Source: a virus (Duplodnaviria > Caudoviricetes). Taken from it: DNA of 60,874 nt. A model generated the notes under the pieces. The model was not told the origin of the DNA. It saw only the letters and a program-made list of their open reading frames with translations, and did no database searches. Each line of letters opens with the position of its first letter. Positions within the stretch are counted from its first letter, which is position 1. The stretch covers positions 1 through 60,874 of the IMG/VR virus record IMGVR_UViG_3300012913_000002; one strand, written 5' to 3'. Positions 1 through 60,874 of this stretch are shown one piece after another. The translations under genes were made by a program, and so were the position numbers.

Positions 1-1
1 C

Positions 2-2473
2 GCCCACACCGGAGACGGTCTCACCCCGGCAGCCTCCCCGCACCTGTTCCTCGGCACCGCCCCTTATGGTGCCTCGGCGGGCATCCGGCTCAACCGCGCC
101 ACCTACTCCGGTGGAGTCTGGACCTGGGGCACGCCAGTACTTCTCGCGACCGGCCTGGTGAACAAGACCACCACCTGCGGGGTCTGGGACGGCAGCCGGT
201 ACATGTTCGCCTGGTCCGCGAACGCCGCCAGCATCTCCTGCGTCGAATGGGACGGAGTGGGTGCCACCGTCACCCGCTCACCCCCGGCCCTGCCGGGGGG
301 TGTCGGCGTTGTGGCCGGGCTCTCCCTGGCCCATGACCCGGTGACCCACGATATCTACCTCGCGTTCCACGACGTGACCGATGGGGACGTGCGCTGGTCG
401 AAGTTCACCCGCGCCACCACCACCTGGTCCGCCTGGTCCGTGGCGATTGCCCGTGCCGCTTCCACTGTGGACGGCCAGGTTTCGCTGCCCCGGCACACCC
501 AGCGCAACACCATCCCGATGCTGTACTCCAGCATCTCCGGCAGCGTCTACACCATCTTCTCGCACCTGCTGCTGACGCTGACCCGGACGCCACCGACGCC
601 CACCCTGGACAGCCCGGCCAGTGGGGCGAAGTTGAACCTCGCGCTCGGCGGAACGTTCACCTGGACCTACAATCCGATCGCTCCCGGCGACATCGAGTCC
701 GGCTACACCTTCAAGCGGATCGCCGGGGCGACCACCGACTACTGGAACGCCACGACACAGGCGTTCCAGTCAGGCACCGTCGACAACACCACGGACCCCG
801 ACAATCCTTCGCAGGTCACCTTCCCGGCAGCGAAGTGGACGAACGGCACCACGTACACCTGGGCCGTGCGCGCCATCTCGTCCGGCGGCTCGGCGTCGGC
901 CTACACCGCAGCCCGGACGGTGGTGTCGGCGGCCAGTCCCGTGGTGGCGGTGACGGCCCCCACCAGCGTGGTCTACGAGGACAGCACGCCGCTGGTGGAA
1001 TGGACGTACTCCAGCCTGGATGCCCAGCGGGACTACGAGATCCGCATCATCCCTGAGGCTGTGGGAATCTCTCCCACGGACCCGCTCGGTGCGGTCTGGA
1101 CGTCCGGGGTGGTCAGTAGCAGCGTGGCCCGTTCCGCCCGGATCGAGCAGCCACTGACGAACAACACCACCTACCGCGCCTACGTGCGGGCAACCTCCAG
1201 CGCTGCCATCGCTTCGGATTGGATGTACTCCTCGTTCAGCATTTTCGTGACTCCTCCCTCGGGACCGTTGGTGGAGGTGGTGGATTCGATCGACTACGTG
1301 TCCGGCGTGCCCCGCGTGCGCCTGGACCTGACGGGCCGCTCCTCCTTCCTGACGGCGGATCAGGACGGTTCCTCCACCGGCTGGGAGTCGGACGCGAACG
1401 CCACCGTGGCGAACGTGGTGGAGGACCCGGGGGTGCTGCTGAACGGGTTCTCCATGACCAGTGTTGCCGCTGGCGCGATGGGCGTCCGCACGGTAGTGGG
1501 TGATCCTCCTCCGCCTACGGTGGACGAGCCAGCACCGTTGCGCCCCGTGTCTTTTCCCGTGCAGGCCGGGACCGCCTACACCCTGATGGCTTCCTTCCGT
1601 GCCAACACCACCACCCGGGCGGCCCGGGTGCGCATCCGCTGGTACGACGATGACGACGGCACCGGCTCGATCATCAGCGAGTCGGTGAGCCCCCAGGAGA
1701 ACGCCACGAACGCCGCCTACGAGTCGATCTCGCTGACGGAGGTGGCCCCGGTCGGCGCGGTGCTGGCGCGGATCGTGGTGGAGGTGCTGGGCACCGTGGC
1801 GGCCGGGGAGATCTTCTACGTCGGGCAGGTGTCGTTCCATCCTGGCCGGGTCGTTGCGTATCAGCCGGGTGGCTTCAGCGCCGTACAGACGCTACGTGTG
1901 GAACGTAGCGATGATGGCGGAGTCACGTTCGGGACGATCATCGCCAGGGTGAAACCGAACCTGCGTCAGATCGCCATTGCATATGACCGGCTGATGCCGT
2001 TCGGCACCGACGTTATTTACCGTGCCTACACTGACGTCGACCAGGGCCTCGGATCAACGCTGTCCTCGGGTGCCTCTTCGCTGGCCACGATCAACCTGGA
2101 GGCGGAACGTTGGGCGATCCGTGACGTCGACAGCGCTGACGAGGCTGAGATCTACGCCTACGTTACGGGTTTCGACCGTGGCGACGATGAGTCCAGTAGT
2201 GTGCACCGGCCGGTGGGGCGCTATTACCCAATCGTCGACACAGAAGGATTGCAGGCCAGCGACGGAACGCTGACACTGTTCGTTCCGGTGGGTGACATCG
2301 AATACGCTACGAGTGTGTTGCGTAGAACCGCAACGTTCGTGGTCCAGAACCCCACTGGCACAATCTTCTTCGCCCGCCTGATCCGGCGTAAGTATGAAGT
2401 GGAAGCGCTGCGCCACCGTAACTTCGTCATCCCCTTCGTCGAGGTCGACCCGATCCTGGGGGTGCAGTCGTAG
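2..2473 (+). CDS. Minor tail / tail-tip protein with Ig/Fn3-like and carbohydrate-binding-like beta domains (5' truncated by window edge)
   Basis: Frame is open from position 2. The protein is Ser/Thr/Ala/Val-rich with Fn3-like motifs (FTWTY, TYTWAVRA, TYRAYVRA, LRVERSDDGG) and lies upstream of other tail genes and the lysis cassette. Confidence 0.7.
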   Translation, partial: AHTGDGLTPAASPHLFLGTAPYGASAGIRLNRATYSGGVWTWGTPVLLATGLVNKTTTCGVWDGSRYMFAWSANAASISCVEWDGVGATVTRSPPALPGGVGVVAGLSLAHDPVTHDIYLAFHDVTDGDVRWSKFTRATTTWSAWSVAIARAASTVDGQVSLPRHTQRNTIPMLYSSISGSVYTIFSHLLLTLTRTPPTPTLDSPASGAKLNLALGGTFTWTYNPIAPGDIESGYTFKRIAGATTDYWNATTQAFQSGTVDNTTDPDNPSQVTFPAAKWTNGTTYTWAVRAISSGGSASAYTAARTVVSAASPVVAVTAPTSVVYEDSTPLVEWTYSSLDAQRDYEIRIIPEAVGISPTDPLGAVWTSGVVSSSVARSARIEQPLTNNTTYRAYVRATSSAAIASDWMYSSFSIFVTPPSGPLVEVVDSIDYVSGVPRVRLDLTGRSSFLTADQDGSSTGWESDANATVANVVEDPGVLLNGFSMTSVAAGAMGVRTVVGDPPPPTVDEPAPLRPVSFPVQAGTAYTLMASFRANTTTRAARVRIRWYDDDDGTGSIISESVSPQENATNAAYESISLTEVAPVGAVLARIVVEVLGTVAAGEIFYVGQVSFHPGRVVAYQPGGFSAVQTLRVERSDDGGVTFGTIIARVKPNLRQIAIAYDRLMPFGTDVIYRAYTDVDQGLGSTLSSGASSLATINLEAERWAIRDVDSADEAEIYAYVTGFDRGDDESSSVHRPVGRYYPIVDTEGLQASDGTLTLFVPVGDIEYATSVLRRTATFVVQNPTGTIFFARLIRRKYEVEALRHRNFVIPFVEVDPILGVQS

Positions 2474-2475
2474 TG

Positions 2476-2955
2476 TCAGCGCTTCTTGTACGGCCCTCGT
2501 CGGTAAGCGACAGGGTTTCTGATCAGTCGTTGCTCCGTCTCGCACGTAAGGCATTGACGCGACTGGCTTCCATTCGCTCTCAATCTGATCCGCGTATTCT
2601 CAGCACTGTAAGGGTGATTCGCAGGGCAATGCGTCTTCTTCGCGTTCCCCTTGGAGGCTCGACGAACATTCTCAGCATGGGAAACTGCTTCAAGATGAGT
2701 AGGCTCGCAGCAAGGCGGGTTCTCGCAGAGGTGGTCGACGTCCTGATCAGGTCGAGGTTCTTCCACCCAGAGGCGGTAGGCAATGCGGTGCGTCGGGGCG
2801 ATACGATTGCCCTCATCCCGAATTTTTCCATACCCCTCCTTACTGGTGATGCTGCCAGTCCACTCCAGACAGGGCACGCCGTTGTAACTATTCACGGCAC
2901 TGGGAACGCATTTGGCCAGAAGGCGAACTTCGACTGGGATCGGGTGTCTAGGCAT
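2476..2955 (-). CDS. HNH homing endonuclease (HNH_3 type with C-terminal Zn-binding 'KTHC...GH' region)
   Basis: CLEWTG...GYG...HRIAY...VDHLCENPPCCEPTHLEAVSHAENVRR, then KKTHCPANHPY...RQCLTC; lower GC than the flanks. Confidence 0.85.
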   Translation of the reverse strand: MPRHPIPVEVRLLAKCVPSAVNSYNGVPCLEWTGSITSKEGYGKIRDEGNRIAPTHRIAYRLWVEEPRPDQDVDHLCENPPCCEPTHLEAVSHAENVRRASKGNAKKTHCPANHPYSAENTRIRLRANGSQSRQCLTCETEQRLIRNPVAYRRGPYKKR

Positions 2956-2993
2956 GTGGGTACCCTACCCCAAAATTCAGGAGGGCAGTAGCC

Positions 2994-4109
2994 ATCTGGA
3001 GGACCTCGCCGGAATTCGACCTTGCGTTGCTGGAGTCGGCACGCACCTGGTCCACGAAGATTGAGATCTTCTACGGTGACACTGTCGTGGAGACGCTGAA
3101 CACGCTCCAGTCCGGCTATATCGGGATCGACGACCTGGCCGTGCGCCGGGAGGCGCACTTCACCATCAGCGACTCGGACGGCGAACTGACTCCCCGGGAC
3201 GCGAAGGATCTGCTGACGCCCAAGGGCACGGAGATGAAGATCTACCGGGGCCTGTGGGTGACGGCGGCGAACGGCGTGGCGGGGTTCGAGTATGTGCCCC
3301 TGGGGGTTTTCGGTCTGGTGGAGCCGGAAGTGCGTTCCCACTCGGACGGAGTCGTGATCGAGATCAAGGGCTTCGACCGGGTCGACAAGTTGCGGGAACT
3401 GGAGTTCACCGACCCGTGGGTCATCGCTGACGGCACGCCGATCCATGAGGCGATCTCCGACATCATCGCCGACCGGATGCCGGACGTGGCGATCCGGGTC
3501 ACCACCAGCGACTTCGTGACTCCCGAACTGGTCTTCGACCGGCTCACGTCGCCGTGGGACGCGATCAGGGATCTGTGCGAAAGCGCTGCCTACGTGGCGT
3601 ATTTCGACCAACTCGGCCAGGCGGTGGTGGAGCCGATCACCGAGGTCGACTCAGGGGTCACCTACACCCCCGGCCCTCAGTCGGTACTGATGAACGTGTC
3701 GCGCAAGTTCCTGTCGGCCGACAAGGTCTACTCCGGTGTGATCGTGCGGGGCCAGCATCCTGACTATCTGCCGATCCGGGCCGAACTGTGGGACGAGGAC
3801 CCGGCCAGTCCAACCAACTCCCTCGGGCCGTTCGGCAGGCGACCCTACGGCGTCTGGTCCGACTCCATCACCAGCGTGGAGCAGGCCGAGGCGATAGCGG
3901 AGGATAGGCTCCCTCGTGTGTCGCAGATGAAGCAGGAGGTGGAGATCACCACTCGTGGCCATCCTGGGCACGAAATCTACGACGTGATGCGCATTACCGA
4001 CCCCCGCTCCAGCACGGACGGGCTGTTTACTCTGATTTCCGGCACCATCCCGCTGGTGAACCAGCAGGGCGAGCACACCCGGCTGCGTTGCAGGGAGGCC
4101 AACTCGTGA
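2994..4109 (+). CDS. Siphovirus minor tail / baseplate hub-like protein (DUF5047-like); probable non-canonical ATC start at 2994 (first canonical start is TTG at 3027)
   Basis: LLTPKGTEMKIYRG...EYVPLGVF...GFDR, YFDQLG and NSLGPFGRRP motifs are typical of actinophage minor tail proteins; AGGAGG at 2979-2984. Confidence 0.7.
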   Translation: MWRTSPEFDLALLESARTWSTKIEIFYGDTVVETLNTLQSGYIGIDDLAVRREAHFTISDSDGELTPRDAKDLLTPKGTEMKIYRGLWVTAANGVAGFEYVPLGVFGLVEPEVRSHSDGVVIEIKGFDRVDKLRELEFTDPWVIADGTPIHEAISDIIADRMPDVAIRVTTSDFVTPELVFDRLTSPWDAIRDLCESAAYVAYFDQLGQAVVEPITEVDSGVTYTPGPQSVLMNVSRKFLSADKVYSGVIVRGQHPDYLPIRAELWDEDPASPTNSLGPFGRRPYGVWSDSITSVEQAEAIAEDRLPRVSQMKQEVEITTRGHPGHEIYDVMRITDPRSSTDGLFTLISGTIPLVNQQGEHTRLRCREANS

Positions 4110-4819
4110 AGGCGGCAGTGACGGACCTGGCTGACGCCCTGTCCACGAAGGACCCCACGACGACGATGCGGATCGGCGTCATCACCGAGATCGACACCAC
4201 CTCGGCGGCGAAAGTCCGCACGGACCAGACGGGTACGGCCTGGATCGCCCGTTCGCAGGACATCCGGCTGGCTGTCGACGACCGGGTGTGGATGCTCCAG
4301 CAGAACGGCGTCTTCATCGTCGGCGGTCGCCTGAGCGTTCCGCTCAGCAGGCCGATCGTGAAGCGCAAGGCCAACACCCAGGTCGTCACCTCATCGGCCA
4401 CTCCGGTGAACGACACCGATCTGTGGGCGGTACTGGAGCCCGGCACCTACCGGTTGCAGTTGATCGTCCACTACTCCTCCCCGTCCGACGTGGCGGACAT
4501 CCGTTCCCTGTGGGACTTCAGCGGCACTTTCAGTTCGGGCGGCCGGTCCTGCTTCGGGCCTGGCCAGATCACCACGGCTGCCGCCGGAACGGCAGCGGGT
4601 TCCGTCAGCCGCTCGTCCGGCCACGGCTTTACCACCGCAATCGTTTACGGTACGGATGCCGGGCTGACCGCCTGCGCGCTCCAGGAGGATGTGCTGCTGG
4701 AGGTGGAGACAGTGGGCACGTTGCAGTGGATGTGGGCTCAGGGCACCAGTAACGCGAATGCCACCACCGTCTCGGTCGCCAGCAGGCTCTATATCACACC
4801 GATCGAGCAAATCACGTAG
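4106..4819 (+). CDS. Minor tail protein / short tail fibre
   Basis: GTG start overlaps the previous stop (GTGA); N-terminal OB-like 'RIGVIT...VDDRVW' then a Ser/Thr-rich jelly-roll-like C-terminus (GTLQWMWAQGTSNA). Confidence 0.6.
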   Translation: MKAAVTDLADALSTKDPTTTMRIGVITEIDTTSAAKVRTDQTGTAWIARSQDIRLAVDDRVWMLQQNGVFIVGGRLSVPLSRPIVKRKANTQVVTSSATPVNDTDLWAVLEPGTYRLQLIVHYSSPSDVADIRSLWDFSGTFSSGGRSCFGPGQITTAAAGTAAGSVSRSSGHGFTTAIVYGTDAGLTACALQEDVLLEVETVGTLQWMWAQGTSNANATTVSVASRLYITPIEQIT

Positions 4820-4860
4820 ACTCAGCAGAACTTGTCGAGCCAACGGGGAGCCGGATCAAC

Positions 4861-5322
4861 ATGCCCAAGAGAGATCACGGACCCTTGAGATCAATTGCTG
4901 AAGTCATCGGCGAGTACCCGTTCTGCGTGGGCCTGACCACCTGGGGCATGGTGGTCGGGCCGCTGACAATCCTCGATCACGCCCCCTCCGCCTCGATGGC
5001 GGACCTGCCCAAGGGTGTTCAGGTGAGTTGGGCGCTGGCAATCTTCATCAGTGCCACTTCCATGCTGGCCGGGCTCATCATGCGCCGCAACAGCCTGCTG
5101 ATCGTGCGTGCGCTGGTTCTGTTCGCCACCACGTTCAGTGTGTACGGCGTGACGGTCATCTTCACTGCTGGCTGGGGTAGAGGAGGTGGAACCGCTTCCC
5201 TGATGCTGATTTTCGCCGTCGTGTGCCTGATCCGGTCCCGCTATCTGCGGGAGCATTTCAAGATCCTTAACGACGAGGCGTGCCGGAAGCATTCACCGAA
5301 CGGTGGCGGAGAGGGGTCATGA
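4861..5322 (+). CDS. Four-TM membrane protein (lysis-cassette accessory / holin-like)
   Basis: About four hydrophobic segments; lies between the tail genes and the endolysin. Confidence 0.55.
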   Translation: MPKRDHGPLRSIAEVIGEYPFCVGLTTWGMVVGPLTILDHAPSASMADLPKGVQVSWALAIFISATSMLAGLIMRRNSLLIVRALVLFATTFSVYGVTVIFTAGWGRGGGTASLMLIFAVVCLIRSRYLREHFKILNDEACRKHSPNGGGEGS

Positions 5323-5382
5323 AAAGTCTGCACCGGATACAGTTGATACTTCAAGGGATCAGGTATACGAAGGGCGGCTGAC

Positions 5383-5847
5383 ATGGTGTTCATCACGGCT
5401 GACCCTTCGGCGTCCTCAGGTCAGCCGTGGTGGGTCTACATGATCATGGGCCTGCTCTCGACGGGCTCAGGAAAGTTCATCTGGGACACCTACAAGGACT
5501 GGCGCAACCAGCCCTCCAAGGCGATGCGCGAGAGTACCGACATCGACGCATCCATCGTCACCGTCGCGCGAGCCCGGGACGAACTGGAGGCCGACAACGT
5601 CCGGCTGCGGCAGGAACTGATCGACCAGGAGTCACGGCATTCACGCGAGCGTGACCGCTGGCTGGCCGACCAGGAGAGGCTGCGGGCCGACGTGGCCCGG
5701 CTGGAGGCCCAGATCCGCACTGAACGCCAGGAAGCGAACGACCGCTACGACGCTCTGCTCCAGCAGATCCAGCGTCTGGGCACCATGACTGACGAGGTCA
5801 GTCGAAACCTGAAGTCTGACGAGGAAACCCGCAGGCATGATCTTTAG
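5383..5847 (+). CDS. Single-TM coiled-coil membrane protein of the lysis cassette
   Basis: N-terminal hydrophobic stretch (WWVYMIMGLL) followed by a long heptad-like charged region. Confidence 0.55.
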   Translation: MVFITADPSASSGQPWWVYMIMGLLSTGSGKFIWDTYKDWRNQPSKAMRESTDIDASIVTVARARDELEADNVRLRQELIDQESRHSRERDRWLADQERLRADVARLEAQIRTERQEANDRYDALLQQIQRLGTMTDEVSRNLKSDEETRRHDL

Positions 5848-5856
5848 GGAGACGCC

Positions 5857-6000
5857 GTGAGAACGGTCAAGCACAACCCGGACGACGCCGCCGAGGTGGC
5901 GGCAGTCCAGACACCACCCGGGGAACCGGATGGTGTACTCGTCGACCCGGAAAGCATTGACGGGGACGACGAATCGGTGGAGGAGGTGGTTCCCGAATGA
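5857..6000 (+). CDS. Small acidic hypothetical protein (47 aa)
   Basis: GTG start after GGGAGA; its TGA overlaps the endolysin ATG. Confidence 0.4.
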   Translation: MRTVKHNPDDAAEVAAVQTPPGEPDGVLVDPESIDGDDESVEEVVPE

Positions 6001-6905
6001 TGCTGACCCAGTTGGCGAACGTGGCCCGCCGCACTGGCTACCCGGTGATCGAGGTGCCGGGCTGGAAGACCAGGACCCGGCCGGGCGGGATGAGCAGCGT
6101 GCAGACCGTCACCTGCCACCACACCGCGAACGGCGGTGCCCGGGGAAACTACCCGAGCCTGCGAGTGGTTCGTGACGGGCGGCCCGGCCTGCCGGGGCCG
6201 CTGGCCCAGTACGGGCTCGGTCGGGACGGCACAGTCTTCGTCATCGCTGCTGGCCGGTGCAACCACGCCGGAGTGTCGCTGAAGACCGCCTACACCAACT
6301 CCAACGCGATCGGCATCGAGGCCGAGGCCGTGGGAGTGCCCGGCACCGAGGGCGACTGGCCCGCCAGGCAGATGGACTCCTACGCCCGGCTGTGCCTGGC
6401 CCTGGTGGAGGAGTTCGGCGCGGTTCAGATCGCAGACGTACTGGGGCACAAGGAGACCTGCTCCCCCAGGGGGCGCAAGTCCGATCCTTCGTTCAGTATG
6501 CCGAAGTTCAGGGAACGGATCGGCAACCTGACATCGGTGAAGAAACCCGTAAAGCCCACCCCAGCAAAGGATTTCATCGACATGGCAACTCAGGCAGAAG
6601 TCGAGGCAGCAGTCGTCAAGGGCGTCCTCAAGGTTCTCCAGACGGAGCAGATTGTCCCGAACGTTCCCACCCCGACGCAGGTCGCGGCCGACCCGAAGGT
6701 GAAGACCACCTACTACACACCGGTCGGTGCCTGGGCGAACATCGAGAAGGACCAGGACGTCGACCGGGACGCGACGAAATCGGACCGGGACAACCTCCGC
6801 ACGCAGGTGGCCGCGCTCGACTCGGCCGTGCGTGCCCTTACCACACAGGTGGCGGAACTGAGCGCTAAACTGAGCCCGCCTTCCACGCCTACCAAGGAGA
6901 ACTGA
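5997..6905 (+). CDS. Endolysin, N-acetylmuramoyl-L-alanine amidase (Amidase_2)
   Basis: TCHHTA, GPLAQY, IAAGRCNHAG, IGIEAE and VLGHKE...RKSDP zinc-amidase motifs. Confidence 0.9.
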   Translation: MMLTQLANVARRTGYPVIEVPGWKTRTRPGGMSSVQTVTCHHTANGGARGNYPSLRVVRDGRPGLPGPLAQYGLGRDGTVFVIAAGRCNHAGVSLKTAYTNSNAIGIEAEAVGVPGTEGDWPARQMDSYARLCLALVEEFGAVQIADVLGHKETCSPRGRKSDPSFSMPKFRERIGNLTSVKKPVKPTPAKDFIDMATQAEVEAAVVKGVLKVLQTEQIVPNVPTPTQVAADPKVKTTYYTPVGAWANIEKDQDVDRDATKSDRDNLRTQVAALDSAVRALTTQVAELSAKLSPPSTPTKEN

Positions 6906-6907
6906 TC

Positions 6908-7141
6908 ATGAGTGACGCCATTCCGAACTACCGCAAGAGCACGTTCTGGGCCGACTGGTTCGAGCGGGTCGCCTGGACCGCCGTCCAGGCCGGTGTCGGG
7001 GCCGTTTCCTACGCCCAGTGGGACGCCCCGCTCTGGTCGGTGCCGATCATCGCCGCTGGCCTGTCGGCCATCAAGGGGTGGGTCGCCCGTAAGGCCATCG
7101 CCGCGAACGAGGACAGCGCCAGCACGGTGCCCGGCGTCTGA
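6908..7141 (+). CDS. Holin (r1t-like)
   Basis: 77 aa, 'FWADWFERVAWTAVQA' signature, two TM segments, directly after the endolysin. Confidence 0.8.
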   Translation: MSDAIPNYRKSTFWADWFERVAWTAVQAGVGAVSYAQWDAPLWSVPIIAAGLSAIKGWVARKAIAANEDSASTVPGV

Positions 7142-7156
7142 CCCAGTCCGCACCAC

Positions 7157-7189
7157 AGAGCCCGGCCAGTCCTCCGCTGGCCGGGCTCT
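7157..7189 (+). terminator. Intrinsic terminator-like hairpin closing the lysis cassette
   Basis: AGAGCCCGGCCAG-7 nt-CTGGCCGGGCTCT. Confidence 0.7.
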
Positions 7190-7193
7190 TGCG

Positions 7194-7223
7194 TTGTCAT
7201 GAGGTTGTCAAGTCTGCTATGGT
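7194..7223 (+). promoter_or_regulatory. Promoter of the conjugation-like operon with two 11-bp-phased TTGTCA boxes
   Basis: TTGTCA(7194)-18 nt-TATGGT, second TTGTCA at 7205; GGAGG RBS before ATG 7262. Confidence 0.6.
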
Positions 7224-7261
7224 GTTAACAACATAGCGCATGACACCCACGGAGGAAACCC

Positions 7262-7543
7262 ATGCTTACGCAAGTGATGATCCTGGCTGAGCCGACGCTC
7301 AGCGCGGCCGAGACCAAGAAGTCCCTGATGGGTCTGATGCTGATCGCCATCAGCCTGGTCCTGGCCTACCTCACCCTGAAGGCCCTGCTCGGCCCGGCCC
7401 AGGGTGGCGACTACAACCGCACGCTCAAGATCGGGCTCGCCAGTGTGCTGGCGATGATCCCGCTCGGGCTCGGAGCCAGCGCCGTCGTGGCGATGGGCTA
7501 CGGCGAGGCCCTGATGAAGTTCGGCATCGGGCTGATCTCCTGA
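7262..7543 (+). CDS. Small hydrophobic protein, VirB2/TcpD-like pilin candidate
   Basis: 93 aa, two long TM segments, first gene of an operon containing a VirB4-like ATPase. Confidence 0.5.
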   Translation: MLTQVMILAEPTLSAAETKKSLMGLMLIAISLVLAYLTLKALLGPAQGGDYNRTLKIGLASVLAMIPLGLGASAVVAMGYGEALMKFGIGLIS

Positions 7544-8325
7544 TGCCGACCCAGCACGCGGACGACGCCGGGCGTCAGATCCGCCAGCCGTGGCTGGGAG
7601 CCAAGGGTGCCCGGTGGCCCTGGGACTGGACCTACAGCGAGTGGGGCCTGGCGGCAGCCGCCTTCACCATCGGCGGGACTCTGCTCACCTGGGCGATCCC
7701 CTCCGTGGTGGTGGCCTTCTTCGCCATTCGCTGGCTGGCGGACCTGCTCAGCAGGGCCACCGACAACCAGAAGCGTACCTACCGGCTCGTCGTGGCCTGC
7801 CTGGTCATGCTGTGCCTGATGTACTCGCTGGACTGGAGGACGTGGGTCAGCCCCATCTTCCTGCCGGTGGCTCTGCTGCTGTCCTTCATCATCCCCTTCC
7901 GGGCGGTGAAGTTGTGGGGCCGCTACATCACCTGGAACCGGCCGATCGGCTACTGGATGCGGCTGCCGTTCCAGGTCGCTCGCGGCCCCCGGCGTAACCG
8001 GCAGCGGATCATCGACCCGACCCCGCTGGCCATGAACCTGGAAGGCCTCAGCGACGAGACCGACGAGATCAAGCCGGGCCGGATCGTGACCGTCCCCCGG
8101 CCGAAGTGGGGCACTCCTTCACCGAAGCCCCGCGCGACGGTGCAGGACAAGCCGGTCGTCAAGGCGAAGATCAGCAAGGCTCCGAAGCGCCCGGCCAAGG
8201 TGCCGATGCGTGAGCGCAGCCCGCTGAAGCCGAGCGCCACCCCGAGAAAACGCCCCCGCCTCATCGAGCGCACGCCGCAGGGCATCCGCGTCGGCAAGAC
8301 CGAGTACCGCCTGGAGGACTACTGA
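7543..8325 (+). CDS. Membrane protein, VirB3/TcpE/PrgI-like position
   Basis: Trp-rich TM N-half and Pro/Lys/Arg-rich tail; translationally coupled immediately upstream of the ATPase. Confidence 0.45.
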   Translation: MPTQHADDAGRQIRQPWLGAKGARWPWDWTYSEWGLAAAAFTIGGTLLTWAIPSVVVAFFAIRWLADLLSRATDNQKRTYRLVVACLVMLCLMYSLDWRTWVSPIFLPVALLLSFIIPFRAVKLWGRYITWNRPIGYWMRLPFQVARGPRRNRQRIIDPTPLAMNLEGLSDETDEIKPGRIVTVPRPKWGTPSPKPRATVQDKPVVKAKISKAPKRPAKVPMRERSPLKPSATPRKRPRLIERTPQGIRVGKTEYRLEDY

Positions 8326-10994
8326 TGATGGGAAAGCCCAAGAAGACGGCGCTGCCTCGCACCACCGTGCTGGCATCGAACAGCAAGGAGATGGTCCGCA
8401 ATCTGATCCTGCGCAAGGACGGGACGGTCATCGCTGGCTACCGGATCGGTGACTCCCGCTGGGATTTCACCGGCAAGGACGCGAAGACGCTGGGGATCAC
8501 CCAGAGCGCCGACGTGTACGCCAACCTGACGGGCCGCGAGTTCGAGGAGCGGGTCTCCACCCGGCCGCACCCGGTGCAGACATGGGCGGCCAACCTGGAC
8601 GCCCGCACGCCGCGTCCGGCTCCGGACATGCACACCTGCGACCTGAGCATGAGCAAGGGCGACCTGCTCAACGGCAAGTGCGGCTGCGAGACGTGGGGCG
8701 CGCACCTGCTGCGGATGCAGGACCGGATCGCCCGGACCGGCATGGACGACAAGATCACCTTCCGCTACTTCTCGCTGAAGGCCCAGATGAACCCCCGGGC
8801 CGACCTGCACAAGCAGGTGAACGAGTACCTCGCCAACGGCAAGGCGTCCAAGGCGCTTCAGGCCGTGATCGAGGACGAGAAGCGCGTGCAGGACGTGGTG
8901 AAGGACTGGCCGGGCTCTCGCCGGATGAGCGAGTACGAGCAGGGCTGGCTGCGGGTGCGCTCGCTGTCGCCCGGCGTCCAGCCGACCGGCGTGCGCGCTG
9001 TCGGCCGCAACGGCTGGGACGAGATGGCCCTGCCGTCGCTGGGCAGCGACACCCGCTGGGAGGAGACGCCTTTCGGGCGGACCGTCAAGGTCACCTCCTT
9101 CAACGAGGGCAGGCAGACCGAGACCGCCGTGCGTGTGCTGTCACTGGCCCGCTGCGGCGACCTGCACTACCCGGAGAACGGGTTGCCGCCGTGGCAGGTG
9201 CTGTCCGAGTCGGCCGTCGACTCCAACGGCGTGCCCTTCTCCGTCGAATGGTCCATCAAGGGAAGGCTTCTCAGCGGCGAGGAACTGACCGCTCAGGTGG
9301 AGTTCGAGTTGCGCCGGGCTCAGTACATCCGGCGCGACTACGAGGAGCATGAGGAACTCCCCCCCACCGCCGTCGACAAGGCGATCGAGGTGGCCACCAA
9401 CACCCGCGACCAGGTGACGACCGGCCAGCAGGCCGACGCCGCCCGGTTCCTGGGCCAGGTGAACGTGATCATCACCGGTCAGGCGACGGCATCGCTCACC
9501 GCTGAGCAGGTGGTGGAGGAGCGCTGCGCCGCCTTCATCCGGATGTACGCGGGCAACGGTCTGCGGATGGACTTCGCCGGGGCCGACAGCCAGTCGTTCA
9601 TGCTGACCAGCACCGTGCCGGGCGAGCCTTACGACACGGTCGGCTACCAGCGCCGCCTGCGGCTGCCGTACCTGGCGGCCGGGATGCCCAGCGTCACCAG
9701 CAGTGTCGGCGACCAGCGTGGCCCGTACCTTGGTCACACCTCCGGTGCCAGCCGTCGTCCGGTGATGCATGACCCGCACTACGCCACCGAGGGCAAGAAG
9801 ACCGGCCGCGACGTCAACATGCACATCGCTGTCGGCACGCTCGGGTCCGGCAAGTCGGTCCTGTTCGGCTCGGTCTCCTACAACGCCGCACGCCGGGGCA
9901 TCAGAACGATCATCTCCGACCCGTCCGGTCCGCTGGCTGATCTGACGAAAATGCCTGAACTGGAAGGAGTCTCGCAGGAGATCAACCTGCTGAACGGTCG
10001 CAAGGGCATCCTGAGCCCGGCCAGTCTCATCCCCAACCCGGTTCGCGCCGACTACGAGGACGAGCAGGGCGGCTGGGCCGACGCCATCGAGCAGGTGCGG
10101 GCCGAGCGCCGGGAACTGACGATCGACATGGCCCTGCGCTGCCTGCCCGAAGACCTGGTGGCCGAAGGCAGCACCAACGCCGCCCGCACTCGCAACGTGC
10201 TGCGGCTGGCGGGTCGCCGCCACGGTGAACTGGCCAGTTGGGAGACCAGCACCACGTTCTGGGACCTGATCGAGCACCTGAAGACCTTGAAGGACGAGCA
10301 CGCCGACGCGGTGGCCGGTGCACTGGTGGACGCCAGCACTGCGCCGCTGCTGCGGCTGCTGTTCCCGGTGCCGGGCACCGAGGTCGCTACCGGCCACTAC
10401 GACAAGACCCTCACCGTGATCACCACCCCGGGGATCACGCGGGCTGTCGACGGCACGCCGCGCGCCGACTGGAACCCCACCGAGATCGGTGCCGACGCAG
10501 TGCTGCGGCTGACCGGCATGTTCACCAACCGGCTGATCTACTCGAAGGAGCGTGGCGAGCGCTGCGTGGCGATGTTCGACGAGGCTGAGTCGCTGACCGA
10601 CTTCGGGCCGGGCCGCTCCATGTTCTCGCGGCTGGGCCGGGACCACTCGAAGTGGAACATCGGTGTCTACATGGCCGTGAAACACATCAACTCGCAGATG
10701 CTTTCGGGTGAATTGAAGAACTTTCTCGCGTCGGTGTTCGTCGGCAAGATGGCCAAGGCCGAACCGGCGTACGACGCGCTGAAGTTGCTGGGCCTCAACG
10801 ACGAGCGGTACGTGAAGACCCTGCTGGCCCTGTCGGCGCACACTCCCGGCGAGTTCGTGCACGCCGACGTGGACGGCCGGATCGGTTCCCTGCGGGTCGA
10901 CGTGGACTACCACCCGGCCCTGAAGGCTGTCCTGCTGACCGACCCGACCCCTGAGGGCTCCAGCCACTGGGCTCTCGAAGAGGAGAGCATCTGA
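8325..10994 (+). CDS. virB4: VirB4-like conjugative transfer ATPase (AAA_10 type)
   Basis: 889 aa; Walker A GTLGSGKS past mid-protein, IISDPSGPL, Walker B VAMFDEAE, RDHSKWN and a C-terminal GEF..DVDGRIG, as in actinobacterial VirB4/ConE-like proteins. Confidence 0.8.
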   Translation: MMGKPKKTALPRTTVLASNSKEMVRNLILRKDGTVIAGYRIGDSRWDFTGKDAKTLGITQSADVYANLTGREFEERVSTRPHPVQTWAANLDARTPRPAPDMHTCDLSMSKGDLLNGKCGCETWGAHLLRMQDRIARTGMDDKITFRYFSLKAQMNPRADLHKQVNEYLANGKASKALQAVIEDEKRVQDVVKDWPGSRRMSEYEQGWLRVRSLSPGVQPTGVRAVGRNGWDEMALPSLGSDTRWEETPFGRTVKVTSFNEGRQTETAVRVLSLARCGDLHYPENGLPPWQVLSESAVDSNGVPFSVEWSIKGRLLSGEELTAQVEFELRRAQYIRRDYEEHEELPPTAVDKAIEVATNTRDQVTTGQQADAARFLGQVNVIITGQATASLTAEQVVEERCAAFIRMYAGNGLRMDFAGADSQSFMLTSTVPGEPYDTVGYQRRLRLPYLAAGMPSVTSSVGDQRGPYLGHTSGASRRPVMHDPHYATEGKKTGRDVNMHIAVGTLGSGKSVLFGSVSYNAARRGIRTIISDPSGPLADLTKMPELEGVSQEINLLNGRKGILSPASLIPNPVRADYEDEQGGWADAIEQVRAERRELTIDMALRCLPEDLVAEGSTNAARTRNVLRLAGRRHGELASWETSTTFWDLIEHLKTLKDEHADAVAGALVDASTAPLLRLLFPVPGTEVATGHYDKTLTVITTPGITRAVDGTPRADWNPTEIGADAVLRLTGMFTNRLIYSKERGERCVAMFDEAESLTDFGPGRSMFSRLGRDHSKWNIGVYMAVKHINSQMLSGELKNFLASVFVGKMAKAEPAYDALKLLGLNDERYVKTLLALSAHTPGEFVHADVDGRIGSLRVDVDYHPALKAVLLTDPTPEGSSHWALEEESI

Positions 10995-12781
10995 TGGCCA
11001 AGCACAAGGGGAACGCCCCTCGTTATGCGGCGCTGGTTCTGGTTCTTGTCCTGGCCGGGCTCCTGATCGGCATCTCCTTCGCCAGCCAGGCCAAGGCTGC
11101 CGCGCCGGAGGCTGGGAACATCCCCGGCGTCGAACTGTGTGACCCGGATGCGCCTTTCGCGCTGACTCCGGAGTCGGGTGTGGCTGGCCTGCTGGGTGAG
11201 CGGCCGAAGAAGATCACCACGGACAACAGCCCGGATCACATCTGGTCCACCGGGGGATTCGCGGGCCTGAAGTCGTACACCTACGACCTCGGCTGCAACC
11301 CGAAGGACTGGTTCCGGAACGCGAACGCCAATGGCGGGTCGGCATTCTCGAACCTGGTGATGTCGACCGGTGACGCGATGGTGTCGCTGGCGGACTCCAC
11401 CGACCGGCGTGCCTGGTCGCCGACCTGGGTGCTGTCGTTCCTGGACGACTTCGCCGAGCGGGCGATGGGGATGTCGAACACCCTGCTGATCGTGCCTTAC
11501 CTGGGGATCTCGCTGGCGGCTGTGACGATCCTGATGCTGCTGCGGGCGAAGGAGGGGGACATCAGCGCCCAGGCCAAGAGCACCGGCTGGATCATGGTGG
11601 TGCTGATGATCACCTCTGGCCTGCTGCTGTTCCCGATGATCACGGCCAAGGCTGGCAACCGGGTCGGCTACGAGTCGGTTGCGGTACTGAACGGCGGCGA
11701 CAACCCCTCGGACGCCATCACCAACCAGGTGGTGAAGAACGTCCAGTACCAGGGGTGGCTGCGGCGCAACTTCGGTGACGACACCGTCGCTGCCGAGAAG
11801 TACGGCCCGGCGCTGCTTTCCACGATCCGTGTCTCCTGGGCCGAGATGGACGCCATCGAGAAGAAACCGAAGAAGGATCGGGCGAAGGCTCGCGCTGCCC
11901 TGACGAACAAGAAGTCCGACCAGTTCAAGGGCATCGCCGCCGAGATCAAGAAGAACCACAAGAACGCCTACCGGCACCTGACCGGCGAGATCCAGGTGGG
12001 GCCGGTCGAGACCATCGTCGAGACGCTGTTCGTGGCGATGGCCTGCGTCCTGCGGATCGCCATCTCGATCCTCATGATCGCCTGTGTGATCAGCCTGACG
12101 ACCCTGGCGATCTTCTGGGTGGTGCTGACCCCGGTGCTGATCCTGCCGGAGACGAAGCGGTTCTCCGGTCAGCGGGTCGGCATGGGCCTGGTCAGTAACA
12201 GTTTCCTCACCGTGCGGTACGTGCTCGAAGCAGCCGTTGGCTCCTGGTTTTTCGGTCTGTACCTCCAGGCGTGCATGGCTCCGGGCCTGAACCTGTGGTG
12301 GTCGCTGCTGCTGCTGGTGCTCGGCACCATCGTGGCATGGCTGACGATCGCACCGTTCAAGAAACTGAAGTCGATCCTCAGTCTCGGCCGCGCGGACGGC
12401 ACCTCGTACATGGCCAAGGTCGCCAAGATGGCGATGGCCACCTACGCACCGATGGTGAGCGGTGCCGTCGCGGCCTGGCGGGTCAACAAGCACACCGACG
12501 ACAAGGCGGAGGAGGCCGAGGAGAAGTTGTCCGAGAACCGGCCGCAACCGCAGATCGTCGAGGCGAAGATCTTCAACCCCGGCGAAAGCCCGGACATGTG
12601 GTCGCACACCGAGCACCACCCCTTCGCCGACCGGGTGCTGCCTACGGGCGGGCCGCAGCCGTTGCCCGCCCGGCCGCTGTACCAGCGGGGCGACTCGGCA
12701 CCGCCTCCCCCGGAAGACCGCAAGGAAAGCCCTTACCAGCCCTATGAGCGCACTGACGACAACGAAGGAGCCCGGACATGA
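10994..12781 (+). CDS. VirB6/TcpH-like polytopic membrane protein
   Basis: Signal/TM N-terminus, extracytoplasmic region, about 6-7 TM segments, Pro-rich cytoplasmic tail; coupled to the virB4 stop. Confidence 0.65.
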   Translation: MAKHKGNAPRYAALVLVLVLAGLLIGISFASQAKAAAPEAGNIPGVELCDPDAPFALTPESGVAGLLGERPKKITTDNSPDHIWSTGGFAGLKSYTYDLGCNPKDWFRNANANGGSAFSNLVMSTGDAMVSLADSTDRRAWSPTWVLSFLDDFAERAMGMSNTLLIVPYLGISLAAVTILMLLRAKEGDISAQAKSTGWIMVVLMITSGLLLFPMITAKAGNRVGYESVAVLNGGDNPSDAITNQVVKNVQYQGWLRRNFGDDTVAAEKYGPALLSTIRVSWAEMDAIEKKPKKDRAKARAALTNKKSDQFKGIAAEIKKNHKNAYRHLTGEIQVGPVETIVETLFVAMACVLRIAISILMIACVISLTTLAIFWVVLTPVLILPETKRFSGQRVGMGLVSNSFLTVRYVLEAAVGSWFFGLYLQACMAPGLNLWWSLLLLVLGTIVAWLTIAPFKKLKSILSLGRADGTSYMAKVAKMAMATYAPMVSGAVAAWRVNKHTDDKAEEAEEKLSENRPQPQIVEAKIFNPGESPDMWSHTEHHPFADRVLPTGGPQPLPARPLYQRGDSAPPPPEDRKESPYQPYERTDDNEGART

Positions 12782-13284
12782 AGGAATGGATCTTCGACAG
12801 CCCGGAGAGGATGAAACTGGTGGCCATCGGGCTGGCAGTGCTGTCCGTGGTGCTGATGGTCGCCCTGACCCTGAACCGGGTGGCCGGAAGCGGCGGCGGG
12901 CGGGACATGGCTCCGGCCCCGGTGGTGTCCGACGAGCCGTACACCGGCCCCACGGACCTTGTGCCGCCGTCTCCGGCCCCGGAAGGAGCCTCCCCTACTC
13001 CTGACTACGGCAGCAGCGCCGGGATCGCCCTGGAGGCCGTCAACGCCTTCCTGCTGAACGACAGCACCCGGTTCGCCGAACTGGCACAGCCGGAAGCGGT
13101 CGAGGGAATCAACGAGGCACCGGCCCGGCCAGCAGGGCAGGAAGTCACCGGCCGGGTCAAGACCCTGCTGCCCGGCCCCACCCGTCAGCAGGTGCTGGTG
13201 CCCACCACGGACGGCGACCTGGTGCTGGACATGGTGGTCATCGACGGCGCGTGGAAGGTCATGAGCATCGAGTACGCACGATGA
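12778..13284 (+). CDS. VirB8/TcpC-like bitopic membrane protein
   Basis: Single TM, Pro-rich linker, NTF2-like C-terminus ending ...DGAWKVMSIEY. Confidence 0.5.
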   Translation: MKEWIFDSPERMKLVAIGLAVLSVVLMVALTLNRVAGSGGGRDMAPAPVVSDEPYTGPTDLVPPSPAPEGASPTPDYGSSAGIALEAVNAFLLNDSTRFAELAQPEAVEGINEAPARPAGQEVTGRVKTLLPGPTRQQVLVPTTDGDLVLDMVVIDGAWKVMSIEYAR

Positions 13285-13463
13285 GCGGCCGGATGATCGC
13301 CAGCGCGATCTTCTACCTGGTGCTCGGCGTCATCATGCTCGTCCGGTCGGCAATCCTGCTCGTGGAGCCGGGTTTTCAGATCGACTCCACCCTGCTCGTC
13401 ATGGCTGGTTGCTCCTGGTTCCTCTGGGGAATCCACTTGATGATCAAGGAGATCACCCGATGA
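13281..13463 (+). CDS. Small two-TM membrane protein
   Basis: ATGA overlap with the previous stop; hydrophobic, 60 aa. Confidence 0.5.
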   Translation: MSGRMIASAIFYLVLGVIMLVRSAILLVEPGFQIDSTLLVMAGCSWFLWGIHLMIKEITR

Positions 13464-13549
13464 GCGCGGCCGAATGGACAGTCGTCATCATCTCCTCAGC
13501 CATCGGGGTGCTCATCGTCCTGATCTACGACAAGGCGGTCCGCCGATGA
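13460..13549 (+). CDS. 29-aa single-TM peptide (MSAAEWTVVIISSAIGVLIVLIYDKAVRR)
   Basis: ATGA overlaps at both ends; below the ORF-track length cutoff. Confidence 0.5.
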   Translation: MSAAEWTVVIISSAIGVLIVLIYDKAVRR

Positions 13550-14532
13550 ACAACGCGGGCAAGGTCGCAGGGGCATTCGCAGCAGTGGCCGGGCTCGCGG
13601 CGGCACCGCTGATGCTGATGTCCGTGCTCTACTCCGGCCCTCCGCAGGCCAGCCTGGACGCTGAACTGACGCAGTGCACCGTCTCCGCCGTCATCAAGCC
13701 AGCCGGAGCGCTTCTGGGGGCCAAGGACATCGGCGCGCTGGCCTACAACACCGGCTGGCGTGGCGAGGACGTGGACATCGCGGTGGCTGTCGCGCGGGCG
13801 GAGTCCGGCTGGAACCCCAGGGCCACCAACAAGAACAGCAACGGCTCCGTGGACTACGGCCTGTTCCAGATCAACTCGATCCACGCAGCGATCCTGGCCG
13901 GTGGCAACTGGGCCGACCCGGAGGACAACGCGAAGATGGCCTTCAAGGTCTGGGAGGACGCGGGCGGCAAGTGGGGACCGTGGGTCACCTACTGGTCCGG
14001 CACGTACAAGAAATTCCTGAAGGAAGACGTGGTTTCGCCGACGTGCCGCCAGCCGATCGCACCGATCGAGGCGAAAGGTGCCTGCGGGCCGGTGAAGAAG
14101 GGCTACCCGAACGGGCAGATCCCCCGCTCGGCCCTCTGCTCGCTGTGGGCCAACCGCAACCACTACCTCCGAGGGGATGCGGCGGCGAAGTTCGACGCGC
14201 TGTCGAAGGCCTTCGCGGCCGAATTCGGTGTGGCACCATGCATGACCGACTCCTACCGCTCGTACGCCGCTCAGGTGGACGTGCGACGGAGGAAGGGGCC
14301 GGGTATGACCGCCGACCCCGGCACCAGCAACCACGGATGGGGGATGGCCCTGGACCTGTGCGCTCCTGGCACCCAGGACAATCCGAAGCCGTGGCCGGGC
14401 TCTGAGCGGTATGAGGTGTGGATGTACCAGAATTTCGACAAGTATGGCTGGACTCATCCAAAATGGGCCAGGACTGGCGGATCTCGCCCCGAGCGGTGGC
14501 ACTACGAGTGCAACTCGTGTGGTGCGAAGTGA
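13546..14532 (+). CDS. Bifunctional cell-wall hydrolase: SLT lytic transglycosylase + M15 (VanY-like) peptidase; VirB1/CwlT analogue
   Basis: N-terminal TM; AVARAESGWNPRATN...DYGLFQINS (SLT); DSYRSY..Q, PGTSNHGWGMALD, ERWHYE (M15). Confidence 0.85.
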   Translation: MNNAGKVAGAFAAVAGLAAAPLMLMSVLYSGPPQASLDAELTQCTVSAVIKPAGALLGAKDIGALAYNTGWRGEDVDIAVAVARAESGWNPRATNKNSNGSVDYGLFQINSIHAAILAGGNWADPEDNAKMAFKVWEDAGGKWGPWVTYWSGTYKKFLKEDVVSPTCRQPIAPIEAKGACGPVKKGYPNGQIPRSALCSLWANRNHYLRGDAAAKFDALSKAFAAEFGVAPCMTDSYRSYAAQVDVRRRKGPGMTADPGTSNHGWGMALDLCAPGTQDNPKPWPGSERYEVWMYQNFDKYGWTHPKWARTGGSRPERWHYECNSCGAK

Positions 14533-14771
14533 ATCCTTATGATGCTCTCGGGGTGGCGGCCTTCCGGGAACTGCGAGCGCAAGACGAACTGAAGGCCGCC
14601 AGGAAGGCCAAGCAGGAGGCTCTGCGGGCACTGCACGCCACCGGCATCCCGAAGTGCAAGGTCGGATCGCTGGCCCGGGACGACCTGGCGATGCACGGCT
14701 TCGGGCCGGAACTGATCGCCCGGCTGGCGCTCTCGGATGCCAGTGTCAGGCTGGTGCTCGACCAGAAGTAA
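14529..14771 (+). CDS. Hypothetical protein, last gene of the operon (possibly DNA-binding)
   Basis: GTGA overlap with the hydrolase stop; helical 80 aa. Confidence 0.5.
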   Translation: MNPYDALGVAAFRELRAQDELKAARKAKQEALRALHATGIPKCKVGSLARDDLAMHGFGPELIARLALSDASVRLVLDQK

Positions 14772-14773
14772 AG

Positions 14774-14807
14774 GAACGGCCCCCACCAGATCTGGTGGGG
14801 GCCGTTC
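14774..14807. terminator. Perfect 34-bp palindrome, bidirectional terminator between convergent genes
   Basis: GAACGGCCCCCACCAGATCTGGTGGGGGCCGTTC. Confidence 0.75.
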
Positions 14808-14809
14808 TG

Positions 14810-15947
14810 TCATTTCCTCGCAGGCTGGCTGGTGAGGTGGAACCAGGGACAGAAGTCGCAGCGGTAGTACCTGATCGGGATCGGCTCGTCCGGGTCATTC
14901 TTGGCGTTGGAGCGGATCTTTCCCAGTGCGTACGCCGCCCGGATCTCGTTCCGGAAGGACTTCTTACCTGTGGCCTTACAGCGTTTCATAGTCGGGGTCG
15001 TGGACGTGCGGCTCGTAGAAGTCAGCCGTCTTGTGCTCCGGGGCGTGCAGATCGGCGTGATCCTTCTCCAGCCCGGCCAGTGACTGCTCGTCGCTGGTGG
15101 TGCCGTGGAAGATCCGCAGGTGAGCCAGCAGGCTGCCAGGGTCCGGGAACGAGACCGGCGTCTTCCAGGGAGCATTCTTGTTCGCCCCCTGCTTGCCGAC
15201 CTCAATCCCGCCGAACTTCGTGGCAATCAGCCCTTGAGCCACAGCCATCTCCACGTTCGGGTCCTGTTGCGGTGCGGGCGGTTCGGGCCTGCTGACCACC
15301 TTCACCGGCCCGGTACGCTCGCCGGTCCATTCTCCCTTGCCGGGGGAGGAGATGGTGAACAACGGGGGAGCGGCCTTCAGTACCGTCCAGGCCCGGCCAG
15401 TCTTGTCCTCCACCACCCAGCGCTTGCGGACCTCACTCCAGACGCTCCAGTCACTCCAGTCAGCCACCACGAGGCACCTCGAATTCGACCCGGATGCCCA
15501 GTCCTGCAAGGTCTTCCAGGTACTTGTCGTCGGGCTGGTTGTGGATCTCGCCGAAGGTGTTGCGCAGTTCCTGGATCGCCCGCTTGCGGTTCTCCCATTC
15601 GGTCGGCACGCGGAACTTCGACCGGCCACCGTAACGGCGGCCCGCCGACGCGGGCATGTTCACGATCATCTTGATGGTCATCAGATCGCCACCATCACCG
15701 GGTAGGAATTCTCGTGATAGGGGTCAGGGACGACCAGCCAGAAGCCGGTGGCGTCCGAGCGGACCTCGTTCTGCTTGCCCGCATCCCAGGCGGCCTTGAC
15801 CGCGTCGATGCAGGTCGGCCCGTGCCGCCAGTAGTCGCTCATGTCGAGCGCGACTTCGTACTTCCACTTGCCACTGAAGCCTTCCGACTCCGGCCTGCGC
15901 ACGAACAGAAGTCCACGCACAAGGCCGTCATTGACGGCGTATCCCAT
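14810..15947 (-). CDS. Operon of four small hypothetical ORFs (14810-14989 Zn-finger 'YRCDFCPWFHLTS', 14976-15467, 15460-15681, 15681-15947)
   Basis: Overlapping start/stop junctions; GAGGGAGG RBS before 15947. Confidence 0.55.
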
Positions 15948-16055
15948 AGTGCCTCCCTCGTCAGTTGTCGATGAGGCATAGGATACTTGACAAGCGCTCA
16001 ACAAGTCAACATAATGGAGCGGTCAAGCACCAATAAACAGCCCCTGGAGGACATC

Positions 16056-16313
16056 ATGGCCCGTGAAGCCAAGTACACCCATCAGCACGCCGTCGTGGCC
16101 ACGAAGAACTCCTTCGACCTGGTTGTGGCGGTCAGCACCAAGGCCAAGTGCGACAAGGCACCCGTCGTGCGGGCGGCCCTGGATCTCCTGTTCGACCTGG
16201 ACGACGGCGAACTGAAGCCCGGCGACACCTTCGAGGCCGCCGTGGACCGGGCCATCGCCCGGATGGCCGAGCAGGGTGTCACGGTCCGGCTCGCACCCGA
16301 AGCCGCCGTCTAG
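16056..16313 (+). CDS. Ribbon-helix-helix-like DNA-binding regulator
   Basis: 85 aa; beta strand (HAVVAT), helix, then 'KAPVVRAALDLLF' helix; GGAGG RBS; TTGACA(15987)-17-CATAAT promoter. Confidence 0.5.
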   Translation: MAREAKYTHQHAVVATKNSFDLVVAVSTKAKCDKAPVVRAALDLLFDLDDGELKPGDTFEAAVDRAIARMAEQGVTVRLAPEAAV

Positions 16314-16348
16314 AGACCCGCCCGATCCCACCACGATCGGGCGGGTCT
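16314..16348 (+). terminator. Terminator-like hairpin
   Basis: AGACCCGCCCGATC-7 nt-GATCGGGCGGGTCT. Confidence 0.7.
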
Positions 16349-16559
16349 TCGGCGTAGAGTCGAAAGCCCATCCGAAAACGGACGGCCCCATGTCGCGCTG
16401 CTGGGGAGCGATGCGACTGGGGCCATCGGCGTCCTGGAGAGAACCTTGAATCAGATCCTATCAGCGACCCCAGATGTAGTGGTAACTACGCCTGAGCACC
16501 ACAACGAGAGAGCGCTCTCCGACGTCCACTGGACCGGTACAGAAGGCGATCCCGGCCAC

Positions 16560-16790
16560 CGTCACACCCTGCGTCACAAGATCATTTCGGAAGGCCCGGA
16601 TCGGGTAAATCTACGGAGAGTGAGAAAGATCTTGAAAATCTCACGCGAGCCTCTGACCTGGGGTGTCACACCTGTCACAGCCTTCAAATTCAGCCCACGT
16701 GAGGAAACTGAAAAAAAACTGAGTAAGTTTGCTGTGACACCTGTGACAGCAACTCTCCGTAGTCAGTTGAACTAGGTCAAATCGGACACC
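16560..16790. other. Putative replication origin A: paired TGTCACA iterons inverted around an A/T-rich core
   Basis: GGGTGTCACACCTGTCACAGC (16661), A8-containing core, GCTGTGACACCTGTGACAGC (to 16750); non-coding, immediately upstream of the primase-helicase. Confidence 0.65.
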
Positions 16791-16795
16791 TGGAG

Positions 16796-19294
16796 ATGAT
16801 CTTGAACACCACATTGAAGCCGGGAACCTTGAAGGCTGAAGCAATCGCCCTTGCTGGCCGGGGTCTGAGCGTTTTTCCGGTCACTCCGCGTGGCAAGGAA
16901 CCGCTCGCGGGCAGCGCCGGGCACCTGGAGGCGACCACCGATCCGGCACTGATCGAGCGGATGTGGCGCGACAGCACCTTCGCCAACATCGGGATCTACG
17001 CCGGAGCCTCCGGGCTCTACGTGGTCGACGTGGACATGAACCCCTGGAAGAACAAGATCGGCGAGCAGACCTGGGCCGCGCTGGTGGCCCAGCATGGCCA
17101 CGTCGACACCTACACCGTCCGCACCTGGTCCGGAGGCCTGCACTTCTACTACCGGATGCCGGAGGGCATGAGCCTGCGCAACACCTCCGGCAAGGACGGT
17201 GGCCGGGGTCTTGGCCCGGACATCGACACCCGGGGCAACGGCTACGTGCTGGCTCCGCCGTCGTTCGTGCGGGAGGTGGACTCCACCGGGATGCACGAGG
17301 GCGTCTACAGCGTCGAGCACGACCTGCCGATCGCCGACCTGCCGCAGTGGATCATCGACCTGGTGCAGGACCGGCCAGCGCACGCACGTCCGGTGGCCGG
17401 GTCCGCACCGCTGGCGGCGGACGACCTGGTGCTGGCGCGGGTGCAGGCGCTGGCGGACGAACTGCGGGACGCTCCGGACGGGCAGGGCAACCACACCGCC
17501 AGCCGGATCGCCTTCTGGGTCGGGCAGTACGTCGGTGCCGGGCAGATCGACGACAGCGAGGCCATCGGCATCCTGCTGGACGCGGTGGCCGGTTGGACCT
17601 GGCGCTCGGACAAGGACGCGAAGGCGATGGACAGGACGATCATCAAGGGAGTGGCTGACGGAGTGAAGAGTCCACGCGCCTGGGAGCGCCCCATTGCCTC
17701 TCCAGCGCCCGTCAGTGCCCCGCTGGCGGCCCAGGAGGTGTCGGCTGCTGTCCCGGTCGCGCCAGAGGCTCTCAAGCCGTCACAGGCCGCTCCAGCCGAT
17801 CCTGAGAAGGAGGCCGAGCGGGACATCTCCGACTGGGCGACCGACCTGGGGCAGGCCTACCACCTTCAGGACCGGCTGCGGCCCCGGCTGCTGCACGCGG
17901 ACGGTGTCGGCTGGCATCGCTGGGACGGCACCAGGTGGGAGTTGATCAGCAACGACTCCGTCATGAACATGGCCACCCGCTTCTACCGCAGCCAGTTTCG
18001 GGCAATGCTCGACAAGTACCGCGACACCGAGGAGGACCGGTACTTGATCCTCGCCAAGGCCTACAAGTCGTTCATGAGTGGTGGCCGTCTGAGCAAGATC
18101 GTCAAGGTGATGGGGGTGATCGACGGGATCTTCGCGGACGCGGCCGACCTCGACCGGCACCTGGACCTGCTGAACACCCCGGCCTGTGTGGTGAACCTGC
18201 GCACGGGCGAGAAGATGCCGCACGATCCGGCGCTGCTGATGACCAAGGTCACCAGCGGTGGCTACCGGCCCGGCTACCGCCACCCCGACTGGGACAAGGC
18301 GCTCGCGGCGCTGAGCCCGGAGCAGGCGGCCTACATGCAGATCCGGATGGGGCAGGCGGCGACCGGCCACAACTCCAAGGACGTGATGTTCCTGGTCGGC
18401 ACCGGCAACAACGGCAAGAGCGCTTACACCACGGACGGCGTGTTCCCGGCGATGGGTGACTACGCGCACCTGGCGCAGCCGACGCTGATCAGCAAGGGCC
18501 AGGGCACGGGTGCGACACCGGACCGGGCTCTGCTGCGGGGCACCAGGTTCGTCCTGATCGAGGAACTGCCTGAGTCGCACGCACTTTCGGTCGAGGAGGT
18601 GAAGCGGATCACCGACACCGGGGTCATCACCGCCCGGCTGCTGAATTCCAACCCGATCACCTTCAAGGCCACCCACACCCTGTTCGTCACCTCCAACTCC
18701 CGCCCGTCCGTGGCGGAGGTGGACCACGGCACCTGGCGGCGGCTGCTGCTGATCGACTTTCCGCTGACGTTCTGCGAGAAGCCGGAAGGCCCGAACGAGC
18801 GCCTCGGTGACCCGACGCTGAAGCGCCGCGTGGCCGAGGGCAATGACGGCCAGCATGACGCCATCGTGACCTGGCTGGTGGAGGGTGCGATGAAGTACTT
18901 CGCGGACCCGATGCTGATGGAGATCGAGCGTCGTCCGCTGGAGGTGCGCGAGGCCATCCGGGCATGGCAGATGGAGGCGGACCGGATTCTGGCCTACTTC
19001 ACCGAGCGCCTGCTGCCGGACAGTGAGGCGATGGTCACCCGCGCCGACCTCTACTGGGACTTCTCGCAGTTCCTGGCCGGGCAGGGGCACGCGAAATGGA
19101 GCCAGGAGACATTCCTTTCGCGCCTGCGTACCCATGAGATCTTCCGCAAGGCGGGGATCGAGGAGGGTCAGCGGCGCACCAGCACCAGTCTCTCGCGTCC
19201 GGCCGCCGTGCTGAACACCTTCGGCAAGGACGTGCCGAAGGTCGGCGAGCGCAACCGCGTCTTCGTCGGCCTGAAGTTCCGCACCGACACCTGA
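16796..19294 (+). CDS. Bifunctional primase-polymerase (Prim-Pol) fused to D5/P4-type SF3 helicase
   Basis: GLSVFPV..GKEP, ANIGI, VVDVD, TWSGGLHFYY, DIDTRGNGYVLAPPS (Prim-Pol); LLNTPACVVNLRTGE..PHDP.LLMTK (D5_N); Walker A GTGNNGKS, GTWRRL. Confidence 0.92.
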   Translation: MILNTTLKPGTLKAEAIALAGRGLSVFPVTPRGKEPLAGSAGHLEATTDPALIERMWRDSTFANIGIYAGASGLYVVDVDMNPWKNKIGEQTWAALVAQHGHVDTYTVRTWSGGLHFYYRMPEGMSLRNTSGKDGGRGLGPDIDTRGNGYVLAPPSFVREVDSTGMHEGVYSVEHDLPIADLPQWIIDLVQDRPAHARPVAGSAPLAADDLVLARVQALADELRDAPDGQGNHTASRIAFWVGQYVGAGQIDDSEAIGILLDAVAGWTWRSDKDAKAMDRTIIKGVADGVKSPRAWERPIASPAPVSAPLAAQEVSAAVPVAPEALKPSQAAPADPEKEAERDISDWATDLGQAYHLQDRLRPRLLHADGVGWHRWDGTRWELISNDSVMNMATRFYRSQFRAMLDKYRDTEEDRYLILAKAYKSFMSGGRLSKIVKVMGVIDGIFADAADLDRHLDLLNTPACVVNLRTGEKMPHDPALLMTKVTSGGYRPGYRHPDWDKALAALSPEQAAYMQIRMGQAATGHNSKDVMFLVGTGNNGKSAYTTDGVFPAMGDYAHLAQPTLISKGQGTGATPDRALLRGTRFVLIEELPESHALSVEEVKRITDTGVITARLLNSNPITFKATHTLFVTSNSRPSVAEVDHGTWRRLLLIDFPLTFCEKPEGPNERLGDPTLKRRVAEGNDGQHDAIVTWLVEGAMKYFADPMLMEIERRPLEVREAIRAWQMEADRILAYFTERLLPDSEAMVTRADLYWDFSQFLAGQGHAKWSQETFLSRLRTHEIFRKAGIEEGQRRTSTSLSRPAAVLNTFGKDVPKVGERNRVFVGLKFRTDT

Positions 19295-19447
19295 CAAGCA
19301 ATTGACAGATCCTTGTCACCTGCGATAAACTGCCAGGTCAGACCACGATGGGAGACCTATGACTCACACCTGTTCCTGCGGCCTGGAGTGGCGTTCCAAC
19401 TCCGGCCGCGACCGTTGCCAGTCCAAGCATGAGGAGAAGGTGGACGC

Positions 19448-20043
19448 TTGAAGATCATCATCAAGTCCCTCAGCGACTTCACCAACGACCCCGAGGACTC
19501 GGCCACTGGTTGGCCGCCGCCGCTGAACTTCATGCGGCAGGGCTGCCGGACGGACGGCATCGGGGTCTGGGTCGAGAGTGGCGGACGCTTCCTGGAGGAG
19601 GCGCACAGCATGTACGCCGCCCGGGTGGCCCACCACGCCGACTTCCTGATCGATCAACTCGGCGTCGGCGAGCATGAAACCACGGCGGCCGACACCAGGG
19701 CATGGGGGATTTGATGAGCGGTGAGGGAACAGTGAGCGAGGACATGCCGGAGATCGAGGAGTGCGGCCCGGAGCCGACGTTCGAGATGGACGCGGACGGC
19801 GTCACTACGCTGAATTGGCACGGGGAGCGGCCCGAAGTCGTGATGATGAGCAGCGATTCGATCGAGGCCATCGTTGAGGCGCACAACGAGATGATCCGCA
19901 AGATCACGGCGCTGGAGTTCCTGGTGGCGATCTACCGGCTCGGCCGCAGGCCCAACGCCGCCGACTGGAAGGCCGCTGGCTACCCCTGGAAGATCGATCC
20001 GGACGTGCGGATCGACATCATGCGGCGGAAGGTGGGGCCGTGA
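19448..20043 (+). CDS. Two small hypothetical ORFs (19448-19714, ~19714-20043)
   Basis: Coupled ORFs downstream of the TTGACA(19302)-18-TAAACT promoter. Confidence 0.45.
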
Positions 20044-20189
20044 AGATCGTGCTCTATGACGATAAGGGCGTCCAGCAGGACGACATCGAAACTCCGGCTG
20101 AACTGGCTGAAGAAATGATGGCCGCCGCCAGGAAGGTCCTGCACTCCACGCGCTACTGAACTGTCGTACCCCCCTGGGAGACTTGCCTT

Positions 20190-21359
20190 ATGGATGATGA
20201 ACCGTACGACAAGTACGCACGTGTCAAGCCTTCCTCCAAGGGTATCCCTGCCCTGCTGAATCCTGCGGACCGCGAGGACCCGGACCGGCCGCTGCGGACC
20301 GAGGATCTGATTCCCCGTCACGGCAGCCACGGCACGCCGAAGATCTGGTTGCCGGACGGGAGCGGGATGGAGTACTACGGGCGGCCTTCCGGCTGGGGCC
20401 AGGACGTGGAGAACGCCGAGCGGCTGGCCGCCTGGCGGGTCCGCAAGACCGTGGAGGGCTACCTCGACACCGGCCAGCAGGGGCTGACCCTGCGCGGTGA
20501 GCGGTCGGTCCTGGCTCCGCCGGACGAGGACAAGGGCGGCCACGACAAGATCAACGAGAAGGCGAAGAACCTCGTGTTCGACGCCGACCGCCAGGGCACC
20601 ATGAAGCACAAGATGACCGAGAAGTACGACCTCGGCATCCCCTTCAGTGTGGTGGACGAGTATGAGCCGGTGCTCGAAACCTGGGTCCGGCTCACGAAAT
20701 ACATGGTGATCGTCGACCTGCCCACCGGCCAGCCGGGCGTTGAATGCTTCGTGGCGATGGATCGTCAGCGCCTCGACATGAACGGCGAGCCGATGTTCCA
20801 CCCCGACGGTGAGCCCATCATGATCCGGCTGGCCGGGACCTTCGACCGGTTGCTGCGTTACATCCCCTGCCCGATCTGTGGCTGCCGCAACTACATCGCG
20901 GACCTGAAGACCTCCAGCGCCAAGGGCCTGAAGTACGCGCAGCGCAAGTCGGGCATCCAGTTGGGCATCTACAGCCGCGCCAAGTTGTACGTGCCCTGGT
21001 CCGATGGGTTCGGTGCCGACCGGTTCGACCTGCCGGACGTGTGCCTGCATCGCGGCATCCTGATCTCCATCCCACCCGACGGTGAAGGTTCCATCCACTG
21101 GATCGACATCGCTCGCGGATACTTCCGGGCCGTCTCCCTGATCCCCTGGGCGAAGGAGCACCAGAAGGAGAACGACTGGATGCGTGAGTTCACCCCGGTC
21201 CCGAACATGTGGACCGAGATCGACCGTGCCAGAACGGTTCCCGAGGTGCAGGCGCTGTGGCGTCAGTATCCCGGTGAGCAGTGGACCGAGAACGACAATG
21301 CTCTGACCCATTACGCCTCGGCTCGTATCGAGGCACTGAACCAAGGAGTGGTCGTCTGA
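20190..21359 (+). CDS. PD-(D/E)XK (Cas4/RecB-like) exonuclease
   Basis: GTMKH, VECFV, LAGTFDRL, IADLKTS, QLGIYS; internal CPICGC. Confidence 0.75.
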   Translation: MDDEPYDKYARVKPSSKGIPALLNPADREDPDRPLRTEDLIPRHGSHGTPKIWLPDGSGMEYYGRPSGWGQDVENAERLAAWRVRKTVEGYLDTGQQGLTLRGERSVLAPPDEDKGGHDKINEKAKNLVFDADRQGTMKHKMTEKYDLGIPFSVVDEYEPVLETWVRLTKYMVIVDLPTGQPGVECFVAMDRQRLDMNGEPMFHPDGEPIMIRLAGTFDRLLRYIPCPICGCRNYIADLKTSSAKGLKYAQRKSGIQLGIYSRAKLYVPWSDGFGADRFDLPDVCLHRGILISIPPDGEGSIHWIDIARGYFRAVSLIPWAKEHQKENDWMREFTPVPNMWTEIDRARTVPEVQALWRQYPGEQWTENDNALTHYASARIEALNQGVVV

Positions 21360-21595
21360 TGGACAGCAACGACAGCAGGCAGATCAAGGCTTACGACGAG
21401 GCGGAGCGCCTGCTCCGCCTCGCGGGTGACCTGACTAACCAGATCCAGACCGGCAAGATCACCGGCTCGGCCCGCGAGCCCGCACACCAGCGGATCAGCC
21501 ACCTGGAACAGCAGGCGGTCGGCTGGGCACTGCTGGCCGGGATTCGCCTGCCGGAACGCATTGGCCCATCTGCACACGAGGAGGAGAAGGCATGA
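21359..21595 (+). CDS. Hypothetical protein
   Basis: ATG overlaps the exonuclease stop. Confidence 0.5.
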   Translation: MDSNDSRQIKAYDEAERLLRLAGDLTNQIQTGKITGSAREPAHQRISHLEQQAVGWALLAGIRLPERIGPSAHEEEKA

Positions 21596-22128
21596 GCGCC
21601 ACCAGGGATCTTCAGGACGATCTGCTGGAGGCCCAGCAGGCGATCGTGGCGATCAGCGTCTGGCTGGACGACTATCCACCGAACAAGGCCAAGGACCCGC
21701 TGGCGGCATTCCTGCTGCGGTTCATGAAGGTCTTCGAGGAGGCTGGTGAGATGGTCGGCGAGATCATCGGCATGACCGGTCAGAACCCCCGCAAGGGAGT
21801 CACTTCCGACCTGGAGAAGGTGCTCGACGAAGCCTGCGACGTCATCATCACGATGCTCGGGGCGATCGAGACGGCCACCCAGAACCAGGGCGAGGCTTTC
21901 CCGCGCCTGTTCGAGAAGATCGAGAAGGTGCATGACCGGATGCAGGCACTGCCCTCAGCCGACGAGATCCCCAGCGACGTCAAGATCGATAAGTTCCTGG
22001 ATCGTGAGCCGATGCAAGAGAAGGTTCACGATCACTCGGATACCGATCCGTGGTCGAAGGATGGTTTCGATCGGCCGACCGCGTACATCGACGGCTGCGT
22101 CATCGAAACTGTCGGACCCCCCGACTAA
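21592..22128 (+). CDS. MazG-like nucleotide pyrophosphohydrolase
   Basis: KVFEEAGE...GQNPRKG...DEACDVIIT (EExxE...ExxD). Confidence 0.8.
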   Translation: MSATRDLQDDLLEAQQAIVAISVWLDDYPPNKAKDPLAAFLLRFMKVFEEAGEMVGEIIGMTGQNPRKGVTSDLEKVLDEACDVIITMLGAIETATQNQGEAFPRLFEKIEKVHDRMQALPSADEIPSDVKIDKFLDREPMQEKVHDHSDTDPWSKDGFDRPTAYIDGCVIETVGPPD

Positions 22129-22201
22129 AATGAGACCAACGACAGAAGAGTTGCAGCGCCTCAATCAGCAGGCGTTCGACATGACACAAGGAGGCCCAAT
22201 C

Positions 22202-23269
22202 ATGGGATACGGGAACCGCAGTAACGGTCTGACGCCCAAGCCGGTGCAGAACCAGATCGACCACATCGCCATCGTGATCGACGCCAGCAGTTCGATGAAC
22301 CGCTTGCAGGGCGCGGTGATCCGGGTGGTCGACAACCAGATCGCTTACCTGGCGCGGCGTTCCAAGGAACTGAACCGTGAGGTCCGGGTGTCGGTCTACA
22401 CGTTCGACACCATCGTGGAGTGCCGGATCTTCGACAAGGACGTCCTGCGCCTGCCGTCGATCGCCGACTTCTACCGGCCCAACGGCATGACCGCGCTGGT
22501 GGACGCCACCATCAAGAGTCAGGAGGATCTCGCCACCACCTCCACGATCTACGGCGACCATGCCTTCCTCACGTTCGTGGTGACGGACGGCCAGGAGAAC
22601 CGCTCCAGCCGCACCCCGGGCGCGTTGCGGCGGATTTTCGAGACCCAGCCGGAGAACTACACGGTGGCGATCCTCGTGCCCGACCACCAGTCGGCCGACG
22701 AGGCTGCCCGCTGGGGCTTTCCGCAGGACAACATCCGCCCGTGGGACGCCACCTCCGTGGCAGGTGTCGAGGCCGCTGGCAGCACCATCAACACCGCCAC
22801 CGAGAACTTCTTCTCCGGCCGGGCCAAGGGCCAGCGTGGCTCCCGCGCGATCTTCTCCACTGGCACCGACACGGTGAACGCCGCCACGGTGAAGTCGACG
22901 CTGACTCCGCTGGCTTTCGACAAGTACCGGCTGATCCCGGTGATGCCCGAGGGCGTCACGAAGGACACCAAGGTCCGTGTCGACAACTTCATCAAGAACG
23001 ACTGTGGGATGAAGTTCGAGTTGGGCAAGGTCTACTACCAGTGGAACAAGCGGGAGAAGGTCCAGCCGCAGAAGCGCCTCGCGGTCGTGGAGAAGAAGAC
23101 GGACAAGGTGTACGTCGGCACGCAGGACGAGGTCCGCGCGATGATCGGTCTGCCGGACATGACGGTCAGCCAGAAGGCTGACCCCAACCCGGATTTCGAC
23201 ATCTTCGTGCAGTCGACGGCCCCGAACCGGAACCTGGTGCCGTACACCAAGGTCCTGGTGATGGTGTGA
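22202..23269 (+). CDS. von Willebrand factor A (vWA) domain protein
   Basis: MIDAS motif IVIDASSSM, GMTALVDA, VVTDGQEN; AGGAGG RBS before ATG 22202. Confidence 0.85.
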   Translation: MGYGNRSNGLTPKPVQNQIDHIAIVIDASSSMNRLQGAVIRVVDNQIAYLARRSKELNREVRVSVYTFDTIVECRIFDKDVLRLPSIADFYRPNGMTALVDATIKSQEDLATTSTIYGDHAFLTFVVTDGQENRSSRTPGALRRIFETQPENYTVAILVPDHQSADEAARWGFPQDNIRPWDATSVAGVEAAGSTINTATENFFSGRAKGQRGSRAIFSTGTDTVNAATVKSTLTPLAFDKYRLIPVMPEGVTKDTKVRVDNFIKNDCGMKFELGKVYYQWNKREKVQPQKRLAVVEKKTDKVYVGTQDEVRAMIGLPDMTVSQKADPNPDFDIFVQSTAPNRNLVPYTKVLVMV

Positions 23270-23724
23270 GCATTGTTCCGATCGGCGGGGTCGCCAGCAT
23301 CCGTGCTGGCGGCTCCGCCCCGGCGCTCGCGGGCCAGATCCTGCGTGGTGACGCTGGTCCGCAGTTCCCGGCCAGGATGGGGATCGGCGGCCCGCTCGAC
23401 GGTGTCGTGCTCCGCTCGAACAGCACACGGCTGGACTACCGCAAGCCGATCGTGACCGTGGTGCACGACATCGAAACCCTCGACACCAAGGTCGGCGTGG
23501 ATGCGCCGCCGATCGTCACCTATCTGCCGAAGATCATGAACGTGGTGCCGTACCGTTCCTACCGGATCTGGGTGCAGGAGAAGGATTGGCACCCGATCTT
23601 CGACGAGGACTACCCGGACCCGTCTCGGAACGAGTTCCTGTGGCAAAGATTTCGTGAGGAGGTGATCCAGCGGCTGATTGACGCCGCACCGGAGGACAAT
23701 CGGGCCTGCCGCCAACTGCCGTAG
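23266..23724 (+). CDS. Hypothetical protein
   Basis: GTGA overlap with the vWA stop. Confidence 0.45.
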   Translation: MSIVPIGGVASIRAGGSAPALAGQILRGDAGPQFPARMGIGGPLDGVVLRSNSTRLDYRKPIVTVVHDIETLDTKVGVDAPPIVTYLPKIMNVVPYRSYRIWVQEKDWHPIFDEDYPDPSRNEFLWQRFREEVIQRLIDAAPEDNRACRQLP

Positions 23725-23790
23725 TTGACAAGCGCCTGCTATACTTCTCATGTACCACTGAAAACCCGCATAAACAATGGAGGCTCAATC

Positions 23791-24522
23791 ATGAGCGAGT
23801 ACGACGACGACGCGTACGACAAGTACGCGGACAACAGCAGCGGCGATTTCGCCCCGGTCGTTTCCTGGAAGGGCATCCAGGACGGCGACGGATTCACCGG
23901 GGTCCTGCTCCCGGTCGACCCGCTGGGTGACCCCACCAAGGGACACGAGCCCCGGCGCGAGTACAAGCAGCCGAACGAGAAGGAGAACGAGCCGGGCGGC
24001 TTCACTCGCTGGCCCCCGAAGAACAACAAGCAGAAGATCACCCAGCCGGTCAGCGAGGCTAAGTTCGCCGAGTTGTGGCCGGACCTGGATGTGAACGAGG
24101 CCCGCAAGGTGTGGCAGCCTCACTTCACGTTCGAGACCGGCATCACGGACGGCAAGTTCATCTCCAAGAAGACCAAGAACCGGATGGTGGAGGCCGAGCA
24201 GGACCCGAACGCGGAGACCCGTCGTCGGCTCATCGAGCAGGGCAAGGATCTCATCACGAAGATCGAGGCTGCACTGGCGAAGGTCGGCCGCAAGCCCCAG
24301 GTCGGCCAGACGTGGCGGGTCGGCATCTCCGAGCGGGTGGAGAACAAGTACGGCGGCGAGACCACCATTTACACGGTGGACATCAAGGCTCCGACCGACG
24401 AGAGCCGCGCCGTCGTCGCCAAGTACATCGCCGACGCCAAGGCCAAGGCTGCCGAGAATGCTCCTGTCGCCGAGGGCGACAAGTACGCCACGGTGGGCTC
24501 CGCCGAGGAGCCCCCGTTCTGA
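23791..24522 (+). CDS. Putative single-stranded DNA-binding protein
   Basis: Acidic N-terminus, OB-like core, acidic C-terminal tail ending EEPPF; own promoter (TATACT) and GGAGG RBS. Confidence 0.5.
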   Translation: MSEYDDDAYDKYADNSSGDFAPVVSWKGIQDGDGFTGVLLPVDPLGDPTKGHEPRREYKQPNEKENEPGGFTRWPPKNNKQKITQPVSEAKFAELWPDLDVNEARKVWQPHFTFETGITDGKFISKKTKNRMVEAEQDPNAETRRRLIEQGKDLITKIEAALAKVGRKPQVGQTWRVGISERVENKYGGETTIYTVDIKAPTDESRAVVAKYIADAKAKAAENAPVAEGDKYATVGSAEEPPF

Positions 24523-24640
24523 TCTGACTGGCGAGCGCAAGTCGGAGGATCTGTCCCCGTCGTACCCTCCGGCTACTCAGCGGCGTGGCCCGGCCGTGTG
24601 CACACGGGCACCTAATCATCAGCGAACAGAGGAGCATCAC

Positions 24641-24994
24641 ATGGCCAAGGTCAAGGCGTTCGACCCCAGCAAGGCCCGGCTCGAAGCCGAGAAGACGGTC
24701 ACGGCGGCCGAGGCGGAGATCGCCCGGTTGCAGACCAAGGTGGAACCGGCCAAGAAGAAGGTCACCGAGGCCGAGCAGAAGCAGAAGGACGCGGCTGCCG
24801 CCAAGCAGAAGCAGGTGGACGTGGCCAAGACGAAGTTGAAGGAGATCAACGACGGCATCGCCGAGCAGGAGGCGCTGATCAAGCGGGCGCAGGAGTACCT
24901 GGCGGCGACGGCCAACCTGGAGGCCACCGCCGTCGCGGTCGACGCGGCTCCGGCCGGTGAGGTCGTCGACAACGGCGAGCCTGCCGTCGTCTGA
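24641..24994 (+). CDS. Lys/Ala/Glu-rich coiled-coil protein
   Basis: GAGGAG RBS; heptad-rich sequence. Confidence 0.6.
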   Translation: MAKVKAFDPSKARLEAEKTVTAAEAEIARLQTKVEPAKKKVTEAEQKQKDAAAAKQKQVDVAKTKLKEINDGIAEQEALIKRAQEYLAATANLEATAVAVDAAPAGEVVDNGEPAVV

Positions 24995-25004
24995 TTCAAT
25001 CCGC

Positions 25005-25038
25005 AGGGCCGGGCATCTTCGGGTGCCCGGCCCTTTTG
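25005..25038 (+). terminator. Rho-independent terminator
   Basis: AGGGCCGGGCATC-TTCG-GGTGCCCGGCCCT followed by TTT. Confidence 0.85.
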
Positions 25039-25051
25039 CGTTGGGAGAAAC

Positions 25052-25624
25052 GTGGCAACGAAGATGTGTGGCCGGTGCCGGGTCACGAACAAGGCTCCAG
25101 GGAAGCAGAAATGCCATGAGTGCCTGATGCTGGAGCAGCCTGCGCACGTTCAGGAGATGGACGCGGAGCGCCGTCTGTCGTACGTTCCGATCGCGCTGCG
25201 GCGTGCACAGGTACCGAAGGCGGAATGGCCGATGGGCCGCCGCTGGTGCTCCGGCTGCCAGTCCTTCCGGCGCATTGACGACTGCGTCGGCTCCCGCTGC
25301 CAGGTCTGCAACAGCCGGGCCGCGTGGGAGGCGATGCTGCCGCGCACGTATCAGATCCACGGACGCCCGTTCACCGCTGACGACTACCGCGAGTTGTTCC
25401 GCCTCCAGGGTGGCCGGTGCAAGACGTGCGGCAGGAAGTCCACCTCCCGGCGTCTGGCCGTGGATCATGATCATGAGACCGGCCAGGTGCGCGGCCTGCT
25501 CTGCCCGGACCCTGAATGGGGCTGCAACTACGGCATTCTCGCCAAGATCAAGACACCGGAGATGGCGTATGAGATCTGGCAGTACATGCTGAAGAACTGG
25601 GCCGAGTCGGTCATCCCGAAGTGA
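25052..25624 (+). CDS. Recombination endonuclease VII family protein with extra Zn fingers
   Basis: QGGRCKTCG...LAVDHDHETGQVRGLLC...CN. Confidence 0.85.
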   Translation: MATKMCGRCRVTNKAPGKQKCHECLMLEQPAHVQEMDAERRLSYVPIALRRAQVPKAEWPMGRRWCSGCQSFRRIDDCVGSRCQVCNSRAAWEAMLPRTYQIHGRPFTADDYRELFRLQGGRCKTCGRKSTSRRLAVDHDHETGQVRGLLCPDPEWGCNYGILAKIKTPEMAYEIWQYMLKNWAESVIPK

Positions 25625-25660
25625 GTTGACAACTCCTTGACAAGGAGGTAGGCTCGTTGC

Positions 25661-28652
25661 ATGACGATGAAAACGCGACGAGTGACATTCGCGGGCTATG
25701 ACCGCGACAACGACAAGGTGTGGGAGGTGGAAGGCATGGGCTTCTTCCAGGCCACCACCTCCGAGGACGCCCGGATCAAGGCCCAGAGCCAGCCGGGTGC
25801 CGACTTCTACTGGTACCAGTCTCACTTCGGTCCCATCACCCCGGACCCGAAATGAGCACCATGAACGAGATGGTCAAGGAGATCGTCGGGTTCATCGACA
25901 ACAACCACCCGACGCTGGTCTCACACACTGATCCGGTCGAGGTCGCACCCAACGTCTACCGGGTGAATTTCTTCTACACCAACAGCCCCGGTGAGGTGGA
26001 GGTGGAGTTCCGTGTCAAGCAGTGACTTCGACCTCGAAAGGCACTGCGTGATCTGCTCGACCGAACTGGACGAAAACGGCAACTGCCCAAACAATCCGCC
26101 CTCGAACGAGGAGTGATCAGATGGACAAGAACGAAACCTCCGGCGAGTACGCCAGCCTGAGCGAACTGGCCGGGCAGTCCGATCCGCCCCGGGAGACCCG
26201 GGCGATCACCGAGACGCTGCGGCTGGCGCTGCTCGACTACGCCGACATGGCCGTGGGTGATGTGCAGGTCGTCGGGAGCGCCGTCGTGCTGCGGCCGGGC
26301 AGCGCTCTGACGTTCAGCGTGCTGGATGTCGATGGCGTCGAGTACGACGTGTTCGCCCGGCCGAGGCCCTGATGTACCGGCCAGCGGTTCCTGAGACTCC
26401 CGAGGAGGAGCAGGAGAAGCGCGAGCATGACGAAGACGAAACCGCCTGCGACTGGCCGTATGCCGAGCATGACGAGTCGGATTGCGAAACGGTCGACGGC
26501 GTCTGGGGCGGCACCTGCCGCCGCTGCGGAGCGGAACTGGGAGGAGACGAATGAGCGAGATGACCAGGGATGAGGTGCAGTCTTTCGGGGACGAGTTCGT
26601 CTTCTTCGGCTGGGGTCCACTGCCCAAGGCGGTGGGAACCCCGGTCCGGGCGTGGCGCTCCGGCGAGTGGATGATCCTGAAGCGGATCGAAGATGACCAG
26701 CCGCTCGGCACCGTCCGACTCTCGTCGCGCTGCTGGGGGCAGAAGTGAGCGGTGTGCAGGAGCGGTTCATCTCCTATCTGCCGGTCAGGGAAGCGCTCGC
26801 CCCTGTGAATGGCGCTCAGGTCATCGCCGACTCCTGGTGGATGGTCCACCCGAGCAAGGGGCTGGTGTTCTACCGCAAGTACAGCCCGCAGTGCAACATC
26901 GACAGCCGGATCTCCAAGAAACTCGCGTGGATGTATCCCGACTGTGAAGTTGCCTTCTTCCCAGTCGTTTTCGTGCCAATACGGCACCAGCCACCCGGAG
27001 GCTACTGATGGGCGAATTCGCACAGACCTTCTACGGCAAGGCAGTTCCTGGCGACACCATTGTCTGGGCTCGCGGCGGACGCTACTCGGTCCTGATTCTC
27101 GGCCGGGTCGATTCGCTCACGGCGAGCGGCAACCTGCGGATCACCGTGAGCCGAGCGGATCGATCGGACGTGAAGCCGGGGGAGCAACTGATTGCCACGG
27201 CTGCCAAATCGATGGTGGTGAAAATGGCATGAGTCTGTGGACCGTGCTGTTCGTGGTGTTCCTCGTCCTGAAGTTGGTCGGCGTCATCGCCTGGTCCTGG
27301 TGGCTGGTGTTCCTGCCGCTGATCATCTGGGTGGGGATCATCGTCTGGTACGTCTATCTGGTCCACAAGCGCCGTCAGCAGGCGCTGGCCAGGCTGCTGG
27401 CCCGGGAGCGGGCGATGAGTCATCTCAGGAGGTTCCGGTGACAATCGCTTGACAACCACCTGTCATGAGAGGAGAATAGAGTCATGACATCGACACTCGC
27501 AGAAGCGATCCTGAAGAACGTTGACACCGAGAACGCCACGTCCGGCGTCGCGGTTGCCGGTCTGATCATGGCCGAGGCCAACCGGCGCGAGCACCTTGCT
27601 GGTGGAGTTCAGTCCGTCGCCTGGAACCGCACCGAAGGCATCGGCGTCCTCGTGGACGACGAAGGCCAGATGGAGCACCTGTCCCACGCGCTCGGCCTGA
27701 ATGTCGTGCTGGAGAAGGTGAAGAACTACAACGCCGGTGGCCAGCCGGGCAACGGCTATGGCCGTCGTGGCACGTTCGGCGGCTACCGCGTCACCGTCTG
27801 GTATATCGAGGTCTGATGAACCGTCTTCCGATCTGGGCACAGTGGGCACTGGTTCCAGTGCTCACTGTTCTCATGCCCATCATCCTCAGTCTGGCACCGG
27901 AGATGTTCCCCGTGATCATCCTCTGCCTGCCGATCGCAGCAATCGTGGGCTTAGACAACAGTCCACGAAACCCCGTCTGGAACTGGAGAAAGGACCGAGC
28001 ATGAAGGTGCGGCGCACCAGGAACGGCAAGGTCTACGCCGTCCACAATACCCGCGCGATCGTGGTGGGCGGGATCGACCTGAAGCACATCGACTACCTGG
28101 TCAACGGCAGCAACGAGGCCCTGGACGACGTGCTGCCCGACGAGGCACCGGACGGCAAGTTCTGGCTCGACGGTTACGCCGCCGTCGAAGTCGACGACGA
28201 CACTCCCGTGGACGTGCTGTGAAGGACGCCCTGGGAACCAATTTCACCGTGCATGACCGGGTCGCGCTGATGGGTGATCCGGAAGGTGAGATCTACATCG
28301 GCCGGGTCACCATTGTAAACCTGGTCGATAACAGCGTGGTGGTCGAGTGCGACCACATCATCGATCGCCGGGGGAATGTCGCGTCCGGGAGGATGACGAT
28401 CCAGGCCGACCGGCGCTGGGCGCTGGTGCTGAAGTGAAAAGCATGACGGGAGAGACCGTTTACCGGGGCGACCAGGTCGTCCACATCAGCAGCACCGGGT
28501 TCATCCAGATCGGCAGGGTGATCGAACTCCTGCATGACCGGGAGGCCGTCAAGATCCTGATTCACACCTCGATGGCCACGGGTGCCTCACCCCGATCGGT
28601 TTCTGGTGGCACGGGGGTCGTCCCCTGCCAGAGGATTCTGGTCCTCAAGTGA
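25661..28652 (+). CDS. Cluster of about 14 small hypothetical ORFs (e.g. 25661-25855, 26121-26372, 26745-27008, 27008-27232, 27484-27816, 28219-28437, 28443-28652), several KOW/SH3-like or membrane
   Basis: Abutting or overlapping ORFs downstream of promoters at 25626 and 27449. Confidence 0.5.
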
Positions 28653-29194
28653 ACGCTCGCGCGGGAGTCGTTTCGGCGCAGGTGGCCTGGGGCATCAGCC
28701 TGCCGGTGACCGCAGCGGCTCCCACGCTGGAACTGAGCATCAAGGGAGCGGTGGCCGGGTTCCTGGTCGCCGCTCTCGCTTCGTTCATGCCGGACCTGGA
28801 TCACCCGAAGTCGACGGCCGGTCGGTACGTGCCGGACTGGGGCCGGGCATTGCTGGGCGGGCATCGGATGCTGACCCACTCGATCCTCTCGATCATCGTC
28901 GCTCACTGGCTGACCGGATACCTGATCGGTAACCCGATCGTGGCGAACGCGGTGGCGGTCGGCTGGGGTGTGCATGTGGCCATCGACATGCTGACACCAC
29001 AGGGTGTTGGCTTGTTATATCCCCTGTCCAGGCGTAGGTTCGGGCTGGGGTGGATCACAACAGGTTCCAAGGCTGAAGACCGGTTCGTCACCGGTATGAA
29101 GGTGCTGGGAATCAGTGTCGCCATCCTCTACGGATACCTGCTCTTTCCCGGAGGACATGAATGGCCACTGATGCAACATCCCCCCTTCGCATGA
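28649..29194 (+). CDS. Membrane-bound metal-dependent hydrolase (YdjM/LexA-binding family)
   Basis: MPDLDHPKS, GHRMLTHS, HVAIDMLTPQGV. Confidence 0.8.
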   Translation: MNARAGVVSAQVAWGISLPVTAAAPTLELSIKGAVAGFLVAALASFMPDLDHPKSTAGRYVPDWGRALLGGHRMLTHSILSIIVAHWLTGYLIGNPIVANAVAVGWGVHVAIDMLTPQGVGLLYPLSRRRFGLGWITTGSKAEDRFVTGMKVLGISVAILYGYLLFPGGHEWPLMQHPPFA

Positions 29195-29982
29195 CCGAAG
29201 ACACCATGCAGAACATCATTCGCGCCTGCCGCACCCAAATCCCCGCCGAGGCGTGTGGTTTCGTGGTTGCCGAGAAGGAAAACCCGACGATGGGCAACAG
29301 CATCCGGATGATGCCGAACGTCCATGAGAATCCTCTGCGCAACTACCTGATGGATGACGAGCAGGTGCGGACCGCCTACGCCGAGTTCGACCGGCTGGAG
29401 CAGGAGCCGATTGCCGTCTATCACAGCCACCCCGTCAGCGAGGCGCTGATGAGCGACCTCGATCGGGAGCGGGCGGCCGACGCATCGCTGGCCTACCTGA
29501 TCATCTCCTTCCAGGGCGGCCGGACGAAGGCGCGCGCCTTCCGGGTGCGACATTGGATCGGCAACACCGTCCCCTACGACGTCCCGATCCAGGTGCAGGG
29601 CAAGGTTTCGCAGGTCGAGAAGATCCCGCGCGGGCCGTGGGCACTGCTGGCCGGAAACTACGTGCGGATCTCGTACCAGCGCACCGGCAAGACCGCGTTG
29701 TCGATCTGTGTCGCACGGGTGCTCGACTGCGACGGCGACGTGGTGCGCCTCGACCCCGACCACAAGACCGCCGCCCGGATGATCCCGCTGGAGCGCATCC
29801 GTTCCGTGCACGTCCTGTCCGAGGGGGCCGGGGCGGCTGCGGTGCGCGAGCGGCTGCGGGTGCTGGCGGCCGACGCCAGAACTCTGCTGGCCTCGACGAA
29901 CGTCGGTGCCGTACCGTCGATGCTGGAAACGCTTCACCAGGCTTTCCCTGCGGGGATCAGCATCACGATGGAAGAGAAATGA
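29161..29982 (+). CDS. JAB/MPN+ (JAMM, M67) metalloprotease with C-terminal extension
   Basis: EACG...YHSHPVSEALMSDLD = E...HxHx7SxxD. Confidence 0.85.
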   Translation: MATDATSPLRMTEDTMQNIIRACRTQIPAEACGFVVAEKENPTMGNSIRMMPNVHENPLRNYLMDDEQVRTAYAEFDRLEQEPIAVYHSHPVSEALMSDLDRERAADASLAYLIISFQGGRTKARAFRVRHWIGNTVPYDVPIQVQGKVSQVEKIPRGPWALLAGNYVRISYQRTGKTALSICVARVLDCDGDVVRLDPDHKTAARMIPLERIRSVHVLSEGAGAAAVRERLRVLAADARTLLASTNVGAVPSMLETLHQAFPAGISITMEEK

Positions 29983-30188
29983 CGACGCAGCGGCAGCAGA
30001 TGACCGTGGTCCTGGTCTCCGTGCTCGGCGGCCCCAACGACGGCTGGACCGGCCGCATCAGCGTGCCCCTGGAAGATGAGGCACGCCAGCGGGTCCGGCT
30101 CGAAGGCACCGTCTACCGGGTCCGCCGCGAGCGGGGCCGGATCTTTCTCGTACACCCCACTGCCTGCGGACTGTTCTGGGAGGACTAG
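29979..30188 (+). CDS. Small hypothetical protein ('LGGPNDG' family)
   Basis: ATGA overlap; motif shared with the 34.3-35.2 kb genes. Confidence 0.5.
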   Translation: MTTQRQQMTVVLVSVLGGPNDGWTGRISVPLEDEARQRVRLEGTVYRVRRERGRIFLVHPTACGLFWED

Positions 30189-30538
30189 CCGAGTTGCTCG
30201 ACCGGCTTGAAGTGCCCGTTGAGGCGCAGTGCGTCCGCCAGGTTGGCATGGTCGCCGACCAGCGGCTGGCCGTAGGGCGCTGAGACGCGGGCAACCCACC
30301 GGTCGAACGTCTTCGGTTGCGCGGGCGTGGTGAGGATGAAGGCCTGATCGTTCCGGCTGGCCCACCATGCTCGCGCGAAGGCCGAAGCCGCCCGGCCACC
30401 AGCGGTATTCGCCTCGGGGCAGTCGATGCCTTCGAGCCGGATGTGCTGGTGGGTGTGCACCCAGAAGCCGAGGTCGATGTCGAGCACGAACGTGTCGCCG
30501 TCGATCAGCCGGAGCAGCCTCGCCTCGTACTGGTACAT
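30185..30538 (-). CDS. Thermonuclease (SNase-like)
   Basis: RLIDGDTF.LDIDLGF...IRLEGIDCPE...FDRWVA. Confidence 0.8.
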   Translation of the reverse strand: MYQYEARLLRLIDGDTFVLDIDLGFWVHTHQHIRLEGIDCPEANTAGGRAASAFARAWWASRNDQAFILTTPAQPKTFDRWVARVSAPYGQPLVGDHANLADALRLNGHFKPVEQLG

Positions 30539-30834
30539 CAGTAGGCCTTCACGGTGCCGATCCGGTAGACCGGTGCCTCCGGGTCGTCGGCGTAGCGGAC
30601 CCAGGCGGTGTACTTCCGCCCGGCCGTCAGCGGGAAGTCCGTGCCGGTGCCGACGAGGATGCCCCGCTCGCCACCGAGCACGGTGGGGTCGGCCCAGTCC
30701 AGTGGCCGGGCTCCGGGCGCAGTGAGCGTCACCTCGAACTCGGTGGTCTCCTCGCCGTCCGCCGTCACGGTGATCGGGCCGACCCATTCCTTCGTCTCGG
30801 CGGCGACCAGCCATGCCGTCAGTTCGTCAGCCAT
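30538..30834 (-). CDS. Small Ig-like putative virion protein
   Basis: Beta-rich 98 aa; 'YTAWVRYADDPEAPV' is typical of phage structural adaptors. Confidence 0.45.
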   Translation of the reverse strand: MADELTAWLVAAETKEWVGPITVTADGEETTEFEVTLTAPGARPLDWADPTVLGGERGILVGTGTDFPLTAGRKYTAWVRYADDPEAPVYRIGTVKAY

Positions 30835-32059
30835 CCTGTGCTCCCAGTGTCGCGGCGATCCGGCCCGGCTCTCCCAGGGCACTGACGATCCTCTGCTGCT
30901 CCGCCAGTGTCGCAGCCACCTGGACATCCCGGGGCGGAGGAAAGACTCTCCAGCGGGCGCTCAGGGCCGCTGAGACCCCATTGCGGACCAGCCATTCGAC
31001 GTCCAGATCCGACGCCAGCCGGTTGCGAACCAGCCACTGCCCGGCCAGGTCGGTCTCCACCCGGGAGAAGGATTTCCACCGCAGGTCGGCATCCGATGCG
31101 AGGACTTTGCGCACCAGCCACCGCAGGTCGGCGTCGGCCGCGACGGCGTTGCGGACCAGCCACTGCCCGGCCAGGTCGCTGGCCACCAGGTTGCGCACCA
31201 GCCAGCGGTTGTCGAGGTCGGACTGGACCTGAGCGAATGATCTCCAGCGGGCGTCGAGGTCGCTGAGCAGAGTTGAGCGTACGCCCCAGCGCAGGTCCGC
31301 GTCCGACGTGAGCGCGTTGCGGACCCGCCAGCGGGCGTCGGAGTCGCTGCTGATCCCGTTGCGGACCAGCCACCGCTCGTCCGAGTCGCTGAAGATCGTG
31401 CTCAGCGCCTCCGGCCCGATCTCCGCCTCCCGGCCGGAGTCGAACCGGACACTGTCGATGTCGACGGTGGCGGCGACCGTGGTGCCGTTCGCGGTGATGC
31501 CGTGGATCACCTGGAACATGCCGGTCGTGCCCATGTCGTAGGCGCTGGAGGTGGTGGCCGCAGCCAGCGCGGTGGTGCCCTCGTTGTCGTAGATGTTCAC
31601 CCGGAGCACACCCGTGGTAGAGGTCGCCACGGTCGCCACGGTCTCCACCCGGTACCAGGTGTTCAGGCTCAGCGCGGCGGCGTGGGTGAGCGTCCCGGCC
31701 CCGGCTTGGTTCTGGATCTGCAACCGGTTGGTGGAGCCGTTGTAGTTGAACGACATGATGTTGCCGAACGCGGCGTTCTGCGGGATGACGATCCGCTTGG
31801 TCGTGGCGAAGCCGGTGGGGATGCGGAACTTGAACGACAGCGCGAACTGGGTGCCGGTGACGGCCGGGCTGGTGGTGCGGCAGGTGACGTTGGTGGCCGG
31901 GACGCTGTAGGAACCGGCGAACGATCCGTAGGCCGCGCTGGAGGTGGACACGGCGGTGCAACTGGCACCGATCGACACCGTGCCCCCGGTGTTGGCGTTG
32001 GTCAGCGTCGTGCCAGCAGGCCCGGTCGCCTCATAGTCACAGGCTGTCGTCTTGGCCAT
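30827..32059 (-). CDS. Putative virion fibre: lectin/LamG-like head plus 11 x 14-aa Trp repeats
   Basis: Thr-rich N-domain (LNTWYRVE); repeats SD(L/A)DxRWxVRNxxx. Confidence 0.55.
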   Translation of the reverse strand: MAKTTACDYEATGPAGTTLTNANTGGTVSIGASCTAVSTSSAAYGSFAGSYSVPATNVTCRTTSPAVTGTQFALSFKFRIPTGFATTKRIVIPQNAAFGNIMSFNYNGSTNRLQIQNQAGAGTLTHAAALSLNTWYRVETVATVATSTTGVLRVNIYDNEGTTALAAATTSSAYDMGTTGMFQVIHGITANGTTVAATVDIDSVRFDSGREAEIGPEALSTIFSDSDERWLVRNGISSDSDARWRVRNALTSDADLRWGVRSTLLSDLDARWRSFAQVQSDLDNRWLVRNLVASDLAGQWLVRNAVAADADLRWLVRKVLASDADLRWKSFSRVETDLAGQWLVRNRLASDLDVEWLVRNGVSAALSARWRVFPPPRDVQVAATLAEQQRIVSALGEPGRIAATLGAQDG

Positions 32060-32589
32060 TACGGCAGCGTGTCGCCGGAGACGCGCAGCACCACACCGTC
32101 AGGGTTCAGCGCGGCAGCGCCAGCAGTCACCACTCGCCGCAGCCAGATGCCCTTGACCTGGCCGGGCGCGAGGTCGCCGATGGTCAGCGGGCCGGAGCCG
32201 AACGCGCCGATGCTGGAGGGGGTGCTGGTCTCGCTGGCGATCTGCGCCGCCTGCGCACCGGCCGACCCCTTGGCGCTCGCGGCGATGTTGTCGAGGGCGA
32301 TGGTGACCGTGCCGCCTCCGGCCGTCTCCGACTGCACGGCGATCGTGGCGGAGTAGAGGGTGAGCGTGGCGTGGTTGTTCAGGATGAAGATGCAGCGGTA
32401 CTCGGTGGAACCGGCCGCCGCCTCCGCGCCGGACACGTCGTCGAACACGTTGCCGGGGGTGGCGTCGGTGATCGCCGTCGTGCTGACGTACTTCCCGAGC
32501 GAACCGGCTGGCGTGCCAGCGGTGGAGTCCCCGGCTGAACCGGTGACCACCGACAGGCGTTTGACAATGTCGCTGGCAACGATGGCCAT
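32059..32589 (-). CDS. Putative virion structural protein
   Basis: SLGKY.S, NVFDDVSG.E, EYRCIF, IGDLAPGQVKGIWLRR pattern recalled from phage structural proteins. Confidence 0.5.
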   Translation of the reverse strand: MAIVASDIVKRLSVVTGSAGDSTAGTPAGSLGKYVSTTAITDATPGNVFDDVSGAEAAAGSTEYRCIFILNNHATLTLYSATIAVQSETAGGGTVTIALDNIAASAKGSAGAQAAQIASETSTPSSIGAFGSGPLTIGDLAPGQVKGIWLRRVVTAGAAALNPDGVVLRVSGDTLP

Positions 32590-32619
32590 GAGGAACTCCC
32601 TGAGTCGACTGCGGTCAGG

Positions 32620-33690
32620 TTACCCGTTCGAGCGCACCACGTACTGGCCGGACGGACCGCTGCCGATCAGCACCGCGCCGGACAGGGCCAGGCCACGCAG
32701 CCCCAGCCGCAGGGCCGGGTCGTTGTCGAACACGTTGTCGTGGACGCTGGCCGGGAGCGGCCCCATCTCCGCGCCCCAGCGGATCAACTGGTAGTCGTTG
32801 GTGCCGTACGGGTCGGGCAGGGCGAAGCAGCGGTTGCCGGACACGTCCCAGGAGTGGCCGGTGTTGAAGGACCCGCCGGACTGGAACGGCAGGGCGATGG
32901 GTGCCTGCCCGTACCCGAACCAGTTCTTCTGGATCTTGAAGTTGATGAACCGGCCGTTGCTCGGGCTCAGCATGACCGCCGTCCCCCACCGGCCGCCCGG
33001 GAAGGACGTGGCCAGCACGTCGTAGTGACCGAAGTTCGGGTTGGCCCGCATGTCGAAGAAGCAGCCACGCACGATGCCGTCCGTGCAGCCGTTGGACTGC
33101 ACCCCGTCGTTGTGGGACCAGCCGGGGTGGCTCGCATCGTTCGTATGCTTGGAGTCGTTGGCCCAGAAGGTGAACGGGCCGACGTCGCAGCCTTCCATCC
33201 ACACTCGTGAGCCCCAGTAGTTGACCAGGTCGCTGCCGTTCATGAACCGGGTGCGGGTGCACTTGCCGAGCCGTTCGCCGTTGGCGCACACCAGGTTCAC
33301 GTCCGGCTGGACGCAGTCGATCACGCAGTTGGTGAGGTTCAGGACGGCGTTCGCCGGGGTCGAGGTGGAGCGGGCGTAGACGATCGACGTCAGCGGGGGG
33401 CTGCCCGGCGTCGGGAAGGGGCGACCCTCCACGATCGAGTTGCTGAGGGTGCGGGGGATGGTGGCGGTGAACCTGACGTGCCCCTTGACCAGCAGCCGAT
33501 CGAGGTTGGCCGGGCTCGTGTTGGTGATCGTCACGTCCCCCTCGACCACGGTCAGGTCGGCCCGGGTCAGCCCGAGCACGTCCAGGCCGGTGATCGGCCG
33601 GTCGATGTCGAGGCGGAACGGGTCGTACCAGACGGAGGCCGTGGTGAAACTGCCCCGGGGTTCCGTGGCGGTGAAGTAGAGGCGAGTCAT
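32620..33690 (-). CDS. Parallel beta-helix (pectate-lyase-like) protein, possible depolymerase
   Basis: Asn/Asp/Gly-rich short beta repeats; HNDGVQ motif; NWFGYG. Confidence 0.55.
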   Translation of the reverse strand: MTRLYFTATEPRGSFTTASVWYDPFRLDIDRPITGLDVLGLTRADLTVVEGDVTITNTSPANLDRLLVKGHVRFTATIPRTLSNSIVEGRPFPTPGSPPLTSIVYARSTSTPANAVLNLTNCVIDCVQPDVNLVCANGERLGKCTRTRFMNGSDLVNYWGSRVWMEGCDVGPFTFWANDSKHTNDASHPGWSHNDGVQSNGCTDGIVRGCFFDMRANPNFGHYDVLATSFPGGRWGTAVMLSPSNGRFINFKIQKNWFGYGQAPIALPFQSGGSFNTGHSWDVSGNRCFALPDPYGTNDYQLIRWGAEMGPLPASVHDNVFDNDPALRLGLRGLALSGAVLIGSGPSGQYVVRSNG

Positions 33691-33923
33691 GGCATGGTGC
33701 CGGTGAATACCGCCGTGTGGCCGTCGTCGGAGACACGGGTGAGGGTGATCGTCGCGTCGGCAGCGGCGAGAGCCACCTTGAATATCACTGTGGCGGTGGC
33801 CTGCTCGCCGTTCGGTGCGGTGGCGGTGAACGGGATGGAGAGCGGCGGATACTCGATGGTCATTCTGATCGTGTCGCCGCGCACGTAGAAGGGCTTGTCG
33901 AAGGTGATCGTGGGTGCTGGCAT
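33687..33923 (-). CDS. Small Ig-like protein
   Basis: TITFDKPFYVRGDTIRMTI (MG2/Ig-like start). Confidence 0.45.
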   Translation of the reverse strand: MPAPTITFDKPFYVRGDTIRMTIEYPPLSIPFTATAPNGEQATATVIFKVALAAADATITLTRVSDDGHTAVFTGTMP

Positions 33924-34297
33924 GAGGTCAGCGTACGCTTTTTCGGCCGGACAGCAGCGCCCGCCAGCCTGGACAGGCATGGCGGGCGCTGGCGACGTGG
34001 TCCACTTCCTCCGGGTCCGCTGTCGAACGGCCCGGGGCTTGTGGCTCAGACAGTATAGAGCGTCATTCTGGCGTTACTGACCGGCCCATCTGCGCCCGCC
34101 ACCCGAAGGGTTGTAGCGGGCGTCGATCGTGGCCGTGTCATCGCGGTAGCGCCGGTTCGCACGGGCGTTGCCGCGTTCGTAGCCCTGCCACTCCTCGGCG
34201 ATCTCCTTCACGAAAGCCCGCCTGTCCGCCCACTGCTTCGCGGTCAGCCGATCTTCCTGGTCCGGAGCCGGGCCGTCGCCACGGTAGACGTAGGCCA

Positions 34298-35164
34298 TCA
34301 GATCACCGCGTCGGATCGGAGGCCGTGTGTCATCCGGGCATAGGGGTCGTCGATCGTGGCCACCCCCGGTGCACTTACGCGGTACACCTCATGGTCACCA
34401 CCGTCCACGATGGCGATGGTGTCGCCGATCTTGTAGTCCTCCTTCGGCCGATCGAGGAACCGTCCGTCGTACTTGCCTCCGAGCAGCCGGATCATCCTGC
34501 GATCCGTGGGAACTGCCGGGGCAGGGGCGTCAGCCAGTCGACACCTTGATCTGCGGGCACATACACGTCAGCACAGGCCGCCACGCCCGGCGTCTCCATC
34601 CGGTAGGTCTCAGTGACGTCGCCGTCCATGACGACGAACGACTGGCCGGGAGCGTAGGCATTGCTCGCCCGGTCCACCTGCTTGCCGTCGAACTCGCCTC
34701 CGATGAGCAGAATCATGATCACTCCTTCTCGTATCTGACTTCGCCTGCTGCGTACAGCAGGCCTGCACCGCGTGGTGGATTCGGGTCAAGCCGGGCGGTG
34801 CCGTCCGACATGATCAGGTAGGCCACCAGCGGCTCGTCGCGGCTGGTTTCGATGTTGACGTACTCGCCCGGCCCGAGCATCGCGCTGGCGTTGGGCAGGT
34901 ATCCGCCGTGAAATTTGCCTCCGGCGAGGGGAATGCGATTCACTCCCCCACCTCGAAGGCACCGAAGCGCATGATCGTGGAAGCGTCCGGCCGGTTGGCG
35001 ACGTGGCGTGCTTCGCCGCCGCTGTAGATCAGGTAGCAGTGGCCGGGCTCCTCTTGCTCCCAGTCCTGAACGATGTGCACTGCCTCGCCGGGGAGGACAG
35101 AGCATCGGGTGCGCAGGGTCTTCCCGTCGTAGGGGCCGCCTTTCAGGCGGATGGCGTTATCCAC
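34298..35164 (-). CDS. Tandem array of four small paralogues with an (I/L)xLxGGxxxG N-terminus
   Basis: 34298-34495 IRLLGGKYDG; 34492-34722 ILLIGGEFDG; 34719-34943 IPLAGGKFHG; 34940-35164 IRLKGGPYDG. Confidence 0.65.
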
Positions 35165-35838
35165 GAGTCTCCTTGATGTAGTCGAGCACTTCGTTGCGGC
35201 CCTCGAACGTTCGGTTACGAGTCTCTGCGAACATCATTCCCCCGTCGAGAGCATCGACAACGAAGAGGACTTCGTTCTGCCCCTTGCGAATCCACCATCC
35301 GGCGTACGGGGCCTTGATGCCGGGGTTCTTCTTGACCTTCCAGCCGTGATCGAATGCGGCCTTCAGGATCAGTTCCTCGCTGGTCATGCTTCCTCCAGTC
35401 GCATCGGCTCGCTGATCGCGGCGTAGCGGACGGTGTCCCCGTACAGGCCGGACTCGCGCCTGGTCCATCGATACCCATCAGGCGTGACGCGTTCGGCCCA
35501 GTCGTGGTTGCGCAGCCACTGCTGCACCGGCCAGTCGTTGGCGGGGTTGCCCTCAGGCAGTTCGATGGTTGCGATCGGAGCGGAGCCGTGCCCGGTGCCG
35601 TCATGCTCCAGGATCACCACGACGAGTTTCATGATTTGACCGCCCCGTCGGCGTCGGCGAGCGCGCGGGTCAACTGGAGGATCAGTCGCTGCGTGGCCGA
35701 GCGGGTCATCCACACGCGATGACCGTTCGTCTGCATACTCACGCCGATCCGATGGTCGCCCTTGTCCGGCGAGATGCTCGCCGACGCCTGGCTTTTCACG
35801 TCCCCTGTGTCCATGACTCTATGGTCCTCCCTTGTTAA

Positions 35839-36300
35839 CTACTTGTCAAGTGTTCCGCTGGCGGCGACGGGTGCCGGAGCCTCGGTGACTCTACCCAGGC
35901 TCCGCTTGGCGTTGATGGCCGCGACAGAGCGACCCAACTTCAGGGCAGCCTCCAACGCGGTGAAGGCGTACCGGCGCGAATCCTTGCGCCGCAGCGCCAG
36001 TTCCAGTTCCTCGCTGGTCCATTCCTTGCGGCTGTTCTCGCCCCGGCCAGCAGCGCCCTGCTGCTTCGCCAGCAGATCCCGGTTGGCCTGCACGCAGATG
36101 TCGCACTCGCAGCCCCAGTTCCGGTACGTGCTGGCGTTGTGCACGGTCGGCTCCCGGCCTTCGCGCTTCGCCTTGGCGATGTAGATCCGCTCGGTGTTGG
36201 CGTCCGTGCAGATATCGCACTTGCAGCCCTCGGCGTACCGGCCAGCCGTGCCGTGGGACCTGTTGCTCACCATCCACCTTCCCTGATGTAGTGATCGCAA
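35839..36300 (-). CDS. Zn-finger repeat protein with C-terminal Myb/HTH-like domain
   Basis: Two HxxxxxY..GCxCxxC units; WTSEELEL...AALKLGRSVAAI. Confidence 0.6.
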   Translation of the reverse strand: MRSLHQGRWMVSNRSHGTAGRYAEGCKCDICTDANTERIYIAKAKREGREPTVHNASTYRNWGCECDICVQANRDLLAKQQGAAGRGENSRKEWTSEELELALRRKDSRRYAFTALEAALKLGRSVAAINAKRSLGRVTEAPAPVAASGTLDK

Positions 36301-37106
36301 TCGACTGGAGCGTCCGGGAAAGTTTCCCAGATCTGCTCAATGCGGTTCCAGTAGGCCCGCTTACAGCGCCCACACCAGGTGTCCCGCCCGGCTCCACTAC
36401 CTGCACGCCACATGCGACCGTGGTCAATCCCAATGAACTGACGACCAGCATCGCCTTCAGTGCGAGTGAACTGCCGGACCGTACTCAGCCCAAGGAATGC
36501 CTCCTGGTAATTGGAGTACCTTGGTGAAATCTCTTGCCACCCTTGGGAAAGCAACTCGTCGACATAATCGCCCAGCAAGTCCCACGGTCCGACAGCCTCA
36601 ATTTCCGCCTCGGGCTTACCTTCCCAGCGGTCCCGGAACGAGACGACAGTGAAAATCCTCATTACGCCTCCTTGTGCTCGGTGCATTCGTAACGCTCGGA
36701 CGGGCCGCCGATCGCCCGGTACGTCCACTCCTGCGGCGTGCGGCTTTCGACTATCGCCAGCAGGAGCAGGGGGCAGTCCGGCTCATGCACGCACGGCCCC
36801 CGCTCGCACCACCTCTCCATGAACATGTAGCCAGTAGTGCTGTTGGAGAACGGCATCCGGTCCTCGGAGTCGTTCAGGATCTCCTCGTACGTCCTCATGC
36901 TGATCCCCATCCTGATCGGGCGTCGGCCTCAGCCGACCATTCCCTGGCCGTCACTTCATGGTCACTGGACTCCCAGGTGCCGAAGGGATGCTTGACTGTG
37001 GCGTGCACCCAGCCGCGCCCCTCTGTCCAGACCGCCGGATTTCGGCAGGTGTCGCACCAGGGGGCATTCCTGGCAGCCCGATCCTTGCGCCATTCCCACT
37101 CCTCGT

Positions 37107-38774
37107 TCATGCTGTGATCAACTCCTTGAACTCGTCGGGCAGTTTCGTGCGGGGCATTCCGAGGCGCAGGAGGGTGGTCCAGTCCTCGGCGGTGTTCTCC
37201 TCCTTGTTGTCGGCCGGGTCCGGAGTCCAGTAGGCCTGTATCTCCTCGGCGATGCCATTGTCGATCTGAAGTGTGGTGCGGCCTTTCAGATCCTCCGGGA
37301 TGTCCCGGCCAATGGAGGAGTTGCCGAACACCATCTTGGCGGCGTCGGCGGTGATGCCGCCGACCGCCGCACGTCCCTGGAGGTTGTCCCGGGCCGCTCC
37401 ACCGAACCAGGATGCGTCCGGGCGCTGGGTGCCGATGATCAGGTGGATGCCGCACAGCCGGGCCATGGCCAGCACGCGCATGATCTTGCGGTGAGCCGGG
37501 GAGAACTTCCCGCTCTGCTTGTACGGCTTGCCGTCCTCGTCCCGGGCATCCCCGGCCCAGTAGTCAAGCATCCGGTACACCCACTCCTCGAACTCATCGA
37601 GGATGACGATCCGCCTGCGGTGAGCACTGAAGGGGATCTTCTTGTGCTTGCGCAGTCGGTAGCGATTCATCATGTCCTCGTACAGATCGAAGGCCATGTC
37701 CCAGAGTTCGTCATCCTCAGAGTAGATCCCGAGCACTCCATCCCAGCCCTCAAACCCCAGCAGTTCCACCAGTTTCGGGTCAGCGAGCATCAACTCGGTG
37801 CCCTTGTCCTTCCTGGCCGTGTCAATCGCAGCGCAGACCAGGGAGCGCATCAGGGCGGTCTTGCCAGCGTTCGTCCGGCCAATGATCAGGATGTGACTGG
37901 TGACGTTGAGGTTGAAGTGGTGGCCGGGTGCTACCGGAAGAATGTTCCAGGGCCGGTCCGGGTCGAAGCCAGGGTGGTGAATCTTGTCAGGCAACTGCGG
38001 ACGCCGGGTGAAGCGCACCATGTCATTCTTGGTGTCCCACACCGGCATCCAGCGGTCGCCGAGTTTCGCCTGGATCTTCAGCAGGGCCTCGTACTGCTTG
38101 TCGTCCTTGTGGTCCTCGAAGCCGGTTCCCTTGTAGAAGACGCTGAAGCCGTCCATGCCCACGACGTCGCACACGTTGACCTGCCCGGCATTGCCGACCA
38201 GTTCCCGGAATGCCTCCTCGATCCGCTCAGTGTCGAGTTCGGGTTCGGCTGGTTGGTCGGGCTCTGCCTTCGGAGCCGATTCTGTCGGAATGACTCTCCG
38301 GGGGCGGCGGCGTCTCCAGCCTTTCTGGACCAAATAAGTGCCGAATGCCGCGCCGATGGACAAGCCCGACCACTGCAACCAGTCCATGGCTTCTGCATGG
38401 TCCTGCCGGAACACCTCCTGCCAGGTGTAGCCCGAGAGCATGATCGTGCCGGAGGCGTAGGTGAAGAAGGGTTTCCAGTTACGCGGCACACGGTTTCGCC
38501 GGGCGCGAGCCTGAGCCTCCTTGCGGGTCTTCTTCTTGTGGCAGGAGTTGATCCAGGTGGAACCCTTCGGCGCACACAGTAACTGGAGGTTCGCAGGATC
38601 GCTGCGCTGCTCGGGAGTACTCTCCACCTCCGGCACGATGTGGTCGATCTGGAGAGCGTTGCGCACGAAGTACTTCCGGCATCCGTCGCACTGGAACTTG
38701 CTGGGATGCCTCGGGTCCTGGCGAGCGTCGAAGATCGCCGTGCGGACCTGCGGATCAATCTTGGTCAGGCTCAC
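37107..38774 (-). CDS. HNH nuclease - TM - FtsK/SpoIIIE ATPase fusion (TcpA/TraB-like DNA translocase)
   Basis: CDGC...IDHIVP...NLQLLC...CHKKKT (HNH); two hydrophobic segments; HILIIGRTNAGKT, LADPK..EL, IVILDEF, ARLCGIHLIIGTQRPDA (FtsK). Confidence 0.85.
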   Translation of the reverse strand: MSLTKIDPQVRTAIFDARQDPRHPSKFQCDGCRKYFVRNALQIDHIVPEVESTPEQRSDPANLQLLCAPKGSTWINSCHKKKTRKEAQARARRNRVPRNWKPFFTYASGTIMLSGYTWQEVFRQDHAEAMDWLQWSGLSIGAAFGTYLVQKGWRRRRPRRVIPTESAPKAEPDQPAEPELDTERIEEAFRELVGNAGQVNVCDVVGMDGFSVFYKGTGFEDHKDDKQYEALLKIQAKLGDRWMPVWDTKNDMVRFTRRPQLPDKIHHPGFDPDRPWNILPVAPGHHFNLNVTSHILIIGRTNAGKTALMRSLVCAAIDTARKDKGTELMLADPKLVELLGFEGWDGVLGIYSEDDELWDMAFDLYEDMMNRYRLRKHKKIPFSAHRRRIVILDEFEEWVYRMLDYWAGDARDEDGKPYKQSGKFSPAHRKIMRVLAMARLCGIHLIIGTQRPDASWFGGAARDNLQGRAAVGGITADAAKMVFGNSSIGRDIPEDLKGRTTLQIDNGIAEEIQAYWTPDPADNKEENTAEDWTTLLRLGMPRTKLPDEFKELITA

Positions 38775-39742
38775 TTCTTCTCCTCATCCTCAACCTCGAA
38801 AGCCCACAGGCAGAGCCGGAACATGGCGTAGGAGAGCCCCGTGCTGACGGCGGCGAACTGGAATCCGGCCGTCCAGTAGAAGTCATCCAGGGTGACGCGC
38901 CCCCTTGGCCTCGGTGAGGGATTCTGCGGCCCGCTCGTTGTTGGCGATGAAGGCGCAGTCCTTCTCCCAGGTGATGCCGGTCTCCTGGAAGACGTGGTCG
39001 ACGCACCGGTCAGTATCGCCCTCGAAGACCTTGTGGTCGGAACGGTAGACCGCGCCCCAGCCATCGAATGACCGGATGGTGTACGAGGTGGCGTAGTTGG
39101 CCATCAGGGGATCACCTTTCCCTTCGGGTCGACGCAGTTCGTGTAATTCACGATCCGGCCGCCCTTCTCGTTGCATTCGGTGTTGTTGCCCTGGACGAAA
39201 ACCGCCGTCAGGCAACCGGTCACGATCAGGAGGATCATCACCACCACGATCTTGTGGTCGAGCGAGATCTTCTCGTTCACTCCCGGCCCTCCACGGCCTT
39301 CGTGGCACGTCCCAGGGCCTCGGCCTTCGCCTTGGTGGCTTCGTGGGCGCTGCGCCGGGTCCTGCCGATCTCCTGCGCAACAGCGATGAACGCCAGCGCA
39401 CTGAAGAAGATCAGCACGAACAGAATGAAAGCGGTCTGGTACTGGGTCATTCCGAACATCAGGGCTGCCTCCGTTGGTGGGCTGTCTTGTGTCCGCCACG
39501 CTTGGCGAACTTGGCTGTCTTCTCGATGAATTCGGCCAGGAGCGCGTCCATCTCGTCCGCGTCCGGGTCACGGTAGGGCTCGTCACGGACTGGCAGATAC
39601 TCGTCATCCACCATGCCTGCTGGCACCCGGCGCGTCTCCAGCAGTCCGTCGTTGAGCGCGAGCCGCTCCCGGGCGGCGATGGCCCGGGAGCGGACGGTGC
39701 GGATCTGCTCCAGCGCGTTGCTGGTGTCGCGGCTGCGGTCGG

Positions 39743-40237
39743 TCACTTGCGGCGTCCGCTGGACGAGGACTTGAAGGAGTTGCTGGACTTCTTGCTGGTG
39801 GAGCCGAACGAGTTCTCGCCGCCGCCACTCTTGACCGTGGTGGACTTGCGGGCGTCCTGGTTGTTCTTGATCGGTACGCCAGCCTGCTTGCCGGGGTTGT
39901 AGATGTTGACCGGCTTCGCGGTGCGGATCTTGCTGCTGCCCTGGAAGCGAACCTTCTGGCCCTCCGGTGCGGCGTACGATCCGCCAGCGACCTTGTGGCC
40001 GGGCTTGAAGGAACTCTTGTGGCTCTTGTGGTAGCCCAGCGGCACGAAGTACCAGGAACCGTGGCCCTCGTAGTCGTCGTCATCGGGGTCGCACTGGTCG
40101 TCCTCGTCGTACGGCTCGCCGGTCATCTGGTCGACGCAGACGGCCTCGTACTGCGGCTCCTCCTGCTGGCCACAGGCTCCCAGGCCCAGGACGAGAGCGA
40201 ACAGGGTGGGCGCGGCAACCATCGGGGTGATCTTCAT
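39743..40237 (-). CDS. Lipoprotein with 'AVCVD...C' motif and Ser/Lys-rich tail
   Basis: Lipobox LGAC; paralogue of 40348-40695. Confidence 0.65.
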   Translation of the reverse strand: MKITPMVAAPTLFALVLGLGACGQQEEPQYEAVCVDQMTGEPYDEDDQCDPDDDDYEGHGSWYFVPLGYHKSHKSSFKPGHKVAGGSYAAPEGQKVRFQGSSKIRTAKPVNIYNPGKQAGVPIKNNQDARKSTTVKSGGGENSFGSTSKKSSNSFKSSSSGRRK

Positions 40238-40310
40238 TCTGATTCTCCTCAGGGGGATTTCGTCGTCAATAAGGTAAGACTACAGCCTTGTCATGTCCTT
40301 GTCAACTGAA

Positions 40311-40341
40311 AGAGCCCGGCCGGATCGTCCGGCCGGGCTCT
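40311..40341. terminator. Terminator-like hairpin
   Basis: AGAGCCCGGCCGGA-TCG-TCCGGCCGGGCTCT. Confidence 0.7.
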
Positions 40342-40347
40342 GCCTGG

Positions 40348-40695
40348 TCAACCTCCGATGGTGCCGGTGTGGCCCCGGCCGAATCCACCCCGGAGCACCG
40401 TGCCGCCACTCTTGCTGGCACCGCCGACCTGGGCGTAATGCCCCTTCGGCAGGGTGCTGACGTAGCCACTCGAAAGTGGCTGGCCCACGGCCGGATACGA
40501 CCGGCCGATCGGGTAGTAGACGAACCCGTGGCCGTGGTGCTCGTCGTCGCACCGATCCTCGTCCAGGCGGACCTGCGTCTGCTTGTCCACGCAGACCGCC
40601 TGATGGTCCGGCTTCGGGTCCTCACCGCAGCCGGACAGGGCCAGGGCGGCGAACGCAGCCGTCCCGGCCGCCGTTACCTTCGCACTTCTCCTCAT
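40348..40695 (-). CDS. Lipoprotein with 'AVCVD...RC' and C-terminal RGGFG motif (DUF1190/YgiB-like)
   Basis: Lipobox LSGC; HQAVCVDKQTQVRLDEDRC; RGGFG...GG end. Confidence 0.6.
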   Translation of the reverse strand: MRRSAKVTAAGTAAFAALALSGCGEDPKPDHQAVCVDKQTQVRLDEDRCDDEHHGHGFVYYPIGRSYPAVGQPLSSGYVSTLPKGHYAQVGGASKSGGTVLRGGFGRGHTGTIGG

Positions 40696-41534
40696 GCCTT
40701 CTCGTACTCCTTGTTCCATCGGCCGAGCATCGTCTGCGCGGCGGCGGGCGTGATCTCCTTGTCCATCTCGTTCTTCATCGCTCGCACAAGATCCTCGGGC
40801 GTGAAGGTCCGCTGCTTCTCCCGGGATTCGACGAACGCAGGCCAGACCGGGTGCTCGCGCGGTGGGTAGCGCTTGCGCTCCGTAGACGTCTTCTGCGGCC
40901 CCAGCGTTGCTTTCACCTTCGGACGACGCTGAACCGGGGGCGTTGGCGGAGTCCGGGGGACCGCAGGCGGCTCATGGTCCACCACCACGGTTCCGGAAGG
41001 CTTCATGTCGGCCAATAGGTGAGCCAACTCGCCGCGCCAGTCGGGGAACGCCCCGATCTCGCCCGCAGGCGCAGCCGGGGGCTTCGCAGACTCGGTGGCC
41101 GGGCTTTTCGGGAGCAGGAGGGCTGCGGTGCCGCCGAACATGAGTCCGTCGATCAGCAGGGCCGTCAGGACCGCCGTGAGCCAGTTGAGCCGCCCGTCCC
41201 AGGTGCCGATGTCGGAGTTGCGGTTGTGCATCACCACGGACACCAGGTGGATGAAGGACACGACGGCGCTGGCGGGTGCGACCACCCACAGCAGCACCGA
41301 CACGACGCGCGGACCCCACTTCGCGTCGTCCCACGGGTTGTGGTTGGCCAACTCGATCAGCAGGAACGCCGCCAGCGGCGGCAGGCCCGCGATCCCGATG
41401 TCGACCCACGTCGGGTCCGGGGAATGCAGGTAGGCGGCAGTCACGTTCCCGGCCAGGGACACCCCGAGCGCCACGAGGACGCTGACGTAGCCCCAGAACC
41501 GGCCGACGGTGGTGCGCGGGATGCGCTTGGTCAT
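40692..41534 (-). CDS. DUF2637/SpdA-like four-TM protein with C-terminal cytoplasmic domain
   Basis: VSLAGNV, GLPPLA..L.IEL, AVVSFIHL and LLIDGLM motifs; Pro-rich linker; helical C-terminus. Confidence 0.6.
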   Translation of the reverse strand: MTKRIPRTTVGRFWGYVSVLVALGVSLAGNVTAAYLHSPDPTWVDIGIAGLPPLAAFLLIELANHNPWDDAKWGPRVVSVLLWVVAPASAVVSFIHLVSVVMHNRNSDIGTWDGRLNWLTAVLTALLIDGLMFGGTAALLLPKSPATESAKPPAAPAGEIGAFPDWRGELAHLLADMKPSGTVVVDHEPPAVPRTPPTPPVQRRPKVKATLGPQKTSTERKRYPPREHPVWPAFVESREKQRTFTPEDLVRAMKNEMDKEITPAAAQTMLGRWNKEYEKA

Positions 41535-42502
41535 GTCAGCAGCCCCTGACCACGCAGGAGCCGCACGCAATCGGGGCAGAGGTTCGAGGTCTGGAGGTGC
41601 CCGGCGAAGGTGACGACTCCGTCACGGGTCATCCATTCACCGCACACGGTCCAGCGTCGGAACGCCTCGCGGGCGTGGACCACTGTCTCATTGTCGGTCC
41701 ACACGCCACGAAAATCGTTCGGCCGACGCAGATCGGTCCAGGTTGGCCTGTTCACGTCATATCCTCCGTCATCTCCCGGTAGCCCCAGAAGTCCTGGACT
41801 GCTACGACTTTCATCGGCCAGCCGACGTTCCTGGCGGCCTGGGCGGCCATCCGCTCGGCAGTCTCACGGCTGGTGAACGGCACTACCTCGTGATCGTTCA
41901 CGGTGATCCGGCCGAAGCCCTGGTGCCAGAACTTGGTCGCCTCGATGTTCGCCTCGCGGCGGCCTCGGTCGCCGCGTTTCTTCGGTAGCGGCACGTCGCC
42001 TCTTGTCAGTCTCGGTGGCTTCACAGCGGTCAAGGCACCCACGCGGGTGACCTTGATCGCCGTGATCTGGTCTCGCTTGTTCAGCATCAGTCAGCCAGGC
42101 CGACATACCAGCCGTCGCCATCGGGCATCGCAGCCGCCTTCAGGGCGGGCGCGTGCATCTCCATCCGCAGCAGGCGCAGGCCGTCGTAGGCATAGTCCTG
42201 GTCCACGAACCGGACGATCCACTGATCGCCGGTCCAGGTGGCCTCGAACGGGCGAGCCCACTCGGGGTACGGGGTCTTGCCGTCAGGATTCAGCATCGTT
42301 CTCCTCTTTCGGTGAGACAGACCATCTGCCGCGCTGATCGCGCCAGACCTCCATCGGTATGCGGGTGAAATGGTGTGCGTGGTCGGCGAACTCGTCCGCC
42401 TCGAAGTGGAACTGCATCACCACGCGCAGGCGGGGCTCGCTGGCCGGGCTCGTGGGCTGGTAACCCATGCACCAGTCCGGCCAGCGATCGGGTCCACCAA
42501 CG

Positions 42503-43078
42503 TCAGGCATTGAGCCGATCGATCGCGGCGAGCATCACCTTCACGGTGCTCTGCTTCAGCCGGACGATCGGCTGGTCGCTGCGCAGGCTTCCGGCGACCA
42601 GGGCGAACAACTCGGTCTCGTCTGGGGTCAGCCGGGGCCGGGCCGGGACCGGCAGAGGCTCCGCCTTGGTCTGGTCCTTGGCGATCGGCGCGTAGGCCCG
42701 GGTGAGCCGGTTGCCGACCTGGCCGGGCAGCACGTAGACGCCGTAACCGTTGCGACGGTCCAGTTTCAGCGCCACAACCATGCCCTCGCGGTGCATGGAC
42801 GAGAGCGCGCCGGACACCTTGCCGTGGCCCTCGCCGGTCGCCTTCTCGATCTCCAGTGCGGTGCGGCCCATCGGACCGGCCTCGCCGAGCATCTGGAGAA
42901 TGCTGCGCTGACGCTGCTGGAGAACGCCTTCCTTCTCCTGCGAGTCGCGCGATTCCACACTGGTGGCCACGTTCACCACGTGCTGCTTCGCGGTCTTGGT
43001 GGCGGTGAACATCGGGTCCTGCTCAACCCGCCCTGTGGTGGTGTTGATCTTCGGGATGTCGAGCCGGGGGTCGATCAT
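42503..43078 (-). CDS. Winged-helix DNA-binding protein
   Basis: RQRSILQML...GRTALEIEKATGEGHGKVSGALSSMHREG. Confidence 0.6.
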   Translation of the reverse strand: MIDPRLDIPKINTTTGRVEQDPMFTATKTAKQHVVNVATSVESRDSQEKEGVLQQRQRSILQMLGEAGPMGRTALEIEKATGEGHGKVSGALSSMHREGMVVALKLDRRNGYGVYVLPGQVGNRLTRAYAPIAKDQTKAEPLPVPARPRLTPDETELFALVAGSLRSDQPIVRLKQSTVKVMLAAIDRLNA

Positions 43079-43360
43079 GAGTTCTTCTTCTCCTGACAGG
43101 TGGTCGAAAGACTGAGACCGCCCCAGTCACTCTGGGGGATCGAGCGAATGACGATGCCCTCGCGCCGGAACCGGCACTCATCGCCGCGCTGGCTGGTAAC
43201 AATGATCATCGTCTTGGTGAGCCGGGTGACCTTGCCGTGCCAGTGAGCGAGGGCATCTGTGCCCTGGCCCATCGCGCAGACTCGCTGCCCTACCTCGAAT
43301 TCATTCGTCATAGGTAGAGTCAACCAGGTCGACAACGACTTGTCAAGTCCTTCACAAGGA

Positions 43361-43831
43361 TTACAGAAGATCCCAGCCCCAGCGCACCATGAACGACCAC
43401 CGCTCCAGCACATCCGCGCCGTAGTCACCCCCGGTGGTCACCTCGTCCGGCTTCTTGCCAGCCTGGACGGCACGGGTGACGCCGCCACGCCCGGCGTTGT
43501 AGGCACAGATCGAAGCGCGGGTGACGGCGGCCGGGTAGGCGTTGCGGAAGTGCGCGAAATGCCCGGCCAGTAAGGTCCCAGCGTCCGTGGCCTGTCGCCC
43601 CGGGGTGGAGAGGTAGTCGTCCGGGATCACGAAGGAGCGGTCGTCACGCTGCCAGATCCCCCGGCCGTGCCCGCCGTCGCCGTTGATGTTGCGCAGGTTC
43701 GTCTCCCGGCTGCCGAGCGCGAACAGCAGGAACGGCGGCAGGCCGCAGGCATCCTCAGCCAGCCTGATCCACCACCAGTTGGCGACCGCCCGATCGAACT
43801 GGGTACGCAACTGCGCCTCGGTGATCCTCAC
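43361..43831 (-). CDS. Lysozyme-superfamily (goose-type/SLT-like) muramidase
   Basis: SRETN...GHGRGIWQRD...AYNAG...TTGGDYGADVLER. Confidence 0.75.
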   Translation of the reverse strand: MRITEAQLRTQFDRAVANWWWIRLAEDACGLPPFLLFALGSRETNLRNINGDGGHGRGIWQRDDRSFVIPDDYLSTPGRQATDAGTLLAGHFAHFRNAYPAAVTRASICAYNAGRGGVTRAVQAGKKPDEVTTGGDYGADVLERWSFMVRWGWDLL

Positions 43832-44037
43832 GGCTGCTCCTCGATATCGACAACGACCCGGCAGAGCGGGATGTCACCTGGCTCTGCATTTCGATCAGTC
43901 AGGACCTGCACCCCGACGTTCGCCGGATCGGCCAGCCGATGCCCCTGCTGCTCCACCTGGCGGCGCATCATCGCCTCGATCCATTCCATGTCCTGCTGGC
44001 TGCGCTCATCGAGTCGAACCAGTTGTGCGAAACGCAT

Positions 44038-44580
44038 CTACTGGAATCCCTTCGGGCAGAAGTCCTGAAGGTCGCCGGGCATGATGTCGCGCGGGGCCAT
44101 CGTGGGGAACATGTCCAGTGGCCGGATGTGGAACTTCACGGCGGCTTCTCGCCGGTTCCAGGCGATCAGTTCGGAGCAGAACAGGCGCTTGTCCGGGTGG
44201 TCCTTGGACCAGCCACGGAACTTGTTGTTGAAGAAGCGCGGAGCCAGCCGGGCGATGCTGGGCCAGTCGTATCCACGGTTCAGGGTGGAGTAGGCCCGGG
44301 TCACCAGATCCTTGCGGATCTCGTCGCTCAGGTGCTGGTCGAGCGGCCCCCCAGTGCTCCAGCGGAACGCGTCCACGGGCACCCATCGCTGCCGCACGCC
44401 GAACGGGGCCGCCTCCACGATCAGCACTTCCGGCTTGCTGCCGGGCGCGTCCGCACGCTCCGCACGCACGTCCACCACCTCGGCGGCGTGGCCGTACCGG
44501 CTGAACGTGCCGAGCCGGACCAGCCACATGGCTGGCCCGGCTCCAGGGGTGATTCCGAAGTCTCCAGGCCGGGGCATCAT
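44038..44580 (-). CDS. Permuted papain-like NlpC/P60 (YiiX/YaeF-type) enzyme
   Basis: PGD...YGHAA (His before Cys)...GYDW...LFCSELIA...PGDL. Confidence 0.75.
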   Translation of the reverse strand: MMPRPGDFGITPGAGPAMWLVRLGTFSRYGHAAEVVDVRAERADAPGSKPEVLIVEAAPFGVRQRWVPVDAFRWSTGGPLDQHLSDEIRKDLVTRAYSTLNRGYDWPSIARLAPRFFNNKFRGWSKDHPDKRLFCSELIAWNRREAAVKFHIRPLDMFPTMAPRDIMPGDLQDFCPKGFQ

Positions 44581-44590
44581 GCCCCGGATT

Positions 44591-47500
44591 CTACGTCCGG
44601 CCGAACACGGCCACGTCTGCCGGAGCCTGGCGCACCTCGAAGTCGCCGCCGTTCGGGCAGTTGGCGGTGCAGACCCACACGTCGTCGGCGGCGATGTACT
44701 GCGGCTTGGTGACGATCCGGTCGCCGTCCGGGGCGATGATGTCGCCCACGCGCAGTTCGCTGGCCGGGACCGTGTCGAATTCGAGTCCGGCCATCATGCA
44801 GGCGAGGTTGTAGACCAGAGTCTCCCGCGCGCTGCGGCGGAAGGCCACCCCGGTCTCGTTCAGTTCCCTGGTCAGGTCATCCATCTATCTCTCCAGTTCT
44901 GTGATGATCGCGGGCACCCCGCCGTTGATCCGGTCGGTGTGACCCTCGTACTCGAAGATGGCGGTGCGAACCCTGCCCGCCTGGTTGAACCAGACGGTGA
45001 TGATCACGTCGTCCTTGACCATCACGATCCGGTCATTCGTGCTGCCGACGCTCCAGCCGTTGTTGATGGCGGCCTCGTGAAGCCGCTCCCGGCCGGTCAC
45101 TTGCCCTTCTTTTCCGGCGTGGACTTCGGCGGTGACACCTTGCCCACGTTCTTGCCGGGGATGATCGCACTGTCGCTCATGATCGCCTCCACCATCTCGG
45201 TCGGTTCGGGCAGGCCCGCTCGTTGGCGGCCCACCGATGGGCCGGTACTCCGAAGATCTTCGTCTCCTCGTCGCACCGCTGGCACTGGTAACGCGTTCTG
45301 GCCACCGGGTGTCCTCGGGCCGCCAACCGGTGGTGTCTTCGAGGCCCAGGGACTTCCACAGGTGACCCTTGATCTTGATCATCACTTGCCCCGCAGGCCC
45401 GATTGGATCTCCTTGAGGAGACGATCGGCTTGAGAGCCGATTTCGATATAGGCGACAAGGCCGTCCAACTGACGGACGGCCTTGTTGATCCGCTCCTGCC
45501 GGTTGGAGATCATCTCCAGCAGTTCCTCGCGGGTTTCGCCGCCGACGATCACAGCAGCGCCTTCAGTTCGGCCTTGAGGCGCTTGGCGTCCTCGCCCTTG
45601 AAAGAGGTTGCGTTGGCGAGGAAGTAGCGGACGATGCCGTCGCCGCTGTCGGCGTGGTAGTTGTCGGTGACCGCACCGAGGTACTTCATGGCGTCCAGGT
45701 AGGGCCGGGCGGCGTAGTTGACGCCCTTGCCCTGGCTGCTCCAGACGGTCTCGATCTCGGCAGCGATCTCGCGCAGTGGTCGACTCATACGGCTCTCCTC
45801 AGAATGTGCATCGCCAGGTCGCGGATGCGTACCTCGCGCCAGTTCTTGGCCTTGCAGGGGTTGCACACGACGTGGACATTGCCCTTCTCGTCGGTGCCCA
45901 GGACGTTGGTGCCTTCCCGGCCGCATCCGTCCGTGCAGTTCATCATGACTCTATGGTCCTCCTCTGACAAGCGCCTGTCAAGCGCCTGTCAGTCTTCATC
46001 AGAACACCACCCTGGCTTCGCGTGCGGCCTTCGTCAGGTCCCGCCCTGCCTGGCCCATGCCCATGCTGTGGCCCCAGAGATCCTTCAGGATCTGGGACAA
46101 CTCCTCGGGCGAGCATTCGATGGTGATCTTGTCTCCGACGCGGACCAGTTCCATCAGCGCCGCACCCCCAGAAGGCGCTGCACGCCCTCGATGTCGCGGC
46201 GGGTGGTGCTGATGTACTTCGCCTGCTCGTCGATCGTGCGGTGCAGGCCCGCGAGGTTCGCGCTGGCCGTCCGCAGGGCGTGCAGCAGGCCGCCCACGTC
46301 CTGGCTGTGGGTGTCCGGCTGCACCTCGAACGCCATGCCCGGCAGATTCATCATGATCTGCTTCGCTTCGGCCTGTTCGGCTCTGGTCAGTTGGGTCATT
46401 TCAGATTCCGCCCTTCAGGATTGCGTCGATTCCGGCGACTCCGCGCATGGATGCCAGTTCCATCAGAGCCCAGCGCGGGGTGGGCAGGAGCAGGCGGCCG
46501 GAGGGGATGGAGAAGGTGACGTAGGTGGTGTGCTCGCGCTGCTTCAGCACCAGCATCTCCGCCTCCGCGTCCGTGATGGTGATCGATTGGGTCATTCCTT
46601 GATCCCCTGTTCGAGTCCGAGGGCGATTGCCCTGCGCTGTGCGATGTTCCAGGTGCTGCTGGTGGCCACACCAGCCAGCACGTTGTAGGCGAAATGGACG
46701 CGGTCGGCCGAGGCGATCCGGGAGATCTCCCAGCGGAAGTGGTCCCGCAGGCTGGCCGGGGTCCAGTTGCCGTCCTTGCCCATCCGCAGTTGCGGTGCCT
46801 GGTTCATCAGGCCATCGCCTCCTTGCGCAGGTTGAGGCGGATGGCGTTGCGGGTCCGCTGGCGGCGCAGGCCCTTGTTCTGGTGCGTGCCTGCCGCGTTG
46901 CTGCGGCGGCGCTCCAGAACCCGCTCGATCCGGTCGATGTTGCTCTCCGCGCTGAAGGCCTTGCTGGTCTTCGACATCGTCTTCATCCGTTCCGCTCGCG
47001 CCGGACGCTCCGTCCGGCTGATGAAGATGAATCTACCCCCTTGTCAAGCGCTTGTCAACTAACGCAATACGCCCCCTCCGAAGAGGGGGCGTAGCGGCGC
47101 GCTGGACGCGGGTCACCGAGGGGCAGAAATTGGACCCCTCTATCCGGCCATCCTTCCGTGCTCAGGCGACAGGAGAGTACGTGGAGTGCCGCCTGCGGTG
47201 AGGTTGACGCGGCTTCACAGGAGCCCGGAGGCTAGATCGATTCCCAGCCGAGGTCGGCGAGCGCGGTCACGAGGTTCGGGTGCGTGAGCACCTTGCCGAC
47301 CGGGGTCGCCTTCGCATTCAGGCGCTGGGTGAAGACCGGACCGGTCGGGTGCTCACGGATGACGTACCCGTCCAGGTAGGCGTAGGGGTGGATCTCGTCG
47401 TCGCGCCAGACGAGATCCCGCTCCACGTCCTCGGTTCCTCCGATGGTGCTGCGGACCTTGGTGATCATGTCGCCCTCTTCTCCTGTCCGATGGTGAGCAG

Positions 47501-48456
47501 GTGGTTCAGCACGCTGGAGAGGATCGGCCTGGGCAGCGTGCGGCAGCGGGTGTCCTGGCCGTAGTAGGCGCTGATGACGCGGTAACGCTCGGCGAAGGTC
47601 ACCGTCAGGCGATCCTCGTCCTTGCGGTGGATCATCGGCACCTTTTTCGTGAAGATCACGACGTCGGAGGAACGTTCCTCCTGCTCCCAGCCATGCTCCC
47701 TGGCCATCGCCAGGACCTTCTCGCGGCCGGTCATTCCGGCTCCTCCACGACTGCTTCCTCCGGGTCGGGGATGGCGAGGTAGTTGACGACGGAGACGATG
47801 GTGGCCGGGATCGAGTCGGACTCGGTCCACACCTCCGTCATCACGTCGGCCGGTTGAGCGATGTAAATCTCGCAGAACCGGCCGGGACGCTGAAGCAGCA
47901 TCCGCTTGGCGGTGTTCTTGCGCACCGTCCAGTAGTAGTCGTCCGCCGCCGTCAGGATCGGCTCACGATCAAGCGCCATCACTGCCTCGTTTCTCCAGGT
48001 AGTCCACGATGTACCGCACGTCCGGTTCCATCCGGCCCAGGTCGCACCAGGCCTCGCTGATCACCATACCGGCGCGGTCGAAGTAGATGTCCACGAACCG
48101 TGACGGGCTGGCGCGGTGGAAGTGCAGGGTGTCGAACTCGTCGCCGAACGACACCTTCCAGCCAGCGACCTCGCCGCTGGCGATCATGTGCCGCCGATCG
48201 TCCTTCGTGATCATTTTCTGACTCCGTTCCGGCGCAGATGGGCCTTGATGGCCTCGGCCCCGCCCGTGAGGCGGTTGCCGTTGGTCTCGGCGTAGGCGAC
48301 CCGGCCGCTGTTCCAGTCGAACTCCACCCACATGGTGTAGCGGTCGCCGTCATCCAGCCGGTACAGGCTCAGCCCACGCTCGAAGCCCGTGGTGCCGGGC
48401 ACCTGCCTCCAGTCGTACTCGCGGGCAACTTCCAGGATCTCAACTCGCGTCGTCAT
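44591..48456 (-). CDS. Cluster of small hypothetical ORFs, including a divergent paralogue family
   Basis: Coupled short ORFs under promoters at ~45980, ~47057 and ~48490. Confidence 0.5.
47068..47093. terminator. Hairpin terminator
   Basis: TACGCCCCCTC-CGAA-GAGGGGGCGTA (UUCG loop on the minus strand). Confidence 0.7.
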
Positions 48457-48664
48457 GCCAGGAGTCTGACCTCCTTCCCTTCGGTTGTCAAGGACTTGCC
48501 AAGTCTCTGACAAGTGGGTAGAGTCGTGGCATGGACGAACAAGAATTCCTGAAGAACCTGGCCATGATCGTGACCATCGCAATCCTGCTGGCCAGCGGAA
48601 CCGCCTCCCTGCTGTTCATTGCGAACGGTGGCGTGGAGGCCCTGCTGGAATGGATGGCCGGAGC

Positions 48665-49162
48665 ATGACGACGATCCAGGAAGTGAAGAACATGGCCCGG
48701 CCACTGATGGACGCGCACGGCCTGAGCGGGTGGCTGCTGGAGTTCGACAACGCCAAGAACAGGTCGGGGCAGTGCTGGCACCCGCAATGGACAGCAGGCC
48801 GACTTGAGCCGGGCCGGATCAGCCTCAGCCGCCACTTCGTGCGGCTGAATAGCCTGGAACGAATCCGGCTGACGCTGGTCCACGAGATGGCCCACGCCAT
48901 CGTGGGACCGGGTCACAAGCATGACCGGGTGTGGAAGGCGCAGTGCCTGGCACTCGGTGGCGACGGCAAGGCCCGCTTCACCGAGGAAAGCACCGTGCTG
49001 GTGACCGGCAAGTTCACCGGGGTATGCCCCACCGACCCCAAGCACACGTACCAGCGGCACCGGATGACCGACAACATGCGGCGGCGCTCGCTCTACTGCC
49101 GTCACTGCATGACCGCAGGTGACCATGAGCGTGGTCGTCTCACCTGGAGGAGGAACGCATGA
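48665..49162 (+). CDS. SprT-like zinc metalloprotease
   Basis: FDNAKNRSGQC, ISLS, TLVHEMAHA, H..VWK, C-terminal CxxC. Confidence 0.85.
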   Translation: MTTIQEVKNMARPLMDAHGLSGWLLEFDNAKNRSGQCWHPQWTAGRLEPGRISLSRHFVRLNSLERIRLTLVHEMAHAIVGPGHKHDRVWKAQCLALGGDGKARFTEESTVLVTGKFTGVCPTDPKHTYQRHRMTDNMRRRSLYCRHCMTAGDHERGRLTWRRNA

Positions 49163-49516
49163 CCGAACGAGTGGAACTGAACCGCGACGACGCCTACTGG
49201 CTGCTGATGATGACTTACAGCATTCCCACGCTCTACGACCACCAACGGCACCGCCTGGCGCAGATCGAGGGCGAATTGAATGCCCAGCCCCAGCGCGAGG
49301 GTCGCCCGCCTGGCGACCCTGCCGCTTTCGACGTGTACGTGGTGAATGTGGAGTACACCGAAGGCCCGCCGATCGCCATGCGGACCACGCCGGAGGCGGC
49401 CTTCGAGATCGCCAGGGCCTTCAACCTGGCGGGTGGGGAGCGGACGGCCGAAGTGGTCGGCTACCGGTTCGGCGATGTCGGGCCGGGGGTCGCGCTGGAG
49501 ATCCCGGAGTGATCGC

Positions 49517-49548
49517 GCGGGGCGGGGGGCTTCGGTCTCCCGCCCCGC
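49517..49548 (+). terminator. Hairpin terminator
   Basis: GCGGGGCGGGGGGC-TTCG-GTCTCCCGCCCCGC. Confidence 0.7.
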
Positions 49549-49588
49549 TTCAGTTGACAAGCGCTTGTCAAGGTGAGAGTATCTAGAC

Positions 49589-50425
49589 ATGACGACGAAA
49601 ACGAGAGAAATCGAGATCACCCGGGGCGGGACCAGCCGGGTGGGCAAGTTCGGAATGACCGTGACCATGTGCGCGGTGGTCTGCGAGCAATTCTCCTGGG
49701 CCTTTTACGTGAATGCCAAGGATGAATGGTGGGAAGGCTGCGGGAATTGCGAGAACGATTCCGGCTTCAAGCCCTGGCACGCCGGAGTCTATGGCGGCGT
49801 CTGCTTTCAGTGCGGTGGCGTCGGAGTGCGCCGGGTGGCCGGATCGGAGGCCATTCTCCGCCAGATCATCCGCCGCAGAGTTTCCAGCCGCCTCTCCAAA
49901 TTGAATGCGGCGGAAAGGGCCGAGGAAGCGCAACTGGCCCGCGCGGAGGCATATGCAGTTGCCCATCCGAACCTCGCTTCGGACCTGGCGCGCATCCGCG
50001 TCAGCGAGGAACTGGGTGGCAACGTTCTGGCCCGCTTCGCGCTAACGCTGCTGCGTCAGCCGCTCAGTGTGCGGCAGCAGGCCTACGCTGTTTCGCTGCT
50101 CGCTGAGCGAGCGTGGGACGAGGCACACACTAACGCTGACACTGTGGAGGAGCGTTACGTGGGCAACGTTGATGAACGGATCACCGTGTCCGGCAGCGTC
50201 AGCGTTGCGCACTACTGCGCCACCGAACGCTACGACCGCACGTCCACGATGCTGATCGTGGTGAAGACCGCAGCGGGCGCAACGCTGAAGATGAACACCG
50301 CCGCAGCGTGGGCCTTCAACGTCAGCGTTGGCGACGAGATCACCGTCAGCGGCATCGTCAAGAAGCATGAGGAGAACCGGTACGGCAAGCAGACCGTGCT
50401 GACCCGCCCGAAGAAGGAGAAGTGA
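49589..50425 (+). CDS. Zn-finger plus C-terminal OB-fold-like protein
   Basis: CGNC...GVCFQCGG; YVG.VDERITV.G.V...GDEITVSGIVKKHEE..YGKQTVLTRPK. Confidence 0.55.
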   Translation: MTTKTREIEITRGGTSRVGKFGMTVTMCAVVCEQFSWAFYVNAKDEWWEGCGNCENDSGFKPWHAGVYGGVCFQCGGVGVRRVAGSEAILRQIIRRRVSSRLSKLNAAERAEEAQLARAEAYAVAHPNLASDLARIRVSEELGGNVLARFALTLLRQPLSVRQQAYAVSLLAERAWDEAHTNADTVEERYVGNVDERITVSGSVSVAHYCATERYDRTSTMLIVVKTAAGATLKMNTAAAWAFNVSVGDEITVSGIVKKHEENRYGKQTVLTRPKKEK

Positions 50426-50966
50426 TGGAGATCGGCAAGGAGGAGGCGCTGCGCCTGCTGATGCAGACCAGCGACAACAACCAGGCAGCGGGCGGCCGGA
50501 TCGGCGGGCCGTGGGCCAATGAGGGCTACAGCCGGGAGAACGCCCTGGTCATCGCCTCGCGCTGCACCTACTTCCAGCGCATCGAGTGGCAGCGGATGCC
50601 CGCCGTCCGGGCGATCCTGCCCGGCTACGGCGACCACGTCTGGTACCTCAACCTCGACGCACCGAAGGAGGACCCGTGGACCTGATCGATCTGGCGAGGT
50701 TCCTGCTGATGGCCACCATGCTGACCTGGACGGTCGGCACGATCGCCTACATCTCGACGGCCAGGACCAACAGGGAGAGTTGGGCTCGGCTGGCGAAGGC
50801 CGTGCCGATGGCGATCCTGATCCTGGCGCTGATGTGGACGATCAGGTCGTGAACCGGCTGCTGATCGTGGTGCTCTGGCTCGCCTACGCCGCGCTGGCGC
50901 TCGGCCTGGCAGTCGTCAGCCTCCGAATCCCCGGATGAGTATAATTCAGGGTGCTAGAATTATAGA

Positions 50967-51413
50967 ATGACTGAGCCCCTGAAGCGATGCCCCCGCTGTG
51001 ACCAGCGGAAACGCCCCACCGCGTTCTACGTGAACAGGAAGGCCAAGGACGGCCGCTCTTGCTACTGCAAGAGTTGCCAGCAGCAACTGGTGGCTGAACG
51101 GAAGGCGGCCGAACCCGACAAGGTCCGGCTGTCCTCCGTGAAGGCTCACATCAAGCGCAAGTACGCCATGACCTGGGAGGAGTACCTCGACTGGTACAAC
51201 CGGCAGGCCGGGAACTGCAAGATCTGTGGCACGCATTTTCCTCTTCTGATCCTGTACGGACTTCATGTGGATCACTGCCACAAGACCGGCCGGATTCGCG
51301 GCCTGCTCTGCCGGGACTGCAACACCGGCATCGGCCTGCTCAAGGACGACCCGGATCGACTCCAAGCCGCCATCGCGTACCTGAAGCCTGAGATCCCGTC
51401 CGGGGAGAACTAG
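50967..51413 (+). CDS. Recombination endonuclease VII family protein (second copy)
   Basis: QAGNCKICG...LHVDHCHKTGRIRGLLCRDCNTGIG. Confidence 0.85.
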   Translation: MTEPLKRCPRCDQRKRPTAFYVNRKAKDGRSCYCKSCQQQLVAERKAAEPDKVRLSSVKAHIKRKYAMTWEEYLDWYNRQAGNCKICGTHFPLLILYGLHVDHCHKTGRIRGLLCRDCNTGIGLLKDDPDRLQAAIAYLKPEIPSGEN

Positions 51414-51461
51414 TCGAACGATGGACTAGTTCGGACTTGACAGTAGGAGTACGCTCGGCTG

Positions 51462-51590
51462 TGCGGTTCACTTCAAGCGCGACGAGCGTTTCCGGAAGGA
51501 GCGCAGGCCGGACGGGATGCAGTCGGCAGACGCTGGGTGGACCGGGTGGGGCAGGATTGAGGATTCAGTTCCTCTCCTGCCCCACCCTCA
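51462..51590 (+). ncRNA. Candidate structured small RNA
   Basis: ORF-free gap; TACGCT -10-like hexamer at 51450; nested stems and a long terminal hairpin (see findings). Confidence 0.35.
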
Positions 51591-51924
51591 TCTCACCTCG
51601 ACCCACACCGCCGCCGCAGGCCAGCGCACCGGCTCCGGGCGCATCGCCAGATGCTTGTACCGCCACCATTCGGTCTCGGTCACCACGTCCAGCACCAGGG
51701 TCAGGGCCGACGTGCGCAGTTCGCCCCACGCACGGAAGTCGTGGTGACTGCCGGACTCGTTGACGAGGATCAGCCTCCGTCCACGCAGGTTTTCCACCCG
51801 GCCGACCATGTCGGCACGGTCCCAGTGACGCAGCGTGACTGGAGGCAGGGGATCGGGGCGGGTGTCCGGCGACTGGTTCATGGGCGCATTCTCTCCTGTC
51901 AAGCCCAGCCGGAACCAGGATTCT

Positions 51925-52205
51925 GGGTGTCACAAGATCGTTCTAAACGATCTTGGAACGCACTTGACGAGCCCGGCCACTTCGGCTCCGCCTCCAGATC
52001 CGGATGATCTTGTGACGCTCTGGCCAGCATTTTCGGTTGGGTGTCACAGGTGTCACAGCACTTTTATTGGAAATTTTTTGAGAATCCTCACGTGGGCTGA
52101 ATCTGAAGGCTGTGACACCTGTGACACCCAGAGTTGATCAAGGAATTGTGTGACGCAGTTCACACTGGGGTGCATACCAGGCTCAACTAGTGCAAATCGG
52201 ACACA
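51925..52205. other. Putative origin-like element B, homologous to 16560-16790
   Basis: GGGTGTCACAGGTGTCACAGC...T-rich...CCTCACGTGGGCTGAA...GCTGTGACACCTGTGACACCC at 52039-52129. Confidence 0.65.
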
Positions 52206-52259
52206 CCTCGATCTGGGCCTAGTCGACAAGCGCTTGTCAAGTCAACTAGACTGCTGGGC

Positions 52260-53389
52260 ATGAAACCATCGAAAATCGTCACACTCCGTGAGATCCAGTG
52301 GATAGACATCCAGCCGGATGGCCGGGATGTTCCGCGCAGCGGGCATATATGGGCTCCAGCGGCCCCTGTTGCCGGTTCTACGGCCTTCTGGGTAGTCCCC
52401 GGTGTGATGGGCCAGGGAGCAGATTCTGAGCCCGCAGAAGCGATCCTCGTGGCTCGCAGCAGCCGCAGGCACCTGTGTGGCCGGGCTTACCGGATCAGGA
52501 GGCGCTCGGTCACCGGGCAGATGGAGTGGCGGGACATGTGGAACCCCACCGGGGGCCGCTTCGTGGACAAGGGCGAGTGGTTCCGCGAGACCGATCCGCG
52601 CTCACGCTTCAACCGCACCTACCGCCCGCCGAGGCACGCGCCGTTCACGAAGCGGGCGAACGAGGTGGAGTTGAGTCTCTTCGAACAGGTGTGCGAGAAG
52701 GTGGCGGCCGGTGCCGACATCGACTTCACGGTGAAGGCCGCCGACGCGGCCAACGTTGCCGATCTGGCACGCAACGCTGACTCGGACGCAACGCTGTGAG
52801 CCGCGCAGCGTTGCCCCCGGTGCCCGCAACGTTAGGCACCCCGGCCGAGTACGACCACACAACGTTCGCCAGAACGTGGCCCGAGCGTAGACAGACCTAC
52901 GTTGCGCCCACGCTGCCGGAGCCGGTTCAGCGTGCGACCGAGATTAGTGTGGCCGATCCGATGCCACGCAACGCTAAGACGATGGCAACGCTGGGCCACG
53001 CTCGTGGCTGGAGCGTGCGGATCACACACGCTGTCGGCTACGACATGAACAGCGACGGATCGCAGAAGACGCGCGACATCGAGGAGCCGACCGGTGCCAT
53101 GACGCCGGGTGGAAAGAAATCCGCACCGCGTCCGCAGATGCACAAGATCGGCGAGGAACTGCTTCCACCTGCCGAATCGATCCGGGTGATCGTAGTTGCC
53201 CCAGGCAATAAACTGTTCGTGGGCCATTGGAAAAACAATGGCTGGGATTTCGGGCTTATTCTTGACGGGCGGACGCTGGTCAGGAATTGCAATTGGACCC
53301 AGTTGAAGGAGGCGCTCGATGCCGAGGGCCGGGAGGATCTGCGCGACACGCAACTGCCCTTACAAGGCGACGACGGGAAACCGTTGTGA
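52260..53389 (+). CDS. Two hypothetical proteins (52260-52799, 52796-53389)
   Basis: Coupled ORFs after TCGACA-18-TAGACT promoter. Confidence 0.55.
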
Positions 53390-53762
53390 CGAATGCGCGA
53401 AGGAATATGAGGAGAATCGTGGAACGAGACAGAGCCGTGGGTACGACAAGGCTTTCGATGCGGCCAGGAAGAAGGCCGAGCCGAAGGTCGAGACCGGCGA
53501 GGTGGTCTGCTGGCGCTGCGGGGAGAAGATCTCTCGCGGGCAGGAGTGGCACCTCGGCCACCGCGACGACGGATCGATCGGCGGCCCGGAGCACGCACGC
53601 TCCTGCAACCTGCGGGCGGCCGGGCTCAAGACGGCTGGCCGGGACTGGACGCCAGCAGCCGCCAGCGCGCCGCTGTCGCGTGATCTGCGGGCGGCGAGGG
53701 TGATGGCCCAGGCGAAGGCCGAGCGAGCCGCAGAGCGACGGAGGCGGCGTCGTGGCGAATGA
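53319..53762 (+). CDS. HNH endonuclease-like protein
   Basis: CWRCG...WHLGH...GPEHARSCN; GGAGG RBS. Confidence 0.7.
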   Translation: MPRAGRICATRNCPYKATTGNRCDECAKEYEENRGTRQSRGYDKAFDAARKKAEPKVETGEVVCWRCGEKISRGQEWHLGHRDDGSIGGPEHARSCNLRAAGLKTAGRDWTPAAASAPLSRDLRAARVMAQAKAERAAERRRRRRGE

Positions 53763-53979
53763 GGACAAGCGCCGGATCAGGGAACTGCTGGACGAGATCG
53801 AGCAGTTGTCCGGCTGGCGCGTGCGCCGGATAGACGTGTCCGGCAAGCATTCGACGATCTACCCGCCGGACGGCCAGCCGCTCATCAGCGTGCCGAACAG
53901 CCCGAGCGACTGGCGCTGGCGCAAGAATCTGAGATCGCAACTACGCAGGTGCGGCTGGACCGGCACACTGCTCGACTGA
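53752..53979 (+). CDS. HicA-like toxin / dsRBD-fold RNase
   Basis: GWRV...SGKHSTIYPPDG...ISVPNSPSDWR. Confidence 0.6.
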   Translation: MANEDKRRIRELLDEIEQLSGWRVRRIDVSGKHSTIYPPDGQPLISVPNSPSDWRWRKNLRSQLRRCGWTGTLLD

Positions 53980-54020
53980 GAGACTGGCCGGGCTCCTTCG
54001 TAGTGGTGGCGCAGGAAGCG

Positions 54021-54056
54021 CGAAAGGCCCCGACCAGAGTTGGTCGGGGCCTTTCG
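54021..54056. terminator. Bidirectional terminator
   Basis: CGAAAGGCCCCGACCA-GAGT-TGGTCGGGGCCTTTCG between convergent genes. Confidence 0.75.
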
Positions 54057-54496
54057 TTCGTTCAGGTCAGCAGGAGCCGCCCGGACGGGTCGGCTTGCAG
54101 ACGCTGGTGGCCGACGCGGGCGCGGCCGACACGGCGACCATGCCGAGGACGGCGGAACCGGCGAGCAGGATGGTGGCGATCTTGTTCATGCGGGATGCAC
54201 TCCTTGTGTTGGTGGAGTCCCAATTGTCCCACAAGATCACCACCACGGGTCCTCCTGCGCCCACTTTTCCAGCGTCTTCCGATCGGTCGGATACGGGCGC
54301 AGCGGATGCTCGGCCAGGTCGCGCTCGGCCTGCTCCCTGGTGGGAGCGTCGTCCGGGTAGCGGTCGATCATGATCTTCCTAACCGTTGTAGGGATTGTCC
54401 TCTTCGACGTAGTACGGGGACTCCTCGCAGGTCGAGTCCTCGCAGTCGCCCTGGTCGTCCAGTTCGTTGCCGCAGGCCGGGCAGTCCTCCTTCGGC

Positions 54497-54811
54497 TCAG
54501 TCACGGTCCAGTCCCCACGCCTCGCGCACCAGGTACTGATGGCGGGTGATGCTCGGGCCGTAAAGCGTCTCGACGACGACATCGCTGCCGTCGTTGCACA
54601 CCCAGCCGATCGGAGTGCCGTAGGACAGGACCAGGTAGGCGATTCCGTACGTGTGAGCGTCGGCGTAGTAGTGCGTCGCGTCCGTCGAATGCCAGAGAGG
54701 CGTGGGGGCCTTGAAGTACTTGCCCTTGTCCTCGGGGGCGAACCCCTTGAGTCCGTCGATCTCGATCGGCTCGCCGTTGCGGATCTTCTGTGCGGCGTCG
54801 CGGATGTCCAT
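54497..54811 (-). CDS. Hypothetical protein, paralogue of 56644-56964
   Basis: YGIAYLVLSYGTPIGW...YGPSITRHQ. Confidence 0.6.
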   Translation of the reverse strand: MDIRDAAQKIRNGEPIEIDGLKGFAPEDKGKYFKAPTPLWHSTDATHYYADAHTYGIAYLVLSYGTPIGWVCNDGSDVVVETLYGPSITRHQYLVREAWGLDRD

Positions 54812-55182
54812 CAGTTGATCTTCTCCTCGATGTGCGCCGGGTCGATGCCGAGCGCGTGGCAGATGGCGTTGATCTTGGCTTCGGTCTCCTCCGCCTCCTC
54901 GTGGGTCCAGGAGTCCGGCAACAGCCAGGCCACGAAGTGCGCGGCCAGCGCGATCGTGAGCAGGAAACTGCTGACCATCCCGTAGACGGCGATCCAGCGA
55001 GCGGTCGCGTTGATCGGCGGCAGATTGCCGTAGCCGACCGTGGTGGCGGTCTGCACGATCCAGTCGACCGCGAGCCCGCCCTCCAGGTTGTTGGTCCTGC
55101 TGTAGGCGACGGCGCAGATCACCGAGTTGATGATCATGATCAGGGCCACTGCCCGGCCGGACCGGGCGATCCGCTCGATCAT
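54811..55182 (-). CDS. Miniature 2-TM potassium channel (KcsA/Ion_trans_2-like)
   Basis: TM1, pore helix DWIVQTAT, selectivity filter TTVGYG, NLPP, TM2; 123 aa. Confidence 0.85.
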   Translation of the reverse strand: MIERIARSGRAVALIMIINSVICAVAYSRTNNLEGGLAVDWIVQTATTVGYGNLPPINATARWIAVYGMVSSFLLTIALAAHFVAWLLPDSWTHEEAEETEAKINAICHALGIDPAHIEEKIN

Positions 55183-56643
55183 GATGCGTTCTCCTTCATC
55201 CAGGTGCGGATGGCGGCCAGGGTGGGCGAGAGGAATTGCTCATCACCAATCGGCGTGCCGTAGTAGGCAGTGACCACGGAATGGATCTTGCTTTCGTCGT
55301 AGGTCAGGTAGACCCACATCATCGGGGTGCCCTCGCCAGCGCCCCGGATCAGCCGGATCGACCTGTCGTTCGAGTAGAGCAGTACACGCTTGGTGAACTC
55401 GAACTCCTTGGCCAGGGCGAGCACTTCGTCGCGGACGGTCATCAGGCACGCTCCAGTTCGCTCGGCTTGTAGTCGCCGAGCGTGCGGTCGTTGGCGTCGA
55501 CCACGCCGACCTCGTACTGCAAGCCGACGAACGGCAGCACGTAGCCGTAGATCCCGTCCACCGTGCCGGTGGCCTCCCTGCCTGCGAACGGCGTGCCGTC
55601 CTTCTGCTTGACCGTGCTGCCGATCGGGAACGCGGCCAGCACTTCGTCTCTCGTCACAACGTTTCTCCTTCGGGCCAGTAGGACGCGGGGAGGCTCATCG
55701 CCATCGCCGCGATGATCTCGATGCCGTCCACCAGGATCGGCTGTTCCTTGCCGTCTTCGAGCAGCCAGTACTTGGCGTTCAACTCGAACGGCTTCTCGGG
55801 TTCCGGGTCGAACAGGTCGCTGGTTGCCATCAGGTGACCTTCCAGTCGGAGCCGACCGGGCGGATGTTGCCGGGCGTGGCCCGCATCGTCCAGCCCTTGC
55901 TGATCACCTTGGACTTCTGGCCCTTGGTGTTGGTGTCGCTGGTGACGGTGCCCATGACGCCGCAGTTGCCGAGGGTGTCGCGGCTGTTCCAGTCCTGGTG
56001 GTCGAGCGTGAAGGCGATCCACTGGCCGGAGCCGTAGGACACTTCGACGTATCGGGTCTGCTCGATCAGCGCCTTCTCGCGGGCGTTGAAGTACTTGCGG
56101 TTAGGCATCGCAGGTCTCTTTTCCGTTCGTGGCGTGATACCAGGCGAACAACCTGGCGGGGTTCTCGTTGTCGACGGTCGCCCGGATCTCTCCGGTGCAG
56201 CCGTCGCACTCGGCGGTGGCGTAGGCGCTGGATGGTTTCGGCGTTGCCTTCATGTCTTGATACTCTCACCTTGTCAAGCGATTGTCAACTGATTGTCTAC
56301 TACCGGTGCCAGCCAATCGACTGGCACCGTCTGTGTCACCAGAAGATGTCGACCACGTACCGGCCCGGCTGGATGTGGCCGTTCGCCGCGAGCCAGGCGA
56401 ACATGGTTGACGGGTGCGGATATTCGTTTTCGAAGTCGAGGAACGACTTCATCTTCTTGGCGTCGTACTCGTCGAGCGGCTTGCCGTTCGGCAAGAATTC
56501 GTGCTGCTCGTAGTTGCCGTACTCGCCAGCGGCGATCACGCTCCATTCACGTCCGGTCAACTCCTGGACGTACTGATCCAGGTCGATGTAGTCCACCTGC
56601 TGGCTGATGGTCGTCTTCACTTTCAATGGCATCGCAGGTCTCC

Positions 56644-56964
56644 TCAGAGGAACTCGCGCCAGGCGTTCTTGACTGCGTACTGATGCTGGGTGGTGGTGGG
56701 TGAGTAGATGACGTCCGGGCAGCGGCGCACGTCCGGGTTCCCGGTGCTCCAGGCGATCGGCGTGTCGTACGACAGGACCAGGTAGCGGATGCCGTACTTC
56801 TCGGCGTCCGCGAAGTACTGATCCTGCGCGCTTTTCGGCATCTCGCCGACGTACTGGTACTTGCCGTCGCTGTGCGGCAGGATCGCCCGCAGGTTGTTGG
56901 CGTCGAACGTGCTCAGGTTGTGGATGTAGTCGTTCGCGTCCCGGACGAGGATGCGCTGGCTCAT
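56644..56964 (-). CDS. Hypothetical protein, paralogue of 54497-54811
   Basis: YGIRYLVLSYDTPIAW...YSPTTTQHQ. Confidence 0.6.
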   Translation of the reverse strand: MSQRILVRDANDYIHNLSTFDANNLRAILPHSDGKYQYVGEMPKSAQDQYFADAEKYGIRYLVLSYDTPIAWSTGNPDVRRCPDVIYSPTTTQHQYAVKNAWREFL

Positions 56965-56980
56965 GATCTTGCCTTTCGCC

Positions 56981-57036
56981 GTGCCCAAGCGGGCTGTGGT
57001 TGGTTACTACTGCCGGGCGACTTGTGCCGCCCGGCA
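56981..57036 (-). repeat. Intergenic hairpin cassette copy 1 (56 bp identical to 58307-58362)
   Basis: GTGCCCAAGCGGGCTGTGGTTGGTTACTACTGCCGGGCGACTTGTGCCGCCCGGCA. Confidence 0.9.
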
Positions 57037-58306
57037 AGGCCTTTCAGGGATCAGCCGCTCAACTCCGTCTCGGTTGCCTGGCAGCGGATTCCCTGGTGGT
57101 TCCAGAGGATGCCGACAGCCCGTTCGAGCGGATCGCTCTGGGGCGGAAGACGGTTGCCGCAGCGATGGCAGTTGATCGTGCCGTCGCTGTTCACGTCCTT
57201 GACCATGTGCTCGGGGATCTTGACCGGCCCGACCCCAGGGATGTCGATCTCGACCCGCTTCATCGTGCGGTCCGCACGAACGTCTCGAAACCGTCTACCT
57301 CGCAGGCGAGCCGGGCTCCGGCCACTTCCTGCTCGGTCCAGTCGCTGATGTCGATGGTGGCGCGCTGTCCGCCGCCCGCGATGACCATGATTGCCATGAT
57401 TGACCTTTCGTTGGGGACCAGCGTCATCTGGTCCGAGTGCGAGGCGGCGCTGCTTCGATGCTGACCCGCTCGCTCCTTGCTCTGGGTAGTACGTTACTCG
57501 CTTGTCAACTCCTTGTCAACTCAGTCTGTGTGCTGCGATGATCCGGTCGATCCGGCCGTGAATCTCGTTGCGGCGCTTGGCCTGGTCGCGCTTCACCAGC
57601 CGTGCCGCCGCCTGGTCCATCTCGCGGCGCAGGCCGATCGACGTCCACGCCCGGACGATCTCGGTGCCGCACTTGACACCCTTGCTCGTTGGCTGGTCGT
57701 AACGCATCAGCGTCACCTTGCCGATCTTGCGCATGGCCCCGTCCACGACACTGCCGGGGACGGGTGCGCAGTTGGCTTCGTAGGTGACCATCAGGGCTTC
57801 GGCCGGATGCGGCTGTAGGTGCTGTCTTCCTTGTACTGGTAGGCACTGACGGGCAGGTCCCCGTGCAGGACCATTCCGATGAATGCCCGTCCGTACATCC
57901 TGAATTCGTGGCCATCGACCCGCACGACGTACCAGCCGTTCGGCTTGATCCCACCGATCTCCAGGTCTTCGCGGGTGAGCGTCCGCATCAGAGGTTGCGG
58001 TTGGTGAAGTAGTAATCGTCACCGTGTACGGCCTTGCCGATGTTCATCACCAACCACGCGGTCATGTCCATCCCGACGCCGTTGACGATGAACCCGTCAT
58101 GCTTGCGATCGACCTTCAGATCGGTGTCGTCCGCCAGGCTGCGCAGGTAGCGGGTGTCGCTGTCCACGATCATGACCACGTCGATGACGCGCTTCATGCC
58201 GGACTGCGAGACGTGACGGACGATGGTGTAGAGCGTGGTGCCCTTCGGTGCTGCCTTCAGCAGGTTCCAGGCGTACGACTTCTCGCTCATGGTCTTACCT
58301 TTCGTT

Positions 58307-58362
58307 GTGCCCAAGCGGGCTGTGGTTGGTTACTACTGCCGGGCGACTTGTGCCGCCCGGCA
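58307..58362 (-). repeat. Intergenic hairpin cassette copy 2
   Basis: Identical to 56981-57036. Confidence 0.9.
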
Positions 58363-58461
58363 GGGACGTTGGTGGCTGATCAGACCATGATGTTCACGGC
58401 CCTCCTTCCGTTGGTGTCTCTGTGCTGCTGGGTAGTACGCTACTCAGTTGTTAAGCGTTTG

Positions 58462-59082
58462 TCAACCCCTTCCGGCCTGCCGCCGCACGCTGGCGGCAAC
58501 TCTGATCATGGTCTCGCGCCACACGGTCCAGGTGACCGCTTGCATCTGTGACGGCGTGATCCCAGCCTCGGCGGCAGCCTTGCGGTATGCCGTTGCGTAC
58601 GCCTCGTATTGCCCCTTGCGTCCGAGTGCCGTCACTTCGGACTCGGTGGCCTGGCGACCGTGAGCAACGCTCATTGCGTGACGGTCGATCACCACATCAT
58701 GCGTGTTGGTCGGATCGGCGATCACCAGAGCGAAAGCCGTTGTCTTGGGTGCCTTCAGTGTTTCGACGACGTCCGCGCCGTTGTAGATGGCGTCAGCCTT
58801 GCGAACCGACATCCCGAGGCAGCCGGACGAGATGCCACCTTCGGCATAGGTGCGGATGGCCAGTGTCTGATTGCGTGCCCAGTCCATCTGTGGCGACAGT
58901 GCGCTGATCACGCCAGCGGCACGGAGCACACTGTGGTCGGCCGATCGAGCCAGCGTCACGGCCAGAGCGTGAGCCTCTGCGTACCAGGCCATTCCGTCCG
59001 CTCGCTGTGCGTCGGACGCCTTGCGGTAGAGGCTGAGGATGTTCTCGGCCAGTGTGTCGATGTCCAGCGCCGTTGTCGTCAT
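58462..59082 (-). CDS. Phage protein with DNA-glycosylase/HhH-like motifs (DUF7178-like)
   Basis: GMAWY, AAGVISALSPQ.DW..N, KT.AF, VVIDRHA, PSQMQAVTW. Confidence 0.55.
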   Translation of the reverse strand: MTTTALDIDTLAENILSLYRKASDAQRADGMAWYAEAHALAVTLARSADHSVLRAAGVISALSPQMDWARNQTLAIRTYAEGGISSGCLGMSVRKADAIYNGADVVETLKAPKTTAFALVIADPTNTHDVVIDRHAMSVAHGRQATESEVTALGRKGQYEAYATAYRKAAAEAGITPSQMQAVTWTVWRETMIRVAASVRRQAGRG

Positions 59083-59130
59083 GAGTAGTACGCTATCCTT
59101 CCATGTGGTGACTTGTCAAGCGGTTGTCAT

Positions 59131-59182
59131 GCGGCTTGGATGCTACTGCCGGGCGACTTATGCCGCCCGGCAGGGCCTTTCA
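59131..59182 (-). repeat. Intergenic hairpin cassette copy 3
   Basis: GCGGCTTGGATGCTACTGCCGGGCGACTTATGCCGCCCGGCAGGGCCTTTCA. Confidence 0.85.
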
Positions 59183-59356
59183 GTTACGGAGGCGAGGGTC
59201 GACGTTCCACATCGGCATGTTCGTTTCGACATGCCAGCCGCAACCGTCATGAGCGAACGTGCCAGCATCAGGGCAGTTGGCGCGCTCTAGGTCATCGTCC
59301 TCCGGCTCGCGACCCATTGCCTCAGTGAAGCGCGTTTTGGTGATACGTTCGCTCAC
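59180..59356 (-). CDS. 58-aa Cys/His-containing protein (not in the ORF track)
   Basis: VSERITKTRFTEAMGREPEDDDLERANCPDAGTFAHDGCGWH...; GTGA overlap; stop lies inside the cassette. Confidence 0.55.
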   Translation of the reverse strand: MSERITKTRFTEAMGREPEDDDLERANCPDAGTFAHDGCGWHVETNMPMWNVDPRLRN

Positions 59357-59606
59357 TTCGCAGGCTCCATCGTTTCGATGCGACCGGCCGCACTCAGCGT
59401 CATGGTGACCATGTCGCCGTTACGCATTCCACGGTTGCCGAACCCGTAGCACCATGCCGCGTCACTCTGGCTGGTACGCATCTCGCCGTCATCGAACGCG
59501 ATGCGGTAGCGCGGGTTTCCGTTGACACTGCTGTTGAGCCGTTCGCTTGCCACAATGCGAGCCGTCACGGTCTGCTTGGCCATTGTCTTGCCTCTCGATA
59601 GAGGGG

Positions 59607-59653
59607 TTGGATGCTACGGCCAGGCGACTTGTGCCGACTGGCCGGGCTTTTCA
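59607..59653 (-). repeat. Intergenic hairpin cassette copy 4
   Basis: TTGGATGCTACGGCCAGGCGACTTGTGCCGACTGGCCGGGCTTTTCA. Confidence 0.85.
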
Positions 59654-59869
59654 CTTCTCTTGCGCGTCCCACATCCGGACGACATCGTTGCAGAAGTTGA
59701 CTGACACCATGACCGATGCGATCTTGCCAGCGGCGAGGATGTCGAACACCTCGGGCGGCATCTTGAGTCGAGGCGACAGGTTGAACCTTCCGCCATCGGC
59801 TTGCACGATGCGGACCGTGCCGCCTTCCGTTTCGGTCATCTGTGCGATGTCGAACCGCATCTCAGCCAT
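59651..59869 (-). CDS. Small protein, duplicate of 60234-60458
   Basis: RFDIA...GTVRI.Q.DGG.F...ASVMVSV.F...VVRMWDAQEK shared. Confidence 0.7.
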   Translation of the reverse strand: MAEMRFDIAQMTETEGGTVRIVQADGGRFNLSPRLKMPPEVFDILAAGKIASVMVSVNFCNDVVRMWDAQEK

Positions 59870-60184
59870 CAGAACTCCTCCACCTTGACGCCCATGCGCG
59901 GCCCGAACTCAAGCCGTGCGTACGGGTCGCCGTACGAAATGCCGTCCCATGCTCTGGCATCGAACAGATCGGCCCAAGATGCCGGGCCGCCGCCGTAACC
60001 ATCGGCCAGGATGTAGTCGTGGCCCGAGGCGCGAGCCTCGCGCTTGTAGTACGCCTTGGCTTCCTCGATGTTGGCGAACGTGTTCTGCTTGCTCGGTGGC
60101 TCCGGGTACGGATTGGTGCGACCGAACGTCTGAAACGATGCGTGGATCTTGCTCGGATGGCGCATGACGTGCCCCTTAGGTAGT

Positions 60185-60236
60185 GCGGCTTGGATGCTAC
60201 GGCCAGGCGACTTGTGCCGACTGGCCGGGCCTTTCA
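60185..60236 (-). repeat. Intergenic hairpin cassette copy 5
   Basis: GCGGCTTGGATGCTACGGCCAGGCGACTTGTGCCGACTGGCCGGGCCTTTCA. Confidence 0.85.
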
Positions 60237-60458
60237 CTTCTCTTGCGCGTCCCACATCCGGACGACACTGTTCGTGAAGTCGACGGACACCATGACCGAC
60301 GCAACCTTGCCCTTGTCCATGATGTCGAACACGGCATCCGGAATCGCCAGCCGTGGGCGGAGCACGAACGATCCGCCATCGTGTTGCATGATGCGTACGG
60401 TCCCGTTCTCGTCGCCGATGATTGCTGCGATGTCGAACCGCTTTTCAACGTTGGCCAT
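60234..60458 (-). CDS. Small protein, duplicate of 59651-59869
   Basis: Same motifs as 59651-59869; identical C-terminal VVRMWDAQEK. Confidence 0.7.
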   Translation of the reverse strand: MANVEKRFDIAAIIGDENGTVRIMQHDGGSFVLRPRLAIPDAVFDIMDKGKVASVMVSVDFTNSVVRMWDAQEK

Positions 60459-60874
60459 TGCCTTGCCTCTCAGTTGAGTGGGTAGCGCTTGAGTGTGTCG
60501 ATGGCTTCATCGACGGTCATGCCGCTTTCGATCATGGTCACCCGGACATCCTGTCCTGTCGGCACGCTGGGATCGTTGCGCCGCATCTCGTCCACGATGC
60601 TTTCGATGGCGCTGCACAGGTGACCGTATGCCTGGTCCTGGCCTGCGGTGAGCCCGTTCGCCACGTTGATCCTGTACTGCATGGTGTCCAGCGTCATGGC
60701 GTACGCCAGCAGTTCCTTGTTCGTGAGCCGGGCCATCAGATGTCTCTCCAGTTCGGGCAGTCGAAGGGCTCGAAGCCGCCCCTGTCGACCCAATCGTGCA
60801 GGTCTTTGCGTAGCCATCGCGCCTCTTCCAGGTCGCCATCTGCGACTGCCTGCCGCAATGCCGCGAGCGTTGCA

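Follow-up and report, generated by a model that had tools for sequence, protein, structure and literature searches.

Bacteriophages and conjugative elements are usually treated as two distinct routes of gene transfer. The locus described here raises the question of what an operon resembling the channel of a T4SS does in the genome of a tailed phage, and whether it belongs there at all. The window, meaning the whole stretch of 60,874 nucleotides that was analysed, covers positions 1-60,874 of the metagenome-derived IMG/VR record IMGVR_UViG_3300012913_000002 (Duplodnaviria; Caudoviricetes). As a fragment, the window begins within a minor-tail gene, and no head or packaging genes were found in it.

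Organization of the operon

Positions 7194-14807 form a translationally coupled operon on the plus strand, which has a promoter of its own and ends in a palindromic terminator. The genes encode, in order, a 2-TM peptide, a 3-TM protein, a VirB4 ATPase, a polytopic protein, a bitopic protein of NTF2 fold, a second 2-TM peptide, an SLT+M15 hydrolase and a 72-aa product. At 7543, 8325, 10994 and 12778 the stop codon of one gene overlaps the start codon of the next by 1 or 4 nt, and all reading frames are intact, in agreement with the preliminary description of this DNA, which had reported a coupled operon without visible frameshifts. Its gene list needed correction at two points: what had been counted as two TM peptides before the hydrolase is a single peptide that contains both TM segments (13251/13281-13463), and the list had omitted the 72-aa ORF (14553-14771), which is conserved in four of seven related viral loci. 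The GC content of the module (0.66-0.68) is ordinary for the window, and no repeat pair bracketing 7194-14807 was found in it. The features of the locus are as follows.

5997-6905: Amidase_2 endolysin, upstream of the operon
6908-7141: holin, following the endolysin, upstream of the operon
7169-7191, plus strand: GC-rich hairpin 3' of the holin gene, terminator of the lysis genes; accompanies the cassette in relatives
7194-7223, plus strand: promoter composed of a pair of TTGTCA boxes (11 bp apart), a spacer of 18 nt and the -10 element TATGGT
7262-7543, plus strand: 93-aa peptide with 2 TM segments, in the TcpD/TcpE-like or 'VirB2' slot by position only
7543-8325, plus strand: 260-aa, 3-TM membrane protein (ORF2) whose N-terminal motif is conserved; may be a VirB3-like partner of VirB4
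8325-10994, plus strand: VirB4-family T4SS ATPase, 889 aa, assigned by Pfam, structure and motifs
10994-12781, plus strand: 595-aa polytopic membrane protein with 6 hydrophobic segments, VirB6-like by position and topology
12778-13284, plus strand: 168-aa bitopic protein (ORF5), VirB8-like in architecture: a TM helix at the N terminus is joined by a linker to a small NTF2-like domain
13251-13463, plus strand: 60-70-aa, 2-TM peptide that probably starts at the coupled ATG at 13281
13474-14532, plus strand: membrane-anchored bifunctional wall hydrolase, 352 aa, combining a lytic transglycosylase (SLT) with an M15/VanY peptidase
14553-14771, plus strand: 72-aa soluble ORF closing the operon, conserved in loci L002, L008, L009 and L017
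14774-14807, no strand assigned: perfect palindrome with a 15-bp stem, likely two-way terminator

The VirB4 ATPase

Judged from its sequence and modelled fold, the 889-aa protein is a true VirB4 ATPase, as had been claimed from its motifs. It carries a Walker A motif (GTLGSGKS) at residue 504 and a Walker B motif (VAMFDE) at residue 748, and residues G507, G509, K510, D752 and E753 are invariant in 19/19 sequences. Against Pfam AAA_10 it scores 62.3 bits (cut-off 27.5), with residues 483-868 aligned to positions 6-361 of the 362-position model; PF12846 is carried by 50/50 of its homologues, and the best PDB match of its profile is VirB4 (4AG5, 2.3e-6). Its AF2 model (pLDDT 87) matches full-length TrwK/VirB4 with a best E of 5e-21 in Foldseek, where ranks 1-14 are all TrwK/VirB4 chains (E 5e-21 to 8e-11; 880-936 alignment columns for ranks 1-13), ahead of the best non-VirB4 chains, which belong to DndH-C (5.5e-9), HerA (3e-8) and TrwB (9e-7). 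These results place it with VirB4 and not with HerA or packaging ATPases. The best NCBIfam match is TcpF (9.2e-13), below the equivalog cut-off (47 vs 1100 bits), and VirB4_plasma also stays below its own (17.8 vs 590); both are narrow models, built for Firmicutes and Mycoplasma proteins. Among phage protein families the ATPase has a weak PHROG match, phrog_24614 (9.7e-8), which might link it to phage SPP1, although this connection is a guess on our part.

Other proteins of the cassette

The labels VirB2, VirB3, VirB6 and VirB8 are candidate assignments made by size, topology, fold class or language-model neighbours and not by membership of a protein family. From the VirB2/3/4/6/8/1-like order proposed at the outset, VirB4, the wall hydrolase and the actinobacterial gene order were retained, whereas the VirB3, VirB6 and VirB8 assignments failed sequence tests. 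The 93-aa peptide has no family match in profile searches, Pfam included, and has homologues in five related viral loci. Homologues of the 260-aa protein lie directly 5' of VirB4 in seven viral and seven bacterial loci; the protein has no Pfam match, and a complex prediction with the N-terminal half of VirB4 (0.46, against 0.00 for the best control) weakly suggests that the two interact. The 595-aa protein has a homologue directly 3' of VirB4 in 79 other loci. Among its ESM Atlas neighbours, 11-25% of members carry TrbL/VirB6, and the structural TM score is 0.71; Pfam TrbL matched 0/31 members of its family, a PDB profile search with the family returned nothing, and the hhalign comparison with TcpH is weak (probability 14%).

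The 168-aa protein is modelled by AF2 with a pLDDT of 85.7, and its top Foldseek matches are all NTF2 or cystatin-like folds, weak in score (E 3e-3 to 5e-2) and including an IcmL-like T4SS protein; it has no sequence match to VirB8 or TcpC. For the 60-70-aa peptide, no homologue outside the window was detected. The 352-aa hydrolase carries SLT_3 (3.8e-17) and VanY/M15 (1.8e-10) domains and one N-terminal TM anchor, and it has homologues in seven related viral loci and in L013. The 72-aa ORF has no Pfam match.

Inheritance with the phage backbone

The sequence comparisons indicate that the cassette is native to the phage lineage and has been inherited vertically with its backbone. It occurs in seven related IMG/VR records, the window being the eighth, and in 8/8 viral records of the clade, which come from different assemblies, it occupies the same locus with the same junctions. 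Tail and lysis genes stand directly 5' of the cassette in L008, L009, L010 and L017, so that the tail-lysis-VirB4 synteny looked for in other viruses does exist; in G001 the cassette alone is inverted, once. The head and terminase genes that are absent from the window are present in complete relatives. G001, a complete genome of 80,684 bp (CheckV 100%), encodes a tape measure besides TerL, portal, protease, scaffold and major head protein; direct terminal repeats are present in G011, and TerL is found in six of the seven related records. These six TerL proteins are 62-89% identical pairwise, and those of the five records searched are 67-88% identical to that of G001.

The VirB4 of the window is 69% identical to that of G001, within the range of core genes (primase 61%, exonuclease 71%). 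In the tree, 48 phage-type VirB4 sequences (the window, seven viral loci and 40 metagenome proteins) form one clade with an SH-like support of 100 and a stem length of 1.0, and 0/77 bacterial-genome rows fall inside it. Pairwise identities of TerL and VirB4 are correlated (r = 0.78), a value reached by 11/720 permutations. The five bacterial genomes with the nearest TerL (53-64% identity; among 401 sampled) do not carry a phage-type VirB4, so the module would be dispensable for such phages.

Regulation points in the same direction. The promoter opens with the box pair TTGTCA-N5-TTGTCA at 7194-7210, and the phased-box pattern has 22 matches in the window, on both strands and at 11 loci, against 0.07 expected from shuffles. 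Box pairs lie directly 5' of the cassette in 4/7 related viral loci, G001 among them, and the hairpin-plus-box arrangement recurs 5' of the cassette in L002, L008 and L009. The view that the module is driven by the phage's own phased boxes is thus supported. Together with the shared locus, the monophyly of the phage-type VirB4, its co-divergence with TerL and the absence of integrase, att-like repeats and relaxase, it upholds the original reading of a native phage module and not an inserted ICE. An ICE or plasmid inserted into a prophage would carry an integrase and flanking att repeats; Pfam gave no integrase family in the 90 window ORFs, and no repeat pair surrounds 7194-14807. Continuity across the junctions was confirmed in part: a Logan contig of run X1 spans 6370-10344 with zero differences from the window, which covers the left junction, and it is not independent evidence because X1 is probably the source sample.

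A putative DNA pump and the search for mobility functions

The preliminary description had stated that no integrase, att-like repeat, relaxase or VirD4 flanks the module. None was found; by Pfam, no relaxase family (E 1e-3 or looser), VirD4-family coupling protein or integrase family is present in the 90 ORFs (27 + 63) of the window, itself a fragment. The statement nevertheless overlooked one FtsK-family gene on the opposite strand, 22 kb downstream of the cassette, which is the only candidate DNA pump in the window:

37107-38774, minus strand: HNH nuclease fused to an FtsK/SpoIIIE motor, 555 aa, candidate DNA pump or coupling protein, unlinked to the cassette

This protein matches Pfam HNH (2.2e-7) and FtsK_SpoIIIE (6.1e-9) as well as the PHROG FtsK-like family (9.6e-24), and it supplies the FtsK-like translocase that characterizes actinomycete TraB-type systems. 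Its motor is nearer to plasmid FtsK-type proteins (best 144 bits, E 7e-34) than to phage records (best 67 bits), and BLASTP aligns it with pCW3-type TcpA at E 7e-12. It is kept in 4/4 near-complete relatives; by simple hydropathy it lacks a strong TM segment. FtsK-like genes are also found in 175 phage records without a VirB4 match. With HNH-FtsK as the query, 0/80 bacterial-genome loci have an FtsK homologue within 10 kb of VirB4, so that such a pump is no general companion of the cassette.

ParA/ParB or plasmid Rep families, by which a phage-plasmid would be recognized, were likewise not found by Pfam in the 90 window ORFs; a Prim-Pol/D5 helicase is present, of a kind also common in phages. 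For a 292-aa protein with 4 TM segments (40692-41570), the Atlas neighbours are DUF2637 clusters (0.85), only a lead towards an Spd (spread) membrane protein, and Pfam returns nothing for this protein at E 1.

Proposed role and alternative explanations

The operon is proposed to be a native accessory module of uncultured tailed phages of Actinomycetota with genomes of about 70-81 kb, encoding a T4SS-like translocon of the monoderm type that has no relaxase. During infection, VirB4 would dock on its membrane partners, namely the small TM proteins, the VirB6-like protein and the bitopic protein of NTF2 fold, while the hydrolase would open the wall locally, and the resulting complex may form a channel to a touching cell or a neighbouring compartment. 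Its most likely cargo would be phage DNA, fed by the conserved HNH-FtsK motor; this cargo is favoured by the nearest plasmid cassette, in which the same channel goes together with a pump of the FtsK/TraB type. The result would be contact-dependent spread alongside virions. That the locus encodes a real, native and functional T4SS-like channel is highly probable. The explanation as a whole, from native relaxase-less translocon to DNA cargo and contact-dependent spread, stands at an even chance. Taken separately, the claim that the channel carries DNA and serves to spread the phage from cell to cell is rather less likely than not, and the fullest version, in which these are dual-mode viruses that form virions and also push replicating DNA by HNH-FtsK through a VirB4-powered channel into touching cells or neighbouring hyphal compartments, is slightly more doubtful still.

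The channel could instead export phage proteins serving take-over, anti-defence or anti-competitor functions or, in the manner of Cmd, act on the partition of DNA between compartments or into spores, with no conjugation of the phage genome. This account is somewhat unlikely, yet several observations are consistent with it. No relaxase or VirD4 was found in the 90 window ORFs, nearby FtsK is missing from all 80 bacterial loci with the query used, and relaxase-less VirB4 systems are noted in monoderm clades in PMC3548315. Precedents also exist in the Cmd cluster, which serves sporulation and not transfer, and in the proposed translocon of phage SPP1, both described below. Against it, the operon contains no evident effector, its sole soluble product being the 72-aa ORF; HNH-FtsK is conserved in the near-complete relatives; the nearest plasmid cassette adjoins FtsK and ParA; and the SLP2 cassette, likened to this one by description, is needed for conjugal transfer. 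A role in entry control, whether superinfection exclusion, the blocking of competing plasmids and phages or DNA uptake into the infected cell, would suit the phage-type promoter boxes, which fit a host-takeover regulon, and has a precedent in T4SS-derived DNA import systems, of which PMC12282955 names Ced. Eight genes and 7.5 kb are, however, a heavy price for exclusion, no lipoprotein or surface protein of the exclusion type can be recognized, and this role is improbable.

The remaining explanations deny the module a function in a virus. Passive cargo or an artefact, be it a recently inserted piece of an ICE or plasmid, a remnant in decay or an assembly chimera, might be suspected in a metagenome fragment whose cassette behaves as a discrete unit, inverted once in G001. 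It is largely refuted by the identical junctions in all eight records and by the intact frames; the core-gene level of VirB4 identity with G001, the co-divergence with TerL and the lack of att repeats and integrase also count against it, as does the X1 contig, with the reservation about its source given above, and it is very improbable. A conjugative plasmid or ICE carrying tail-like genes of a tailocin or GTA-like kind appears the least probable of all. Although the window lacks head genes and 0/21 ORFs of G001 at 63,758-80,617 have a homologue in it, the window is cut inside a tail gene, its relatives possess a full set of head, packaging, tail and lysis genes, TerL is widespread among them, one has direct terminal repeats, and a search of the 90 window ORFs brought up no family for plasmid replication, partition or relaxase function.

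Implications

A whole tailed-phage lineage conserves a T4SS-like channel together with an FtsK-type pump, with frames and catalytic motifs intact and the channel under phage boxes. If DNA is moved by the channel, host range would no longer be set by receptors alone, sensitivity to antiserum or DNase would no longer define viral spread, and infection might pass through filaments or aggregates without free particles. Should the dual-mode reading be true, these would be the first conjugative tailed phages, a bacterial counterpart of the movement proteins of plant viruses, bypassing both receptors and extracellular decay; a 2025 review knows of no conjugative phage-plasmid or prophage. If proteins are moved instead, the operon would represent a phage-encoded secretion system of a new kind. 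In addition, the cassette is a compact, relaxase-less actinobacterial T4SS suited to structural work.

Comparison with known systems

The fold of the ATPase is matched over its full length by TrwK/VirB4 of R388 (cryo-EM structures 8RTD, 7O43 and 8RTB; TM 0.57-0.62, identity 10-13%), which belongs to a diderm system with an outer-membrane core and pilus genes, both absent from the window. A matching list of parts is found in the Tcp locus of pCW3-type plasmids of Clostridium perfringens (MPF-FA), with the small membrane proteins TcpD/TcpE, the VirB4 TcpF, the hydrolase TcpG, the polytopic TcpH, the bitopic TcpC and the FtsK-family TcpA. Similarity to these plasmids is detectable by tblastn (E about 5e-7), in addition to that between TcpA and HNH-FtsK. 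The window differs in having no TcpM-type relaxase and another gene order, and ORF5 (168 aa) shows no similarity to TcpC.

Among phages, no record matched the window VirB4 at E 1e-5 in tblastn. PMC6316719 describes gp32 of the Bacillus phage SPP1, a large ATPase that is non-essential, resembles TrwB, VirB4 and FtsK in HHpred and adjoins the small membrane proteins gp31.1 and gp31.2, and its authors propose that these form a trans-membrane translocon, leaving the cargo open. Unlike the window, SPP1 has no VirB6-like, NTF2-type bitopic or hydrolase genes.

In actinomycetes, PMC2782261 reports that a cassette of this general kind on SLP2 is required for conjugal transfer, and that the chromosomal VirB4-like cluster cmdABCDEF of Streptomyces affects sporulation and chromosome segregation but not plasmid transfer; a non-conjugative function therefore has precedent. 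As described there, both clusters contain co-transcribed membrane proteins and a VirB4-like ATPase, a likeness to the window in description, and neither lies in a virus.

The closest relatives in layout are the actinobacterial VirB4 cassettes of the linear plasmid NZ_CP029542.1 of Streptomyces sp. NEAU-S7GS2 and of loci in Microlunatus, Nocardioides and Kineosporia. They share the gene order of the window: a pair of small membrane proteins comes first, followed by VirB4, a large polytopic protein, a small bitopic protein and, last, a wall hydrolase. Sequence homologues are found for VirB4, the polytopic protein and the 260-aa protein. On the Streptomyces plasmid the order runs small, small, ATPase, 784-aa protein, 177-aa protein and NlpC/P60 hydrolase, and the bacterial loci L036 and L041 keep the order of the window with M23 hydrolases at the end, whereas the hydrolase of the window combines SLT and M15. 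FtsK/SpoIIIE and ParA adjoin the plasmid cassette, while the phage FtsK forms part of an HNH fusion protein encoded 22 kb from the cassette. VirB4 identity between the window and these cassettes is only 26-34%, and the phage copies form a clade of their own, carried by tailed viruses where the actinobacterial cassettes reside on plasmids and chromosomes.

Organization and regulation of the cassette

The conjugation-type operon that the preliminary description placed in this tailed-phage genome is present, with genes running from 7262 to 14532 whose lengths and hydrophobic segments agree with that account. The features on which the analysis draws are the following.

2-2473: minor-tail gene, open at its 5' end, in which the window begins
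3027-4109: tail protein (phrog_1887 at 6.6e-46)
7194-14807, plus strand: the cassette, with type IV secretion system (T4SS)-like genes
14553-14771: 72-aa ORF (ORF8) of the cassette
14976-15629, minus strand: gene of unknown function, convergent with the cassette
37107-38774, minus strand: 555-aa HNH-FtsK fusion

Stop and start codons of the cassette genes overlap by 1 or 4 nt; the 889-aa protein carries Walker A and B motifs, and the 352-aa wall hydrolase, listed last in the earlier account, combines SLT_3 and VanY/M15 domains. That account needs amending at two points: its two transmembrane (TM) peptides are one peptide with two TM segments, and it did not list ORF8, which four relatives share. 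A hairpin lies after the holin gene, the promoter-like site has a -35 region of two TTGTCA boxes spaced by 11 bp, and the palindrome proposed as a terminator for the end of the unit was found there with a 15-bp stem. Counting both strands, the phased-box pattern has 22 occurrences at 11 loci, with 0.07 expected, and the hairpin and box pair also accompany the cassette in four of seven relatives. The convergent gene likewise adjoins the cassette in four other loci (L008, L009, L010 and L017; 34-66% identity) and was not found in G001, a related IMG/VR genome.

Identity of the VirB4 ATPase and the accessory proteins

The 889-aa ATPase is VirB4. It passes Pfam AAA_10 with 62.3 bits against a threshold of 27.5, and its top NCBIfam match is the pCW3 ATPase TcpF (9.2e-13, far under the cut-off of that narrow model). 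As a single sequence it had no match in the PDB, and a profile search was needed; with a 19-sequence profile, the first match was the solved VirB4 C-terminal domain, 4AG5 (2.3e-6). The AlphaFold model (pLDDT 87, pTM 0.82) aligns over its whole length with R388 TrwK/VirB4, which fills ranks 1-14 (E 5e-21 to 8e-11), while DndH-C, HerA and TrwB follow eight or more orders of magnitude behind. A HerA or packaging-ATPase identity, named at the outset as the result that would speak against a conjugation operon, is thus ruled out by structure comparison in favor of VirB4.

The other membrane proteins are assigned less firmly. The 595-aa polytopic protein (ORF4) lies directly downstream of VirB4 in 79 other loci, and its ESM Atlas neighbors are actinobacterial clusters in which TrbL/VirB6 accounts for 11-25% of members, one of them matching the ORF4 model at TM 0.71. 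The VirB6 label first given to it fits these neighbors and its position, but gains no support from Pfam, where none of 31 members matches TrbL or any family, or from a profile search of the PDB, which returned chance rows only (E 0.14 or above); it is called VirB6-like rather than VirB6. Similarly, the model of the 168-aa bitopic protein (ORF5; pLDDT 85.7) shows a TM helix joined by a linker to a domain of three helices and four strands. Foldseek matched it solely to folds of the NTF2 or cystatin class, with E no better than 3e-3, including one IcmL-like T4SS protein. Architecture and fold class thus agree with the suggested VirB8 label, whereas the sequence does not, having a 0.1% probability against TcpC by hhalign and no likeness to Pfam VirB8. 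By its model, ORF5 has a VirB8 architecture, with only putative membership of the family.

Pfam at E 1 gave nothing meaningful for ORF1 (93 aa), ORF2 (260 aa), ORF5, ORF8 or a 292-aa protein encoded elsewhere in the window. In ORF2, a conserved N-terminal motif precedes the TM helices, and 14 other loci have an ORF2 homologue upstream of VirB4. Complex prediction for ORF2 (residues 1-140) with VirB4 (1-450) returned a median score of 0.46 (runs 0.47, 0.00 and 0.46; best of three controls 0.00), partner pLDDT of at least 55 and run-to-run contact agreement of at least 0%; the verdict was 'weak support', and the prediction was not relied on. In calibration, 58 of 80 solved complexes and 2 of 110 mismatches attained the mark, with 7 of the 80 and both mismatches scoring 0.60 or under. 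The hydrolase slot is kept in other systems with different domains: a Streptomyces plasmid has NlpC/P60 there, and bacterial loci have M23. Homologue counts for the small ORFs come from single phmmer passes, so distant homologues may be missed.

In the related genome G004, the cassette contains three further genes between the NTF2-type gene and the hydrolase (L010:14939-17340). Their window homologues are genes 32059-32589, 30827-32059 and 30538-30927 (74%, 34% and 57% identity), which lie on the minus strand 16 kb downstream of the cassette (30538-32589). A 410-aa protein of this set contains SDxDxRW repeats of about 14 aa, and by hydropathy all three lack a signal peptide and TM segments. 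They may be connected with the channel or may form a mobile fibre-like block.

Phage context of the window

The window is the entire 60,874-base virus record. Tail proteins, an Amidase_2 endolysin and a holin are encoded upstream of the module, and a Prim-Pol/D5 primase-helicase, an exonuclease and many small genes downstream. The search for capsid and terminase genes recommended in the preliminary description found no head or packaging genes in the window itself; it found them in the complete relative G001 (80,684 bp, CheckV 100%). The genes of G001 are collinear with those of the window, one for one, at 33-79% amino-acid identity, and beyond the window's left end it encodes the tape measure, major head protein, scaffold, protease, portal and large terminase (TerL). 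The 21 G001 ORFs from 63,758 to 80,617 all lack window homologues. Because G001 is collinear and carries the missing head and packaging part, the window represents a truncated phage genome and not a headless element.

Several further features were recorded. Two 88-nt inverted repeats (16661-16748 and 52042-52129), 83% complementary and 35 kb apart, are a candidate origin or transfer site; one copy lies between the cassette and the primase gene. A GC-rich hairpin element of 56 nt is present five times at 56994-60239 (73-88% identity with the reference copy), and the array of small genes at the right end is punctuated by a 261-nt direct repeat (59604 and 60187). Among 63 smaller window ORFs, Pfam recognized two Endonuclease VII proteins, one DUF7178, one YdjM-like membrane protein and one ion-channel protein (Ion_trans_2 at 2e-6), which is probably the 123-aa ORF at 54811-55182. 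The 292-aa protein (40692-41570, minus strand) has four hydrophobic segments and a G001 counterpart at 42% identity; Pfam finds nothing for it, and its nearest ESM Atlas clusters, DUF2637 at a score of 0.85, offer only a lead.

Integration into the phage lineage and origin

The proposal that the module is native to the phage rather than an inserted integrative and conjugative element (ICE) is upheld by co-divergence with TerL, by the VirB4 clade, by the shared boxes and by the lack of an integrase or bracketing repeat. TerL is present in six of seven related records, the five searched being 67-88% identical to that of G001; the seventh is a 36%-complete fragment. Across six phages, the pairwise identities of TerL correlate with those of VirB4 at r = 0.78, a value reached in only 11 of 720 permutations. 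In L008, L009, L010 and L017, the cassette directly follows tape-measure, tail and lysis genes, the tail-lysis-VirB4 synteny that the preliminary description suggested seeking in viral databases. Direct terminal repeats are present in one related record. Only the cassette, together with its promoter, is inverted in G001 relative to tails and primase. As first described, no integrase, relaxase or VirD4 flanks the module: Pfam detected none of these families, nor partition proteins, in 90 window ORFs, and no repeat bracketing the module was found. A Logan contig from the probable source run also spans the lysis-module junction (6370-10344) without difference. Two runs of a second study hold only short pieces of relatives, 90-99% alike; labelled RNA-Seq, they are probably DNA, their uncovered parts are uninformative, and none of these reads bears on expression. 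The module is accessory, and phage-type VirB4 is absent from the five bacterial genomes with the nearest TerL (53-64% identity; 401 sampled).

Seven IMG/VR records carry VirB4 copies at 41-69% identity, and 40 metagenome proteins, on contigs of up to 76 kb, are 42-95% identical. With the window they form one clade (SH-like support 100, stem length 1.0) that contains no bacterial-genome rows in a 140-row FastTree phylogeny, from which rows below 700 aa (L056, L061 and L067) were left out. At least 596 bacterial loci encode a relative, with one genome per species searched; the best 80 are all from Actinomycetota and reach at most 34% identity. The nearest plasmid copies show 26-29% identity (120 records), and one of these plasmids, a 45.8-kb Streptomyces linear plasmid, has the gene order of the module beside FtsK/SpoIIIE and ParA. 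Against 50,697 phage records, a set that may lack those close to the window, VirB4 had no tblastn match at 1e-5, and blastn with the module matched only three records, with 70% identity over a 140-base part of the hydrolase.

Four other viral records (G007-G010; loci L013-L016) encode a cellular-type VirB4, 28-32% identical, with a VirB6-like gene and an FtsK-like gene a few kb downstream. Two of the four are classed as proviruses, and only G007 and G010 have TerL, which is distant (31-33%). These records may represent ICEs adjacent to prophages, or a separate, second association of phages with a T4SS.

Possible function of the channel

The module brings together inner-channel parts of a T4SS and a wall hydrolase, and is conserved, intact and under phage regulation. 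In the infected cell, these parts would assemble into a VirB4-powered channel through membrane and wall. The favored cargo would be phage DNA, moved with the FtsK motor, by analogy with the related plasmid cassette, which lies beside FtsK and ParA, and with an SLP2 cassette that is required for conjugal transfer (PMC2782261). The same paper assigns the chromosomal cmd cluster a role in sporulation instead, and VirB4 systems without a relaxase are known (PMC3548315); a channel serving protein export or partition therefore keeps about a third of the likelihood.

For transfer of phage DNA, the candidate pump is the HNH-FtsK fusion, found in all four near-complete relatives. Its motor matches the plasmid FtsK type at E 7e-34 (144 bits), compared with 2e-9 (67 bits) for the best phage record, and it aligns with a TcpA-type coupling protein of a pCW3-like plasmid at 7e-12. 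A tight link to the module is countered by the 22 kb between them and by the frequency of FtsK-like genes in phages without VirB4. With the window FtsK as query, no homologue lay within 10 kb of VirB4 in any of 80 bacterial loci. The G004 homologue (G004:C1:56545-58077) has one internal TAA within the match.

Comparison with known systems

Literature searches returned no account of a T4SS cassette of this kind in a tailed phage, and mention in supplementary tables is possible; Table S4 of PMC7969092, which lists phages with plasmid or CONJscan features, might name earlier cases. Phi1207.3 (PMC4260502) is called a 'conjugative prophage'. Bacillus phage SPP1 offers a partial precedent for the cassette, its gp32 being a phage ATPase of the TrwB/VirB4/FtsK class with the small membrane partners gp31.1 and gp31.2 (PMC6316719).

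What the first reader, a model, noticed from the sequence alone, without database searches (positions are those of the whole stretch)
37107..38774. HNH nuclease fused to a membrane-anchored FtsK/SpoIIIE ATPase: candidate all-in-one nickase and coupling protein
Seen: an intact-looking N-terminal HNH (CxxC, DHIVP, NLQLLC, CH..KT), two hydrophobic segments and a complete FtsK motor, with no obvious C-terminal winged-helix gamma domain. Known: TcpA/ConQ coupling proteins of Gram-positive T4SS and Streptomyces TraB are FtsK-family, and they normally rely on a separate relaxase or on gamma-domain recognition of clt repeats. The VirB4 operon here lacks both a coupling protein and a relaxase. Inference: this fusion supplies both DNA processing and pumping, which would be an undescribed relaxase-independent transfer mechanism.
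Basis: partly seen in the sequence, partly recalled or inferred. Interest (0 to 1): 0.85.

Follow-up and report, generated by a model that had tools for sequence, protein, structure and literature searches.

The report
Phage nuclease-fused conjugation-type DNA pump
An uncultured actinobacterial tailed phage encodes a conserved protein that joins a DNA-cutting HNH domain to a conjugation-type DNA-pumping ATPase, next to a plasmid-like secretion machine and no relaxase, so it may move DNA between cells without virions, but this is untested.

Summary
ORF 37107-38774 (-) encodes 555 aa: an intact HNH domain, two uncharged helices, an FtsK-type motor and no gamma domain.

The window is a 78%-complete tailed-phage record. 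A syntenic complete relative has terminase, portal and capsid genes.

All 5 records at least 78% complete carry one HNH-FtsK gene and one VirB4-like gene. No relaxase family, VirD4, integrase or ParA was found.

The motor is sister to FtsK-like ATPases encoded beside VirB4 operons of actinobacterial plasmids. It lies outside TcpA, pIJ101 Tra and chromosomal FtsK. TcpA is the best solved fold match. A complex model with the VirB4-like ATPase passed its controls, 0.61 against 0.37.

Best reading (0.45): it is the coupling-type motor of a phage-borne, plasmid-derived DNA-transfer machine. That the HNH domain replaces a relaxase is speculation.

Relaxase-free transfer by FtsK-type motors is already known (TraB, SLP2, pELF2). 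A phage 'DNA translocation operon' is also in print.

This scan found the same fusion before in sister phages. I class it as a new variant of a known kind.

The parts
37107..38774 (-). HNH-2 helix-FtsK-type ATPase gene, 555 aa, GTG start, stop at 37107-37109
   Evidence: ORF list; Pfam HNH + FtsK_SpoIIIE; 24-member alignment; AF2 model pLDDT 87.4
38490..38774 (-). HNH nuclease domain (residues 1-95): Cys4 zinc site C29/C32/C67/C78, DH 44-45, N62, H79
   Evidence: Pfam PF01844 E 2.2e-7; PHROG HNH families; residues invariant in 24/24; PDB profile hit 5h0m HNH endonuclease E 1.9e-4
38310..38474 (-). two uncharged helices (residues 101-155), probable membrane hairpin flanked by Arg/Lys-rich stretches on both sides
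   Evidence: AF2 helices 101-122 and 126-155; hydropathy weak in this copy, stronger in relatives
37911..38234 (-). alpha/beta domain before the motor (residues 181-288), shared with the plasmid FtsK-like relatives
   Evidence: AF2; plasmid and metagenome relatives align from profile position about 135-200 onward
37215..37910 (-). FtsK/TcpA-type RecA-like motor (residues 289-520), Walker A 299-306, Walker B 393-394
   Evidence: Pfam; PDB profile: FtsK 2ius 1.7e-16, TcpA 6o1w 8e-16; Foldseek TcpA 6o1x 2.3e-18, FtsK 6t8o 2.5e-15
37110..37214 (-). short C-terminal tail (residues 521-555), two short helices, no gamma/winged-helix domain
   Evidence: AF2; no FtsK_gamma hit at E<=0.1
38771..39459 (-). 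four small overlapping ORFs directly upstream: a 60-aa one-TM protein, a 58-aa TM/lipobox-like protein, a 73-aa protein and a short TM protein whose TGA overlaps the GTG start of the HNH-FtsK gene
   Evidence: sequence read on the minus strand; ORF list; hydropathy
39459..39746 (-). 95-aa protein of the same minus-strand gene string, no family
39743..40237 (-). 164-aa predicted lipoprotein (signal peptide ending LGAC), paralogous motif AVCVD shared with the next gene
   Evidence: translation; conserved in L016 at 83%; no Pfam family
40348..40719 (-). 123-aa predicted lipoprotein (signal peptide ending LSGC)
   Evidence: translation; conserved in L016 at 85%; no Pfam family
40692..41570 (-). 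292-aa four-TM membrane protein at the head of the gene string; conserved upstream of the fusion in several relatives
   Evidence: hydropathy; homologs upstream of the fusion in L001 (42%) and L016 (54%), a partial match upstream in L018, and a 29% match on the opposite strand in L020; no Pfam hit even at E<=1, so DUF2637/SpdA membership is not supported
7262..8325 (+). 93-aa (2-3 TM) and 260-aa (3 TM, basic C-terminal tail) membrane proteins directly upstream of the VirB4-like gene
   Evidence: hydropathy; 260-aa protein conserved upstream of VirB4-like in 6 related loci; no family
8325..10994 (+). VirB4/TcpF-like ATPase, 889 aa
   Evidence: Pfam AAA_10 E 5.5e-17 over 6-361 of 362; BLAST to pCW3 TcpF 1e-13; 29% over 900 aa to a Streptomyces linear-plasmid protein
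10994..12781 (+). 595-aa polytopic membrane protein in the VirB6/TcpH position
   Evidence: at least 5 TM; 25% over 484 aa, E 1e-23, to the protein after VirB4-like on the Streptomyces plasmid
12778..13463 (+). 168-aa (1 TM) and 70-aa (2 TM) small membrane proteins
13474..14532 (+). membrane-tethered two-domain wall hydrolase (SLT_3 lysozyme-like + VanY/M15 peptidase)
   Evidence: Pfam; VanY part 52% identical to the M15 peptidase of the Brevibacterium pAP13 VirB4 operon

Best explanation
What it is. The gene encodes the coupling-type dsDNA motor of a conjugation-like (VirB4-type) envelope machine. A lineage of uncultured actinobacterial tailed phages captured this machine from plasmids.

Shown:
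- The protein is a conserved fusion of an intact HNH nuclease, two uncharged helices and an FtsK/TcpA-type ATPase.
- Its motor is sister to the FtsK-like ATPases encoded in VirB4 operons of actinobacterial plasmids.
- Every near-complete genome of the lineage has exactly one such gene, one VirB4-like operon and no recognisable relaxase, VirD4, integrase or ParA.

Inferred mechanism:
- The two helices anchor the protein in the cytoplasmic membrane. Both flanks are Arg/Lys-rich, so the HNH domain and the motor would both face the cytoplasm.
- The motor forms a hexameric ring on double-stranded DNA, as FtsK and TcpA do, and docks on the VirB4-like ATPase.
- The polytopic 595-aa protein and the small membrane proteins form the channel. 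The SLT-VanY hydrolase opens the wall.

Speculative step:
- The six membrane-proximal HNH domains cut or nick the phage DNA to give the ring a free end. Replicated phage dsDNA would then be pumped end-first into a neighbouring cell or hyphal compartment without a virion and without a relaxase.
For: Architecture and conservation:
- Pfam finds both domains. The catalytic and zinc residues and Walker A/B are invariant in 24 of 24 members spanning 36-75% identity. The model is confident, pLDDT 87.4.
- 41 of the 58 hits carry HNH + FtsK_SpoIIIE in the precomputed Pfam column.
- 31 of the 150 best cluster representatives have an HNH N-terminus: 24 of the 143 new ones by my HNH sub-profile and 6 of the 7 already held, plus P0078, which matched the sub-profile but is not in the list.

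Phage identity:
- The window holds a tail protein and an endolysin. It is an IMG/VR virus record, 78% complete.
- The syntenic relative G002, which has direct terminal repeats, has TerL 2e-134, portal 8.8e-95, protease and major head protein.

Ancestry of the module:
- Plasmids pAP13 of Brevibacterium, a C. acnes plasmid and a Streptomyces linear plasmid show the same gene order. It runs small membrane proteins, VirB4-like, polytopic protein, wall hydrolase, then an FtsK/SpoIIIE gene nearby.
- Window proteins match these plasmid proteins: VirB4-like 5.5e-86, polytopic 1e-23, VanY part 52% identity, motor 1e-35 to 1e-42.
- The motor-profile scores are 181-227 bits for these plasmid proteins. 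They are 76 for a chromosomal FtsK, 59 for TcpA, 59 for a Bacillus phage FtsK-like protein, 51 for pIJ101 Tra and 27 for EccC.

Trees:
- The fusion clade (24 rows, SH-aLRT 94) is sister to the VirB4-linked FtsK-like proteins. The joint branch has support 98 and excludes all those references. The same holds with 153 rows.

Context of non-fused relatives:
- 14 of 16 loci with at least 9 kb upstream and 5 kb downstream hold a VirB4-like gene.

Co-occurrence and absences:
- 5 of 5 records at least 78% complete have both genes.
- Relaxase PF03432, TrwC, Rep_trans, Mob_Pre and TraI_2 were absent, as were VirD4, tyrosine and serine recombinases and ParA.
- TcpM and the 0305phi8-36 orf200 relaxase gave no BLAST hit.

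Structure:
- Foldseek's best PDB hit is TcpA 6o1x at 2.3e-18.

Predicted complex of the motor (176-555) with the VirB4-like ATPase domain (440-888):
- The score was 0.61 against a best control of 0.37.
- That mark was reached by 58 of 80 solved complexes and 2 of 110 mismatched pairs.
- The three runs agree in at least 60% of contacts and the partner's pLDDT is at least 85.
- The contacts include the family's nearly invariant W406, G422 and P426.

Operon setting:
- The gene is translationally coupled to upstream small membrane proteins and follows two lipoproteins and a four-TM protein.
Against: - No experiment exists. Transfer, nuclease activity, ATPase activity and membrane insertion are all unshown.
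- The gene is not in the VirB4 operon. It lies 20-28 kb away in every genome, and in the window on the opposite strand among early-looking small genes, so co-expression is not evident.
- Co-occurrence within one phage lineage may be plain shared descent. The five genomes are relatives and not independent.
- Three further VirB4-positive viral records lack the fusion. They are only 36-62% complete, so they decide nothing.
- The two helices are weakly hydrophobic in this copy.
- Both chains of the complex model are P-loop ATPases of families with solved ring assemblies. My own alignments were used, with only 4 rows for the VirB4-like chain. The pass may reflect fold likeness.
- The phage shows no lysogeny or plasmid-maintenance gene. 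What it would gain from conjugation-like transfer is conjecture.
- HNH is not a known relaxase class.
- With a slightly looser flank cut (at least 8.7 kb upstream) the VirB4 linkage of non-fused relatives drops to 17 of 24. I counted this by eye from the table. Many of those loci are near-duplicates.
- The contexts of the longer HNH-FtsK(-gamma) relatives are unknown.
Confidence: 0.45

Rival explanations
1. Nuclease-translocase for conflict or host takeover. The ring reels in double-stranded DNA and the fused HNH domains shred it. The target would be host chromosome or plasmids (for nucleotide recycling or shut-off) or the incoming DNA of a competing phage at the membrane (superinfection exclusion). 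On this reading the protein acts independently of the VirB4-like operon.
For: - The gene sits in a minus-strand block of small early-type genes, 26 kb from the VirB4 operon.
- Fusion of a translocase to a nuclease is the logic of HerA-NurA and of the HerA-nuclease and HerA-Sir2 defence pairs. HerA complexes appear among the weaker fold hits (8woc, 9x1m, 4d2i). The functional parallel itself is recalled, not tested.
- PADLOC gives weak hits to mad8 (9.6e-11), SspH (1.5e-6) and the Septu HNH protein PtuB (0.0043).
- FtsK-like genes of unknown role are common in actinobacteriophages that have no T4SS. One search found 52 Mycobacterium phage records. Passages of bioRxiv 2024.02.16.580700 and PMC11536984 say the same.
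- PHROGs files the motor family under host takeover.
Against: - The motor is not close to those phage FtsK-like proteins. GenBank phages match at 23-26% identity with E 1e-7 to 2e-9 in the 25 rows listed, against 7e-37 for plasmid T4SS-linked proteins. The Bacillus phage reference groups with chromosomal FtsK outside the clade.
- The PADLOC hits cover only the generic P-loop or HNH cores and are weak.
- This reading gives no reason for the strict pairing with a VirB4-like operon that lacks any other coupling ATPase.
- The predicted contact with the VirB4-like ATPase counts against independence.
Confidence: 0.3
2. A T4SS-linked motor whose cargo or direction differs from the best reading. It might export host or plasmid DNA, import DNA from neighbours, or drive a protein substrate as the FtsK-like EssC/EccC ATPases of type VII secretion do. 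The HNH domain would then be an accessory.
For: - EccC/EssC structures and NCBIfam EccCb appear among the weaker matches.
- The neighbouring lipoproteins and small membrane proteins have no known family, so the machine's composition is open.
Against: - EccC scores 27 bits against 181-227 for the plasmid relatives and was used as the outgroup.
- No ESX/WXG-type component was noticed.
- A nuclease domain conserved over the whole family argues for DNA as the substrate.
Confidence: 0.08
3. Genome-processing helper. The HNH domain would assist the terminase, as HNH proteins do in cos-type phages. Alternatively the motor would resolve or segregate replicated genomes.
For: - The best solved HNH match is a phage HNH endonuclease, 5h0m (E 1.9e-4). 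That this enzyme works with a terminase is recalled, not tested.
- Authors of PMC11536984 suggest that an FtsK-like protein of a Streptomyces phage might serve replication (passage).
Against: - In the complete relative G002 the gene is about 50 kb from TerL (2539-4161 against 53844-55526). That genome has direct terminal repeats, not cos ends.
- The helix hairpin, the lipoprotein and membrane operon and the plasmid T4SS ancestry do not fit a packaging role.
Confidence: 0.07
4. A selfish homing HNH endonuclease that landed in front of an FtsK-like gene, without function for the protein, or a decaying remnant.
For: HNH homing endonucleases are frequent in phages (general knowledge). One relative carries an intein in the same gene, so the gene does attract selfish elements.
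Against: - The HNH domain is in frame and N-terminal in every full-length member.
- It diverges in step with the motor (36-75% identity) and keeps all catalytic and zinc residues in 24 of 24.
- The fusion clade is one branch. Further HNH-bearing lineages surround it.
Confidence: 0.03

Closest known systems
FtsK/SpoIIIE-domain ATPases encoded beside VirB4-like operons of actinobacterial plasmids (Brevibacterium sp. Ap13 pAP13 NC_022590; Cutibacterium acnes plasmid NZ_CP012356; Streptomyces sp. NEAU-S7GS2 linear plasmid NZ_CP029542)
   Same: - The motor and the preceding alpha/beta domain are 30-33% identical (E 1e-35 to 1e-42).
- They form the sister clade in both trees.
- The same partner genes are present: VirB4-like, polytopic protein and wall hydrolase.
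- Two of the three plasmids are typed non-mobilizable, that is, without a recognised relaxase.
   Different: - The plasmid proteins are 610-703 aa and have no HNH domain. None of the 80 rows of their clade has one.
- Their genes lie in or next to the VirB4 operon, not 26 kb away.
- Their function is itself not tested, to my knowledge.
- pAP13 is typed MOBP.
TcpA, the FtsK-like coupling protein of Clostridium perfringens pCW3 (PDB 6o1w-6o1z)
   Same: - It is the best solved fold match (Foldseek 2.3e-18), with a profile hit of 8e-16 over residues 279-515.
- Its size is similar, 527 aa.
- It is encoded on an element with a VirB4 homologue, TcpF, which matches the window's VirB4-like protein at 1e-13.
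- That TcpA has N-terminal membrane helices is recalled, not tested.
   Different: - TcpA has no nuclease domain.
- It sits directly after a dedicated relaxase, TcpM.
- It falls outside the clade in both trees.
- Its host is a Firmicute plasmid, not a phage.
Streptomyces TraB-type transfer (pIJ101 Tra with SpdA/SpdB; SLP2 end-first transfer) and the pELF2 TraD/TraC/TraG system of Enterococcus linear plasmids
   Same: - These are relaxase-free transfer of double-stranded DNA by a membrane FtsK-type motor, with small membrane partner proteins and a wall hydrolase (discussion and passages of PMC13492992; for gene maps).
- This is what the window's system would work like.
   Different: - pIJ101 Tra scores only 51 bits and SLP2 TraB 39 bits against the profiles, and Tra lies outside the clade.
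- The C-terminal winged helix that reads clt repeats is missing here. That TraB has such a domain is recalled.
- Spd homology was not detected.
- None of these systems has a fused nuclease or sits in a tailed phage.
'DNA translocation operon' of lytic Bacillus phage 0305phi8-36 and SPO1 (Pathria et al. 2012, PMC3357382)
   Same: - It is a lytic tailed phage carrying a conjugation-like set: an AAA_10 ATPase and a VirB6 homologue.
- The operon is non-essential in the laboratory.
- The authors proposed propagation by translocation (passages).
   Different: - That operon starts with a MobC(CloDF13)-type relaxase homologue and has no FtsK-HNH protein.
- No sequence similarity to the window beyond chance was found.
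- The host phylum is different.
FtsK-like proteins of cultivated actinobacteriophages and Bacillus SPO1-like phages
   Same: They are phage-encoded FtsK/SpoIIIE ATPases of unknown role.
   Different: - Identity is only 23-26% over the motor in the 25 rows listed, and none of the 175 matching records covers the HNH part.
- The Goe3 reference groups with chromosomal FtsK.
- None of 50,697 phage records has the VirB4-like protein.

Membership tests
FtsK/SpoIIIE-HerA superfamily motor (Pfam PF01580) | Profile match above the curated cut-off | tested here: met
   36.1 bits against a cut-off of 24, E 6.1e-9, residues 289-377; the only such gene in the window
FtsK/SpoIIIE-HerA superfamily motor (Pfam PF01580) | Walker A, Walker B and the TQxPD segment conserved; RecA-like fold superposable on FtsK/TcpA motors | tested here: met
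   Invariant G304-K305-T306, D393-E394, T449-Q450, P452-D453; Foldseek TcpA 2.3e-18 and FtsK 2.5e-15 over 376-413 columns
FtsK/SpoIIIE-HerA superfamily motor (Pfam PF01580) | Hexameric ring that translocates dsDNA with ATP hydrolysis | not testable with these tools
   A hexamer exceeds the size limit of the complex tool; needs biochemistry or a larger model
HNH endonuclease (Pfam PF01844) | Profile match above the cut-off, with the beta-beta-alpha-metal core residues and Cys4 zinc site | tested here: met
   31.3 bits against 21.4; C29, C32, D44, H45, N62, C67, C78, H79 invariant in 24/24; five PHROG HNH families
HNH endonuclease (Pfam PF01844) | Metal-dependent DNA cleavage (nick or double-strand cut) | not testable with these tools
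   Needs a nuclease assay
FtsK-like type IV coupling protein of Gram-positive T4SS (TcpA type) | FtsK-like motor behind N-terminal membrane helices | tested here: inconclusive
   The motor is met. The helices are uncharged but weakly hydrophobic in this copy and clearly hydrophobic in relatives.
FtsK-like type IV coupling protein of Gram-positive T4SS (TcpA type) | Encoded on the same element as a VirB4-family ATPase and channel proteins | tested here: met
   5 of 5 records at least 78% complete have both, but the genes are 20-28 kb apart and not in one operon
FtsK-like type IV coupling protein of Gram-positive T4SS (TcpA type) | Works with a relaxase/relaxosome that it couples to the channel | tested here: not met
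   No relaxase of five Pfam families; no TcpM or orf200 homologue. It is therefore not filed as a canonical T4CP.
FtsK-like type IV coupling protein of Gram-positive T4SS (TcpA type) | Groups with TcpA in a phylogeny | tested here: not met
   TcpA lies outside the 98-supported clade that holds the fusion and the actinobacterial plasmid proteins
VirD4/TraG-type coupling protein (Pfam PF02534) | Profile match | tested here: not met
   0 of 4 records at E<=1
Streptomyces TraB | C-terminal winged-helix (gamma-like) domain that reads clt repeats | tested here: not met
   Only 35 residues follow the motor, with no FtsK_gamma hit. Distant HNH-FtsK proteins P0085 and P0100 do have it.
Streptomyces TraB | Groups with a known TraB/Tra protein; spd genes alongside | tested here: not met
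   pIJ101 Tra lies outside the clade. No SpdA/SpdB/KilB or spdB2-like similarity. DUF2637 absent from the window.
Chromosomal FtsK/SpoIIIE | Multi-span N-terminal domain, long linker, motor and gamma domain; groups with chromosomal FtsK | tested here: not met
   No gamma domain; a chromosomal FtsK of a Mycobacteriales MAG lies outside the clade
Conjugative relaxase (any MOB class) | HUH, Rep_trans, tyrosine-recombinase-like or PD-(D/E)XK relaxase fold with covalent 5' attachment | tested here: not met
   The N-terminal domain is HNH, which is not a known relaxase class. Whether it works like one cannot be tested here.

The most novel reading that the evidence does not exclude
These lytic-looking actinobacterial phages may spread their replicated double-stranded genomes directly into neighbouring cells or hyphal compartments. 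They would do so through their own plasmid-derived VirB4-type channel. A 'cut-and-pump' motor would drive the transfer, with its fused HNH domain making the DNA end that a relaxase or a linear-plasmid telomere provides elsewhere. This would be a virion-independent, receptor-independent infection route and a new way to initiate conjugative transfer.
Probability: 0.22. Interest if true: 0.9.

Novelty: new variant of a known kind. Interest (0 to 1): 0.68.

Why it matters
If the reading is right, a tailed phage owns a second, contact-dependent route of spread. That route would bypass receptor-based resistance and extracellular decay. It would blur the line between phages and conjugative elements.

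It would also bear on an open question in FtsK/TraB-type transfer: how a ring motor gets a DNA end to thread. Here a nuclease is built into the motor.

The family is small. About 30 clusters at 50% identity fall among the 150 best of 1.84 billion representatives. It is absent from 50,697 GenBank phage records as a fusion, so no isolate is at hand.

If the rival reading is right, it is a compact membrane-tethered DNA shredder used in phage-host or phage-phage conflict, which is also of interest.

I found no paper describing an HNH-FtsK fusion or a VirB4 gene in an actinophage. The library misses most subscription journals. Iyer et al. 2004 on the FtsK-HerA superfamily could not be read.

Tried and rejected
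Leads that went nowhere:
- Megablast of window 1-25000 found nothing in phages or plasmids.
- NCBIfam gave only sub-threshold hits.
- The first genome-contig scan found no relative. The second found one 13.2-kb contig binned in a Mycobacteriales MAG plus one weak hit. This is only a hint at the host.
- The listing of cluster members added no names or accessions of use.
- The window has no terminal repeat.

DUF2637/SpdA-like reading of the 292-aa neighbour: rejected as membership.
- No Pfam hit appeared even at E<=1.
- No six-frame hit appeared in the window. Only a sub-threshold 16-bit hit was found in G003.
- There was no BLAST similarity to pIJ101 SpdA/SpdB/KilB or to the SLP2 spdB2-like protein.

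SLP2 as a close model: rejected.
- Its 729-aa ATP/GTP-binding protein does not match my VirB4-like profile.
- Its TraB scores only 38.8 bits.

The 260-aa protein before the VirB4-like gene as a VirB8/TcpC homologue: not supported.
- It has three TM helices and a basic low-complexity tail.

Contexts of the longer HNH-FtsK(-gamma) proteins P0084 and P0085: not obtained.
- The viral scans returned nothing or only generic HNH genes.
- No fetched locus is close to them.

Other limits:
- The BFVD fold search showed only generic phage FtsK-like and packaging ATPases.
- The PDB profile of the VirB4-like protein hit only the P-loop of TrwB at E 0.0015. Its VirB4 assignment therefore rests on Pfam AAA_10, TcpF similarity and synteny.
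- A Mycobacterium phage FtsK-like reference and a pSVH1 TraB reference are missing from the trees.
- Rows left out of tree 1: relatives with an ORF under 600 aa or a profile end before 515, and identical duplicates (91 rows became 80).
- In tree 2, 6 of 159 rows without a usable motor stretch were dropped.
- Both trees used the quick method (SH-aLRT only, LG+G4). No AU test was run.
- I opened no supplementary files of papers. S11 and S12 Figs of PMC13492992 and Table 2 and Figure 2 of PMC3357382 may bear on the comparisons with minimal systems. I did not see them.

Full report
1. THE OBSERVATION

The ORF 37107-38774 on the minus strand encodes 555 aa from a GTG start. The GTG overlaps the TGA of a small upstream ORF, and a GAGGAG lies a few bases before it.

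Pfam finds HNH (residues 29-84, E 2.2e-7) and FtsK_SpoIIIE (289-377, E 6.1e-9), both above their curated cut-offs. No FtsK_gamma appears at E <= 0.1. PHROGs agrees: FtsK/SpoIIIE-like 9.6e-24 and five HNH families.

I aligned 24 family members of 36-75% identity. The zinc cysteines (C29, C32, C67, C78), the DH pair (D44, H45), N62 and H79 are invariant. So are Walker A (G304 K305 T306), Walker B (D393 E394) and the TQxPD segment.

The AlphaFold2 model has mean pLDDT 87.4 and pTM 0.65. It shows these parts:
- an HNH fold at 1-94;
- two long helices at 101-122 and 126-155;
- a disordered linker at 160-175;
- an alpha/beta domain at 182-288;
- a RecA-like motor up to about 520;
- a 35-residue tail.

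The two 'hydrophobic segments' are uncharged runs of 18 and 19 residues between Arg/Lys-rich stretches. In this copy they are only weakly hydrophobic. In relatives the same columns score 1.5-2.7.

2. WHAT THE ELEMENT IS

The window is the whole held record: an IMG/VR virus contig judged 78% complete. It carries a tail protein (phrog_1887, 6.6e-46), an endolysin (2.6e-34) and an exonuclease. It also carries a Prim-Pol/D5 primase-helicase.

Three related viral records hold a full-length relative of the fusion:
- G001, 80.7 kb, 100% complete;
- G002, 77.9 kb, with direct terminal repeats, 100% complete;
- G003, 76 kb, 98% complete.

G002 is syntenic with the window over 30 ORF pairs. In the stretch the window lacks, G002 has terminase large subunit (2e-134), portal (8.8e-95), head protease (1.3e-68) and major head protein (4.7e-38). 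Its terminase is most like those of Arthrobacter, Mycobacterium, Gordonia and Streptomyces phages, at most 55% identical.

This is therefore a tailed actinobacterial phage, not a plasmid or ICE. No tyrosine or serine recombinase and no ParA was found in any of the four records.

3. THE PLASMID-TYPE MODULE

Directly after the lysis genes, on the plus strand, lies this gene string:
- small membrane proteins;
- an 889-aa AAA_10 ATPase;
- a 595-aa polytopic protein;
- two small membrane proteins;
- a membrane-tethered SLT + VanY hydrolase.

The ATPase matches pCW3 TcpF at 1e-13. It has no match in 50,697 GenBank phage records. It matches 120 plasmid records, best the Streptomyces linear plasmids at 27-29% over 96% of its length.

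Three annotated plasmids show the same gene order together with an FtsK/SpoIIIE gene. They are Brevibacterium pAP13, a C. acnes plasmid and a Streptomyces linear plasmid. Two of them are typed non-mobilizable, that is, without a recognised relaxase.

The window's proteins match these plasmid proteins directly:
- VirB4-like, 5.5e-86;
- polytopic protein, 1e-23;
- VanY part, 52% identity;
- motor, 1e-35 to 1e-42.

4. WHERE THE MOTOR BELONGS

Against GenBank phages only the motor matches. The 25 listed rows show 23-26% identity and E down to 2e-9, and 0 of 175 records cover 80% of the query. Against plasmids the best hits are actinobacterial (7e-37), and again none covers the HNH part.

My motor profile scored these references:

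| Reference | Bits |
|---|---|
| Three plasmid T4SS-linked proteins | 181-227 |
| Chromosomal FtsK | 76 |
| TcpA | 59 |
| Bacillus phage FtsK-like | 59 |
| pIJ101 Tra | 51 |
| EccC | 27 |

In a tree of 80 rows the 24 fusion proteins form one branch (SH-aLRT 94). That branch is sister to 49 FtsK-like proteins, many of them next to VirB4-like genes. The joint branch (98) excludes TcpA/TcpB, chromosomal FtsK, the Bacillus phage protein, pIJ101 Tra and EccC.

The sampling of relatives was by similarity to the query, which favours such clustering. The position of the references is the informative part.

Among solved structures TcpA is the best fold match (2.3e-18), ahead of FtsK (2.5e-15). By sequence profile the two are equal.

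5. CONTEXT STATISTICS

Nine fetched loci cover the HNH part. All sit among the same phage genes as in the window.

For the non-fused relatives I built an iterated VirB4-like profile. It hit 28 of 88 loci. Of the loci with at least 9 kb upstream and 5 kb downstream, 14 of 16 have a VirB4-like gene, usually 4-7 kb upstream. The 14 are 11 of 13 metagenome loci, the one viral locus and the two plasmid loci I had picked myself.

With a cut of 8.7 kb the count is 17 of 24, counted by eye from the same table. Several loci are near-copies of each other, so the counts are not independent.

In the other direction, the VirB4-like protein finds 7 viral loci. Four belong to records not seen before. The one that is 96% complete has an intact fusion gene. 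The three that are 36-62% complete do not, which decides nothing because the two genes lie 20-28 kb apart.

Altogether 5 of 5 records at least 78% complete have both genes. All five are relatives.

6. ABSENCES

None of these families was found in six-frame searches:
- in the window and G001-G003: Relaxase (PF03432), TrwC, Rep_trans, T4SS-DNA_transf (VirD4);
- in those four plus G008: Mob_Pre, TraI_2.

TcpM and the MobC-type relaxase of phage 0305phi8-36 gave only chance BLAST hits.

A very divergent or novel relaxase cannot be excluded. Many genes of these phages have no family at all.

7. A WIDER HNH-FtsK ASSEMBLAGE

The exhaustive profile search found 23,140 proteins at E <= 0.001 and 438 at E <= 1e-30.

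Of the 143 newly returned representatives, 24 have an HNH N-terminus by my sub-profile. These include proteins of 595-975 aa. Pfam confirms HNH in P0084 and P0085, and an FtsK gamma domain in P0085 and P0100.

In a 153-row tree, 30 rows are HNH-positive:
- 21 of 24 rows in the core clade are positive; the three negatives are 205-441 aa and probably truncated calls;
- a pair with the gamma domain is positive;
- seven more are scattered in a 35-row clade;
- 0 of 80 rows are positive in the clade that holds the three plasmid proteins.

Parsimony needs 12 changes, and well-supported branches force at least 5. The fusion is therefore either old with losses or has arisen more than once. The contexts of these longer forms could not be obtained.

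8. LOCAL OPERON

The fusion gene is the last large gene of a minus-strand string. In order it holds:
- a 292-aa four-TM protein;
- two paralogous predicted lipoproteins (lipobox LSGC and LGAC);
- a 95-aa protein;
- four small ORFs, mostly with one TM helix, with overlapping stops and starts.

Several of these are conserved upstream of the fusion in relatives.

The setting still points to an envelope-associated complex.

9. PREDICTED CONTACT

A complex model paired the motor (176-555, 24-row alignment) with the VirB4-like ATPase domain (440-888, 4-row alignment).
- It scored 0.61 against a best control of 0.37.
- That mark was reached by 58 of 80 solved complexes and 2 of 110 mismatched pairs.
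- The three runs agree in at least 60% of contacts.
- The partner's pLDDT is at least 85.

The interface uses residues 355-362 and 405-433 of the motor, including the nearly invariant W406, G422 and P426. On the partner it uses the 463-485 and 859-866 segments.

Both proteins are P-loop ATPases of families with solved ring assemblies, and my own alignments were used. The pass may reflect fold likeness. It supports binding and does not show it.

10. READING

I commit to the coupling-motor reading at 0.45. The layers, with my own estimates:

| Claim | Estimate |
|---|---|
| Conserved phage HNH-FtsK fusion | about 0.97 |
| Motor derived from the plasmid T4SS-linked family | about 0.9 |
| Acts with the VirB4-like machine in DNA transfer | about 0.45 |
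| HNH makes the DNA end in place of a relaxase | about 0.25 |

The main rival, at 0.3, is a membrane-tethered nuclease-translocase for host takeover or exclusion of foreign DNA. It is supported by the gene's position among early-type genes, weak PADLOC hits and the general HerA-nuclease logic.

11. COMPARISON WITH PRINT AND WITH THIS SCAN

Relaxase-free dsDNA transfer by FtsK-type motors is established for Streptomyces plasmids. It was recently argued for Enterococcus pELF2, with SLP2 end-first transfer as the model (abstract, discussion and passages of PMC13492992).

A conjugation-like 'DNA translocation operon' in a lytic Bacillus phage, non-essential in the laboratory, was proposed in 2012. 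That operon has a relaxase homologue (passages of PMC3357382).

FtsK-like genes in Streptomyces phages are noted without a function (passages).

I found no paper on an HNH-FtsK fusion or on VirB4 in actinophages (search listings; passages of PMC5512222).

Earlier runs of this scan reported the same fusion in at least five other genomes of the lineage with the same reading. My tests agree with them but are not independent confirmation of function.

Verdict: real, conserved, a new variant of a known kind, with an untested and attractive mechanism.

Noticed in passing
L018 9926-12673 (relative; protein P0013, 891 aa): One relative's HNH-FtsK gene is interrupted by an intein. The precomputed Pfam column shows Hom_end and LAGLIDADG_3. 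The profile match breaks after about position 301, close to Walker A.
   Followed up: partly
window 40348-40719 (-) and 39743-40237 (-): Two adjacent paralogous predicted lipoproteins upstream of the fusion gene. They have lipoboxes LSGC and LGAC, share an AVCVD...DE..C motif and have no Pfam family. They are 83-85% conserved in L016.
   Followed up: partly
proteins P0085 (950 aa) and P0100 (975 aa), no locus: Longer relatives combine an extra N-terminal Cys-rich stretch, HNH, hydrophobic helices, the motor and a C-terminal FtsK gamma domain. This amounts to a nuclease-fused motor with a sequence-reading module. Their genomic context is unknown.
   Followed up: partly
window 58462-59082 (-): A 206-aa protein is 39.5% identical (E 5e-22) to a hypothetical protein near the left end of the Streptomyces linear plasmid SLP2 (record 2423-3004). 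It is also conserved in G002.
   Followed up: no
window 21932-23269 (+): A 445-aa protein of unknown function (phrog_26613, 9.2e-84) is highly conserved at 46-73% identity. It changes place between relatives. In G003/L021 and L019 it lies right after the fusion gene.
   Followed up: no
window 28649-29982 (+): A JAB/JAMM-domain protein (Prok-JAB 3.8e-13) and the 181-aa protein before it are conserved neighbours in all fetched relatives of the lineage.
   Followed up: no
whole window and G001-G003: No tyrosine or serine recombinase and no ParA-type gene was found in three complete relatives. The phage looks virulent, or it uses unknown maintenance functions.
   Followed up: partly
G001 (L001, L005): In G001 the fusion gene and the VirB4-like gene are on the same strand, unlike in the window. 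This suggests an inversion or a different permutation of the structural block.
   Followed up: no

Follow-up and report, generated by a model that had tools for sequence, protein, structure and literature searches.

Potassium channels of phages have already been catalogued, and the survey by Greiner et al. 2018 (PMC6163359) describes them in Myrna, Phabba, BillNye, Vibrio phages and others, with G(Y/F)GD as the criterion for a viral K+ channel. Members of the family PHROG 14690 are annotated in 35 phage records, which bear 20 different phage names. The cultured carriers of this family include the Mycobacterium phages Myrna (gp260) and Phabba, the Streptomyces phages BillNye (gp111), Wakanda, Muntaha and Circinus, Acinetobacter phage ME3, Aeromonas phages LAh_6/8/9, and Pseudomonas phages phiPsa397 and ventosus. 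The products are proteins of 119-125 aa with a first transmembrane helix (TM1), a pore helix, T-x-G-Y-G, a second transmembrane helix (TM2) and an acidic tail with the motif [WF]-T-[HD]-x-E-Q-E, and their genes sit among small accessory genes. The RefSeq name 'cAMP-dependent Kef-type K+ transporter' does not match the domain content of these phage proteins. A literature search found no conduction measurement on phage channels of this family; the channels are catalogued, and none was found to have been tested.

Minimal pore modules are also encoded by algal and giant viruses, of which Kcv and Kesv are examples. These channels belong to viruses of eukaryotic hosts, and are mostly shorter (78-103 aa, with a few of 121-134 aa). 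Kcv is carried in the membrane of the virion, whereas a tailed phage has none. Among solved channels, the closest sequence relative of the protein described here is KcsA from Streptomyces lividans.

The channel gene and its genomic setting

The window (the whole stretch of DNA that was analysed, 60,874 nt) is a contig from soil in the IMG/VR virus collection. It derives from a tailed actinophage, and includes genes for tail proteins, an endolysin, a primase, an exonuclease and endonuclease VII, in keeping with the earlier assignment of the channel to a phage. At 61 kb (~78% complete) it is much smaller than the genomes of the cultured carriers (97-235 kb), and it extends the family to a mid-sized soil actinophage (~60-80 kb), not only phages of ~100-500 kb. 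The features around the channel gene are as follows.

54811..55182, minus strand: channel gene, 123 aa plus stop (ORF list; Pfam Ion_trans_2; PHROG 14690; GC3 0.95)
55191..55196, minus strand: Shine-Dalgarno-like AAGGAG, 8 nt 5' of the ATG and within the 3' end of the upstream gene
55179..55442, minus strand: upstream 87-aa gene, no PHROG or Pfam match; syntenic in metagenome contig L074 (72% identity, dN/dS 0.32)
54497..54811, minus strand: downstream 104-aa gene, a paralogue of 56644-56988, with a weak phrog_32689 match; L074 homologue with 73% identity, dN/dS 0.38
54067..60817, minus strand: closely spaced small genes in a leftward block, extending to the contig end and including the channel gene (ORF layout)
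54021..54056, no strand assigned: perfect 16-bp GC-rich hairpin between convergent blocks (folding against shuffles)

GC content by codon position in the channel gene is 0.56/0.45/0.95. The ATG overlaps the stop codon of the upstream gene (ATGA), and the TGA stop codon has one base in common with the ATG of the downstream gene (TGATG). Both overlaps are compatible with the translational coupling within a small-gene block that had been proposed from the letters. A syntenic homologue of the channel on L074 shares 73% protein identity and 80% DNA identity with a dN/dS of 0.43, and filter codons 45, 48, 50 and 53 differ silently between the two. A crude gene caller based on GC3 preferred a longer opposite-strand ORF (54467-54985, GC3 0.75) to the channel gene, but this choice arose from a flaw of its length-weighted ranking and is therefore no evidence against the gene. 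The minus-strand reading frame at 54811-55182 is confirmed as a real gene.

Proteins matching phrog_12365, phrog_3842/DUF7178 and phrog_32689 are also encoded in the leftward block. The 131-nt stretch containing the hairpin folds at -69 kcal/mol (z -5.1), and none of 200 shuffles was as stable; the predicted structure is likely to be a bidirectional terminator that ends the leftward block. A scan of 53500-60874 for promoters and terminators returned one promoter-like and three terminator-like sites, all on the plus strand and neither count above that of shuffles. Little weight therefore attaches to the lack of minus-strand terminator-like sites within the leftward block in the same scan.

An endolysin gene is located at 5997-6905 and adjoins two genes for membrane proteins, making up a lysis region at 5997-7543. 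As this cassette lies ~48 kb from the channel gene, the channel is not considered a lysis gene, and a role as holin was rejected. Superinfection exclusion, counter-defence and DNA transfer had each been suggested as a use for the channel, and nothing in the genomic context favours any one of them.

The genome matches of the endolysin point to Kribbella in 9 of the 11 top rows (51-55% identity, catalytic domain only), which may be a weak lead to the host. Five Kribbella genomes gave a single weak match to the channel (E 8.3e-5), in a 264-aa ORF.

Protein architecture and predicted assembly

The following elements were assigned to the channel protein.

55090..55158, minus strand: TM1, residues 9-31 (AlphaFold2 helix)
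55042..55080, minus strand: pore helix, residues 35-47 (AlphaFold2), with D40, W41 and Q44 at the positions of KcsA W67, W68 and E71 (KcsA alignment)
55024..55044, minus strand: selectivity filter T47-T48-V49-G50-Y51-G52, then N53 (translation, alignment)
54922..55008, minus strand: TM2, the inner helix, residues 59-87, including R62 at the position of KcsA R89 (AlphaFold2, KcsA alignment)
54814..54918, minus strand: cytoplasmic tail, residues 89-123, starting P-D-S-W-T-H-E-E-A-E-E, with two helices (AlphaFold2, alignment)

The AlphaFold2 monomer (pLDDT 90.4, pTM 0.67) has helices at residues 9-31, 35-47, 59-87, 94-111 and 115-122 and a filter loop at 48-58, and thus bears out the 123-aa protein with TM1, pore helix, TTVGYG and TM2 described from the sequence alone. 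The two-helix cytoplasmic tail of 35 residues had been missed in that description. The N-terminus carries R4, R7 and R10, which would be compatible with a cytoplasmic location.

Only one Pfam family passed its cut-off, PF07885 Ion_trans_2 (28 bits against a cut-off of 22.5, E 2e-6, residues 21-87), and the reported absence of an RCK or voltage-sensor domain is accordingly upheld; a cNMP-binding domain is absent too. The K+-channel signature T-x-G-[YF]-G is present as T48-V49-G50-Y51-G52, with T47 preceding. NCBIfam has no family for the channel protein (P0001) or for P0003, and gave one chance-level row for P0002.

The protein matches PHROG 14690 with an E value of 2.9e-14, residues 2-111 aligning to profile positions 4-116 of 122. 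Every one of the 38 sequences in alignment A1 matches phrog_14690, the window protein most weakly and the best member at 2.4e-39, and T48, G50, Y51 and G52 are invariant across the 38. The family motif after TM2, [WF]-[TS]-[HD]-x-E-Q-E, is found as W92-T-H-E-E-A-E-E, followed by the helix at 94-111, with Ala replacing the family Gln (E-E-A-E-E, whereas the cultured-phage channels have E-E-Q-E-E). On these profile matches the channel is a divergent member of a phage and bacterial mini-channel family, sharing only ~31% identity with the Myrna channel (tblastn E 7e-4). Its kind is not new, the family having already been annotated in phages, and in this respect the sequence-only reading needs correction.

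KcsA chains were the closest solved sequence relatives (E 2.4e-5, residues 36-85 aligned). They also filled all of the top 50 rows of a Foldseek search against the PDB, at probability 1.00 and with a target TM-score of 0.56-0.80 in most; the best rows had an rmsd of ~2 A over ~92 columns and a best E value of 2.6e-3, with no row at E <= 0.001. The two proteins have the string T-A-T-T-V-G-Y-G in common and a C-terminal cytoplasmic helix after TM2, and KcsA R89 is kept as R62. However, identity is only 21-31%, the turret of the window protein is ~7 residues shorter, and HMMER places 4 gaps in TM2, where Gly99 of KcsA has no counterpart. A wide VIA-align search ranked the pores of MthK (Z 12.1), NaK (Z 11.9), KvAP (Z 10.7) and KcsA (Z 10.2) highly, and its top 50 were nearly all pores of tetrameric cation channels, mostly for K+ but also NaK, CNG, TRP, Nav and AMPA-receptor pores.

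Among viral structures in BFVD, the top match was a K+-channel-domain protein of an uncultured Caudovirales phage (E 3.1e-4), with giant-virus K+ channels next. Rows 3-14 were algal or giant-virus channels, among them those of Tetraselmis virus 1, EsV-1-223, Tupanvirus and Pithovirus, at probability 0.97-1.00, but the matches found were at the level of the fold only (E 0.03-0.3, 14-27% identity).

A homotetramer was predicted in three runs with ipSAE values of 0.72, 0.70 and 0.71, compared with 0.00 for the best control. The runs agreed in at least 92% of contacts, with a partner pLDDT of at least 78. The predicted contacts pair residues 48:48, 50:50 and 84:84 and place pore-helix residues 43/47 against residues 66-73 of the neighbouring TM2; D40 touches R62 of the neighbouring subunit, and tail residues 96-118 take part in the interface. 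In the calibration of the tool, 20 of 30 proteins with a solved pair structure attained its mark, as did 1 of 23 with a solved single-chain structure, but the run with this protein used a custom alignment outside that calibration and was judged by its scores and contacts. A tetramer model had been proposed as a check; the predicted scores (ipSAE 0.71) point to a homotetramer, though part of this result may come from the model recalling tetramers of K+ channels that have been solved. Together with Pfam and the fold matches, the prediction supports the earlier description of a minimal two-transmembrane pore of K+-channel type.

A small clade with asparagine after the filter

The cultured-phage channels have Asp after GYG, and the Asn reported for the window protein is confirmed as N53, a departure from the G(Y/F)GD pattern. 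The same Asn is present in all five sequences of a GYGN clade, made up of the window protein and four other distinct sequences from databases of billions, and between the window and L074 its codon has changed without altering the residue. In 91 small filter-bearing proteins, the residue after GYG was D in 84, N in 6 (5 being the window clade) and T in 1. The window clade alone among these 91 has D/E, Q and N at the positions of KcsA 67, 71 and 80.

The equivalents of KcsA W67, E71, D80 and E51 in the window protein are D40, Q44, N53 and N31, so that the Trp67-Asp80 buttress of the filter, with Glu or Val at 71, is lacking. Position 67 is Trp or Tyr in the cultured-phage channels and Asp or Glu in the clade. 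The Glu at the end of TM1 in the former is Asn in the window protein, and in the clade two acidic positions of the outer mouth are neutralised (family E31 to N and D53 to N). Judged by sequence comparison, what is new here is a tiny, long-branched clade with Asn after GYG together with Asp/Glu, Gln and Asn at the equivalents of W67, E71 and E51. As the whole W67/E71/D80 network is replaced, K+ conduction should not be assumed, and the Asn weighs more than the sequence-only reading implied.

According to PMC8943062, the equivalent Asp-to-Asn change, D317N, abolishes conductance in Kv7.1, Kv channels become more prone to inactivation when the W67-D80 hydrogen bond is broken, and Shaker W434F is inactivated almost constitutively. 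A literature search found no paper on KcsA D80N. The P1 pore domains of TREK-2, TALK-2 and TASK-2, which are K+-selective, read TIGYGN (PMC5626358, PMC11364775), and Asn after GYG can therefore coexist with K+ selectivity. However, these K2P channels are eukaryotic, four-TM and dimeric, with Asn in only two of the four filter strands and G-F-G-D in the other two. NaK from Bacillus cereus is non-selective and, like the window protein, has Asn after the second Gly (TVGDGN), but it has Asp where the window protein retains Tyr, making TVGYGN a natural half-way sequence. According to PMC9822992, TVGDGN forms a two-site non-selective filter and TVGYGD (NaK2K) a four-site selective one, and K+-selective NaK needed both changes. 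The Asn in place of Asp, the effect of D317N in Kv7.1, the joint lack of W67, E71 and D80, and the restriction of Asn to two of four domains in K2P channels would count against K+ conduction.

The protein could be a pore subunit that does not conduct or is permanently inactivated, poisoning a host K+ channel as a dominant negative or serving to anchor the conserved tail. The complete replacement of the W67/E71/D80 network, the effects of the Kv7.1 and Shaker changes, the strength of conservation in the tail and the long stem of the clade (1.16 changes per column in a quick tree) would all suit such a protein. However, T45, T48, G50, Y51 and G52 are invariant within the clade and have been retained despite silent changes, which would be unexpected were the ion path useless. 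The homotetramer is also confidently predicted, and co-assembly with a host channel finds only the one weak match in the five Kribbella genomes. A dead pore is considered quite unlikely.

Purifying selection acts on both the filter and the tail, and within the clade no other part of the protein is as conserved as the tail. Between the window and L074, 2 of 35 tail residues are changed while 6 codons differ silently, whereas residues 29-60 have amino-acid changes at 18 of 32 positions. The strength of this constraint points to the tail as the site of regulation.

A pore that is poorly selective or leaky for cations, depolarising the host and so blocking superinfection, timing lysis or shutting down host transport, was also considered. 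The loss of the Asp and its partner, which is linked to the difference between the non-selective and the selective filter in PMC9822992, would fit, as would the neutralised outer mouth. Against this, the Tyr that NaK replaces with Asp is retained in TTVGYG, and the phage has its own distant lysis cassette with membrane proteins. This explanation is regarded as unlikely.

Relatives of the clade were rare in the collections searched. In IMG/VR, none of 13 pattern matches from a single-protein search and none of 120 from the clade alignment (A3) were confirmed. The same alignment gave no confirmed match among 427 in genome contigs (one genome for each of 185,579 species) and one among 255 in metagenome contigs, which was L074. 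Megablast of window positions 50000-60000 against 50,697 phage records returned no match. Two other metagenome runs share 0.08 of the stretch in short contigs only; a 225-nt contig covers 54806-54952 with one difference and another joins 54362 to 54806, both too fragmentary to build on.

The wider family is found in bacterial chromosomes too, with full-length matches at E <= 1e-39 in 9 of 401 sampled genomes of one class and 2 more at ~1e-32. The neighbours at three inspected loci were ordinary cellular genes (GSP synthase, EamA, enolase and a GNAT); the GSP-synthase linkage is absent from the window. These loci would allow the channel to be ordinary bacterial cargo, brought into the record by a prophage with a host flank or a mis-assembled chimera. 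However, the gene is embedded through its overlapping start and stop in a small-gene block of phage type, and the gene order recurs on the independent contig L074, beside a homologue of the window's HNH endonuclease gene. Moreover, the species-wide genome search turned up no GYGN-clade member, and no integrase or host housekeeping gene was identified among the 40 window proteins scanned. A host origin is thus highly improbable.

Proposed activity and significance

The explanation preferred, with moderate confidence, is that the gene encodes one subunit of a homotetrameric pore of KcsA type, most likely conducting K+, that is made by a tailed actinophage and placed in the host membrane. The channel would be co-translated with the small genes of the long leftward block, separately from the lysis cassette, and inserted in the cytoplasmic membrane of the host, its N- and C-termini both facing the cytoplasm. 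The ion path would run along the central axis between the four TTVGYG loops, and a crossing of the inner helices near residue 84 would serve as the gate. In place of the usual Trp67/Asp80 buttress the subunits would have D40 and N53, with D40 predicted to contact R62 of the neighbour. Four acidic, His-containing tails (W-T-H-E-E-A-E-E and the two helices) may pack beneath the gate, whose opening they probably control. In KcsA, pH is sensed by His and Glu residues at the bundle crossing. When open, the pore would pull the membrane potential of the host toward the K+ equilibrium potential and alter the K+ content of the cell, which is taken to be its use in infection.

A more specific form of this K+-conducting reading is that the clade represents a natural homotetrameric K+ channel with a re-wired filter buttress, in which the near-universal Trp donor and Asp acceptor have given way to D/E on the pore helix at position 67 and the amide residue Asn at position 80, and the conserved R62 of the neighbouring subunit pairs with the carboxylate. 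This suggestion is tentative and rather unlikely as it stands. Should the clade conduct, it would represent a separate way, arrived at in nature, of keeping a four-site filter open, and a ready-made system in which to ask what the W67-D80 bond is for. Should it not conduct, it would be a dead pore used by a phage as a poison or scaffold.

For channel biophysics, the protein offers a compact test case, easy to express, for what the filter buttress does. In this naturally occurring variant the Asp that follows GYG, the Trp located behind the filter and the outer-mouth Glu have all been substituted, with selection still acting on the filter. Cultured relatives exist in phages of Mycobacterium smegmatis and Streptomyces.

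The channel gene and the predicted fold of its product

The product of the channel gene, P0001, has 123 residues and carries T-T-V-G-Y-G-N at residues 47–53. The gene and its putative ribosome-binding sequence are:

54811–55182 (−), channel gene
8 nt 5′ of the channel ATG (−), Shine-Dalgarno-like AAGGAG in the upstream sequence

In the window sequence, the channel ATG was found to overlap the stop codon of an 87-aa gene upstream (ATGA), and the channel stop codon and the ATG of a 104-aa gene downstream have one base in common (TGATG). A longer opposite-strand ORF (GC3 0.75), ranked first by a crude gene caller, was rejected as a ranking flaw. As GC content at the three codon positions is 0.56/0.45/0.95 in a genome of ~64% GC, the channel gene is a true gene.

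P0001 matched Pfam Ion_trans_2 at 28 bits (cut-off 22.5) and no second domain above cut-off, which agrees with the absence of RCK and voltage-sensor domains proposed in the sequence-only reading. The nearest solved sequences were KcsA chains (E 2.4e-5). An AlphaFold2 model (pLDDT 90.4), made with a 38-sequence alignment, has the following elements:

residues 9–31, TM1
residues 35–47, pore helix, then the filter loop
residues 59–87, TM2
residues 94–111 and 115–122, two post-TM2 helices

The ORF reading and the model thus bear out a 123-aa protein with TM1, pore helix, TTVGYG-N and TM2, and the identification of a phage-borne K+-channel-type pore is sound. A Foldseek search of the PDB returned KcsA in all of the top 50 rows (probability 1.00), where the best E was 2.6e-3 and no row had E ≤ 0.001. 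A fold search independent of Foldseek found tetrameric cation-channel pores in nearly all of its top 50 rows (Z of 12.1 for MthK, 11.9 for NaK, 10.7 for KvAP and 10.2 for KcsA). Among viral models, the top match was a protein with a K+-channel domain from an uncultured tailed phage, ahead of giant-virus channels.

Four-copy complex predictions scored 0.72, 0.70 and 0.71, and the best of three controls 0.00; at least 92% of contacts agreed between runs, with partner pLDDT of at least 78. In the calibration of this tool, which was built on two copies and on alignments other than that of the P0001 run, 20 of 30 proteins solved as pairs passed the mark, as did 1 of 23 solved as single chains. The predicted contacts are K+-channel-like, running filter to filter (48:48, 50:50) and at the inner crossing (84:84), and the pore helix also meets the TM2 of the neighbour and tail meets tail (96–118). 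Four copies are therefore predicted to assemble, although the score may in part reflect solved K+ channel tetramers known to the model.

A divergent clade with altered filter surroundings

When 5.8 billion clusters were searched by word index, P0001 had only two relatives, P0002 (72% identity), whose cluster has two additional members, and P0003 (58%). A 73%-identical copy of the channel gene is carried by an independent metagenome contig, L074, in the same gene order as in the window. A search of 185,579 species, each represented by one genome, yielded no clade member. A quick tree (69 rows) placed the three clade sequences together with a support of 99 on a long stem (1.16 changes per column). 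The group was joined weakly (87) to three other metagenome proteins in which KcsA position 71 is likewise Gln, and outside it lay four long host-type channels.

Alignment with the KcsA sequence places D40, Q44 and N53 of P0001 at KcsA W67, E71 and D80. The residue after GYG was Asp in 84 of 91 small filter-bearing proteins, Asn in six (five of them the clade) and Thr in one, and only the clade joins an acidic residue with Gln and Asn at these three positions. The clade also has Asn in place of the near-invariant Glu of the family at the end of TM1. In KcsA, R89 pairs with D80. R62 of P0001 aligns with this R89 and, in the tetramer model, is contacted by D40 of the neighbouring subunit, from which we infer that D40 may be a relocated carboxylate that preserves the inter-subunit ion pair.

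Between the window and L074, the channel gene had a dN/dS of 0.43, against 0.32 in its upstream and 0.38 in its downstream neighbour. Residues 29–60 hold most of the amino-acid changes (18/32), and the tail (residues 89–123) has two in 35 positions together with six silent differences. Differences at filter codons 45, 48, 50 and 53 are silent. Selection thus preserves the filter, the Asn and, most strongly, the tail.

P0001 probably forms a working, largely K+-selective channel. The retention of canonical TTVGYG, a filter under selection and the predicted tetramer count for conduction, as do K2P channels, which are K+-selective and naturally carry T-I-G-Y-G-N in P1 (passages in PMC5626358 and PMC11364775). 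However, K2P channels retain the Asp in P2. Also counted against conduction are the control of the KcsA filter by the E71-D80-W67 triad network (a passage in PMC9409022) and the conversion of NaK from TVGDGN to TVGYGD, in which both changes were required for a four-site selective filter (abstract of PMC9822992). Further evidence against it is a passage in PMC8943062, by which Kv7.1 loses its conductance on the corresponding D-to-N substitution and Kv channels are driven to inactivate once the Trp-Asp bond is gone. A leaky or poorly selective pore is unlikely, and a non-conducting subunit with another role slightly more so. The altered filter surroundings make P0001 a modestly interesting test case.

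As a K+-selective channel, P0001 would insert as four subunits with both N- and C-termini in the cytoplasm; there are three Arg at the N-terminus, and acidic residues mark the tail. Beneath the gate, the four tails would bundle. KcsA senses pH, and by analogy the His-Glu-Glu cluster, which lies at the edge of the membrane, would be the obvious candidate for a pH or cation sensor. Opening of the pore would hold the membrane close to the K+ equilibrium potential, with K+ flowing down its gradient. To the phage this might serve to maintain an energised membrane, to replenish K+ once its DNA has been injected or to exclude a second infecting phage.

Distribution of the family

P0001 matched PHROG 14690 (E 2.9e-14), as did all 38 aligned small hits. 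Scoring of P0001 against 1.84 billion representatives gave 105 hits at E ≤ 1e-3, only three at ≤ 1e-10 and one at ≤ 1e-30. The 38 aligned proteins share T-x-G-Y-G and, just past TM2, D-x-D-x-[WF]-T-H-E-E-Q-E, which is followed by a helix, often with L-G-[IV]-x-P. A search of cultured phages with P0019, a central family member, found 35 records with 20 phage names, among them Myrna, Phabba, BillNye, Wakanda, Muntaha, Circinus, ME3, the LAh phages, phiPsa397 and ventosus, and small accessory genes surround the family gene in all five phages inspected. Greiner et al. 2018 (PMC6163359) had already reported K+ channel genes in phages that include Myrna, Phabba, BillNye and nine Vibrio phages. Novelty of kind was therefore not upheld, and P0001 is a divergent new member of a known, annotated kind. 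Literature searches on phage K+ channels found a functional measurement for no phage member.

In IMG/VR, 72 of 461 pattern matches were confirmed as K+-channel-type genes, all 72 with Asp after GYG under a search pattern that permitted Asn. Twelve are mini-channels with the tail motif, 11 of them on contigs of 107–517 kb and the other on one of 45 kb. Of 401 sampled genomes of one bacterial class, 285 had a match to a K+ channel pore of some sort, a tally that counts in eight genomes flagged unpublished; full-length family matches were found in nine of the 401 at E ≤ 1e-39 and in two more at ~1e-32. Three bacterial family loci have ordinary cellular neighbours, and the PHROG 14690 family is not restricted to phages. 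The reading of the channel gene as a host gene or an artefact is very improbable.

Relatives of 119–125 aa in cultured-phage records (L075:3995–4354; L172:3010–3381) bear the RefSeq name 'cAMP-dependent Kef-type K+ transporter', taken from PHROG 14690. As proteins of this length are too short to contain a Kef or cyclic-nucleotide-binding domain, and only the pore domain passes the Pfam cut-off in P0001, the name looks like a spreading annotation error.

In an actinobacterial chromosome (G023; L176:6669–8958), a channel gene of the family follows, at a distance of ~450 nt, a gene of the glutathionylspermidine-synthase family (PF03738, E 1.9e-141). In Aeromonas phage LAh_8 (L174:2504–4637), a DUF1190 gene and genes with the annotation glutathionylspermidine synthase come immediately after the family gene. 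This linkage may be recurrent; a glutathionylspermidine-synthase gene was looked for in the window and none was found.

The phage genome and the genes beside the channel gene

The record is linear, an entire IMG/VR virus entry of 60,874 bp, ~78% complete (CheckV). A PHROG scan identified a tail protein, a tape-measure/transglycosylase-like protein, a primase, an exonuclease, an FtsK/HNH protein, an endolysin, endonuclease VII, a minor tail protein and an endonuclease; many of the 40 window proteins scanned gave no family match. The phage collection had no match to the window at DNA level; the run with the most of its DNA is a soil metagenome, possibly the source. The cultured phages nearest in primase infect Microbacterium, Brevibacterium, Gordonia and Mycobacterium, and as identity is only 30–36%, the window represents a new actinophage lineage. 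The features referred to here are:

5997–6905 (+), endolysin gene
contig end to 54067 (−), leftward block of tightly packed small genes, including the channel gene
54021–54056, perfect 16-bp hairpin, 11 nt past the end of the leftward block (z −5.1 in a folding test)

As two membrane-protein genes immediately follow the endolysin gene, the lysis cassette is placed ~48 kb from the channel gene. The hairpin faces a rightward block that ends at 53979.

Kribbella genomes were nearest to the endolysin catalytic domain (9 of the 11 top rows, 51–55% identity), but the same domain occurs across phyla at 41–50% and Kribbella as host is a weak lead. A 555-aa protein (37107–38774, −) combines an HNH endonuclease match (residues ~22–101) with an FtsK/SpoIIIE-like ATPase match (287–520).

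A 67-aa Cys-rich ORF (54379–54582, −), between the 104-aa and 44-aa genes, is missing from L074, and one contig of metagenome run X2 joins 54362 to 54806 without this ORF and the 104-aa gene; thus, gene content just downstream of the channel gene differs among relatives. Two genes of the leftward block (54497–54811 and 56644–56988, both −) encode small paralogous proteins with the motif Y-G-I-x-Y-L-V-L-S-Y-x-T-P-I-x-W, then H-Q-Y; both have weak matches to phrog_32689 (function unknown) and neither has a Pfam match. The last gene of the block (54067–54189, −) stops 11 nt short of the putative terminator hairpin; its 40-residue pre-peptide has a typical signal peptide up to A-S-A and a 13-residue mature part with two Cys. 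The gene is kept in L074 with six substitutions, and its product may be a small phage peptide that is secreted and perhaps looped by a disulfide.
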